The notes beneath the pieces were generated by a model that worked only from the letters and a program-made list of their open reading frames with translations, ran no database searches and was not told where the DNA came from. Made by a program: the position numbers and the translations under genes. Source: Bispira polyomma (Eukaryota). Taken from it: 64,000 bases of DNA. Position 1 is the stretch's first letter. Each line of letters starts with the position of its first letter. Below, piece after piece: positions 1 through 64,000 of the stretch. The stretch is from NCBI GenBank assembly GCA_965649765.1, contig OZ287757.1:15128001-15192000 (forward strand). The letters run 5' to 3'.

Positions 1-27
1 GGTCAATATAATTTCTGTTATTGACAG

Positions 28-1388
28 GTTGGCACAGATTCAAAGAATCCAGACATACCATCAAGCGAGACACATTTTCAAATGTGTGTGCTGAACCAAA
101 CATGGCCAACACAAGAGCTTATCTACAATATGGTTCCTAAATGTGGGAGTGAGGGATTCAGGCAGCTGTGTTACAAGTTGTCCAGAACCAACAACTTCAC
201 TGCCAAAGAACGGAGATACAGTGACAAACACATTACTATGCCTTATCATATAAGGTACAGCATAATCTAGTCATCTAGATGTGAAGTTATAATAGAAAGA
301 TTTGGTTACTTTAGTAGAAAAGTGCATTGTGTACCAGTTTACAAACCTTTACACATATTACAGGCAACATATTAACAGTTTTCAAATAATTACATATGAA
401 GGTATGAGTAAATATGACAATAAAAAAAAACAGCTTTAATTTTAGCATTACTCTGCAGATAAACAATTGACTGAATTTGTATCTTAAAGATAAAATTACC
501 AGATAACAATTGACGGAATTTGTATCTTAAAGCTAAAACTACCACATAATAATTGACACAAATTTTACCTTAAAGCTAAAATTGCTAGATATAATAGATT
601 AATAATCAATCTTTTCCTACTAAGTTTTACTATTTTAATATAACATTTTAAATTTACATATGTGTTGTAGCCCTGATTCCGTGAAACTGACTATAGAACG
701 CCAAATACTGATAATGCACAAACCCTGGTTGTATTTTGGACACCTGCATTTCATAGACTTCCAGAAAGCCAACTACAGCAATACTCCAGTGTATATTAAC
801 ATTATCCGCGATCCAATTGAACGATTGGCGTCCTTCTACTACTATAGACGACGTGGTGAAAGTGGAGTTTGGTTCGCGAAGCCACTGGGTGATCTTTTTA
901 CAGCTTTACAAAATGATGAAAAAAAAGCCAAAAGAAACATGTCATTCAATGAATGCATTTTAAAAGAAGACATTGAATGTGCTGACTTCAGATTTACCTT
1001 TCAGATCATGCCCCACTTCTGTGGACAGGATCCACATTGCATACATCCTAGTCGGAGGGCCCTGGATCAGGCCAAGGTGAATGCACAGAAACACTTTGCT
1101 GTGATTGGGTTTGTGGAGAAATTTTCAGCATTTCTAGAGGTAGTAGAATGTGTCTTCCCAAGGTACTTTGCAGGTCTTACTGCTTTGTATCAGATGGTAA
1201 CAAAGAATAGCGATGGGGTTATGCATAGAACAAGCAAGAGGTCGGAAGTTAGTCCAGAGGCCAGACAAATGCTTCTACAAAGACAGGATATTAAGTTAGA
1301 ATATGAATTCTACAATTTTGTGAGAGACAAATTTGACATTCAGTATACAAAATACCTTCAGTGCAGTGCCTCCCTTAGTACTGTGTAG
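28..1388 (+). CDS. Uronyl/heparan-sulfate 2-O-sulfotransferase-like (UST/HS2ST/pipe family), copy A; exons 28-254 and 671-1388; N-terminal exon outside window
   Basis: 5'-PSB motif YNMVPKCGS, YFGH, 3'-PB motif IRDPIERLASFYYYRR, FCGQDPHC and ALDQAKVNAQKHFAVIG..E. Acceptor ttgacag|28, donor ag|gtacag at 255, acceptor gttgtag|671; the phase-2 intron joins in frame (AG+C=Ser). Confidence 0.85.
457..591. repeat. Intronic ~43-bp tandem repeat, ~3 copies
   Basis: agataa(a)caattgac..aatttgtatcttaaag.taaaa.tacc repeated head-to-tail. Confidence 0.8.
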
Positions 1389-2592
1389 GTGACTAAAAGT
1401 GGGCTTTGGGTCTTGTCCAGCTGACGTTAAAATTTTATAGCTATATACAAAAGTTTACATATCATTCAGCTATAAACATTAGAACTTATAAGATGTTATA
1501 ACCTGTAAAATATAAGACTAATATTTGCTTCAGACCCAATCAGAAATGTACCACTTTTTGTGTATAAGTAGAACTCCTGCGTAATGCAGTACTATTGTCT
1601 TAATTTGACATTGGTAAATAGTCATCCCTAAGAGATCCTCCTTCTTTTTCTGTATAACATAAGTAATTTATTTTGTATCATCATTTGACATAAAATGTGT
1701 CAAGTATGCCTGTTATATTATTAATAATAATTTATTAGTGTGTTCTAGGTATAATCGTGTGGTGGTTTTGTGATTTATAAACACCTGTTTGTGTTGATAG
1801 CTCACCCTCGATGATTTTATCAAGACTTGTCATAAATGGAATTTTTATATATTTGACGGATTTTTTTAACTTTGATTGTCTGTAAAATATAATAACAGCC
1901 CGAGAGGAATACTGTTCTATTGCATATGTTACTGTTTTAAATAAACTCCAAATGTCTTCACCTATTTAAATGTATGTCCGTTATGGCCTTTATTGAAATT
2001 TTGCTTCATTTTCCATATCCCAGACAAATTTTGTAACAGCCAAATGTACTACTTGAGGAAATCAGTCCCAGATAAAAATTTATATTTCTACTGTACACCA
2101 TCAAGTAAAGCAGATTTGACCCCTCATCCTCTGTGGTATGAGACAAGTACATAAAATATTAGGTACAAAGTTTGCTTTTAAAAACAGGTTCATAAACTTC
2201 AAATTGAATTTTTTTATTCCAAAGCAAAAATTGCACCTGTTCGTTTGGTGTGTATTAATGACGTATATTATGACACCCTTCAATTGTATTTGTAAATCTC
2301 TGTGCAATGCAAAAAACCAAGGTAGACAGGAAAGGTGACATTGCCAACAGAAAAGCTTAAAATAGCTAAAACCTTTTCTGCACTCTTTGGGCTTGAGCTA
2401 TTTAAACACATGGTGGCTGTCTGCCTCTATGTGACATTAAATATCTCCCCACATTTGGGGTGTAAGTTGTAAAGCAGAAGCCAAAGAGGACTGAGCGGCA
2501 TATGAGAGAACAGGACTTTTGTTTGCTTGAAAAAAAGGAAAATTCAATTTTAGTAATTTGATACTTCTTTTTCTGAAATAAATTTCAAAGTC

Positions 2593-3484
2593 AATCTAAT
2601 CTAATCTAATCTAGTCGTACTTTTATAGCGCTTAATCTTTGTACAACAAATTCTAAGGCGCAACAAACCCAAAACGTTAATCGAAAATCAGAAATAGTGG
2701 GCGGATGGAAGTCGTAACCAGGGAGACTACTGTAAATGGTTGCGACGGCTAAGGTGGAAAAGCCTGTTCAAAAAGATAGGCCTTCAGCTTACTCCTGAAA
2801 GAGGAGAAAGTTTGAGCCAGGCGAACATGATCAGGTAGGCTGTTCCAAATGAGGGGGCCATCATGAGCTAGGCAGTGATTGAACTGAACTTTGGATTTGT
2901 GGATGCGAGGGTCGAAAGTGGGAATGTTAAGGTATAATTTATCAGGGTTACTGCGCCTTGAATGAGCATGTATACTTGGATAGATGGGGGCTAAAATAAG
3001 TGGGTAATCCAGAATTTAGAAATTTATCTATTATTGTTACTGTTTTGAAAGCAACACGATATTTTATTGGGAGCCAGTGCAGTGACTTGAGTACAGGAGT
3101 AATGTGGGAAAATTTAGAAGTTTTGGTCACAATACGTGCCAATGAGAGTTGGATATTCTGAAGGCGTCTGAGATCACTACGAGATAAGGAATGGAACAGA
3201 GAGTTGCAGTGATCAAGCCTGCTGCTGACCAAAGCATTGGCAACAGTGACTGCAGTGGATTTGGAAAGATAGCGTTGAATCCGCCTGAAATCACGGAGGC
3301 CAACAAAACATAATCTACACACTGATGCGACATGGTTAGAGAAGGAGAATTCAGAGTCGAACACCACACCCAGGTTTCGTACTTTGTCAGCTGGAAAAAA
3401 CCTGCTGCCAAGAATGTCAAGTGGAAAACAGCTGGACAATTTTTCCCGTTGCGACTTGGAGCCAAACAAAATAAACTCAGTCAA
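2593..3484 (-). mobile_element. 5'-truncated L2/CR1-group LINE (ORF2 C-terminus, 3' UTR, (TAGAT)n tail)
   Basis: ORF 2948-3484 has KVRNLGVVFD, LVSSRLDHCNSL and HITPVLKSLHWLP; (AATCT)4 microsatellite tail at 2593-2612. Confidence 0.85.
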
Positions 3485-3499
3485 GCCAGCAAAAGTCTG

Positions 3500-4830
3500 T
3501 AAGATTGTTATATTGTTACAAGATGGGCCCGGAACCAGTTTTTAACAAAGACAACCAGGAATAATAACAAGAGTAGTGCGGAAAGAAGCGAAATTGTGAA
3601 CGAGTCTGTTAGAAACAGTTTACTATTAAGAGATGCTGTGGGAGATGAAGACTAATGACAAAATATCTGAATTGCAAAATAAGTCTGTGGCAGACAAGTT
3701 TGATGAACTATTACTAGTAATAAAAGTTGTGGGGTCGCAGGTTAAGTATCAAGACGAGCGTCTATGTCAGCCAGAGGACAGAGTTAGTCTACTAGACATT
3801 TTCACTGTGCCATTGGCCCAAAGCTAAGGGTTAGAAGACGGACGCTAAAGAAGGTATTGAGGAAAAGCACAACCCAAAGTTGCCTATATTTGAAGTCCTA
3901 AAAAGTGACTCACATATAGAAGCTGAGGTTTACAAGCGGCTGCAGCAGTATGACGGTGCATCACGTCTCAAAAACAAAGGTAGGGGCCACGGTGGCCTAG
4001 TGGTTAGCAAGCATTGCGCTTCACAATCACTGGTCTCTCACCTCTGGGCGGCGTGAGTTCGAATCCCGTCGATGCCTTTGTGGGAAAGGTGGTAGTTCCT
4101 TACTGTGGGCTGCTGGTTTCAGTGCAGAACCTTGATCAACTGTATGCAGTGTTTCTTTCAGCATTTCTAACTACCCGTCTCAATATAACCTAAACAGGTA
4201 CTAGAGTGGACGTTAAATATCAAAATTAAAAAAAAAAAAAAAAAAACGAATTTGAAAGCAAAGGTAAAAATAGTCCTACTCTAAAGTCTTGTCGCTTTTG
4301 AGCTAACTGGCTCCGAGACTATTGTGCAGATGTTTATACAAACAAACATCCCACTTACGATAATATGTCTCCCATTCAATGGGCTCAGGGTTTACTTTGT
4401 TACGCACTTGAGGAAGGTAATCTTCAATACAGGCAAGTGATGTTTAGTTATTATCTTAGTCTCATGCAGAACACAGTAGGACTAGGGGTTAAAACTGCCA
4501 AGAAAGCACAAGCTGCAGTCCTCAAAGAGATTGAAAAAGGGCGTATAAGCTGGGATAATATTGAGTTGATTAAAAAAAAGGGCTAGAAACACACCAAAAG
4601 GTTTCACATAATGGTCGAGATGGTTATACAGGTAGTAAAAGCACAGAAACTAGGGACAGTACAATCTTTAATAAGGAGTCTTGCAAATTAGAGAATGACA
4701 TTGTATAACAAAAGTGGCTAAATACGAGCACTATTGCACTTACTGCTACAGGGAAAGACATGGCAAAAAACATGACCACCCAGCATACAGGTCTGTGCGC
4801 ATGAAGAATGATAACAAGAAAACAAAGATC
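3500..4830 (+). mobile_element. Decayed DIRS/Ngaro-type gag-like ORF1, interrupted by a SINE
   Basis: MSPIQWAQGLL...LSLMQN...AKKAQAAVLKEIEKGRISW resembles ORF1 of tyrosine-recombinase retrotransposons; many stops and frameshifts; boundaries approximate. Confidence 0.55.
3983..4254 (+). mobile_element. tRNA-derived SINE, family 1 copy 1
   Basis: A box TGGCCTAGTGG, B box GTTCGAATCCC, poly(A) tail; imperfect TSD aaa(a/g)caaaggta at 3971-3982 and 4255-4266; highly similar copy at 17284. Confidence 0.9.
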
Positions 4831-5304
4831 AATGAGTTTAACCCATTAAGGTAGAACGTGTCTACTCGCTATAACTGTGTGAGTCATATCAATACTTATA
4901 ACCTAAAAAGCACTGACACTTACAAAGTTGGTACTAATGTTCATGAATATTATAGTGACACAGGCAAAAGTAACAGTTACATTCAGCCTAATGCGGTAAC
5001 TATATGTTCCAGATAATAAAAAAAACCCACATGTTCAGCTTCATCCTACAACTGAAATATTGAATCCAAAGAAACAAGAATCAACTATTGTTTACTTGAT
5101 ACTAGGTTACAGCGTAATGATATCAATGTTAATGCTTATACCTATTCATGTATTAGTACTAACAGGGATAGTTTATACGTGGTTGAAGCAATTTAATTGA
5201 TACTCGGTTACAGCTTAATAATGATAATATTAATGCTTGTACCCATTCACGTATCAATAATAGTAGTAGCCATTCAAGATATATTTCATACATGGAGATA
5301 GACC

Positions 5305-5400
5305 GAGTTTTCTGTCCTCGACGATGCTCACAGTCGTCAATCGTCACGTTAGCGCAGAATACTTCCGGTGTGTTCCCGGTTAAGGTATTAGGAAACAAAA
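5305..5400 (-). repeat. Left arm of a dispersed inverted repeat (partner at 7651-7752); probable TE terminal motif
   Basis: cacagtcgtcaatcgtcac...aatacttccggtgtgttcccggttaaggtat is the near reverse complement of ataccttaaccgggaatacaccggaagtatt...gtgacgattgacgactgtg. Confidence 0.7.
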
Positions 5401-6205
5401 ACAAATAAATCCTATATATTATAAAAAAACTTGAGAGTTTTGATTACACACTACAAAATTATAATACTAGTATTTACAACTAGAGAAATGCCTTAGTATG
5501 AATTGCATTACATAATTAGATAATATTATATTATAGAAAAGAGCACTCCTGTGAGTGATATTATAATATTTTATCAAATAACTTTTAAATAAAGGTGTTT
5601 TATAAGAAATTCCAATTACCATTATATTGTAATTGTATAATTTTATCTATTTAAAAAGTATCAAGCATTCTTACAGCTTTAATATTTATTTGTATGCTTT
5701 TAAAAAAATACGAGTGAATACCTTGGCTGGGAATACCTGCATACCTTTACACAGAATATTCCAATTAACAGCAATACCTTATACCAGAATATTTTTTAAT
5801 TTTTATTTGCACTGTTTTAAATTTAAAATGTTACAGGGGTAGACTATGTACAGGAATAGTTAGTGGAAAGTGTTGAAATTATTCTTTAGAAACACCAAAT
5901 TTGACTATATTAGGCAAAGATAGTACAGATTCAAGTGTTACTAGGTGCTGTGTTTAGAATTATTATAAGACATGGAATATTTAATTTTACTATCACATTT
6001 GTGACATCAAAAGAATCAGAAGTCAATTGTGACTAGATACTGCCATCACTGTGGCTAACTTCTTAGTTGGCAGACGTCTAGACTACTGCAATTCCCTTTT
6101 GCTTGAAAGCCAAAAAATACCACATACACAAGTTGCATTCTTTTCAATACCTTGATATAATGAGAAGCCATGTATAGCTTGAGTTGTTTGCAAAGACTAG
6201 AACTA

Positions 6206-6615
6206 TGATTAAGTAGCTTAAGTATTGGTAAGCATGTCCATCCTTTGATGAATGAAATTAAATAGCCACCATTCTATGTTGATTTGTTTGACCTAACTGA
6301 ATGTGTGATTAAGTAGCTAACCTGACTTTTGTGTTGGTAATCATGTCCATCCTCTGATAATTGAATTAAATAGGAAGCATCCACTGTTATTGATTTGTTT
6401 GATCTAACTGGATATGTGATTAAGTAGCTTAACTGGCTTTGATGTTGGACATCAAGTCCATCCTCTGATAATTGAAATTAAATAGGAAGCCGCCACAGTT
6501 ATTGATTAGTTTGATCTAACTAGATGTGTGATTAAGTAGCTAATCTGGCTTTTGTGTTGGTGATCATGTCCATCCTCTGATAATTGAAATTAAATAGGAA
6601 GCCGCCACTGTTATT
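6206..6615. repeat. ~112-bp minisatellite, ~3.8 copies
   Basis: Units start tgattaagtagc at 6206, 6306, 6417 and 6529. Confidence 0.9.
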
Positions 6616-7156
6616 ATAAATTTTTTATTATACTGACATTGTGTTATACATATACAAATATACAAAATCACATTTTATTAATTGTAACACTCAGCCTTAA
6701 GGCTTATAAGTCAGTTTAAATATAATATTCTAATTTAATGTGTGTATAAAAAGGTATAAAACTATTATTTTGCAGAAATGGTAAAATTCACAATTTATTG
6801 AACTTTCTATATTGCTATATATTGCTAATATATCTACAATATTTTAATAAATTAATAATCATTTTATATCACTATAATACCTTTACATATTCCTTTTTTA
6901 TGTTTGTTTTTTAAAATATTGTTTACGTTGTATGTGGCTATGTGAATTCTGGAGACAGTTTAAATAGACAAATGTCACTGAATGTTATATATTGCCTGTA
7001 TCTTTTTAATATACTATATTTTTACATTCCTATTTTTGTCTGTTTATATACAATATAGTTTATGTGCTATATGACTGTGCGAAGATCATTAAATACATTA
7101 ATCAAATTTTGATTAGTACCTTTTCATATTCCTATATATTATTTTCCTGTATATAA

Positions 7157-7335
7157 AATCTCAAGTTGAGTTAGTTTTCAATTTTAATACAATCTTAAGT
7201 TTGGCTAGTTTTCCTGGCCAATCTTAAATTGGGCTAGCCCATCTGATCCATCTTAAGATATGCTGCCAAACTTAGGATCCTAAGTTTGGCTATAGCCCAT
7301 CTTCAAATTAGCCAAATCGGAAGTTGTGCTCCAAC
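7157..7335. repeat. Palindrome-rich MITE-like remnant containing a perfect 26-bp palindrome (7265-7290)
   Basis: gccaaacttaggatcctaagtttggc is its own reverse complement; repeated tcttaagtttggctag-like motifs. Confidence 0.55.
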
Positions 7336-7650
7336 AAATATACCATTCATTAAAATATATCATATTATTTCATTTCATAACCTCAATTTCATTGCTCCTT
7401 AACTCTTCAAAGTATTCACGGACAAGGTATGGTACTATTTCTGGTAAAGGTATGGTAATTTATTAAGGTATTCCTGGTAAAGGTATTTCACAGATGAACT
7501 AAATTGTTATATAATAATTGATGCAGATGAACTGAAGCTGTATAAATAATATAAAACAAAGCTGTTACCAATATCTTAAGATCTATGAAATAAAAATGTA
7601 AAAAAGTCTATTATTTCTATGTATAAACAATGATAATGTGATATTTCACT

Positions 7651-7752
7651 GTTTGTCTTATACCTTAACCGGGAATACACCGGAAGTATTTATGTGACGA
7701 TTGACGACTGTGGATGCTTTGATTTACTGATGTATGCTCGTCTAGGGACAGA
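7651..7752 (+). repeat. Right arm of dispersed inverted repeat (partner at 5305-5400)
   Basis: Near reverse complement of 5305-5400. Confidence 0.7.
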
Positions 7753-8534
7753 GTTCCTTACTATAGTAAATCGTTGTAAATGTGTAACGGCAACAAAAAC
7801 GTAAGAAATAACACCCTAAAATATGGAATCGGCTGGTAAAAAATATATGGAACTGAAGATAAATGGTTATATTTTGTATAACAACCTTTATTGAATGCCG
7901 ATCATCAATATTTTAATTCATACAAGATATATTGAAGCTTTCTGAAAATTTATCCTCCATGTTTGCTAGCGAGAACCTGTTGGCGCATGCGCACACCATC
8001 TCTTCCTGTGGGATTCCTAGGGGGTTTTCCAAATGAAATAATTTGACAGAATAAGATCCGTAAAATGTTATTTAATACGAACGATCCCCAATGATATATT
8101 TATAATTATTGTAACCAACTTTAATTAGAATCAGCAATAATTTAATCCCCGTAAGTACAAGAAGCAAAACTACACATGTCCTTCACATTATATGACCTTA
8201 CGTGATGGATTATACAAAACTAAAATGGCGGACAAAATACCGGAAATAGACAAATTGACTAATATAAAAAACCTCGTAACGTTTTCTAAATAAAAATGGT
8301 GAACGGCTAATAACCTAAATTAAAGTAAAAATTTCATGTATTTAAAACAAACAAACTATGTGTGTATATATGCCGTTACACATTTACAACGATTTGCTAT
8401 AGTAAACAACTCTGTCACCAACGGCCGCATATCAGTAAAAAAAAGGCTGTTTCGGCAACAGAGAACTCGGTCTAACATGGAGAGTAAAGTTAATAGTGTT
8501 TCTACACACAAATTTACTAGTGATCAGAATGTTA

Positions 8535-9197
8535 TGCTGTGGTCACACTGAGTACGTTTGTGTTACCTTTTTTTTCGTAAACGTGAGAAAACTAAGTTAA
8601 AAATCGTGGGAAAATGGGAAAACGTAGAAAAAATCAAATGTATTGGCCGTTTTGTACATGTTCAGTATGCATTTGTATACGTTTGTACACGCATTTAATA
8701 CGTTTTTATAGCTTTTTCAATTATGTTTACCTCATTAGCCACGTTTTAATATTACGTGAGCCTCGTTAGCCACATTTTAGCCTCGTTTTAGAACTACGTT
8801 AGTCACGCTTCTAAACCCGTTTCAGTCTCATTCTCGTTTTTACCGTTTGTAAACCCGTTTCGTTTTCGTCCTTAATATTATGTGCAGGTATAGTTCGTTT
8901 TACTCCTGCTCTTCATGTCAAATACGCATCGAATACGTTTTATAGGTTTGCAGCGAACACACCACCCGTTTCCTGCATATTTTGCAGCAAACGGCAAAAA
9001 ACGTTTGAAAAAATTAAGACGTTTTTTTTTAAAAACTGGAGATAACTAAACTTGAGGTACCACCTTTCCCTTACGTTTACTTCCGTTACTTCTGTTTACT
9101 ACATTTTACTTCCGTTTTACTTCCGTTTACTATGTTTTACCTTACGTTAGCCATTTTTTGTGCGTAATCGAAACGTAAGGCCAGTGTGACCACGGCA
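8535..9197. mobile_element. PIF/Harbinger-type MITE
   Basis: TIRs tgctgtggtcacactg / cagtgtgaccacggca; TTA TSD at 8532-8534 and 9198-9200; internal cgttt-rich subrepeats. Confidence 0.8.
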
Positions 9198-9654
9198 TTA
9201 AGAGTAAATCAGGTATTAGTAGAGGCGATGACGTCTTTACTAAAAACATCAGCTGTTTTAAGTCGAGTAAAAAAGCTTGGTACACAAAGGCTAAAAATAA
9301 AATGTGTAATAACCATACCATGGCTAGTAATATTGGTCATATACAAGATGGGGGTTATCTATGTATCTCAAGTAATATTGATAATTGTATTGAAAACACT
9401 ATGGACAATGTTTATAAATACATTGGTGACAGGAAAATCATATCGTCCCTATGTGTCAACTGTACATGCTATCTTGCACACGACGCAATAACTTAATGCC
9501 GGGTGAATACTCCAACTTGCAACTCTCACGATAGTTGTATACCTTGCTCAACACTTGACTCACTACTAGAGGATTATTAAGGACCATACTGCACTCCAAT
9601 CAAATGTTAAATCTGTCTAGGGACCAGGTGGTTCAATTTTAGTAATTGCATTCG

Positions 9655-10041
9655 GGGAATGGATGGCTTCGCAAAAAACAGTAGATGTCATAATGTGTTC
9701 AAATATATAATGGTTTACAGATGTGCTTATAACAGACAGGGATAAATTCAAAGAATTAAATTATGGTGAATATGGTGAAAGTTGTACAAAGTACAGTTAG
9801 TGTCATAATGTCCTCAAAGTATAAATAAATTCAAATACAGATTCACGTGTAACAGGAAAGGGTCAATTCATAAAATTGCAGTCTAGTGAAAGTCATAATG
9901 GTTTGAGGGGAATGGATGGCTTTACAAAGTATAGTAAATGTCATAATGTCCTCAAAGTGTGTAATTAGTTTACATACAGACGTGTGTGTAATGGGAACGA
10001 ATCAATTCACAGAATTAAATTCTAATGAAAGTCATAATGTC
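9655..10041 (+). repeat. Degenerate tandem repeat with a ~90-bp core
   Basis: Recurrent gtcataatgt(c/g) and aattca.a.aatt motifs; ggggaatggatggct at ~9655 and ~9907. Confidence 0.6.
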
Positions 10042-10230
10042 TTCCTAATAGGTAACAGTAATCATAACGTTCACCCGATATCTAATGATGCTGCAGATGG
10101 GAAGCACATATATAATGAGCTCCTATATAATGGTAGTTATCATAATATCAGAATGGACAGATATCACAGATATGCATATATTGGAAAAAACATGAAGCAA
10201 TCAGCTGATCACCATATTGACCTCAACCAT

Positions 10231-10337
10231 GGCCCGTATTCACGAAAGGACTTAGCCAAGTTTTAGGCTTAAATCAGTATACTTTTGTGCTAGATTTAAG
10301 CCTAAGACCTGGCTGAGGCCTTTCGTGAATATGGGCC
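10231..10337. mobile_element. 107-bp fold-back MITE
   Basis: ggcccgtattcacgaaagg...cctttcgtgaatatgggcc; nearly the whole element pairs with itself; 3-bp TSD CAT. Confidence 0.8.
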
Positions 10338-11727
10338 CATAGATTTATTGCAAGTAACGTACTTTGCAACTGCAACAATATGGAACAATTTAGTTCATTT
10401 TTAAGATCAAGATCATTTTAGTTATAGTTACAGTTATAACCATTTTAACAATAGTAATAAGGAATATGATATATTTAACACTATAGATTATCAGCAAATC
10501 AGTAATTTTACTGAAGTATATACAAAAATATTCAGTGAGTAATAGTCATATATAAACAATAGTCATACTAGTATTATATGTGATAATTCTGTACTACACA
10601 TTTATTTTAGTGCCAATCATAACAGTAATAATAACAGAAACTGTAACAACCGTAGTTTTTATAATACATTTGAATGTTTTGCTTTTTTAAAGCTAAACTT
10701 AATGATTGACTTACATGTAACACTAATAGATGATAGTAATATTGTGTATGAATTTGGTCATGAATCATATATGTACCAATCTCTAGAATCAACCGAAGAC
10801 ATAAGTAATATATAGTGTTCCCAAACTTGTGTAAGTGATAACCTTTTTACTTATAACAGTACCAGTCAATATACAGATCAAGATAATTTTAAATATATTG
10901 ATAAGGGCATACAAATTGCGCATAATAGCCCAGAAAGGTACTCCGTTAAGTCCTATTGTCTTGGAATTGACAATACCATACCTGTAGTATATGTTTTTTT
11001 CATTAGAATGTTGTATCACTTTTATATGGATATATGTATTTTATTTGCTGTGGTTTTACATAATGATTAAAGTTGTGGTATTTAAAAATTTGCAGTCTCC
11101 ACTATCTTTCAGAATAAAAGTAAATGGAGGTAGTCCACCCTCACCTTTGCATATTTGGAATTTATTGATTAAATTGAAATATAATCAGTTTATTGTGATC
11201 TATTTACATCAATTAATGTAAAGTTGAAACATAGCCACTGCAAGGCTAAGGTATTTTCATTTGTCCTATTCACTCCCACACACATTTATGTGTTTCTTCA
11301 GCTGTATGCAACTCATCACTTTGACAGTTCAACTATCATGTGCAACCCTTATATTATTATAAGGCATTCCTTTCCCACAACACACAATTGGAATGCAGTA
11401 AGTTGGTTACAGCAATCTTCAGTTTTTAGCTTCTTCTGGGTTGGTCTTTGATGGAGTAAGAAGTGTTTTCAGCCATTGGGCTGGATATATATGAGATCAA
11501 AAGAATATAATTATTAGGCAGACCTAATTAATTGTTATTTGAACAGTTTTGTAATTCTTTAACGTGTAATAATTAGGCAGACCTAATTAATTGTTATGAA
11601 ATTCATATATCAGGATTATTAATATAATTATACTTTAAAAAAATACTAGCAAACTGGAACTTTATCACTTGTTATCAGGCAACTGCACATCTATTTACAC
11701 AACAATCCTATTCTCTCCAACAGTAGA

Positions 11728-13010
11728 ATGGCTAAAAACATTCACAAGACAGTTAAAAGCAGGGGTTTGCCTCACTATCAAGGGACTAGGGTAACAGTTT
11801 CCTCAGGAGTAAATTTTCCTGCTTGGAGAATTATGCTTAAAGATTATGAATTAGAAATACTTGGGGAATATATGCAATTTGGTTTCTCTTAAATGTTGAT
11901 TATGATGTTTTTCATTTAATTCAACTATAACTAATCCTAAATTAGCGTTATGTAATCCCAAAGGGCTTGATAAAAATTTTCAGGTAGAGGTCAAACATAG
12001 GGCCCTGATTGACCCCATACAAGGTGAACCTTTTGAAAAATTCCATCTGACCCTCGAGTTATTGTGGACCTATCATGGCCAATTGGGCAAGGAGTCAATA
12101 GTTGTGTTTCTAAAGACGTTTATGATGGTGTTCCATTCACTCTTAAGATAAATCAGGTGGTACATCAAATTAAAAAGTTTGGTTCAACAGCTTTATTATA
12201 TAAAATAGATTTATCTAGAGTTTTAGAAACCTAAAGATTGATCCTTATGACTACCCTGTACTGGGTTTAAAATGGCAAAATAATACTGCTGCTTGTCAGC
12301 TTTGTACTGATGCTACATATGAATCATGAATTATCTGGACAATTATATCAGGGTCCCCCCCTGCTCATTTAGCAAATACACAATATCTCTTTGGAGCAAT
12401 TAGGTCTCCGAAATAATAAAAAAAAATTGGAGCCACCGGCTGCCCAAATAAATTGTCTAGGTATTAATATCAATGCCAGTACAGGTAAATAAACCATTTC
12501 TCATCATAAATTACAAGAAGTTAAGCAGATTTGTAAAATGGTGTACTCTGGAACTAGAAAATCAATTGCAAAAGTTAACAGGAAAATTGTTATATATTTA
12601 TAGGTGCGTACAAACTACACATATTTTTATCAATCATATTTTACAAGTATTGCGCTCTGCTATAAAAGGTTCTATATTTTTACCAGAAATGTTCTTTAAA
12701 GATATATCTTGGTTTAACCAATTCTGTGGCTACAAAAACATTGATGGCTTCAAAAATTTGGGCTAAAGAATAAAACAGTAAAGTTACTATCTGGTGCGAC
12801 AATCTGGCTGTTGTGCCCATATTTACCTCTAAGAAGACTAAAGATCCTTGGTAAAGGCTTTAGTAACGTAAACACACAAACGTAAATTACACTGCTTACA
12901 AACTGTGTGGTATTATGTGGCTGCTCATAATATTGAGCTCCAAGTAAACCATATACCTGGAATTGATAATGTGTATGTGAATATATTATCCAGATGGCTT
13001 GTATATCAAG
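11728..13010 (+). mobile_element. Decayed DIRS/Ngaro RT-RNase H region
   Basis: RVIVDLSWP, YKIDLSR, IDPYDYPVLGLKW, WCDNLAVV and HIPGIDNVYVNILSRW across frameshifts. Confidence 0.75.
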
Positions 13011-13019
13011 ATCTACTCT

Positions 13020-26599: not shown

Positions 26600-28310
26600 T
26601 AATAATGTGTATTGAGGTGTATTTTTGGATACAAATTTAGAATTGACTTATCCTACAGTAGACATGGTTGGCTACATACAACATTGTGGGACAGTTTGTT
26701 ACTTGTTTAAAGTGGACCTCCAGCACGCATTTAAAAATCTAAGGCTTGACTCTCACGATTATCATTTCTTAGGGCTGTATTGGCAACAGCTGTACTACAT
26801 TAACAGGGCGGTTCTATTTGGATTAAGGCACGGATCTCATTATTGCCAGAGAATGACTGACAGTATTTGGTTCATTATGAGAAACCATGGGTATGTCATT
26901 TATAACTATATTAATGACATGGCTGAGGCCATGGCGGCTTACACTTTTTTATTAAAATTGCTGACCGATTTGGATCTCCTAGTCAGCCCGGACAAGTTGG
27001 AACCTCCTAGCAAATGTATTACTTTCGTAGGGCTTAACATAGATGTCACAGCTAGTACTTTGAGTTTGCCACCGAACAAACTACTTGAAATTACTGAATT
27101 GGGTCTTAGTTGGATAGCTAAAAAGTTTGCCACAAAAAAGTTCAGAGCATTGCTGGTAAGCTCTTATACATCAGTAAATGTGTCAGGCCTGCTTGGTTGT
27201 TCATCAATAGAATTTTACAAGTGCTGCATACTTGCCAAAAAGAGGAAGTAGTTCCTCCAAAGCTGATATCAAATGGTGTTGTGTTGTATGATAAGCCAAA
27301 TATGAATGGTAATATTGTGTTTGTGGATGCTAGTTTGACTGGACTTGGAGCTGTGTATAACAACACTGGCTATCATGTACAGTTGTCAGAGGTTTTGGAT
27401 GCTCCTAAATTTATTGTTCATTTAGAAATGCTTAATGTTTTCACTGCTCTGAGTGTGTGGTTGCTTCATTTAAAGGCTCTAATGTCATATTGTATTGTGA
27501 TAATTTGTCTGTGGTCAACACAATGTAATTTTAATACAGGTAAGGATTCTTATCTCAACACAGTGGCTTGGCACATCTGGTTACTTACAGCGTCACTTGA
27601 CATCACTTTGCAATATGTGGATAATGTGGGGGCGGATCTGTTATCTATATATTCCGATTTAGCTAAACTGGCTCAATTTGATGCAATCTTTCCATACTTT
27701 CAACTGCTACAGTTGCCCTGTCATGCCACCTCCCTCACTTGGGATATTTAATGGTTATTAATTATTGTGTAGATATGTTTATTATTACAGGTTCTGTTCA
27801 GTTACAGCAGTTACTGACTGCTGCCTCTTCCAGGGCTAAGATGGCGTATCAGCCCAAAAATAGGTATGTGTATCATAGGACTATGTCCACTTTTTTCAAT
27901 TTTTGTGTTAAGAATTATATTCCTCATGTGAAATCATTTGTCAGCTTTAAAGCATTATTTCAGAAGATTTGGCCTACTTATAGAAATTTTTAGTGACCTG
28001 CATGTGGTCATGCTTGTAAAGGCTATGAATAATAATGTAACTAGACAGGTCAAGGTATAAGACATTTTGGTGTGCAAGACCTTATCAATATGTTTGCTCA
28101 ATGTGACAGTATCCCACATGGGGTGGTTTTTAAGGCTGTGTTCTTTGGCCTCTTTAGAATAAGTGAGTTGTTGTCACATACAGTGTTTCAGTATGATTGT
28201 GACGATTGCTTTTATGTTGTGATGTACAGTTTTAGTCACCAAGTTTGGTGATCAAAGTTAGATGAACAAAAACAATGCAAAGTAGACAGACTAGTGTGTC
28301 ATTGCCGTTA
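26600..28310 (+). mobile_element. Decayed DIRS/Ngaro RT-RNase H-YR fragment
   Basis: LTYPTVD, FKVDLQHAF, LFGLRHGSHYCQRMTD, NYIND, FVDASLTGLGA, IVHLEMLNV, then YR-like FFGLFRISEL; cut by the poly(T) tail of an L1. Confidence 0.8.
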
Positions 28311-28311
28311 C

Positions 28312-31300
28312 CTTTTATTTTTTTTATTATTATTTTTTTTTTTTACTTTACTAAACATATAAAAAAAATTAACAATCTCTGCACACTTAAATAGTCACCG
28401 AATACATATGTTTATTGAAATTTTATTTTTAAACAACAATAAAAAGATAAAGCAAAGCCTTGTTTCAAACCTCAATTTCTTAAATGTCTATACCTGTAAA
28501 AATATTTTTCGACATTACCCACCTTTTATTAAATATATTGGTTTGAGAATTAATTATTGAGAGTGTCTTTTGTTCTGCAAATAATAGATATTAAGTGGAA
28601 AGTTTTTCTTGGAGCACCAATAAATATATCTTCTTGTTACCAAAAGTATCAAGTTCAATGGCCAAAAATGTCTGTCTAAAGATAGATAGCCAAATAGTGT
28701 TGTAGTGTTGCTCATTATAAAATGTATTCCAAGTTTGTTTGTGATCCATTGTCTAACATTTTCCCATAGCTGAACAACTTGTGTGCAATCACAATACAAA
28801 TGCTCAACATTCTCCGCATGTTGCTTACAGAAACTACAGTCATTATTTATTGATATTTTTAACTTTTCAGTAATCTTTACTTCCCAAAATTTTATAAAGG
28901 ATTAGGCATTGAAACCAAATAAGTTCATTCCTGTATACTCTTAAAACATATTCTATAAACCAAAGCCCACCTATCTTCTATCTCAATATCTGTGTACTCA
29001 TCTCTAAGTATGTTTCTCCATATTTTTTTGCAAAGTGGTTTTTCTTTTGGGTTGGCCCTATTGTAAACATTGTAAAATTTCTGCATCCTTTATAGCTTTG
29101 TATAACTGCATTTAAATGTAATGGATATTTTTGCTTTTCAAATACCTGTAGAGTCTTACTTGCATGCTTTGAAATAAAGGATTTAACATTAAGTTTTACT
29201 GTATAGTAGTTCAAAATGTTAACATTGCAGTTAATTTTGTGATTGATTTCATCAAGTGTCAAAATTTCTCCATGTAAATCAGCAATATCACCTATCATAT
29301 ATATTCCACTTTTGTACCAATCTAAAAAAATGTAGGGTTATTAAAAATATGCGAGTTATACAAAATGCAAGTCCTCAAAATATCCAAATTAGAGGTGCAG
29401 GTTTGTTTCTTACGTAAATCTACCCAATATTCTAGAACATTGTGCCAAAACTGATTATGGTTTTTTTTCAAAATTGTGTTACACCACTCATTGCCAAAGA
29501 TTGTGATATGGTTAATGTTTGTATACAGCTCATTAAATAGTTTCCACCATTGAGCTTAATGAAGTTAGCAATTTTTTTATCCAACTTACTTTAAGAGCTT
29601 TTTCAAACTTATAGATATTTATCATTTTTATCCCACCTTGGATGTAGTTGGAACAAATAGTGGACCTCTTTATTTTGTCAGGTTTTCCATTACACAAGAA
29701 ATTATACAAAATATTATTTAAAGTCTTCACATAAGAATCTGACCTTTCTATTGATGTTAACAGGTGGATACATTTGAAAATGATATTTGTCTTTTTTATT
29801 GTTATTTTACCAAATGGTGTTAAGTATCTATTATTCCATTTTTTTTCTTTTTTCATAGTTTAGCCCTGGTATATCATTTAATTTTGTTGAAAATTCAAGT
29901 CCAAGCATGGTAAATTCTGTCCCCATTCAAGATTTACAGATACATGTAGTTTATCTCTACAAAACCGTTTTCAACGATTCAAATCATCTTTGTATTCTCT
30001 TTGTTCATTCTCAAACCAGATATATTCCCAAAAATTTCTGAAGTATTTAAAGCTGCTTGTAAGGAGTGCTGACTACCATCTAATAGCAAGGTGGTGTTAT
30101 CTGCCAACTGTTTTAGTTTAAATTCTGCCTTATCAATTACAATCCTAATTATATGTGGGTTTATTTTAATTAATACTGCTAATATTTCTGCGGCGATTAG
30201 GAATAGATACGGTGAAATTAGGTCGCCTTGACGGCAACCTCTTTTTATAGGAATCTCTTTGGATAAAAATCCACATTGTAAGACATAAGCCGTTATATCT
30301 GTGTTGAAAAGTTTTATCCACTGCATTCGATTCTTACTGTAGCCAAAATATGTTGAAACTTTATGAAAATTTCCAAGAAAGAGAATCGAAAGCCTTTTCA
30401 AAATCAATGAGCATCAAAAGGCTTTCAATGTTCTTAATTTCTGTTGTGTGTAAAATATCATAAATCAATCTTGTTGATTCACTAATAAATCTTCCTTTCG
30501 AAATTACTATATCTAAAGATTTATTTTAAACTTTCTGTTATTACCCCTGATGCCAGTTTATAAACAATGCATAACAATGAAATCAGGTGCCAGTACTTAA
30601 TAAAGTATGATCTTCATTTGTTTTGGGTAGGCATGTTATTCTGCATTGCCGTAATGAAGGAGATAACCGACCTGTTGATTAAACAGGAATTAAGAGCATC
30701 TATAATAAAATATTTCAATCGCCCCAGAAAACCTTTACAAACTCCACTGTTATACCATCTATGTCTGGCGTTTTATTAGATTTTATTTTTTTATTAGACA
30801 AATCCCGCTTCAGAAACAGTTAAAAGTGAACCCATATCTTCAAGTGATATTTTCTTGTCAAGAATTATTCCTAATTTTTTAAAATCTACATTTTTATCAT
30901 CCCTACTTTTAAAAAGATTTGAGTAGTATTTTCTGATGTGGCGCAGAGCTTCCTCTTGTTTAGTATCAACAGAGCCATCATTAAGTCGAAGTTTTTTAAT
31001 TGTTTTTTAAATGAAATTTTTATTTTCTAAATTACAAAAGAATTTAGAAGGTTTTTGACCTTCTTGAAGCCATTGCATTCGAGATCTTACTACCTTCCCT
31101 TTCATTCTTGTATTTTTTCTAAGTCAGCTTTTTTGTCCAATAGCAATTCAGTATTTGAGGCATATAATGGGTTTTTCGACTCTAAAGCTTAAATGTTATT
31201 TATTAACTGTTTTTCATTTTGAATGTTTTTGTTTTTTTTTCTATGGAAGCAAATTTTATGGTTTCCCCTCGAATTCTGAGGAATAAAGATGCTAAAAAGG

Positions 31301-32072
31301 TTTCGCTGTCAATAACCATTTCAATTCTGGAGACGCTATTTTTTAAAAAGTCAAAGTCGTAAATTGGTATTACATATGTTACCTTTTCTTCATCAATGAT
31401 CTTATTCGTAAGGGTTATATATTCAGGAATTTCTAGAAGACTATTATTAAACTTTCAAATTCCCTTACTGTACACAAAGTTATTTAACATGATTTCTAAT
31501 TCCAGTATGGAGTGGTCCGATCGGTAACTAGATTTAATTTCACATTTGTTAGTTATATCTAAAATACTTGAAGATACCAGGAAAAAATCGAGATGTGCCT
31601 GCTTTATTGGATTCTTTCTTCTTCATGTATAACGCCTTCGATCAGGATGCAGTTATCTGTATATATCCAAAAGATAGTTGTCAGCTATCATATTTAAGGT
31701 TACTTGTCTCACTTTTGGGTTGTTGACATGTTTATAGTTGTATGTATCCAAATCTGGATTTAAGACAAGATTAAAATCCCCACATAGAATGGTGTAAACC
31801 GCATTTTTATTATAAAGTAACTTCTGTATCTCTTCAAAAAAAATTGGGTTTTCATTATTTGGTCCATAGAGAGTTACTAAGTTTATAATCATAGAGCTTA
31901 ATTTCAATACTAAATTTATATAGTTAAAATCAGTATCCTTTTAACAGTTATAACTTCGTATTCAAAATTATTATTTAAGAGGATTGCTACACCACGAGAA
32001 TTTGTTCTACTTCCGTTTATATATATATCATTACCCCACATATTTTTGAGAACTTCACTATCGCGTTTTACC
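28312..32072 (-). mobile_element. 5'-truncated L1/Tx1 LINE, degenerate
   Basis: LYGPN, GDFN, RGCRQGDLISP, QLADN, GKPDKIKR, Zn knuckle; poly(T) on + strand at 28312-28345. Confidence 0.88.
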
Positions 32073-32275
32073 TTTTTTTAACGGTTTACCACTTTGTCCA
32101 ACACAAGCGGTTCAAAACATGTTTGATTGTTACAAACGCACCACCTTTTGTGTTCCCTGGTGTACAAAGTCAATACAAAATTTTGACAGATGTAAAGGTG
32201 TTTTATGTACTAAAGGACATTTTAGGGGGCCTTGGCCTCAATACTGATATTCTTGGTTTTTATGCATTCACATGT

Positions 32276-32463
32276 TCAGGGGCTTCACTCCTGTTTTCAA
32301 AGTTTATCTTAAGATTAAAGGAAGATGCCTTAAAATTCTAAGATATCCTTTATTAACGGAAGTTTTGTGAACACTTCATATTAGAAAAAGGAGGAACTCT
32401 AAGGAAAATATAAGATTTAAGGATACCTTTATCTCAAGTAGGTTTGATAAAACCGGCTCCTGA
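32276..32463. mobile_element. Decayed MITE
   Basis: Imperfect TIRs tcaggggc..ttttcaaagtttatcttaagattaaagg / cctttatctcaagtaggtttgataaaaccggctcctga. Confidence 0.5.
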
Positions 32464-33999
32464 CACTGTACCAATAATCATTACATTAGAATGTACAACT
32501 TACTTTCGACATAACACTTAGGGAAGTAAAAAAAAAACATTGTTACAATACATTTGATATATTATACAGATTTAATTTAAACCTGGGCAAAACATTTGTT
32601 GTTAGTTATAGTGATCAAAATATTAAAATATATTCTGACATGAATATAGTTAAAATAAATAGCAGAATTCATATAAATTTCCCCTAAAGAAAATAACTTA
32701 AAATAAAAGTATAAAATAACTGTTATGACACAAAAGCAAAGACCAGATAATATGTTATTAAAAATCTGTGTCAAATTACACCAAGAAATACTTAGAAGTA
32801 CATTACCAATTGCAAAGCTGATTTTTATTGAGACCTGATGCATATTTTTAAGTAAAACAGAGCAGAGTCAATACATGTGACATCAGATCCCCAGCCCAGA
32901 CGATAAGGGGAAAACAAATAAAGTTGGCAATAACAAGCTTTGTTAGTATTCCTACAGATACATGTTGTACTACACTAATTAATTATTTGTTAAACAGAGA
33001 CACACCTAGAAAGGCGCTGGAGCAAGAATTACAGCAACATTAACTAAGCACAATAACTCCCAATCAACTTCTAAGTTGCAGTTGTACTTAATACATACCA
33101 ATAAATGATATCACAGTAAAAGTGAGGATAAAATCACAAACCTTGACTAGCTACATCACAAAACTTGATAATCATTACATGGCAATAAATACCAGATAGC
33201 CCCCTTCTTGGGCACATAATGAGTAAATGCTGATGTCACATAGTGGTTACACGATAACACTATGAGTAGAACTTCTAATCTAAAATAGTAAAATTAAGTG
33301 CCAAACCCTAAAATAGTAGTAGACATATTTGTGGTCAAGGGTGGGGAAGTAATGCCGGAAGGAGAAAGCCAATGTACTGTAAGTTGTGGGATCAGAATCA
33401 TTGTACCTCCAGACACATTTGCTATTCAAGAAACCTTAGTATTGTATGTTTTGTATTGAACCATTTAAAGTGAGCAAATTTATTTATTTTTGTACTATAT
33501 GCAATGACAGATTAAATTCAAAGCGGGGTGAGGCACCAAGTTGCTCAGTCTGAGAAAAGAAAAATAAGCTCTGACATAAAGAGCATTGAATGCTAGGGAG
33601 TGGGGATAATTGTTGAGTGGTATATTTAATTTTTGTAGCCGAATAAGACACAAACTGCAAGAAGAAAGATACCTGAAAACACTGCAAAAGGTGCAATGGC
33701 AACTTTTTGATTGGAATTTAGATTTGAAAGCTTAAAAGATACTGGTCCATGAAGATTGTGTTATAGGCCTCAGGACAAATGTTATTATTTGCAGAGCTAA
33801 GAATTCAGTACATTTAAAAATAGTTTTTTCTTTTATTGTTCCCCTTTAACAATTATTTTGCAGGCACAGTGTGGGAAAAGCAAGTAAAAGGCTACAATGA
33901 CCTGTCACAATTAACATGTGGTTTCACATAGCATATTTATAATACATGTAGAGACATTTATCAATACTCCTCAATGTATTAAAAAGCAAAGCAAAAAAA

Positions 34000-34330
34000 A
34001 CAATGAAAAAACCTTCATACTAATACGATAATTATTATTCCATTAATTTGAAGAAGCATTTCCTGCTCTTTATATATAGATTTAATTGCCCTTTATATAA
34101 TACAAAAATAGATTTTTTATTCAATTTATCATATTGAAAGGTAAAATTTTGTCACTAATATTATTGAATCAACTGGTATAAAGTTTTGAAGAAAATAGGG
34201 ATAGCCCAATGTAATAAAATAGTCAGTAAGAATGATTCTTATGTTCAAAACATTAAAAATCCAGCTTGTTATATGGTTCCATATTTCATATGGCACATTA
34301 CATCTCACAAGCAAATGGATAATTAATTTT
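34000..34330 (-). mobile_element. L1/Tx1 ORF2 C-terminal fragment
   Basis: LLVRC..EIWNHITSWI..ITLGY..IILVTKFY, similar to the other L1 C-termini in the window. Confidence 0.5.
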
Positions 34331-34599
34331 TCTTCTTAGTCGACAATTTGCGCTTGCCGAAATGTTGATCTGTTTTAGAAAACGTTGAACACCTACACAC
34401 AATGTTAGGATAGAGTATTGCAAATTAAAGCATTAGCTATCACAGTTCTAAAAGAAATTCTGTATGAAAACTTAAAATTAAATACTATAGCCCGGTTGCA
34501 GTTAAAACTACATATTACATTATTACACTAACTTATTTGTGGGACTAGGCTGGTTAACACAAACATGTCGTATTCACCACCAGGCAGCAATGTAAACGG

Positions 34600-35097
34600 T
34601 AAGAAATTGCATTGGCTCCCTGTTGAACAGCATTCAGTGTTTAAGACAGCTACACTTGTTTATAAGTTTCTCCACACTGGGTTTCCAAAGTATTTTGCCC
34701 CATATCTTTCCACTTACAGTAGTTCCTACAATACCAGACGTAGTCAGAGTGGTAGTAATTTCCTTGTTGTTCCGAAGTTCCACCCATCTACTCAAAAGTC
34801 GGTTAAACAGTTTGGTCACAGCTTTGCTTTTGATGCTCCCAATGTTTGGAATGGTCTTCCTGATGTGATTCGTGCTTCCCCCTCACTAGCCTGTTTTACA
34901 AAGAAGCTTAAAATCCACTTGTACACTAAAGCATATCCACCTTAGTCTCAATCATCCCCCGGTGCGCTCTATGTTGCTGACCCTTTTTCTGTCCCTTGAT
35001 TTTGGAAATTGGATAACTGTCTTTTGTGCTGGTGCGCCTTAGAGTCCCCTTTGTTAAGGGGAGATTAAGCACAATAAAAGTCTAATTACAATTACAA
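34600..35097 (+). mobile_element. L2-group LINE 3' fragment
   Basis: KLHWLPVE..FK..APNVWNGLP..FTKKLKIHLY; 3' end gcgccttaga...attaagc...aaaagt shared with the 2593 element; (aattac)n tail. Confidence 0.85.
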
Positions 35098-35789
35098 TGA
35101 TAACAAAGTTTGAGTGTAGATCATGCCCAGCACAATAAAATATTTTTTAAAAAGGAGGAGAAAATGAAATGGTTAATTATCACACATTTCTGAAATCGTT
35201 GGTAATTGTTTAATGTAAACGTCGTTTTCGGAGCTGGCCTAAATGGGTAATTATATGCTAAGCTAAGTATGTGTAAATAGTGAGATGAAGTTGTGTTGAA
35301 ACACTGAAGGACTAATGTGAAACTTTTGAGACATAAATTTTAAAGCTGTAATGTAGTACTACCTAATGTTCACTACCTTGGGTGAAATATTGTTGATCTG
35401 TACTGGATTATGTAGGCTGAAGTGGTGGAATGTCTTAACTCAGTATGCATCATGTCAATTGCAGCCAATACCAGACTAGCCAAAATTAAGGTGGGTTTTG
35501 CAATTATATATTATAGTCTAAATTAAAGAATGTTATAAGCACCAATCTATGTGAATGCAAACATATGAAGGAATCCCTGGTCATGTTATCACAATACAAA
35601 GTCAAAATAGCTATTACTACATTAATTTATTTTATTTCTAGTTATGAGACAGCCAATTCTTGTTAGTAATTATTGTAGAATTGAGAAAGTTTAATAAAAC
35701 CTATAGTAAAACCCACTCGGCCCTCACAGCTGACCAGGTGAGGAATCCAGCATCCCTAAGCAAATATATGACCTGATACAGCATTAATA

Positions 35790-36530
35790 ATAATTCATGA
35801 AGTAGTAAATACATGTACAGACTCTAATCACTCTAGAGATGTAACTATATTATTTTAAAAAAAACTTTAAGGGTAATATTTTGAAAAGTAAAGTGAATGA
35901 AAATGGAAGAAATGTATTAGTTAATTTCAACTTAATAATGAAATCATCATCATTAGGTGAAGATTCATTCCTTGTGAGGTGTAAAGTCCCGACTTTATCC
36001 TTCTTTATACATAATTTAAGCTTCATCTTTAAGCATATCAAGCGTTTTTTCATGGTCACACAAGAAAATGTGGGAAAATATATGCGTTTGTCTTCTACAT
36101 TTAGAACATATATAGAAGTAATAATGCCAATAGATTAGTCATAGGAATGATTTTTGTCACTGCCTTACAAATCTTATATTCCCTCAAAGTTTTAAATTCA
36201 ATTATATTCACAGCATTTGAGAACACATAATCAACACTAATGTGTTCCATTGTAACTTTAAGTCTGATCATAAATCCGATGTTGAAAATACTATCAAGTC
36301 TAAAGAACAGAAATACAGAATTACTATCCAATGTTCCATTGTTTCAATACACTCTTGGAAAATGTTTCATTCAAAGTTCTATTGCAGTAAACAAATGTCA
36401 GTCAATGTTGTTTTGTTCAATAAAGGCTGTTTTTTCCCCAATGAAGTGTACTTGATACTTTACACATTTCACTGAATTTATCTGTTTATAACTATGGTAG
36501 AATCAATAAACATTAACTCACCTGAAAGCA
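35790..36530. mobile_element. Old L1 endonuclease remnant with an internal inversion
   Basis: + strand SRDVTILF..GRNVLVNF up to ~35945, then the downstream EN sequence (SVDYVFSN) on the - strand. Confidence 0.55.
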
Positions 36531-36805
36531 ATAATGCTATGAAAAGTTACGCACACTTCTGCCTAATTTAAATTTCCAAACCAAAACATTATTTGGTTAA
36601 TGCCATTAGAAGGGCACTATTCAATCATTTTACTTGACAATGTTGACAATCTAACTGAGTAATTGATGTGGATATTTATCATTGAATATTGATATTTCTG
36701 CTAATGTATGTGGTGTGTAAAGTTGAAATATGGTAAAATGTAATGTCAATAACACAAAATAGCTTGACATGTTTCCCATGATTATTGTGTCGCAATATTA
36801 GGAAA

Positions 36806-36964
36806 ATGTTTTGTTACAAACCGAGATATGTTTTGGTTCTTATATTTGGTTTAATCACCACAGCCGTATATGAATTTACCCCAAAAAGGTTAATTGATAA
36901 AAGTATGTTTGTGCAGATACAAAGCCATAGTGGAGGAAAACACAGGAAGGCAGATGATTTTCAC
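36806..36964 (+). CDS. Proposed first coding exon (cytoplasmic tail, signal anchor, stem) of sulfotransferase copy B
   Basis: aaaATG; MFCYKPR followed by hydrophobic YVLVLIFGLITTAVYEF; phase-0 donor CAC|GTAAGC fits the phase-0 acceptor at 60214; lies in the duplicated unit. Confidence 0.65.
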
Positions 36965-37499
36965 GTAAGCAATATCTTACAGTTGTCAACATTTGTTTGG
37001 CATTTTATTTTACAGGAAACCTTTTAGGGTTAGTGTCATATATTATTTATACGCAAGGTATAGTATTCCAAATACAGAAATACATGAATGTTTTTACAAA
37101 TAGGAACAAGGAACAATCGTATTACACATTTTAAGATATAACTAATCTCAGTGTACTTAAATTTAGTATTATTTCTCTCTTTAATGTTCTCTAATATTTC
37201 CACATATTATTTCTTTATGTTATTCTGAAAACATACTTATCACTTACATTTAAAATTCTTGAGGTGCTTTAAGATCACAATTACAGCTACAATGAAGTTT
37301 CTTTTGAAATTACATTAATATTTTTACAAACATTGGAATGACATCCATAAACAGTCAGTCTACTCACAAGTTTTACACAATTGTTATCACTGGTCAATAC
37401 TGTATGTATAAGTTTGTTAAATCTATTATACAACTGCACATTAATTCACTGACACGGATGCATTTTGAAATGAATTAAATATTCTATTTAAAGCAATAT

Positions 37500-38580
37500 T
37501 ACATGTATTTATAGGGTCGCCTATCATTTTTACTTTATAAAATGAAGAAGTTGATATTTTTCTGCACTTAACAGGCATTATATTTATTTAAAATTTCTTT
37601 CATTAAAGATATGACAGGAGATATTAATACACCATCACCAGCATACCATAATCCACCCATGAACATGTTTCCAATATAACAACCTAAACCACTACCATTA
37701 ATTTTTAAACATTTTAAAATAAATTGTGAAAAGCAGAGGGGATAGAATGGCCACTTTTTACACAATTCAACATTTTAACATATTTTGAAACATTAAGGCC
37801 TCATATGATTCAAATTGATTGATGTATGTACATATAAGTCAGCAGTGACATTTAACATAATACCAATACAAAAAATAATCTTGCATACTCTACACGATCG
37901 AAGGCCTTATTGGCATCTAACGTTATTACATTTACATCATTCCTATTTTTTTCAACACCAATGTCGATTGATACTACTAATAGGGCGTTCACACTGTCTA
38001 CGTGCACTCCCCGGCATTGCTGTTTACTCAAGACCTGAGAACGTGGCTGAACTTGGCTGATCAGGCGAGAAAAAGCTGGAAAATGTTCATTACATATATT
38101 TGCATCGCACATTTTTGACCCGTTTTAGCCCCATTTAGCCTTGTTTATGCTCAGGTTATGTTGCGTTACTCAAGTGCTCTCCAGTTATGGCCAGATTACA
38201 AAGTTTTAAGCAGTTTAAGCCCTATTTACACAAGTTCTGAGCAGTTCAACTCCCGCTCATGCCCCAGCATTCCAGCGGCATTGTTGTTTTCTAAAGTTTT
38301 CTCAAGTTCCTTCAAGGTGTGTTTTCTGAGCCGTCCTCCCACAGAAGTTTTGAACATGTTCAAAATTTCCGACTGTAGCTCCTGTTCTTGCCGTTTACCC
38401 CAGTTCACCCCAGTTTTACCACCATTTTTGCCAAGTTCTCATACGTTCTCAGAAGGAATCCGAGAACGTGGACAGTGTGAACACCCCATAAAGGCTATAC
38501 CTCTGTAATTTTTAGAATCGTTTAATTATATCTTCCCATTTTGGGGAATTGGTATAAGTGTTGCTAAAAGTAGGTCACAA
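37500..38580 (-). mobile_element. Decayed CR1/L2-like RT fragment split by a MITE
   Basis: LDANKAFDRV and GCYIGNMFMGGLWYAGD (YADD equivalent). Confidence 0.65.
37981..38488. mobile_element. PIF/Harbinger-type MITE (second, partial copy from 63753)
   Basis: TIRs t(a/g)ggg(c/t)gttcacactgtc / gacagtgtgaacacccca; TAA TSD at 37978-37980 and 38489-38491. Confidence 0.8.
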
Positions 38581-38779
38581 GTTGAAAAACAAGGCTTTAA
38601 TAACAACTAGTCAGGTATGCTCTTGTTCCATCCAGTTTACATAGGAGGAGCTTACTGGACCAGACCACCCCTGGATGGAGTCGGGACTTGGAACAATAGC
38701 TCAACTGGTGCAAGGAATAAACTTACACTATTTCAAGTGCCTAGAATTACTCCACGCTCATTTTAGACTATAATTCTCA

Positions 38780-39083
38780 CTTGAAAGTAATATGCTTGAA
38801 TTATAATGGATGGACAGATGACAATAAAGTGTTACGCCAGGCTATAATAAACTCTCAAGATTATGACATTTGTTGTCTTACAGAAACTTATTTATTTAAT
38901 TTGAAGGATAAATTATAAGATAAAACTTATTTCAACATCAGACAATGTTAAAGCACCTAAACCTTTGGGTAGTGTCGCTATTTTAGTCAAAAATTGTGTT
39001 TTGGAGAACTTCTATGTTTCCATCTGTGATAAATCGGTCCTGGCTTTGAAAATAACACACAAATACACCAAATTTAATGTAGT
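38780..39083 (+). mobile_element. LINE APE-endonuclease fragment, left half; continues at 47856 after the Gypsy-A insertion
   Basis: VICLNYNG, DICCLTETYL, GSVAILVK; the frame resumes V|IVACYLPP across the TAGT TSD. Confidence 0.75.
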
Positions 39084-40060
39084 TGTGGCGACCTTCAGTA
39101 TAGTCTCAAGTTCAAAATATAAACAGCTGCATCTGAATGTTCAACTGATCTGACTTCGCGTTGTGTTCAAAGTTATAGTGACCAGTTACTGACCACGACT
39201 AAGGTTCCCATAGTATAACAAGAACCTCTTACGATCACGCTTGGTATGAAATGGACACTTGGCTGTATTTCGGGATACTTAATAAAAGATTAAAAGACTA
39301 ATTATAGAGTTAAAATATATCTTCTTTTATTTAAAGACTCATTTTATAACTTCATTACATGTTTTTACAATTGAGCAGAGTTCTCATAACTCACCAGTTT
39401 TAATACACTATTGGATTATATTTAAGACGCAAAGAAACATTAACTGAACCCATCAAACTAGCTAGTACTGGGATGCCATTCACCTAACTTAATGGTGGCC
39501 CCTAAAAGTGCCAGTGCACTGATGCAGGTTCCACCAAACCATAGTGTGAACTGACCTCCCAGTATCTTCTGTAAGTACAGGGCTAAGTATAATTAATATT
39601 TACCATATTTTACTGCGGCAAAAAGAGCTTCCAGTATATATTTCCTGGTATACTGTTTGTTTACTAGTTATACTAGAACACACTCTAGGCCACCCTCTCC
39701 TCCTGCAAAAACCCACTTGTTTATATACACAATTACGGTGCTTCCCGGTGAATCTCCGGATATTCTTATGAAGACCTTGCACCTGTTTACTAATATAACA
39801 TTTACATTTAATATGAATTTGACTGTATACATTTGCTAGCTTATAATTATAACACACTAAATATGCAAGTTTAAAGACAAATTGACCCACAGTAGAAGTC
39901 TTACCTTACATTAAACATTTTAAGATGACCTTAAATTATTGACCAACTTTGCTAAGTTATGTATATTATATACAAAAGCAGTGGGCGGAGAAACCACCGC
40001 AAACACCGACAGCAGTAAAAGAAGGGAATTGATATAGCCTTTCTGTGGCGGGTCGTTTCA
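39084..40060 (-). repeat. 3' LTR of Gypsy-A (977 bp)
   Basis: Matches 46896-47851 with ~13 substitutions and one ~21-bp indel; PPT gatgggggtggaatat at 40061-40076. Confidence 0.95.
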
Positions 40061-40137
40061 ATATTCCACCCCCATCTTACAAATGTTATGTCCCCATAAC
40101 ATGTCCCCATAGCATGCAACACACACTAACGCTATTT

Positions 40138-40350
40138 GGGGAGGTCTGGTGGTTAGAAGCCAATAATCTTTGGTGTGCCACCAATGCGGGTTTGAATCCT
40201 GTTCACTCCCTCATGTGGGAAACCCTGTCAGGCACCCGATGTAGGTCGGTGGTAACAGTGCTTCAAACTGGTTACTCTAACCATCAAATCCGGCCATCAT
40301 GATATGCACCAAGCTGTTGAAAGCAATGTAAACCCCAACTAAATACATAT
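40138..40350 (+). mobile_element. Second-family tRNA-derived SINE inside the Gypsy-A 3' UTR
   Basis: A-box-like tctggtggttag, B box GGTTTGAATCC, gtgggaaa core, catgatatg..agctgttgaaagcaatgtaaac 3' end. Confidence 0.65.
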
Positions 40351-40860
40351 TCTAGGGTTATTGTTACTCTGGCAACAACTGATTATAACAATAATAGAAT
40401 TCCAATAAACTCATTGCAACAGACAGTATAAAAGTACAAAAACGTGAAAACATATGAATATGGTAACGTGAGGTACTTTCGTTATTTACATAAAAGTATA
40501 ACAAATATAAATCAAAACATATTCATATAGCAATGCTAAATTAATACAGAAAACAAGTAAAAAGTATAAAAATAAAGCTAACTGTTGACAACATTGTGGC
40601 TTGAGCACATAAAAACACAATCTGTAAAATGGTGCACCTTGAATACAATAATCTCAATTTAATACAAAAACATACTGGAATATCAAGTTGTATTTGGCTA
40701 TACACTACAACATAAGTGATAGCACTAATGGTGTCCTATAGCAGACTCTACATTAACTCGACTGAAGAAAATAACCTGATACATTACATTTAAGAAACTA
40801 CACCAGCAACAAAATCATTATTTCCCTTAACATTTTAGAATTTCCCTTATCATTTTATAA

Positions 40861-41655
40861 TTAGTTATACTCATACTCTACATAGTCCAAAAACTGTTGC
40901 TGCTGTAAAATCTTTGACTTTTCCTGTGAGCGTCTTATCTTTGCCTCCGACTCTTTTCTTAGTTGCCGCTCTTCCTGAAGCTTTTGTTTTAAGTCTTTAA
41001 TGGCTGCCTCAGCCTTCTCCCGATCGAAACGATTGAGTGCGTGCCTCGCCTTCTCTCTCTCTTCTATCCAAAATTTTGCCTTGGCCTCAGCTTTTAAAAC
41101 ATTCTTTAACAGAATGTCTCTTGATGTAGAGAGACCTTCATGGTGGTCAATAAGTGGCTCTTGGAGTTGAGGTGCAGAGGTAGTTGCAGTCTCAATCTGA
41201 GTCCTGAGTGGTAGAGCTTTGGGTGTAAGGACGAGCTGGCTTCTCGTCTCCGGTACACTTACTTCTCTCCTGCGGTACCCAGCTGGTGGACATTTTACCC
41301 CAGGGTTGACATAAAAGCGGTTCTTACGCTTTGAGGGAACGGCCTTAGATTCCTGATGATGCTTTTGCAGCGCATGCCTCTTGACATCAGCCGACTGTTT
41401 GAATACTTTTGTGCAGGATGCACATTCAAATAAGATCACTTCATTTTCATGGACTTCTGCCCAGTGACGCATCAGCGCAAAGGGCTTCGAGAATGTTTTG
41501 CCACTGCAGTCGCCCACTGGACATTGCAGTTTAACATTCTCTTGGCCCTCTGCCTCGTCCATCTTTTTCTCTTCAAGAACTTCCTGCCATTCATCATTCT
41601 CTTCCATTTCTCTCAAATTTCTTTCCAGCTCAGTGAAGAGGTCTATTTCCTCTGC
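40861..41655 (-). CDS. Gypsy-A ORF3: acidic N-terminus, two C2H2 zinc fingers, coiled coil (intact frame)
   Basis: CPVGDC..F...FALMRHWAEVH and CASC...F....DVKRHALQKHH; frame open back to the acceptor ttttag|41655; homologous to Gypsy-B ORF3. Confidence 0.85.
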   Translation of the reverse strand, partial: AEEIDLFTELERNLREMEENDEWQEVLEEKKMDEAEGQENVKLQCPVGDCSGKTFSKPFALMRHWAEVHENEVILFECASCTKVFKQSADVKRHALQKHHQESKAVPSKRKNRFYVNPGVKCPPAGYRRREVSVPETRSQLVLTPKALPLRTQIETATTSAPQLQEPLIDHHEGLSTSRDILLKNVLKAEAKAKFWIEEREKARHALNRFDREKAEAAIKDLKQKLQEERQLRKESEAKIRRSQEKSKILQQQQFLDYVEYEYN

Positions 41656-41745
41656 CTAAAATATATAATATTAACACTTCTTTAATTATATGTGACCACC
41701 ATGTTTTATTTGTCTATTTAATTTAGAACTTAACATGGAATATCA

Positions 41746-44700
41746 CTACATTTGAACTTGAACACCTGCTTCTTTATTTCTGGATTCTAACCAGCTGACA
41801 GGAGTTTCATGATCATAGCTCTTAATGTGGTCTACATGTAGCGTAATAACTCTAGACTCAGGCCTTTCCTGAACCCGGTAATTCAGATCACCCAGTTTCC
41901 CAACAACTAGATATGGTCCTTTCCAAGCCCTACCAAACTTTAGTCTACCACTTGGGAGATGATAGACCCAAACCCAATCTCCCACCTTAAACTTACGGAT
42001 CTCAGAGTTCCTGTCATATGAGCGTTTTTGCCTCAGGGCACTTGCTTTGACAGCTTCTCTCACTTTCTCAAAAGCATTAGTCATTGTAAGTCTGATCCAC
42101 TCAACATACTCAATTGGACGCTGGGGAACTTCCCCCATGTTACTGGATCCATACATGAGATCTATTGGAAGGTTTATCTCTCTGCCAAACATTAGAAGGT
42201 TGGGTGTACTTTGTGTGCTTTCATGGACTGATGCTCTGTATGCCATCATGACATAAGGCAAATGATCATCCCAGTCCGGTTCACAAGAACAAAAGGATTT
42301 AAGCATAGACTTCAAAGTACGATTGTACCATTCAACAAGGCCATCTGTCTGAGGTCTATAACGTGAAGTCCTAACTTTTTTCATGTCTAGAAGATTACAC
42401 ATTTCCTGAAAAAGGTGCGACTCAAAATTCCTGCCCTGGCACCACTTGAGGTTGCATCACTATTATTAATAGTCTCAATACAACTGGGACTCCTACTTAA
42501 GGCTGGATCCCGACTAACAGAAGGAGATTTGTCAGTGTCTAAAGCAGAACCACTTGGTTTTTGAGGACGATGGTCACCCACGCTAGTCGCCATGCTAGCT
42601 GACTTTGTCCCCCCAGAGTTAGAATCAGCCTGATCCTGATCTCTATGCCCTTTAGCTTTGCTTCTAGTTATCACACAAACACAGTGGTCTGCTGATAATG
42701 CACAGTCTTCACAGTCACCCCTCTTACATCTTCTGGGTGGTCGTCGCGACAGACCATCAGCATTTAAGTGCACTGCCCCCTTACGGTGTTGCGTCTCAAA
42801 ATCATAGGAACTTAATACCGCTAACCACCTAGCTAACATACCCTCTGGCTCCCTAAAGTTAACTAACCATCGCAATGAGGAATGGTCTGTCCTTAAGATA
42901 AACCTCCTTCCCCATAGATAATGATGAAACTGTTTGATGAACACTACTGCTGCCAGCAGTTCTCTCATAGTAACACAATAGTTTTGCTGAGTTTTGCTAA
43001 GTGTCTTGCTGGCAAAGCACAAAACCTTTTCTTGGCCATTTTCCTGAATTTGTGACAAGACTGCACCTATTCCACAGAGACTAGCATCAGTGTCAAGCAC
43101 AAATATACCATCTCTGTTTGGATAGGCAAGCACGATTGAGTCACTGCTCAGTTTATCCTTTAGCACAGTAAATGCTTCTTCACAGTTTTTGTCCGACACA
43201 TATTTGACATTTTTCTTTGTTAATGCATGCAGTGGCGATGCAATACTTGAGAATGACTGGATAAATTTTCTATAATATGAAGCATAACCGAGGAAACTCC
43301 TAACCTGCTTAATGTTCTGGGGCCTTGGCCAATCTCTAATGGCTTCAAGCTTTTCAGGGTCACAAGACACACCTTCCCTAGACATAATATGTCCTAAGAA
43401 TGTAACTGATTCCTAAAACAACTTACACTTCGAAGGTTTCAACACTAGTCCTGCCCTTCTTAACCTCTGGAATACCAATTCAACATTTTCAAGACTTTCT
43501 GGAAAGGATTGTCCAAAAGTTACAATGTCATCTAAGTATAAAACAGCCTTAGACCATTGTAACCCACTTAAAACTAACTCCATAAGAGATTGAAACGTTC
43601 CAGGAGCATTTGATAAGCCAAACGGAAGAACAGTAAACTGCCTCAACCCCCTCCTAGAACTAAAAGCCGTTTTACACTTGTCATCAGGATGCATAGCAAC
43701 CTGATAGTACCCGTGGGCCAAATCCATGGTAGAAAGTACTTGGATCCAGATAGAGAATCTAGGCACTCTTGAATGCGGGGCAGAGGCACCGCCGATTTCC
43801 TCATGACCATATTTATCGCACGATAATCCACACACACCCTTATATCGCCAGTTTTCTTGACCACTATGACCAAAGGAGATGACCAGGGGCTATTGCTTGG
43901 TTCAATTATACCCTCAGCCTCCATCTTGTCAAGTTCCTTTTCAACTAACTCTTGTTGTGCAATAGGTTGGCGACGGGGACGTTGTTTTATAGGTACAGCA
44001 TTACCTGTGTCAATGTGATGTTTAACAAGGTCAGTTCTACCAAGTTTACCTTCAGGACTTTTGAAAATATCTTGGTACCGATGGGTACCCCCTCCTAGAA
44101 CTAAAAGCCGTTTTACACTTGTCATCAGGATGCATAGCAACCTGATAGTACCCTTGGGCCAAATCCATGGTAGAAAGTACTTGGATCCAGATAGAGAATC
44201 TAGGCACTCTTGAATGCGGGGCAGAGGCACCGCCGATTTCCTCATGACCATATTTATCGCACGATAATCCACACACACCCTTATATCGCCAGTTTTCTTG
44301 ACCACTATGACCAAAGGAGATGACCAGGGGCTATTGCTTGGTTCAATTATACCCTCAGCCTCCATCTTGTCAAGTTCCTTTTCAACTAACTCTTGTTGTG
44401 CAATAGGTTGGCGACGGGGACGTTGTTTTATAGGTACAGCATTACCTGTGTCAATGTGATGTTTAACAAGGTCAGTTCTACCAAGTTTACCTTCAGGACT
44501 TTTGAAAATATCTTGGTACCGATGTATGAGTCGGTTGAGCTTCTTAGTTCAGTTTCAGTCAGCTTATCAGAGGTCCGCTCAACCAGAGGTTTCAAGTGCT
44601 CTGGAAGCTCTAGTAAGTCGGTGTCCTCTACTTTCCCTAACCTAGCCACAGAAGCATCATCTGAGGTTTTAACATTTGGTTCAAAAGGTTTTATTTGGTC

Positions 44701-45424
44701 TACTGGCTCAAGTATAGCAATCTTGGTATCTTTACCAACCTGAATAAGACTAGAACCTACATTAGCTACCCTTATCAGCACAGTGTTCCTTTCTACCTTT
44801 ACCAAAGATTTAGCTACCAGTAACCCAGTGGTGTCAGTCAATGTGAGGGGAGGCTCAACTAGACCTATGTCAAAGTCTGGACCACAGTGACTAAACTGTA
44901 TCTGACAGCTAATGATCATTTCATGCTTAGGTGGTACAGAAATAGTCTTGCTTGTATGGACATTTGCAAACTTTATACCACCCCTTTTATACATGCTGAC
45001 AGTATGACCATTACAGTTAATTGTGCCCTTAGCTGCATTTATGATGCATTCATGCTTTTCCATGAAGTCAAGACCCAAAATTGTGCTCTTGTCACCCAGT
45101 GATACAACTTTCACTGGTACCTTATATTGGATATCCTGAACTACAAGATTCATACATGCTTCTCCGAGGACATCCATTACCTCCCCATTGGCATTTTTCA
45201 GGATCAAATTAACCCTTTCCAATGGTGGCCTGTCACATTCAAGAATGCAGTCATAAAACAGGCTATCAACTATAGTGTATGTTGACCCAGTATGTCTCCA
45301 GTCCCATAACCTCACCTCCTATATACCAACAAGATGAACTAATAGTTTCAATAATCCCCTCAGATGGCCCCTTATACTTTTCTGCTGAGAATGTGGCCCC
45401 ATTCTCAGCCTCACCTAGTTTAAC
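41746..45424 (-). pseudogene. pol: Gypsy-A pol (PR-RT-RH-IN), disrupted
   Basis: RVCVDYR, YLDD, TDAS, ADGLSR, RPQTDG, GPY; small deletion at the protease DTG, 441-bp duplication in RT, deletion of the integrase N-terminal half. Confidence 0.93.
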
Positions 45425-46809
45425 TTAGCTTTGCCTTGGTTGTCAATCCCCCCCTTATTTGCATGGTTCTTGGGGCAGTCCCGAGAATAGTGACCCTTTT
45501 CATGACACCTGTAACATTCAACTTCTGTTAATTTCCGACCCCTGACCTGGTAAGTACCCTTATTTGTATGGTCATGATTCGGCTTATTTGGCGTCATAGT
45601 CTTAAGTTGGTCAGTTATCTGATCTATTTGGTCACGATTTTGCTTCAGTGCAGACAAAATATCTTGCAGAATTTTGTCTTCACTTCTATCTTCCACAGCA
45701 AAAACTCTCCCACCAACTGGCTTTACAAACTTCTTTTGTGAAGTCTGTTCAAAACTTTCATACTCAGTTGCTAATGAGATAGCCTCATGTAAACTACGGG
45801 GATGTGCAAATTGCACATGCTTTTTAATATCAATGTTCCCCAAGCCATTTATGAACTGGTCAAGAACCCACTGTTCCTGTGCCTTAAGACTAATCGTAGG
45901 GAATGCCTTAGATGCTAATCTCCTTAGGGCATACCCATACTGCATGGGAGTTTCACTGTCTTTCTTGACCCGGTTCCTGAACTCAATCTTGTATGTAACC
46001 TCCCGTTCTGCAGGGTTAAACCTGTTTTCTAATTCGGTTATTAGGGCATTGTAATCATGAGTATCAATGTATGGAGCCAAATCACTGAAAACCCTTTGGG
46101 CCTCCCCCTGTAAACTCATGATTAACTGAGTTGCTCTTTCATCATAACCCCACCCATTCCAGTTTGCTACAGTCTCAAAATGGTTCATATAATCATTCCA
46201 TTCTGTTGACTGCCCATCAAACTTATCAGGGTCACGTTGCCTGCGGTAATTAGTTCGTGCTGGCTCTCTACAGCCTAAACCATGATTCTCACGCTGAGGT
46301 TTGAACCTACGATCCCCATTACCATTTAGCCTTATACTGTGTTGGTGCCCACCTAGACTAGTCTGCCTTAAACTCCTAGCCCTAAGATCCTGACCAACCT
46401 GCCTATTTTCATAGCCCTTTTGTGAATCTGGAACTCAAGGCTGTGCCTCAGGCCTTAAAGGCTGATTGTGCCTCTCTGCCTGTGTCTGAAAAATGCCTGG
46501 ATCACTATGATTGACCCCTACTTTTCCCTTAATTGGCTTAACAGGAGTAGAATGGATGATGTCATCCAGCTGTAAACCACAGGATTCATCATCGCTACGA
46601 TTATTCTCATTTCTGAGCCCTAAACCCCTTAAGTCAGGTGGAGCTGTGGTTGCAGATGTAGGCCTTTGATATCTGACTGGAACAGTATTAAACTGTACTT
46701 CGGAATCAAGCCCTGTCCCAATAGACTCCCCATCTTGCCTTCTGTGAGGCCACCTGGGTATCCATTCCCGAACAGTCTGCATCCAGCTCCTTGAGCCTGA
46801 CTTACTCAT
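45415..46809 (-). pseudogene. gag: Gypsy-A gag with one in-frame stop (46435-46437)
   Basis: KFDG..W..Y..HFE.VA.WNGW, QFINGL, CYRCHEKGHYSRDC zinc knuckle; the two track ORFs are in the same frame. Confidence 0.92.
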
Positions 46810-46870
46810 ACTGCCCTAATATTCTTAAACTCACAAAAAAAAAATCCCTCTTAAATACAGTGACATACAA

Positions 46871-46888
46871 ATCCTGGTCACGGCACCA
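46871..46888 (-). promoter_or_regulatory. Primer-binding site, tRNA-His (Gypsy-A)
   Basis: TGGTGCCGTGACCAGGAT is complementary to the invertebrate tRNA-His 3' end (..AUCCUGGUCACGGCACCA). Confidence 0.88.
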
Positions 46889-46895
46889 TTAATTC

Positions 46896-47851
46896 TGTGG
46901 CGACCTTCAGTATGCAGCTGCATCTGAATGTTCAACTGATCTGACTTTGCGTTGTGTTCAAAGATATAGTGACCAGACACTGACCACGACTAAGGTTCCC
47001 ATAGTATAACAAGAACCTCTTACGATCACGCTTGGTATGAAATGGACACTTGGCTGTATTTTGGGATACTTAATAAAAGATTAAAAGACTAATTATAGAG
47101 TTAAAATATATCTTCTTTTATTTAAAGACTCATTTTATAACTTCATTACATGTTTTTACAATTGAGCAGAGTTCTCATAACTCACCAGTTTTAATACACT
47201 ATTGGATTATATTTAAGACACAAAGAAACATTAACTGAACCCATCAAACTAGCTAGTACTGGGATGCCATTCACCTAACTTAATGGTGGCCCCTAAAAGT
47301 GCCAGTGCACTGATGCAGGTTCCACCAAACCATAGTGTGAACTGACCTCCCAGTATCTTCTGTAAGTACAGGGCTAAGTATAATTAATATTTACCATATT
47401 TTACTGCGGCAAAAAGAGCTTCCAGTATATATTTCCTGGTATACTGTTTGTTTACCAGTTATACTAGAACACACTCTAGGCCACCCTCTCCTCCTGCAAA
47501 AACCCACTTGTTTATATACATAATTACGGTGCTTCCCGGTGAATCTCCGGATATTCTTATGAAGACCTTGCACCTGTTTACTAATATAACATTTACATTT
47601 AATATGAATTTGACTGTATACATTTGCTAGCTTATAATTATAACACACTAAATATGCAAGTTTAAAGACAAATTGACCCACAGTAGAAGTTTTACATTAC
47701 ATTAAACATTTCAAGATGACCTTAAATTATTGACCAACTTTGCTAAGTTATGTATATTATATACAAAAGCCGTGGGCGGAGAAACCACCGCAAACACCGA
47801 CAGCAGTAAAAGAAGGGAATTGATATAGCCTTTCTGTGGCGGTTCGTTTCA
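46896..47851 (-). repeat. 5' LTR of Gypsy-A (956 bp)
   Basis: Adjacent to the PBS; TATATAA at 47763-47757. Confidence 0.95.
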
Positions 47852-48234
47852 TAGTAATAGTAGCCTGTTACCTTCCACCGGATAACAGTCTATATGGGAA
47901 AAATATTGATATACTTTTTCAGTCATCTTATAAATCTATTGTGGTGACTATTGAATGCCATAAAAAACAGTCGTCTCCCTGATCAATCTTTATTGTCTTT
48001 TGATGATTGTTATGACATCACGGATATTAAGAGTAATCCAAATGTTAAAGGCCATAAAGCACAAAGTACTAAAGGAAGTCATAGTACCAAGGTATCATCT
48101 ATGAACAGTCATTATGATGTTTAAAACAAACCACATGAATTTATGAATTCAGTGCAATTTAAATTGGCTGTAACAGACATAATCAATACTATTCAGTCAC
48201 TTGACGTTAATCAAGAAAATTCAGATAATGGATG

Positions 48235-50012
48235 GATCAATATCAGGCTTAAAAGTAAACACCTACAAAACTAAAATTATTTGGATTGGCGAAAAAAAAG
48301 AACTCAAAAGTAAAATTCCATGTCGACAACAGGCTGATATGGGGCACAACAGAGTTTACTTTACTTGGCATCCACTTCTCAGTTGACCTGGATAAAATTA
48401 TTAATATGAACTATCAACTTGTCATCCCTAAAGTAGAAAAATGTTTAAAAAACTGGAGAAATCGGTATCTAACACCAATTTGTAAAATTACTGTCATAAA
48501 AACCTAAATTATACCCAAGTTTAATCACTTGTTTATTTCGATTTCAAGTCCAAAAGCAGAATTTGTTGAACAGTTGAATAGCCCTCTGTACAATTTTATT
48601 TGGGACAATAAACCTGATAAAATTAGGCGATCGCATCTCAATAAGGACAACACACAAGGTGGTCTTAAAATGGTGGATATAAATAATTTTATTAAAGAAC
48701 TTAAGATAACATGGATTCGAAGGTTATACCAAAATAAAAAAGCCCCTTGGATACATCTAGCTAAAATTAACATCAAATCTATTGAAAAATTGCTATATTT
48801 AGGATCTGAGTGGACCCTAAAAGTCACAAAGGAAATTAATAACAAATTATGGCAGGATGTGTTAGTTACTTGGACCGATTTTCTGGAAATAATTTCCTCC
48901 AAAAATACTTTCATTGAAAAATTATATGGCCCACTCTGGTACAATCCAAATATTTTTAAAGTACCATTCATCATCCCTCAATTGTATAATAGTGGGATAA
49001 TCTCGCCTATTGACTTAATTTCAAATTAAGGGAATATTATTTCCCAAGGAGATATTAAACATAGACACAATATTCCAATCCACTTTTTAGTCTAGCACAG
49101 ATTGACAACTGGCCTGAAAGAATATCTCAAAAACTTAAATTTTGTGCAAACCCAACCTGAACGACCATATTTTCAATACCACATAAAATTACTCTCAAGG
49201 TCTAAAAAAAGGAGTCAAGATTTTTATCATACCCTAAACAATAATATGGATGATAAATCAATGTACAGAATCGAATGGGAAAACACTTTGAACATAACTA
49301 TAGATCAAAACAATTGGAAAAATGTATTCCGACTGTGCTTTAAAAGTATAAAAGACAACAACCTTATTTGGTTTCAGTACAGACTTTTATTCATTATTCT
49401 TGGTACAAAACATTATTTGAGAAAAATTTATCAGTCTTATAACGCCAAATGTTCTTTTTGCATAAAAAGGGGATGAAACTATATTACACCTATTTGTATT
49501 GTGTCCAAAATCAGTTAATTTCTGGAACTGTATACAAACATGGCTTAAACGTGTAATTGGAGTTGATTTGTCTCTGGCCCCCCTACATATATTATTTGGA
49601 GAATGTCAATTGGGAATAGCCCACTCATCAAAAAATGTTGTCTATATGACTGCCAAACAATATATCTTTAATTGCTCTATAAATAGTGCCAGACTAAACA
49701 TTTTTGAATACCAGGCTTTCTTGCGGTCAAAATTTATAGAACAAAGATACTTGTCAATAATTGAAATACAATTTGAAAAATTTATCAAAAAGTGGTCAGT
49801 GTTTGCTAACCTTTTTCAATAATTTGTAGTATTTAAATTTATCTTGTTAGTTTTACATTGTACATGTACTTGTATGTGATATCAGTTGATATATATTGAA
49901 AGTCTTAATTAGAAGTTTGCCTATCTTTGACTTCCCAAGTATTATAAATGAATAGATATTGTATATTTATAATATTGTGAATAAGAATAAATCAACTTGC
50001 AGGGGGAAAAAA
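48235..50012 (+). mobile_element. L1/Tx1 3' half, degenerate
   Basis: ISGLKVN..KT, WDNKPDKI, GGLKM, CSFC..ETI.HLF..C. Confidence 0.85.
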
Positions 50013-50208
50013 ATTGTTAAATCATAGAAACAGTCATTTTCCCAGATGAGAAACTCGAAATACAAGATTTAACTTCAGGTAACAAAACTATTATTGATCT
50101 TTTTACCTCTATAATCATGTACCCTACATCCTATCTGTTCTTATTACAGAATTTAGAAAAGTGAAGTTAAGTCTAAACTTACAAAAAGGAAAAACCACTG
50201 TTTAATAT

Positions 50209-51429
50209 TGTAACCACCCTGTTTAGCCCAGCTGACCAAATTAAGATATAAGTTTCAATAAAGTATCAGTTCACGTTGTGTTCAAGTAGGCAGGTCGCCA
50301 GATAACAGATTCGTATAGGCAAGGTCACTGAATAAGCTGGGGGTTATTGAAGCCTGGATCAATAAGCTCACAAGATGACTTTTAATTACAAATTAAGAAC
50401 AACAAAATTAACTTCAATATGTATATTATAAATGAAAAAGTGTACATATAATTATACGGTACAATAACCCAGAAAAACAACAATATAAATGCACCAGTCC
50501 TGTGTACTGATATAAATTTAAGACAACTAGGTGGCAGTGGCAAAATACCAAGAACAACACTATATATTCTACAATTAATGTCAGCCTATTTAATTACAGT
50601 CTATATAGTTCAACAAGCTAGGCCTGACAAAACATACCGCCTGACAAATATTCAAGTTACATTATAATAAACACCTAGACCGGCGAAACAAGGCAGCAAA
50701 TTACATGTGTCTATATAAGTAATTATTAGTTACTATATCTCACAACTAAAATATAACACAAGTTGCAAGAACTGTCAAAAACATGAGGTTTTGTTGATCA
50801 ACAAAAAGGGAGGGAAAACCCCCCAATCTGACAATAATAAGCAAATAAATAGCAAAACCTCAATTAAATTGGATAAAAGTTACACACTATATTTGAATAC
50901 ATTAATGACATAAATTAAGAGATTTGGATCCGAAAAGAATGAACCGAACCGGAATAAATTAGAATATTATAAGAATAAATCCGAGAAATGGATGTACCTT
51001 TCGTTGTCCCCGGCTAGAACACCACTGAATAATAACTACACCTAGTCTTATATAGAGACCAAACGACGAGCTTCGGGATGTGAATCGGCTGTTTCCGGAA
51101 GAAAAAGCCCCCACAATGCATCACTCGGCTCCCGAAATGGCCCGAATACCGCTCGGAACACACCGCCCTAATAGTAAACAACACCGACCGGTGTATATAT
51201 AAGGTGATCACGTCATCACAAGATGGCGGATCTCGCTTCCGGGAAAATGTTATAAAACAGATGAAAATGCTGCGATTTTAGTGAATGACAACCTTATTTT
51301 AAAGTAAAATATTAGGATATACCTAGCATACAAGTAAGTGAGCAATTCTCGCTTCATAACTTCCATTATTAAGAGATATATCGTAAGCACGAGTCCCCAA
51401 TTAGTACTCGCGATGACTGGGTCATCACA
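50209..51429 (-). repeat. 3' LTR of Gypsy-B (1221 bp, complete)
   Basis: Matches 58991-59690 apart from a 520-bp block; PPT gcaggggggaa at 51430-51440. Confidence 0.95.
50996..51229 (-). promoter_or_regulatory. Putative Gypsy-B LTR promoter: YY1-like and CRE-like sites, TATA, Inr, splice donor
   Basis: CCGCCATCTT (51229-51220), TGACGTG, TATATAAG (51054-51047), TCAGT 28 nt further on (51028-51024), AAG|GTACAT at 50997. Confidence 0.55.
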
Positions 51430-51989
51430 TTCCCCCCTGCTTACACTCTGTTATGCCCTCATAACAATAACTCACTAAAACAGCTGACTACATGCCCAAA
51501 GTGGCACCTCTATAATTACATAAAAACATTATGTATTACATATATATATATATATATATCATTAAAACATAATCAATACTGATATTTAGTTGTTTATAAA
51601 AGTTCATAAATCACAATTAAAAATTGTAAAATGTCCATTAAATCTGAAAAAGAAAAACGTGACTTAATCCACGTCAATAAATCATTAAAATATGTAAAGT
51701 ACCCTTTATACGACTGCACTATAAGGCATTTAATGACTTGGAATACATCACTATCTGTTCTCTTGAAATACAGATACTGACAACATAGTAATACTGTTAC
51801 AATGCAAAATTTGAATAAAATAAGTGATAAATAAGTGTCCTCGTGTGACACTGTAAAAGGTTAAACTTTTGACATCTGTCAAAAGTGTAACTTGACATTT
51901 AAAACATTAATACTTGACATAAATTTTGAAATTTTGATAAATACCCCAATTTAGAAGTGATAAGAAAGTAATATCAATCCCCAAAAAAT

Positions 51990-52932
51990 TCAACAAAATT
52001 TATTCTTCCCCCAAATTAAGTCTCCCAAAACCATTTCTTGAAAACTAAAAATATCGACATTGTCCAAAACACTCTTGCCCTTTACCATTTGTCCTTTCAA
52101 CTTCCTGATCTCCTCCTCCATCCTCCGTCTTTCAGAACGTTCTCCCTTAAGTTGCTCTGTCAATCCTTTCTCCCTTAGTCTTTGTTCTTTTACCTCCAGC
52201 TTCTTTAATTTGTCCTTGGCACACTTTTCCTTCTGTGACCAGAACTTCATTTTTTCCTTGGCCAACAAAATGTCTCTGATCAGTTTTTTTTTCTGCTGTT
52301 TCTGCTGTGCTCAGACATGCACCTTCTACTCTCCCGGCATGTGGCTCTGGGACATCTGGCAGCATTGGGTGGTCTTGTTCTTCAAGGTAGACTTCTACAT
52401 CTCTTTCTAGTACTTCTTCGTCTTTTGTAATTTCGACTTTTACAAATTTGGGGTCGATATCCATAACGGATTGGCATGGCACTGTCTCTGAAATAATCGG
52501 CTTGTCAGTGCCAGCCACCGACTTTGGCTTCGGACCCACAAATTCTCCTGGGTTAAGATATGTTTTATTTGCTACAATTTTCGTTCTAAGGTTCTCCCCC
52601 GAGCTCGAAACTTTGGCCTCAGTAACATTTAAATGATGTATTTTGACCAGATGTCTTTCCAGGTCGTATGGCCTTTTGAATGTCCTACAAGAAGTGCCTG
52701 TGGTGCACTTGTACAGGGTAATGAAGGGCGAGTGGACATCAGCCCAGTGTCTGCTTAAGGCGAACTTCTGTCCAAAGGACGTATTACGGCGTAAGCAATC
52801 TGGTACCAGACAGCTGTACCTTCCTCCACTCTTGTTCCAGCCTCGTTTGGCGATGACCTCTGCCCCTCCACCTTCCTCATCCATCTTATCCTCAAAGGCT
52901 CCCAAATCGAATACAAACTCGTTGACAGACAT
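51990..52932 (-). CDS. Gypsy-B ORF3: two C2H2 zinc fingers and coiled coil; one frameshift in an A9 run (~52284-52292)
   Basis: CLVPDC..F..KFALSRHWADVH and CTTGTSC..F....DLERHLVKIHH; second frame LAKEKMKFW..LTEQLKGERSERRRMEEEIRKL aligns with Gypsy-A ORF3. Confidence 0.82.
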
Positions 52933-52981
52933 TTTGTTTTACTGAAAAACATAATACAGAAAAGAATATAAGGCCTGAGCC

Positions 52982-55900
52982 CTAATATTCCTGCCCTAAA
53001 CTGACTTGAACTGATTTATCACTACAGTCACCCTGTGATAACCAGCTAACGGAGTATCACTGTGAGAATAGGTCTTAATGTGGTCTATGTGTACAGTAAT
53101 AGGCTGAGAATTTTCCTCTTTTTGTATTTGATAATTGAGTTCTCGTAGTTTAGAAATCACCAAGTACGGACCTTTGCAACCCCGACCAAATTTGTCCCTA
53201 TTGTCAGGTGGATAAAAGATCCACACCCAATCACCTCACCTGAAGCTTCGTGTCTGAGTGTTCATGTCATATGTCCGTTTTTGTCTGACAGCACTTTTGT
53301 GTAAATTGTCTCTAGCTATCCTATAGGCAGTTTGCATGGAGTTCCTGACCCATTCTACGTACTCAACAGGACATGTGGAAACCTCAGAACCCATTTGTCT
53401 GTCTCCGTACAGGATATCTACAGGTAACCTTACCTCCCTTCCAAACATAAGAAAGTTTGGAGTAAAGTTTATACTTACTTGTGTAGTCGATCTGTAGGCT
53501 AAGAGTATGTACGGCAAGTGATCATCCCAGTCACTCCTGAAATCACTCACTACAGGCCTTAGTAACTGTCTAATTGTCCTATTCATTCTCTCAACCAGTC
53601 CGTCTGATTGTGGTCTATAACGTGATGTTCTAGTCTTTTCTATGTCAAGTAACCTACACATTTCCTTAAAAAGTAATGACTCATAATTTCTACCTTGGTC
53701 TGTATGAATCACCAGAGGGACACCATATCGGCAAACCCATTGTGTAACAAGTATGTCAGCCATTGTCTGTGCAGTCTGATCTGGCAAGGGATATGCTTCC
53801 ATATACTTAGTAAAGTAGTCCACTACCACTAGAATGTAATTATTCCCATTCTTACTTGTTGTTACAGGACCCACAATATCACAAGCAATTCTGTCAAGAG
53901 GGTTACCTACTAACTGAGGCTTAAGGGGAGCCCTTTTTGGGTTATGACCTGCCTTATAGCTTTCACAAACCTTACAAGTTTGACACCAACTGACTATATC
54001 CCGTTTGAAACCTGGCCAATACAACCTACCACGAAGGCTACACAAAGTCCTCCTGACCCCAAAATGACCACTAGTTCTTTTACTATGCAGTTGCTCAAAC
54101 AGCTGCTTCCTTAAGCTTCCTGAAACGACATACTGCATTACTGGAACTTCACTAGAATTACCAGGAACCCATTTTCTATACAGAATATCATCCTGAATTT
54201 CTAACACTGACCACTGAGCACAAAGAGCCTTATATTGCCTACTACGCCCACTGATTTCTGCTTTCTGTGGTTTATCACCTCCAGCAGATTTAAGTTCTAA
54301 GAGGTTACTGATATCATCATCTTGGTATTGAAATTCCCTCAACTCATCAAGTGACCACCTATCAGTCCAATTACTCTGTTGGGAAGTTTTAGCCTTATTT
54401 CTACCTGTAGCATTATATCTGCAGCCAGTCCTACTTTGAATAAACTCATTGTGTTTTACACCGGAGTCCAAGGAACCACCTAACCCAGTCCCAGTCGCTA
54501 TGCTGGGACCCCCACTAAACTCATTAGTGCTTATAAGGGTCCTACTCCCTTGGGTTTTAATGTCCCCCTTAACCTGACTATGTGTAACTACACAAACACA
54601 TTCAGACAATTTCAGGGCACACTCATCACAGTCCTCACGCTTACATTTTCTCGAAGGTATCCGAGACAAACTATCAGCATTAATGTGTAGTGTCCCTTTC
54701 CTATGCTGAACCTCATAATCATATGTACTGAGAACAGAAAACCATCTAGCTAACATACCCTCAGGCTCCCTAAAATTCACCAGCCACTTGAGTGACGCGT
54801 GATCAGTTCTCGGCACAAAATGTCTACCCCAAAGATAATGGTGAAACTGTCTCATAAAAACTACAGCGGCTAATAATTCCCTCATAGTAGTACAATAGTT
54901 TTACTCGGAGTTTTGCTTCCATAAGCAATGACATGTTCTGAATCATTTTCATTAAGCTGACTTAACACTGCACCTACACCAAACAAACTAGCATCAGTAT
55001 CTAATATGTATGTAAGGTCATTATTCGGGTAAGCTAAAACTGGACTTATAATTAGCCTTCTCTTAAGCTCATGAAACGCTTCATGGGACTGACTATTCCA
55101 GTGAAATTTGACATTTTTCTTGGTAAGGTCATGTAGTGGTGCTGCAATATGTGCCTAAAAATGAACCGACTTCCTTTACACATGTGGGAGCTGGCCAGTC
55201 TGATACTGCTTCTAACTTTTTAGGATCACAACTAATGCCCTCCTCAGAAACAACATGACCCAAGAACTCTACTGACTCTTGAAAGAAATTACACTTTGAT
55301 ACCTTAAGCTTTAGATTGGCTTGTCTAAATCTCTTAAAGATTTCTTGTAAGTTTTCAAAAGTTTTTGAGAAATCACTGCCATAAGAGATTATATCATCAA
55401 AATACAGGACACATGTTTCCCACTGTAAACCTCTCATAACTTTTTCAATCAAGTTTTCAAAAGTACTGGGAGCCCCAGGTAACCCAAAAGGCATAACATT
55501 GAACTGCGTGAGACCTCGCCTGGTATAAAATGCTGTTTTGCACTTATCTTCCTGCCTCATGGGAATTTGGCGATAACCACTAGCTAAGTCCATAGTACAG
55601 AAATACTTAGCCCCATCTAAAGAAGAAAGACAATCCTGTGTATTAGGTAAAACTACTGCTGATTTCCTAGAAATCGTGTTAATCGCTCTGTAGTCTATGC
55701 ACACCCTCAAGCTACCATCTTTCTTAGTAACAATTACTAGAGGTGAAGCCCAAGGACTATCACTAGGCTCAATCAACCCTTGTTTTTCTAACTTGTCAAG
55801 TTCTTTTTGTACAGGTTCCCTTTGGGCAATAGGTAATTTCCTTGCTCTTTGTTTTATGGGTGGATGATCACCAATGTTAATGGAATGTTCAGTCAAGTTT

Positions 55901-56804
55901 GTCATACCTAAACAACCATCAGGCCCTACAAAAATGTCCTGATATTGGCTAAGTAAACCTTCAAATTTCAAGACTTCACTTTCCTTAAGTTTTTGTGATA
56001 CTGACTCAATTAAGGGTTGTAAATGCACTGGTAGTTCACCCTTATCCTTACATTTGTCAGTTACTGTCATAAGGTCACCCCTATTTCTGTCACCTTCAAA
56101 AGTTTTACTGAAGTCACTGGTTGTAACAATGCAAGTTTTGTTCCTTTCTTAAGAATTTGCATCTCATCTGTGAAATTTGCCACCCTAACTGGAATGTCCG
56201 GCATCTGTGTATTCACTACACCTTTAGTCACTAACAAGCCAGTCTGTAAAATCACAGAATCTATGGGTTCAACTAAGCCTATGTCTGCCTTAGAATTCCA
56301 ACGTGATTTGTCAAAGCTACCACTAAGTATTATCTCATGGCTTGGTGGAATACAGAAATCTTGGTTCCATCTTTCTGTTCCAACCTAACCTTATAATCAT
56401 CAATACTTATGAAGCCTTTTCCCATGTTCAAAATGCAGTTGTATTTTGTCATAAAATCAAGACCTAGAATTGTACTTGACCAATGTCTCAAATGACCTTG
56501 TACCAATTTGTACACTAACAACTGTTTCTCCATAGACCTTAAGTAAGTTACTACTACCACTCCTTAAGTTCAAGCTGACCTCTTGAAGTGGAAGCCTTAG
56601 GTGTGACTCAAGATTCCTATCAAATCTAATGTCCAGTATGGTATATGTAGACCCTGTATCTACAAGAAATTCTGTTTTGAGTCCTTCCACCTCCCCACTT
56701 ATATACCAACAAGAAGAGCTTATCAATTCCACTACACCTTCCATGGGCCTTATATTTTGACTAGCTGAGAATTCGACCCTATTCCCAGCGATCCCTAGTT
56801 TAAC
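52982..56804 (-). pseudogene. pol: Gypsy-B pol (PR-RT-RH-IN), several frameshifts
   Basis: FLVDTGS, RVCIDYR, YFDD, HHCC (H..RTSGHFG..CQTCKVC), DIVGP..TDQG..E, GPY. Confidence 0.95.
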
Positions 56805-58234
56805 CTAGAGGTTTGTTCTTTCTGTGAATAACCTTGACTTGATTTCCACTGTGGACAGTATTTCTGATAATGCCCATAAGCCTTGCATTTGTAGCACTGT
56901 ACTGTACTAAAATCAGTTTTCCTACTTGTTCCCTTATTGAATTTCCCTTTGTCTGAGCCTTGCCCATTTTCTTGGGGTTTGTTAGAGTCATTAGACCACT
57001 TTTGTACCACTTTCTTGAGGGTTTGCAGTTTTTTTTGTGCTGTTTTGCACTATTGAACACATCGCCTTCAAGAATTGGTTATCAGCCATCCCTTGACCAG
57101 AAGTAGTCTCTATAGCACTACACTTAGCTGGTTTGGGTTTGAACTTGCTATCTCCACTTTCAAAACTCTCATATTCTAAAGCTAAAGCAATAGCTTCATT
57201 CAAATTTTTTGGATGCCCAAACTGAACATGTCTCTTAAGACCATACTGGTTTAAGCCCTTCACAAATTGATCCAAAACCAATTGTTCTTGACAGTCATTT
57301 GGAATATTTGGAAAAACCTTACCAGCTAGTCGTCTCAAAGAATACCCATACTGCATTACAGTTTCCTGTGGTTGACGAAAACGGTTACGAAACTCTAACC
57401 TATAACTGATTTCCCTTTCTACTGGACTAAATCTCCTAGTTAACTCCTTAACCAGTGAATCAAAGTCTTCCACAGCCCCATAGAAAGATAGGTCACCAAG
57501 TACAGGTTGGGCGTGTCCTCTTAAGCTTATGGCTAACTGCATACCTTTTTCTTGATAACTCCAACCATTCCACCCAGAAACAGTTTCAAAGTGTTTAAGG
57601 TAGTCTGTCCAGTCAATTTCTTCTCCGTCAAACTTGTCAGAGTCACACTGTTTTTGTCTATTTGGTCTGTCATTGAACCTATTTCGGTAGCCCGACCTCT
57701 CAGGCATATCATTGGTCACCCTTGGTCTTACATCAGGTCCATTGTAATGATTTGGAATATCACCCATCCCCACACCTTCTGTGTTAGCTGTCTCCCCAAC
57801 CTTTACTTGTCTAACTATTTTTGGTCTATCTGGAACCCATTCTCTGGCTTCAGGCCTTAACCTGGTGTTGACATTACCATCCCCATGTGTACTAATACCA
57901 CTTGTCTTATTAGTCTTGTATGGAGTAGAGTTTTTTGGTCTAATCATGTCACTAAGTTCATCGGATGTATCATAATACTCATTATCCGAATCGACTGCCC
58001 TAAATGGATTAAAATTCTCAGCCATATTACTCCTGGAGGAATACTTCTGATTTTCACTAAGTACGGCTGGAGCCGATTGATTCAAAGTACCCTTTGAATG
58101 CCTTGCAGGGACTTTATTGAATTGTATTTCATCATCAAGACCAGATGAAATTAATCGGTCGCCTGACTGTCTTCTTGGCCATTTAGGAATCCAGTCCAAC
58201 ATAACCTGGAGCTTTTAGATTTCCTACTGTTCAT
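56795..58234 (-). pseudogene. gag: Gypsy-B gag, frameshifted
   Basis: KFDG..W..Y..HFE..WNGW, QFVKGL, CYKCKAYGHYQKYC; homologous to Gypsy-A gag. Confidence 0.92.
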
Positions 58235-58966
58235 ACTAGCTTACAACACCAATGTAGCTCAAAAGTTGCCTTGTTATCTCTGTATGATTCCGGTCAATGC
58301 TATATGTGTAAAAGCGTAAAAATTTAGATATGACCAGGACAAAAATTGTTCACACCAGTGTTCACCTTGGTTAATAACCTTTGTGATGTCACCTTAGTGT
58401 GTATTCCACATGTAAGTTATTTGTAGGGAGTGTTCACAATCAACCACTGTTTTATTCCACCAAGTATTCACCTCAGGTAAGTACCATTTTTGGTTGACTA
58501 AATACTCGTGTTAACAGCAGCAATTCACAGACACACTTTATTACTGTTTTATACCACCATAATATTCACCTCAGGTAAATACCATTTTTGGTTTACGAAT
58601 ACTATGTGTTAATGGTAATAACATTCAATAACCACAAACACACCTGGGTAATTTGTTATGTGTGTATTGAGGGACCAGTCAGACACATTTAAACAATCAC
58701 TGTTTTATATCACCAATTATAATACACCAATGTGTTAATACTAGTGTTAACAGTGACACATACACATATACATGTACACTATATTTACTGTACGTTCACC
58801 ATGTACACCTCTGTGTTATTGTATGACAGTAAATAAACATTCATACAATTACTGATACATCACCAGGCGGTACACCCATATGTCATCGCCACATGTCAAC
58901 AGCAATTTACAATTATACCAAAAAAAATAAAAAATAAAATATATTTATTTGTATTTAAGTTTGCCT

Positions 58967-58984
58967 ATCCTGGTCACGGCACCA
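58967..58984 (-). promoter_or_regulatory. Primer-binding site, tRNA-His (Gypsy-B)
   Basis: 18-mer identical to the Gypsy-A PBS. Confidence 0.88.
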
Positions 58985-58990
58985 AAATTC

Positions 58991-59690
58991 TGTAATCACC
59001 CTATTTAGCCCAGCTGACCAAATTAAGATATAAGTCTCAATAAAGTATCAGTTCGCGTTGTGTTCAAGTAGGCAGGTCGCCAGATAACAGATTCGTATAG
59101 GCAAGGTCACCGAATAAGCTGGGGGTTATTGAAGCCTGGATCAATAAGCTCACAAGATGACTTTTAATTACAAATTAAGAACAACAAAATTAACTTCAAT
59201 ATGTATATTATAAATGAAAAAGTGTACATATAATTATACGGTACAATAACCCGGAAAAACAACAATATAAATGCACCAGTCCTGTGTACTGATATAAATT
59301 TAAGCCAACTAGGTGGCAGTGGCAAAATACCAAGAACAACACTATATATTCTACAATTAATGTCAGCCTATTTAATTACAGTCTATATAGTTCAACAAGC
59401 TAGGCCTGACAAAACATACCGTCTGACAAATATTCAAGTTACATTATAATAAACACCTAGACCGGCGAAACAAGGCAGCAAATTACATGTGTCTATATAA
59501 GTAGTTATTAATTACTATATCTCACAACTAAAATATACCACAAGTTGCAAGAACTGTCAAAACATGAGGTTTTGTTGATATACCTAGCATACAAGTAAGT
59601 GAGCAATTCTCGCTTCATAACTTCCATTATTAAGAGATATATCCTAAGCACGAGTCTACAATTAGTACTCGCGATGACTGGGTCATCACA
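58991..59690 (-). repeat. 5' LTR of Gypsy-B (700 bp, internally deleted)
   Basis: ~14 substitutions versus the 3' LTR; lacks the equivalent of 50799-51318. Confidence 0.93.
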
Positions 59691-60213
59691 ATATATATAA
59701 CACATATACAAATACACACATTTGTACTGTGTACATATATTGACAAAAACTATGGATGTAGGGTTTCATTATTAATATAGAAACCATTTGATATACTTTG
59801 CATTTTGATTCAGTGTTAAATCGTAATTATCTGTTATGCTACCCTGCGAGTTGCAGTTTTTTGTAAAGTCCCTGTGAGCGGGTTGCGACCCCTTCCAGCT
59901 GCACAGGGTGCCTGAAAAACTATTTAATAGGGGGGAATAAACTATTTTTAACACACACACACACACACAAAAAATTCAGATTATAGATATATATAAGAAA
60001 TTTACAAATATGGTCTTCACAGAGCTAGATTAACATCTTAGTTACACAACCGCATCCAAATTGTGCAAAAAAAAATCCAAGAATTTCATAATAATAAGCC
60101 ATATTGGACAGATGTTTTAACTAAACTTTGGAAAGAAATGAGAAAATTGTCTTGTGAAGCAAGGCATTTTTTTGTTCCTTGGTTTTGAGGTTGTATTGTT
60201 CATTACTTCGCAG

Positions 60214-61210
60214 CCAGGGACAAGCCTTAATAATGAGAACTTCTCAACAACTGGGGAGATGTGCATGTTTAACGAAACCGGGGCATCTAGGCAGCTGATT
60301 TACAACATGGTGCCCAAATGTGGGAGCTTGAGCTTTAGATATTTGATTTATAGACTGCATAAAGACAACCATTTCACATCTGTGGAAAGAAAGTACAGTG
60401 ACAAGCATATTACTGTGCCATATCATTTGAGGTAATGCAGTATCTCCAGTAATAATACAAATTATGACCATTTTAGCAATGTCTAAATACCAATACAAGT
60501 GCTTAAATGACTAAAATGTCTTTTATACTTCTGTACACAGCTTAGAAGGTATTTCAAAAACTGTAGGGGGTCAGATACTAATACTCAAAGAGCCTTGGTT
60601 ATACTTTGGACACCTGCATTTCATTGACTTCCAAAAACTAAACTACAGTCTCACCCCAATGTACATCAACATCATTCGTGACCCCATTGAACGGCTGATA
60701 TCCTTCTATTATTACTGAAGGAAAAATGGACGACTCAGCTATGGTAGACCATTGAGAGAACTCTTTTCCAAAAACCAGAAGGAACTTTTGGGACGCATGA
60801 ATATGACTTTCAATGAATGCGTTTCACAAGAAGATGTGGAATGTGCTGACCATAGATTTCTGTTTCAAATGATACTCTATTTCTGTGGACAGGATGAGTA
60901 CTGTATATATCCCAGTCAGACGGCCCTGGATCAAGCAAAGACAAACCTGGACAAACACTTTGCAGTGACTGGCTATATGGAGAAATACACAGAGTTTGTG
61001 GAGGTCGCAGAGTACCTATTCCCAAGATACTTCAGGGGCGCCTTGCTACGGCTGAAAAGCAGGGGAGATGTTGTGATCAATAAAGGTTGTGGTAAGAAAG
61101 ATACAAGCCAAAAGTCCAGACAGATACTATTTGCAAGAAAGGATATTAAGTTGGAATATGACTTTTACACATATGTGAAGGAGAAATTTGACCAGACTAA
61201 CCAAAATTGA
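60214..61210 (+). pseudogene. Sulfotransferase copy B catalytic exons (60214-60431, 60541-61210) with premature TGA at 60716-60718
   Basis: Acceptor ttcgcag|, donor ag|gtaatg, acceptor acacag|; same intron positions and phases as copy A; YNMVPKCGS, YFGH, IRDPIERLISFYYY*RKNG. Confidence 0.8.
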
Positions 61211-64000
61211 GGTGGGTCCTGCAATTATATATTATAGTCTAAATTAAAGAATGTTATAAGCACCAATCTATGTGAATGCAAACATATGAAGGGATCCCTG
61301 GACATGTTATCACAATTAAAAGTAACCTGCTGGTGAGCCCAGTGCTCACCACAGACCCTTAGAACTATTACTATGTTAATTTATTTGTATTATATAACAG
61401 CCAATTCTTGTTAGCAATTATTGTAGACTTGAGAAAGTTTAATAAAATCTATATTAAAACCCACGCGGCCCTCACAGATGACCAGGTGAGGAATGCAGCA
61501 TCCCTGGTACAGGTGAGGAATGCAGCATCCCTGGTACAGCATAAATTATTAATCATGAAGTATTTAATACATGTACAGACTCTAATCACTCTAGAGATGT
61601 AACTATAGGTTTTAAAAGAAAACTTTAAAGGTAAAATTTTCAACAGTAAAGTGAATGAAAATGGAAGAAATGTATTGGTTAATTTCAACTTAATAATGAA
61701 ATCATCACTATTAGGTGAAGATTCATCCCTTGTGAGTTACAAAGTCCCGACTACATCCTTCTTTATACATAATAAAAGCTTCATCTTTAAGCATATCAAG
61801 CTTTTTTTCATGGTCACACAAGAAACTTTGGGGAAATATATGCGTATTTCTTCTACATTTGGAACATATATAGAAATAATAGTGATGATTTCATTATTAA
61901 GTTCGAAATTAACCAATACAATTCTTCCATTTGTATTCTTTTACATATATCTCCGAATCATCCTAATCCTTTTTGTAGCCAATAGATTAGTCATAGGAAT
62001 TATTTTTGTCACTTCCTTACAAATCTTATATTCCCTCAAAGTTTTAAATTCAATTATATCCCCAGCATTTGAGAACAGATGATCAACACTAATGTATTCC
62101 GTTATAACTTTAGGTCTGATCATAAATCCGATGTTGATACTTTACACATTTCACTGAATTTATCCATTTATAACTATGGTAGAATCAATAAGCATTAACT
62201 CTCCTAAAAGAAATAATGCTATGAAAAGATACGCACACTTCTGCCTAGTTTAAATTTCCAAACCAAAACATTATTTGGTTAATGCAATTAGAAGGGCACT
62301 ATTTAATCATTTTGTTTGAACATCAATTAAATGTTGATAATCTAACTGAATAATTGATGTGGATATTTATCATTGACTATTGTATGCTAATGTATGTGGT
62401 GTTTAAAGTTGAATATAGTAAAATGTAAAATTAATAAAACAAAATAGCTTGACATGTTTCCCGTGATTATTGTGTGGCAATATTAGGAAAATGTTTGGTC
62501 TAAGTTACAAACCGGAATGTGTTGGTTGTTATAATTTGTTTAATCACCACAGCCATGTATGAATTTACCCCAAAAAGGTTAATTGATAAAAGTATGTTTG
62601 TGCAGATACAAACCCATAATGGAGGAAAACATAGGAAGGAAGATGGTTTTCACGCAAGCAATATCTTACAGTTGTCAACATTTGTTTGGCATTTTATTTT
62701 ACAGAAAACCTTTTAGGGCTAGTGTTATATATTATTTATACGCAAGGTATAGTATAACAAATACAGAAATACATGAATGTTTTTACAACTAGGAACAAGG
62801 AACAATCGTATTACACATTATTTACAGTTTAGCAATAACATGTATTTTTATGCAAACCTTCATGATTTACAGAAACATTTTAACATACAACTAACCTCAG
62901 TGTACTTAATTTTAGTATTATTTCTCTCTTTGATACTCCACATATTATTTCTTCATATTATTCTGAAAACATACTTATCACTTACATTTAAAAAATTTTA
63001 AGGTGCTTTAAGATCACAATTTTAGCTACAATGAAGTTTCTTTTGAAATTACAATAATATTTTCACAAACATAGGAATGATATCCATAAACAGCCAGTCT
63101 ACTCACAAGTTTTACACAATTGTTATCACTGGTCAATATTGTATGTATAAGTTTGTTGAATCTATTATACAACTGCACATTAATTCACTGACACGGATGC
63201 ATTTTGAAATGAATTAAATATACTATTTAAAGATAAATATTACATGAATTTATAGGGTCGCCTATCATTTTTACTTTTGGAAAGTGAAGAAGTTGATATT
63301 TTTCTGCACTTAAGACATTATATTTATGTCCGAAAATTTCTTTCATTAAAGATAGGACAGGAGATATTAATACACCATCACCAGCATACTCTAATCCACC
63401 CAGGAACATGTTTCCAATATAACAACCTAAACCACTACCATTAATTTCAAACATTTTCAAATAAATTGTGAAAAGCAGAGGCCACTTTTTACACAATTTA
63501 ACATTTTAACATATTTTGAAACATTAAGGCCTCATATAATTCAAATTGATCGATGTATGTACATATAAGTCAGCAATGACATACAACATAATACTAATAC
63601 AAAAAAATAATCTTGCATACTCTACACGATCGAAGGCCTTTTTGGTATCTAACATTATTACATTTACATCATTCCTATTTTTTCCTTCATTTTACACCAT
63701 TGTCGATTTATTGGTTGACTTTTAAAACCAAAATGTAAATTGATACTACTAATGGGGTGTTCACACTGTCCACGTTCATGCCCTGGCATCGTCCAGGCAT
63801 TGCTGTTTACTCAAGACCTGATAACTTGACTGAACTTGGCTGATCGGGCAAGAAAAAGCTGGAAAATGTTCATTTGCATTTACATATATTTGCATCGCAC
63901 GTTTTTGACCCGTTTTAGTCTCATTTAGCCCTGTTTATGCTCAGGTTATGTTACTCAAGTGCTCTCTAGTTCTGGCCAGATTACAAAGTTTTAAGCAGTT
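61191..64000 (+). repeat. Segmental duplication copy 2 (paralogous to 35470-38215); includes a 27-bp tandem duplication at 61483-61536 and a partial MITE from 63753
   Basis: Direct alignment with 35470-38215. Confidence 0.92.
62491..62653 (+). pseudogene. First exon of a further sulfotransferase copy (C); frameshifted, with a GC donor
   Basis: Paralog of 36806-36964; the ATG is out of frame with the TM segment; donor is CAC|GCAAGC. Confidence 0.55.

Follow-up and report, generated by a model that had tools for sequence, protein, structure and literature searches.

Putative splicing from the LTR to a zinc-finger third open reading frame in Ty3/gypsy elements of Bispira polyomma

RESULTS

Two defective Ty3/gypsy elements with a third open reading frame

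The window, a 64,000-nt stretch of Bispira polyomma contig OZ287757.1, contains two defective Ty3/gypsy LTR retrotransposons, A (47851-39084) and B (59690-50210), each with a third open reading frame (ORF3) behind pol (Table 1). Both have TG...CA LTRs, a short target duplication, a primer-binding site (PBS) and a polypurine tract, and their Pfam matches follow the Ty3/gypsy order of gag and then protease, RT, RNase H and integrase. The PBS match identifies the primer in both as tRNA-His, and CACAACGC, the core of the U5 motif, is complementary to the anticodon arm of the host tRNA-His. The two LTRs of A are 98.6% identical. Its pol carries a tandem duplication of 441 nt and an integrase deletion of 704 nt. 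The nearest named RT relatives are from bivalves (52-53% identity); our tree covered unnamed relatives only. The comparisons below draw on families A, A', D, B and C and on the elements B' and L147.

Table 1. Coordinates of the features of elements A and B in the window (a slash marks a putative exon boundary)
Feature	Position	Strand	Remarks
A 5' LTR, TG...CA	46896..47851	-	target duplication ACTA, 4 bp
Three-codon exon at 47709 and TATA-like box (47763)	47701..47763	-	likely in U3, likely not the ORF3 first exon
A second TATA box (TATATAAA), LTR +334	47511..47518	-	matches TATA position of other families
A ATG/GTAAAT, candidate phase-0 donor, GT at 47394	47389..47397	-	first ATG after second TATA
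A AATAAA	47117..47122	-	sole copy in LTR; donor upstream of it
A U5 motif TGAACACAACG	46950..46960	-	common to all five families
A PBS	46871..46888	-	complementary to 3' end of host tRNA-His
A gag	45415..46434	-	Retrotrans_gag-like, CCHC knuckle (Pfam)
A pol	41746..45318	-	interrupted by frameshifts and stops
A tract resembling a 3' splice site, terminal TAG	41656..41685	-	AG kept in 8/8 A rows, 2/2 A' rows; moderate score
A ORF3	40861..41655	-	264 codons; first ATG is codon 17
A 3' LTR	39084..40060	-	polypurine tract just before, about 40078-40064
B 5' LTR	58991..59690	-	lacks about 517 nt, including TATA, Inr and donor
B PBS	58984	-	tRNA-His primer site
B ORF3 exon	52147..52941	-	acceptor CAG, 9-nt leader, own ATG
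B 3' LTR	50210..51429	-	target duplication ATAT
B 3' LTR candidate promoter/donor block	50991..51054	-	TATATAAG at 51054, TCAGT at 51028

The ORF3 protein

The ORF3 product of A has an acidic N-terminus (17 of the first 40 residues), two C2H2 fingers (residues 45-99), an N-x-x-Y-x-N-P-G motif and a C-terminal helix (179-263). Conservation of C45, C50, H64, H69, C78, C81, H94 and H99 is at least 90% across 75 ORF3 rows, and sequence and model agree on fingers of the form C-x(2-4)-C-x12-H-x(3-5)-H with a beta-beta-alpha fold. The structure model consists of the two fingers and one long helix (pLDDT 84; above 90 at the finger residues). CTCF and tramtrack were the PDB profile matches of the fingers, and fingers of the same two proteins headed the PDB structure rows for the model (E of about 0.06); a Foldseek search with the model, viral structures included, gave no match at E <= 0.001. 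A Pfam scan returned C2H2-type matches only, with no Env family, and the ESM Atlas search found unnamed or generic C2H2 clusters. An envelope glycoprotein is ruled out by the C2H2-only Pfam matches, the finger-and-helix model and the lack of a viral-structure match at that threshold. The window copy of B has a frameshift near the 3' end of ORF3, giving 263 codons versus 312-314 in several relatives.

Codons 17-81 of the A frame gave a pS of 0.75 and a pN of 0.13, a pattern that shows purifying selection on ORF3. The 16 codons before the first ATG comprise few sites; pS and pN were 0.33 and 0.10 (A versus L016) and 0.51 and 0.19 (A versus L031), and we lean to the view that this segment is also under coding constraint. 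ORF3 homologues are widespread, and giant proteins found elsewhere carry the double-finger module multiplied up to about 20 times. In the host genome, the queries P0045, P0028 and P0017 matched already-known ORF3s only, and revealed neither further, more distant families nor a host gene with multiple modules. The in-frame ATG at codon 17 of A lies upstream of both fingers and counts against a start in an LTR exon.

The acceptor-like site at the ORF3 start

Both ORF3s had been described in the initial annotation as beginning directly behind an acceptor. These sites are present (...tattttag/GCA at 41655 in A and ...tttttcag/taaaacaaaATG at 52941 in B), and of the 75 genome rows, from five families, that reach this point, 73 have an AG where the ORF3 exon begins. 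The accompanying statement that the A frame is open from the junction is partly circular, because the stop codon that delimits the A ORF3 frame is none other than the TAG of the acceptor. When all AGs scanned in each element were ranked by a simple pyrimidine-tract score, the ORF3 site came first in five of seven elements (D, B, B', C and L147; 582 AGs in B), sixth of 417 in A' and, with a moderate score, 18th of 530 in A. B', C and L147 each have a branch-point-like CTAAY 32-40 nt upstream, and a distant homologue from another sample reads ...CTAAC...CAG/ATG GCT GAA behind integrase. The homologous start is TAG/GCA GAG, lacking an ATG, in A and A' versus TAG/ATG GCA GAG in D; D, B and C carry an ORF3 ATG that follows the acceptor by 0-11 nt, and L147 also has its own ATG. 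We regard the putative acceptor as well supported. LTR sequence was found within 400 nt upstream of the ORF3 5' end in none of 89 rows; spliced genomic copies are not expected, because spliced RNA would lack the PBS. Expression by read-through from pol is ruled out by several in-frame stops in the spacer.

Promoter and donor candidates in the LTRs

The other sites named initially also exist: TATATAAT at 47763, ATGTTTAATGTAA at 47709 and 39918, and AAG/GTACAT with its GT at 50997. A TATA box, an Inr-like motif and a donor had been assigned to the LTRs of both elements. In this copy of B, the block is found in the 3' LTR, downstream of ORF3, but is missing from the 5' LTR. The non-coding exon proposed for B, with ORF3 using its own ATG, recurs in family C: in both families, G/GTACATCC follows TATA after 57 nt and the exon contains no ATG, and conservation in C supports the candidate B donor. 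Besides their own ORF3 ATG, families D, B and C have an ATG-free candidate donor in nearly all copies.

In A, a TATA-like box and a donor do lie in the LTR as described, but a second TATA box (47518) and an ATG/GT donor (47397) had been overlooked. The TATA position is +277 in A', about +342 in D, +375 in B and +376 in C, and the second TATA is likely to be the LTR promoter of A. The best candidate for the end of A exon 1 is ATG/GTAAAT at 47397, which contains the sole ATG from TATA+25 to the donor in A and A' alike, is present in 8 of 9 A' LTRs and, with approximate scoring matrices, comes fourth among the 78 GTs of the 5' LTR at 3.14 bits. The LTRs of A and A' are otherwise unalignable, and their longest common word, of 13 nt, includes ATG/GTAAAT; shuffled LTRs reached 13 nt in 19 of 500 trials (about 4%, a modest result) and held ATGGTAA in both families in 41 of 2000. 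Three stronger donors lie further downstream in the A LTR, the ATG is lost in six older A LTRs, and a second phase-0 ATG/GT occurs near the gag start (46325; 1.88 bits).

The exon ATG TTT AAT/GTAA at 47709, initially taken as exon 1 of A, probably has the wrong donor. At 0.85 bits, its 5' LTR version comes tenth among the 78 GTs, and it lies upstream of the TATA position common to five families, likely in U3. Within family A the site is intact in 30 of 38 LTRs versus 31 of 39 for ATG/GT at 47397, and conservation within this family cannot separate the two donors. Conservation of donor and acceptor among family copies, the check initially proposed, favored the acceptor AG and the B donor, while the 47709 site was absent from A'. 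With start sites predicted, the order TATA, donor, AATAAA is found in A, A', D and C; B has no AATAAA after the donor.

Three sequencing runs from one study gave flat depth across the whole element, raised on the LTR, as DNA would, and are uninformative on expression; so too are the joints in these DNA-like runs (the best 15 of 24, and 4 in another listing), none of which links LTR to ORF3.

DISCUSSION

At the level of sequence, our comparison of five families and one outside element supports expression of ORF3 through a spliced subgenomic mRNA whose first exon lies in the LTR, and we consider it fairly likely that the ORF3 mRNA is formed in this way. The predicted transcription start is about 30 nt downstream of the TATA, itself located at LTR +280 to +375, and a donor inside the LTR would be joined to the acceptor-like site just behind integrase. 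In A and A', exon 1 would end in ATG/GT (47397-47394 in A) and contribute only the start Met, while in D, B and C it would be non-coding and the ATG of ORF3 itself would be used. The intron would be the entire PBS-gag-pol stretch, and therefore the spliced RNA would not be primable for reverse transcription. The protein would most likely be an element-encoded nuclear regulator. This combination of LTR donor, post-integrase acceptor and nuclear regulator is the best explanation as a whole and, in our judgment, a reasonably probable one; within it we infer the start site, the splice and the function, next to the observed anatomy, conservation and domains.

Other routes to an ORF3 protein are conceivable. 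Transcription of A may start after the TATA-like box at 47763, with the three-codon exon (47709-47701) spliced to 41655. This box has a GC box upstream and TCAAT about 31-33 nt later, the exon is in phase 0 and mostly intact, and the donor scores 4.14 bits in the 3' LTR of the window. However, this strong form is confined to that LTR and one deletion variant, such an exon is absent from A' despite its equally ATG-less ORF3, the GC-box segment has no TATA behind it in A' and D, and U3 would be only about 120 nt, all of which make this start very unlikely. Alternatively, no LTR exon may be involved: ORF3 would then be transcribed from an internal promoter, situated in the spacer or late pol, and translated from an ATG of its own, which is codon 17 in A, and the acceptor-like tract would be an AT-rich leader. 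The own ATGs of B, C, D and L147 fit such a promoter, as do a TA run about 45 nt upstream of the D ORF3 start and four A-type proteins from other sources that have been called from an internal Met, although these Mets cannot be aligned to one position. It would leave unexplained why six families have YAG where the exon begins, why branch-like motifs occur, why the codons before codon 17 show a coding bias and why ATG/GT is present in exactly the two ATG-less families, and we judge it unlikely. The acceptor may also be used with a donor downstream of the PBS, located either in the leader or early in gag, as errantiviruses do for env; passages of PMC12992720 describe upstream exons before or within gag in Drosophila elements, and phase-0 candidates exist in A at 46521 and 46322. 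As these score lower (1.8-1.9 bits) and the cross-family signal that we found is in the LTR, such a donor appears quite unlikely.

Splicing from an LTR exon to a third ORF has partial parallels. Insect errantiviruses (gypsy, ZAM, springer, idefix) likewise have a third ORF behind pol and a spliced subgenomic RNA, the latter being predicted here. Their upstream env exon can be tiny, encoding a short peptide or, in the springer subclade, just 'AU' (passages of PMC12992720). However, ORF3 here matches no Env family and encodes a zinc-finger/coiled-coil protein, so that the parallel with env and accessory subgenomic mRNAs drawn initially would extend to the mode of expression only. The candidate donor here also lies inside the LTR, upstream of the PBS, a likely difference from the errantiviruses. 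The Cer1 element of Caenorhabditis elegans (Ty3/gypsy) has, like the arrangement predicted here, a non-Env ORF at the env position, CERV, with a spliced mRNA and a regulatory protein; according to passages of PMC10309623, however, the CERV ORF accounts for the C-terminal half of a longer, spliced protein and has no homology outside Caenorhabditis, whereas exon 1 here would add at most one Met and ORF3 homologues are widespread. In foamy viruses, the LTR houses the major splice donor ahead of the poly(A) signal, and binding of U1 there represses polyadenylation in the 5' LTR (PMC3694450). The candidate donors of A, A', D and C similarly precede AATAAA within the LTR, although foamy viruses belong to the Retroviridae and not to Ty3/gypsy. 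The foamy virus transactivator Tas is not known to be related in sequence to ORF3. Domain order and PBS are shared with molluscan Gypsy clades (MolGy, Cigr-1; tRNA-His users such as Gypsy-39_CGi), and a bivalve Gypsy using tRNA-His is named in passages of PMC10886601. The main text of PMC6238403 does not contain 'zinc', 'ORF' or 'splic', and our search of the open literature found no description of a Gypsy C2H2 third ORF. Loci related to our alignment A2 were not found among metagenome, viral or genome contigs.

If ORF3 is expressed, its acidic N-terminus, DNA-binding-type fingers and modelled coiled coil make LTR transactivator the leading candidate role, with somewhat less than an even chance. 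The protein might instead be a Rev/CERV-like export or packaging factor for unspliced genomic RNA, or a chromatin-targeting or anti-silencing factor, which we regard as a tentative possibility. Some C2H2 fingers bind RNA, which favors the export function, and an element whose R contains a donor and whose acceptor is strong would have to export intron-holding RNA. Cer1 exports such RNA with CERV, made from a spliced mRNA at the env position (passages of PMC10309623). However, the closest sequence and fold matches of ORF3 are DNA-binding finger pairs, though generic ones, and its N-terminus is strongly acidic.

A wider reading, which we consider doubtful, is that these elements are a new clade of 'complex' Ty3/gypsy, widespread in molluscs or their kin, in which a fully spliced mRNA encodes the element's own zinc-finger transactivator and an LTR donor, as in foamy viruses, may block 5' LTR polyadenylation. 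One lineage would have moved its start codon across a 5.7-kb intron into the LTR, and the giant multi-module proteins may be host captures or the source of the module. A start codon in the LTR, if true, would make production of the regulator strictly dependent on splicing of the RNA. Host exons downstream of any solo LTR of A or A' would then have its promoter, ATG and donor at their disposal, and the host genome holds dozens of A and A' LTRs. Extra ORFs at the env position of LTR retrotransposons mostly have no known function (passages of PMC10309623); the ORF3 described here has a recognisable fold, purifying selection and a precise proposed route of expression. If ORF3 regulates its own element, the regulatory layout of complex retroviruses would have been reached without an envelope.

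Results

Both elements follow the Ty3/gypsy plan (Table), with the coding regions of A in the gypsy order of gag, protease, RT, RNase H and integrase. Their primer sites match the 3' end of the host tRNA-His, and the nearest named relatives of the RT are bivalve (52-53% identity). Both are defective copies. The pol of A is frameshifted and contains a tandem duplication of 441 nt as well as a deletion of 704 nt; these two rearrangements recur as joints in public contigs that may derive from the sample used for the assembly. Of all LTR stretches, the U5 motif TGAACACAACG is the most conserved across the five families described below. The core of this motif complements the anticodon arm of the tRNA-His matching the primer site, which suggests a second contact with the primer. 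Direct repeats, 90-94% identical and ~25.7 kb apart, bracket A and B. Plus-strand ORF pieces lie on both sides of A, which may thus be nested in an older element. A tandem array and two runs of broken ORFs are probably other repeats.

Table. Features of the window
Feature	Position	Strand	Detail
Element A, Ty3/gypsy	LTRs 47851-46896 and 40060-39084	minus	target duplication ACTA
A ORF3	41655-40861	minus	
Element B	59690-50210	minus	target duplication ATAT; plan as element A
B ORF3	52941-52147	minus	
U5 motif	46960-46950 and 39169-39159		
Direct repeat pair	35470-37875 and 61191-63606		
ORF pieces flanking A	38119-38508 and 48508-49822	plus	
Tandem array	6179-6597		unit ~111 nt
Broken ORFs	13131-16686	plus	
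Broken ORFs	20091-23552	minus	

The third ORFs (ORF3) of A and B are homologous (32% identity over 117 aa, E 1e-15). The protein combines an acidic N-terminus with two C2H2 fingers, an N-x-x-Y-x-(N/D)-P-G motif and, at its C-terminus, a long helix, and a domain search gave no match to any envelope family. Genome searches yielded five ORF3 families: A, its sister A', D, B and C. Codons 17-81 of A and A' differ with pS 0.75 and pN 0.13. A profile built on 8 ORF3 rows matched 1354 proteins at E <= 0.001, many of the weaker matches being generic finger proteins, and 122 at 1e-10. The 150 homologues listed include 58 with a length of 200-400 aa and 93 with a C-x-V-x-C...HW..H finger. Eighteen of the 150 (including P0005, P0006, P0007, P0009, P0011 and P0022-P0026) contain 3 to 20 ORF3 finger modules in proteins of up to 4729 aa; such proteins, none of which was found in this genome with the one query searched, may represent either host capture or the source of the ORF3 module.

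A midpoint-rooted RNase H tree of 26 rows, in which B is represented by a single row and from which eight copies with short or missing matches are omitted, separates a group of A, A' and D (100/99) from one of B and C (98/95). Six D copies within ~215 kb of contig starts (G000 C3:133837, C7:102318, C8:214000, C11:80798, C13:132272 and C15:131680) have lesions in common, as would be expected of subtelomeric duplication and not of separate insertions.

The initial annotation proposed that ORF3 is spliced from a small LTR exon, and every site it named was found in place. Of 89 ORF3 5'-end rows (one place fetched twice, several D copies near-duplicates), 75 extend to the exon start, where 73 of them carry AG. 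By a simple, approximate score, no other AG scanned outranks this one in D, B, B', C and L147 (a contig from another sample); its rank is 18/530 in A and 6/417 in A'. The ORF3 homologue of L147, ~29% identical to that of A, lies behind an integrase, with CTAAC, a T-rich tract and CAG/ATG GCT GAA (slash, junction) at its acceptor. The junction is TAG/ATG GCA GAG in D vs. TAG/GCA GAG in A and A', which thus have no ATG at the homologous position. In D, B, C and L147 the acceptor is followed by the ATG, so that an LTR-borne ATG, as in A and A', probably represents the derived state. The 16 codons ahead of the first ATG of A ORF3 show a trend to coding constraint, over few sites. One family C copy (L059:6175-6760, oriented) has an unrelated ~580-nt insertion between the acceptor region and the ATG.

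The three-codon exon originally assigned to A (ATG TTT AAT/GTAA, 47709-47701) is probably not the first exon of ORF3: with 0.85 bits, its donor comes tenth among the 78 GTs of the 5' LTR, and the A' LTR has no counterpart. The A LTR has a second TATA at +334 (47518), those of A', D, B and C lying at +277, about +342, +375 and +376, and CG-rich motifs can be read upstream of each family's TATA. The first ATG past this second TATA, at 47397, is directly followed by GTAAAT (3.14 bits, rank 4) and is in phase 0 with the ORF3 acceptor. In A', ATG/GTAAAT lies 135 nt past the TATA, is, as in A, the sole ATG from TATA+25 on and is present in 8 of the 9 distinct LTRs covering the site. Besides the U5 motif, it is the sole BLAST match of A vs. 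A' LTRs (E 0.01), and it falls inside their longest common word, a length reached by 19 of 500 shuffles. An older A-type LTR subgroup (L089, L090, L091, L093 and L094; 84-88% identical), possibly a non-coding derivative, has lost the ATG and kept the GTAAAT donor. A further strong donor-like site precedes AATAAA in A (47185, CTG/GTGAGT, 5.74 bits) and in A' (LTR +684 of the copy L016).

The families with their own ORF3 ATG (D, B and C) have ATG-free donors. That of D is AAG/GTGATT at LTR +536, apart from two rows in which an ATG lies two codons upstream, while B and C have a common layout, TATA-57 nt-G/GTACATCC; GT is present in 29/29, 17/19 and 17/17 rows, respectively, counts from close copies that carry little weight. 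The TATA, Inr and donor of B are present in the 3' LTR alone. A block of ~517 nt holding them is missing from the 5' LTR, which in this copy could therefore not give rise to the proposed RNA.

Discussion

The cross-family pattern of acceptors and donors suggests that LTR-to-ORF3 splicing at these sites, in A from ATG/GTAAAT at 47397 to 41655, is reasonably probable. The initial observation holds in part, and the proposal drawn from it is partly supported, with a corrected A donor. However, stronger ATG-free donors exist further down the A LTR, a second phase-0 ATG/GT occurs at 46325, and conservation within family A does not separate the two A donors, the site at 47397 being intact in 31/39 family A LTRs and the earlier one in 30/38. 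Public sequencing runs examined for the element behave as DNA.

Third ORFs joined by splicing to tiny first exons have been described for Drosophila errantiviruses, according to the available sections of PMC12992720, whose appendix figures may bear on prior knowledge of LTR-internal donors in gypsy elements. In foamy viruses, a donor lies ahead of the poly(A) signal and U1 suppresses 5' polyadenylation (PMC3694450, in part); the LTRs of A, A', D and C resemble this arrangement, with a candidate donor upstream of AATAAA. A C2H2/coiled-coil third ORF was described nowhere in the literature searched, nor was one mentioned in the accessible portions of PMC6238403, PMC10886601, PMC3383448, PMC2774666, PMC13228809 and PMC8556966; Repbase entries, outside this search, may note the ORF.

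A single LTR promoter would produce two RNAs: a full-length one serving gag, pol and packaging, and a spliced one that lacks PBS, gag and pol and encodes ORF3. The main rival for the role of the protein is an export factor like CERV, the spliced non-Env regulator known from the C. elegans element Cer1 (PMC10309623, sections available). We favor a transactivator because of the layout and the matches to DNA-binding finger pairs. Most likely, the ORF3 protein is a nuclear regulator of its own element.

What the first reader, a model, noticed from the sequence alone, without database searches (positions are those of the whole stretch)
40861..52932. Gypsy lineage carrying a C2H2 zinc-finger/coiled-coil accessory gene in place of env
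Seen: two divergent Gypsy families with unrelated LTRs each have a sense-strand third ORF between pol and the PPT (40861-41655 and 51990-52932). Both show an acidic N-terminus, C-x4-C..FAL.RHWA.VH, a second finger C..C..FK...D..RH....HH, an N..Y.NPG...P motif, a variable linker and an A..K.KFW...coiled coil. There is no signal peptide, TM helix or fusion signature, so it is not Env. Inference: an ancient, selected, element-encoded nucleic-acid-binding dimer. It could be an LTR transactivator or repressor (compare foamy virus Tas), an integration-targeting factor or an anti-silencing protein. I do not know of this architecture being described, but could not search.
Basis: partly seen in the sequence, partly recalled or inferred. 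Interest (0 to 1): 0.88.

Follow-up and report, generated by a model that had tools for sequence, protein, structure and literature searches.

The report
Zinc-finger accessory gene of Gypsy retrotransposons
Two dead Gypsy retrotransposon copies in this probably molluscan window each carry, after pol, a real and conserved third gene for a two-zinc-finger, long-helix protein that has no name in public databases, moves between elements as a cassette, and shares its finger module with giant repeat proteins encoded by bivalve host genes.

Summary
Observation confirmed. Two complete but dead Gypsy insertions lie on the minus strand (A 39084-47851, B 50209-59690), with 4-bp target duplications and a tRNA-His-type primer site. 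Each has a third sense ORF just 3' of integrase. ORF3-A is intact; ORF3-B has one frameshift. The protein has an acidic tail, a compact basic module of two C2H2 fingers with a family-specific beta tail (pLDDT 94), a disordered linker and an ~85-aa helix (probable coiled coil). It has no membrane segment, so it is not Env. Relatives from seven further proteins lie 60-570 nt 3' of Gypsy pol in all 10 loci with enough flank, behind an acceptor-like site. Synonymous sites are saturated while the proteins stay alignable. Base-contact residues are conserved. Two elements ~96% identical elsewhere fall to ~70% over ORF3, which indicates cassette exchange. I found no Pfam family, database name or paper for it. 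Best reading: a spliced, trans-acting nucleic-acid-binding regulator of the element, with a CERV/Rev-like RNA adaptor as the main rival. It is a new variant of a known kind (non-env ORF3).

The parts
39084..47851 (-). Gypsy element A, a complete insertion flanked by the 4-bp target duplication ACTA (39080-39083 and 47852-47855)
   Evidence: Self-BLAST LTR pair; termini and duplications read
46896..47851 (-). 5' LTR of A (TG...CA ends)
39084..40060 (-). 3' LTR of A, 98.6% identical to the 5' LTR
46871..46888 (-). Primer-binding site of A, 18 nt, identical to that of B; tRNA-His type
   Evidence: It matches 12/12 and 16/18 positions of the reverse primer for a human tRNA-His gene printed in PMC11662652
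45415..46809 (-). gag of A (CCHC knuckle); broken by 1 in-frame stop
41746..45315 (-). pol of A (PR-RT-RH-IN order); broken by about 6 frame changes, 1 stop, 1 large internal deletion in the integrase part and 1 tandem duplication of ~145 codons
40861..41607 (-). ORF3-A, intact, 248 aa from its first ATG: acidic tail, two-finger module, linker, long helix
41608..41745 (-). pol-ORF3 spacer of A with a T-rich tract and an invariant TTAG|G, acceptor-like
40085..40100 (-). 16-nt hairpin/palindrome just 5' of the polypurine tract of A
40061..40078 (-). Polypurine tract of A
46949..46961 (-). Conserved 13-nt U5-side block in the 5' LTR of A (second copy at 39158-39170 in the 3' LTR)
50209..59690 (-). 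Gypsy element B, a complete insertion flanked by the 4-bp target duplication ATAT (50205-50208 and 59691-59694)
58991..59690 (-). 5' LTR of B
50209..51429 (-). 3' LTR of B; carries one insertion of about 0.5 kb relative to the 5' LTR
58967..58984 (-). Primer-binding site of B, same 18 nt as in A
56800..58202 (-). gag of B; broken by 1 frame change
52996..56744 (-). pol of B (PR, RT, RH, IN H2C2, rve, p58-C); broken by 3 frame changes and 6-8 in-frame stops
51990..52932 (-). ORF3-B; broken by 1 frame change, no stops; same architecture as ORF3-A; closest relative P0012 (48% over 215 aa)
52933..52995 (-). pol-ORF3 spacer of B with a pyrimidine tract ending in CAG, acceptor-like
51450..51465 (-). 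16-nt hairpin/palindrome 5' of the polypurine tract of B
51430..51440 (-). Polypurine tract of B
59055..59067 (-). Conserved 13-nt U5-side block in the 5' LTR of B (copy with one mismatch at 50273-50285)

Best explanation
ORF3 is a genuine accessory gene of one lineage of animal Gypsy (Metaviridae-type) retrotransposons. It is not Env, and it is not a host gene that happens to lie nearby. Shown: it encodes a soluble protein whose basic two-finger C2H2 module has the fold of classical DNA/RNA-binding finger pairs; it sits in a fixed position 3' of integrase; it is kept under purifying selection; and it is swapped between elements as a unit. Inferred: it is translated from a spliced subgenomic RNA that uses the acceptor-like site just before its ATG. 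It assembles through its long helix. It binds a short nucleic-acid target shared by the whole lineage, because its base-contact residues are conserved although most of the LTR sequence is not. My committed mechanism is a trans-acting regulator of the element's own expression. An acidic tail, a DNA-binding module and an oligomerising helix together are the standard build of a transcription activator, and the conserved 13-nt block in the LTR is the best candidate site.
For: Linkage: P0001, P0002, P0012, P0053, P0061, P0079 and P0074 lie 60-570 nt 3' of Gypsy integrase on the same strand in all 10 loci with enough flank. In L008 and L014 the pol gene is intact. Selection: ORF3 pairs show pN 0.10-0.33 with pS 0.79-0.86, which is saturated, and the few nucleotide differences among the L008/L009/L010 copies leave the protein identical. 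Cassette behaviour: L001 and L002 are 95-98% identical through LTR-gag-pol and 69-78% identical from the ORF3 start onward. Fold: whole-protein model pLDDT 80.8, module-only model 93.8, with the helix at 95-98. Nearest solved relatives are TFIIIA, CTCF and Tramtrack. Contact positions: finger 1 +6 is R/K in 18/18, finger 2 +3 is D in 15/18, finger 2 -1 is R/K in 13/18, against a median column entropy of 2.61 bits. The module is always basic (+4 to +17) and the N-terminus is acidic in 15/18. Acceptor-like Y-tract plus AG occurs 0-60 nt before the ATG in all eight elements read. ORF3s of LTR retrotransposons are typically expressed from spliced messages (PMC5408684). The shared 13-mer is in LTRs of the A, B and P0061 types.
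Against: No transcript, protein or binding data exist here. No conserved splice donor was found in the leader. The coiled-coil signal is borderline: the peak at period 3.5 is reached by 99 of 2000 shuffles, and 45% of helix residues are charged, so a single charged helix is possible. The 13-mer lies in the U5-side end close to the primer site and contains a His codon triplet, so it could be a tRNA-contact site and not a protein site. TFIIIA-like fingers bind RNA as well as DNA, so DNA versus RNA is open. A 164-aa variant without the helix also sits 3' of an intact pol, so the helix is not indispensable. Both window copies are dead, so nothing about present activity follows from them.
Confidence: 0.45

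Rival explanations
1. Post-transcriptional adaptor. ORF3 binds the element's RNA (leader or 3' region) and promotes nuclear export, stability or packaging of the unspliced genomic RNA, in the manner of CERV of Cer1 or retroviral Rev.
For: CERV is an accessory protein of an animal Gypsy element with a Cys-rich loop plus coiled-coil oligomerisation, and it is required for genomic RNA export (PMC10309623). An element that splices to make ORF3 mRNA needs a way to export unspliced RNA. The best sequence match in the PDB is TFIIIA, a DNA- and RNA-binding finger protein. A conserved small hairpin lies 5' of the polypurine tract in A, B, L002 and L005. The 13-mer lies in the transcribed U5-side end of the LTR.
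Against: The hairpin is absent from the P0061-type elements that also carry ORF3, and its folding z-scores are weak (-1.1 to -2.1). The acidic tail is not explained. No similarity to CERV or Rev surfaced in any search.
Confidence: 0.25
2. Counter-defence or mimicry. ORF3 is a one-module copy of the domain that giant host proteins carry 10-23 times, and it competes with them for the same target or for the element's DNA. In the reverse direction, the host arrays would be domesticated ORF3 modules that recognise the elements.
For: 94 modules from the giant proteins share the ORF3-specific signature beyond the zinc ligands: Val 98%, His-Trp 82%, Asn 91%, Tyr 73%, Pro 88%. The contact positions are hypervariable in the arrays (3.3-3.75 bits) and conserved in ORF3, a contrast expected if arrays diversify their specificities. 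The arrays look like host genes: a multi-exon 83-kb gene in Sinanodonta woodiana, a 14-kb ORF without terminal repeats or pol nearby, and mRNA-like contigs.
Against: Nothing links the arrays to transposon control. ORF3 modules never have an array module as nearest neighbour (0 of 18), so any transfer is old and its direction is unresolved. It is not known whether the window's own genome has such arrays.
Confidence: 0.12
3. Integration-targeting or tethering factor. ORF3 binds a host DNA motif or chromatin protein and steers the pre-integration complex.
For: DNA-binding fold and conserved contact residues compatible with a fixed host target. The integrases here end in an SH3-like p58-C domain and lack a chromodomain hit, so a separate targeting device is conceivable.
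Against: The two insertions have unrelated AT-rich target duplications (ACTA, ATAT) and no shared flanking motif was seen. There are only two sites, so the test is weak. The acidic tail and the LTR-borne 13-mer are not explained.
Confidence: 0.1
4. Passenger. ORF3 is a captured host fragment with no role for the element, or the ORFs are chance open frames.
For: The module exists in host genes, so capture is a plausible origin. LTR retrotransposons are known to pick up host ORFs (PMC5408684).
Against: It is retained in the same place in several lineages whose synonymous sites are saturated. It is found next to intact pol genes and in multi-copy identical form, with P0061 on 8 contigs. It has ORF3-specific conserved residues and an added helix absent from almost all array modules. 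In element A it is the only gene left intact.
Confidence: 0.04

Closest known systems
CERV, accessory protein of the Cer1 Gypsy element of C. elegans (PMC10309623)
   Same: A non-env gene product of an animal Gypsy element. It has a zinc-binding-type Cys motif plus a helical oligomerisation domain, is made from a spliced message, and acts in trans on the element's own RNA.
   Different: No sequence or fold similarity was returned by any search. CERV has a proposed C4-type loop in a globular ring-forming domain, whereas ORF3 here has two classical C2H2 fingers. ORF3's function is untested.
Non-env ORF3s of bdelloid rotifer LTR retrotransposons (GDSL lipase-like, DEDDy exonuclease-like; PMC5408684)
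   Same: Extra ORFs 3' of pol that are not Env, are shared and exchanged between different retroelements, and are expressed as separate spliced units.
   Different: Those are enzyme-derived domains. This one is a nucleic-acid-binding finger module plus a helix. The host phylum differs, and a zinc-finger type is not among them.
Foamy-virus transactivator Tas
   Same: Concept only: an element-encoded trans-acting regulator with an acidic region and a nucleic-acid-binding part, made from a spliced RNA.
   Different: Not a relative. The fold search of the viral library gave no hit at E <= 0.001 and no retroviral regulator appeared in the top 50 listed. The profile search of solved structures gave only cellular C2H2 proteins in the 60 shown.
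Classical tandem C2H2 finger pairs (Tramtrack, TFIIIA, CTCF, WT1)
   Same: Ligand spacing, beta-beta-alpha fold and finger-finger linker length. Tramtrack superposes at 2.8 A over 60 columns and TFIIIA gives E = 9e-12.
   Different: The module has a further strand pair and a conserved N..Y..P tail that none of the top listed solved structures aligns in full. Only finger 2 of ORF3-A just passes the Pfam cut-off.
Env of errantiviruses (Gypsy ORF3 in insects and other metazoans; PMC13524379)
   Same: Same position in the element, and probably the same mode of expression.
   Different: ORF3 has no signal peptide, membrane anchor or fusion-protein domain. That survey does not mention a zinc-finger ORF.
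Giant multi-module C2H2 proteins of bivalves (e.g. Sinanodonta woodiana KAL3831323.1 and KAL3831324.1, annotated only as hypothetical)
   Same: The same ~80-aa two-finger module with the same signature residues.
   Different: They carry 10-23 modules per protein, mostly no helical tail, and hypervariable contact positions. They are host-type genes without pol nearby.

Membership tests
Ty3/Gypsy (Metaviridae-type) LTR retrotransposon | pol domain order protease - reverse transcriptase - RNase H - integrase | tested here: met
   Pfam hits in that order on the minus strand in both elements. The integrase core is missing in A through a deletion.
Ty3/Gypsy (Metaviridae-type) LTR retrotransposon | Direct LTRs with TG...CA ends, 4-6 bp target duplication, primer site after the 5' LTR, polypurine tract before the 3' LTR | tested here: met
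Named Gypsy clade (GyDB/Repbase sense) | RT/IN phylogenetic placement with reference elements | not testable with these tools
   No named reference set is available. The best named pol relatives are Mytilus proteins at 40-44% identity carrying automatic names.
tRNA-His-primed elements | Primer site complementary to the 3' end of tRNA-His | tested here: met
   12/12 and 16/18 match to the reverse primer of a human tRNA-His gene printed in PMC11662652. The host's own tRNA-His was not available, since no tRNA-His gene was found in any locus.
Retroviral/errantiviral Env | Signal peptide, membrane anchor, fusion-protein domain | tested here: not met
   Maximum 19-aa hydropathy is 0.96. No Env family appears in Pfam and there are no Env-like fold hits.
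Classical C2H2 zinc finger (Pfam PF00096) | Cys-Cys...His-His ligands with beta-beta-alpha fold | tested here: met
   Finger 2 of ORF3-A scores 25.8 bits against a cut-off of 25.2. The ligands are invariant or nearly so in the 20-sequence ORF3-type alignment and conserved in 94 array modules. The modelled fold is confident. ORF3-B alone is below the cut-off.
Coiled-coil oligomer | Conserved heptad (a/d) hydrophobic periodicity over a long helix | tested here: inconclusive
   The helix is confident (pLDDT 95-98). The strongest period is 3.5, with conserved hydrophobic columns spaced 7-3-7-7-3-4, but 99 of 2000 shuffles reach it. 45% of helix residues are charged. No multimer prediction was available.
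CERV-like accessory proteins | Sequence or fold similarity to CERV | not tested
   No direct comparison was made. None of my searches returned a protein identifiable as CERV, but the large libraries carry no names.
Foamy-virus Tas-like transactivators | Sequence or fold similarity to a retroviral transactivator | tested here: not met
   The viral fold library gave no hit at E <= 0.001, and its best rows are generic C2H2 proteins of phages and giant viruses.
Non-env accessory ORF3 of LTR retrotransposons (functional class) | Sense ORF between pol and the polypurine tract, conserved with the element across lineages, not Env | tested here: met

The most novel reading that the evidence does not exclude
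The element's DNA-binding module and the giant host arrays are two sides of one conflict. Molluscs would have a transposon-recognition system built from dozens of diversified copies of a retrotransposon-type finger module, functionally parallel to vertebrate KRAB zinc-finger arrays but of independent origin. The Gypsy ORF3 would be either its source or its competitor.
Probability: 0.1. Interest if true: 0.9.

Novelty: new variant of a known kind. Interest (0 to 1): 0.62.

Why it matters
Accessory genes are what distinguish complex retroviruses from simple retrotransposons, and very few are known in invertebrate Gypsy elements besides Env and CERV. Here a whole lineage carries a DNA/RNA-binding regulator-like gene and trades it by recombination. 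The gene can now be recognised from a clear signature. This gives annotators a new, unnamed family to mask or label. It offers a second, independent animal case for asking how LTR elements control their own transcription or RNA export. It also exposes an unannotated family of giant multi-module zinc-finger genes in bivalves whose relation to transposons deserves study.

Tried and rejected
- Troyka lineage: rejected, because it makes 3-bp duplications and has CG...CG ends, whereas these elements have 4-bp duplications and TG...CA ends.
- Pfam on ORF3 and on six of the giant proteins: nothing beyond weak generic finger hits.
- Rfam on the 22-kb region: no family.
- Tandem repeats between ORF3 and the LTR as possible binding arrays: none shared.
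- Shared k-mers in the ORF3-to-PPT spacers: none.
- Splice donor in the leader: no conserved site.
- Neighbour-joining tree of 168 modules to decide capture versus domestication: unresolved.
- Third word-indexed protein search with the family profile: swamped by helix words and returned one known hit.
- Cluster look-ups for species names of ORF3-type proteins: none carry a meaningful name. One JGI auto-name ('YbaB') is spurious.
- Search for sample accessions in papers: uninformative.
- tRNA genes in all fetched loci, to test the primer assignment: no tRNA-His. The question was settled from a primer printed in a paper instead.
- One literature query failed on syntax.


Full report
ANATOMY. The region holds two full Gypsy insertions on the minus strand. 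Element A runs 39084-47851, with LTRs 98.6% identical and the duplication ACTA. Element B runs 50209-59690, with LTRs about 98% identical and the duplication ATAT. Both LTR families have TG...CA ends. Both elements have the same 18-nt primer site 6-7 nt after the 5' LTR and a G-rich polypurine tract. Pfam places CCHC gag (in A), protease (in B), RT, RNase H and integrase with an SH3-like p58-C end in Gypsy order. The primer site matches 12 of 12 and 16 of 18 positions of a reverse primer for a human tRNA-His gene printed in PMC11662652.

STATE OF THE COPIES. Both are dead. Counts come from alignment to intact relatives, with no paths kept.
- Element A: pol has about six frame changes, one stop, one large internal deletion in the integrase part and one tandem duplication of about 145 codons. 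gag has one stop. ORF3 is intact.
- Element B: pol has three frame changes and six to eight stops. gag has one frame change. ORF3 has one frame change and no stop.
- B's 3' LTR also holds one insertion of about 0.5 kb.
ORF3-B was never read across its break. Its two frame pieces were searched and aligned as separate rows.

THE PROTEIN. ORF3-A is 248 aa from its ATG. With a 20-sequence family alignment, AlphaFold gives pLDDT above 90 for residues 30-115: two beta-beta-alpha fingers tied together by an extra strand pair. A disordered linker follows at about 120-160, then one helix at 165-250 with pLDDT 95-98. The module alone models at pLDDT 93.8 and pTM 0.73. Solved relatives are ordinary nucleic-acid-binding finger pairs: TFIIIA at E = 9e-12, then CTCF, INSM1 and ZNF410 by sequence, and Tramtrack at 2.8 A over 60 columns by fold. 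None of the top listed solved structures aligns the whole module, so the strand pair and N..Y..P tail look family-specific. The viral structure library returns nothing significant. No segment is hydrophobic enough for a membrane helix. Hydrophobic periodicity along the helix peaks at 3.5 residues across the family, but only at about the 5% level. I therefore call the coiled coil probable, not shown.

A FAMILY TIED TO GYPSY. The word-indexed search found two relatives. The exhaustive profile search found 976 proteins at E <= 0.001. About a third of the best 150 are generic finger arrays that match the fingers only. Sixteen have the whole architecture in one stretch, and 42 are short proteins with one or two complete modules. 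I read context wherever it was available. P0001, P0002 and P0012 lie on three large contigs of one assembly. P0053, P0061 (three contigs shown out of eight), P0079 and the 164-aa helix-less variant P0074 were also read. All lie 60-570 nt after a Gypsy integrase on the same strand, twice after an intact pol. Three contigs were too short to tell. ORF3-A groups with P0001 and ORF3-B with P0012, so both sub-lineages occur in at least two genomes.

SELECTION AND EXCHANGE. All deep ORF3 pairs show non-synonymous differences of 0.10-0.33 per site, while synonymous sites are saturated at 0.79-0.86. That is the same pattern as the neighbouring integrase end. Between A and B the integrase C-part is 53% identical and the ORF3 module 32%, so ORF3 evolves faster but is kept. 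The most telling result is the L001/L002 pair. It is 95-98% identical through LTR, gag and pol, and identity then falls to 69-78% from the ORF3 start onward. Local decay cannot do this. One of the two elements acquired a diverged ORF3 cassette by recombination at the pol-ORF3 junction. PMC5408684 gives a precedent for such sharing of non-env ORF3s.

EXPRESSION (INFERRED). In all eight elements read, a pyrimidine-rich tract ending in TAG or CAG lies 0-60 nt before the ORF3 ATG, and in three of them it abuts or nearly abuts the ATG. This has the form of a 3' splice site and fits the general rule for ORF3s quoted in PMC5408684. I found no conserved donor and had no RNA data.

WHAT IT MIGHT BIND. 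In 18 ORF3-type proteins the helix positions that contact bases in classical fingers are much more conserved than the median column (2.61 bits): finger 1 +6 is R/K in 18 of 18 (0.65 bits), finger 2 +3 is Asp in 15, and finger 2 -1 is R/K in 13. The module is always basic, and the N-terminal tail is acidic in 15 of 18. This points to one shared target across lineages. Two conserved cis blocks were found in otherwise dissimilar non-coding DNA. The first is a 13-nt block near the U5-side end of the LTR, 30-95 nt before the primer site. It is present in A, B, L002, L005 and the distant L009/L010 elements. The second is a 16-nt hairpin just before the polypurine tract, present only in the A/B clade. 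Either could be the target. The 13-mer could equally be a tRNA-contact site.

THE HOST CONNECTION. The top profile hits are giant proteins of 1,900-5,000 aa with 10-23 copies of the ~80-aa module. Their modules share the ORF3 signature beyond the zinc ligands, but their contact positions are as variable as any column, and they almost never carry the helix. They behave as host genes. Two are adjacent annotated genes in Sinanodonta woodiana, one of them spanning 83 kb with introns. One is a 14.2-kb uninterrupted ORF with no pol nearby and no bounding repeats. Several sit on mRNA-sized contigs. ORF3 modules are always closest to other ORF3-type or short variants, never to array modules. The direction of transfer is unresolved. 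I used the mussel protein as the tool returned it. I neither joined nor searched its exons.

HOST AND LITERATURE. The window is AT-rich. The closest named pol relatives are Mytilus proteins at 40-44% identity. A mollusc, probably a bivalve, is likely, but the species is not identified. The mollusc LTR survey (PMC6238403) and the metazoan Env survey (PMC13524379) do not mention such an ORF. Keyword searches found no description. Repbase and GyDB could not be consulted.

VERDICT.

STEPS LEFT OUT AND SLIPS. I made two slips, and nothing was deleted. First, after I recalled a tRNA-His sequence from memory in my reasoning. They are not repeated here.

Noticed in passing
window 35470-38215 and 61191-64000: A ~2.7-kb direct repeat pair (85-94% identical) brackets both Gypsy insertions. 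It has no coding domain. It could be a segmental duplication or the ends of a larger repeat unit.
   Followed up: no
L001 ~9960-11130 versus L002: There is a sharp switch from ~96% to ~70% nucleotide identity at the start of ORF3 between two otherwise near-identical elements, which indicates recombinational swap of the ORF3 cassette.
   Followed up: yes
window element A, 39084-47851: pol is heavily damaged although the LTRs are 98.6% identical, and ORF3 is the only intact gene. The copy may already have been defective when it inserted (mobilised in trans), retaining ORF3.
   Followed up: partly
L014 5571-6065 (P0074); also L015, L016: A 164-aa variant consists of the finger module only, without the long helix. 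It lies 3' of an intact gag and 1,216-aa pol, and many similar ~160-aa proteins appear among the hits.
   Followed up: partly
L003 10001-24190; L004 835-8403; L011: Giant proteins with 10-23 copies of the module form an unannotated host gene family seen in several assemblies. Its biology is unknown.
   Followed up: partly
L005 6058-9021: A non-LTR retrotransposon ORF (endonuclease plus RT) is nested inside the integrase region of the B-type element of another genome.
   Followed up: no
window 14314-16686 (+), 21312-22604 (-), 26625-27751 (+): Further reverse-transcriptase ORFs (RVT_1, zf-RVT) of other retroelements, apparently non-LTR type.
   Followed up: no
window 660-1388 and 60572-61192: A sulfotransferase-like ORF and a 66%-identical second copy, possibly the host gene family into which this repeat-rich stretch is embedded.
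   Followed up: no
L001 11400-12064: An array of ~28-30-bp tandem repeats lies downstream of ORF3 where the 3' LTR would be expected. That element seems truncated at its 3' end.
   Followed up: no
window 50209-51429: The 3' LTR of element B is about 0.5 kb longer than its 5' partner because of one inserted stretch of unknown nature with no other copy in the window.
   Followed up: no
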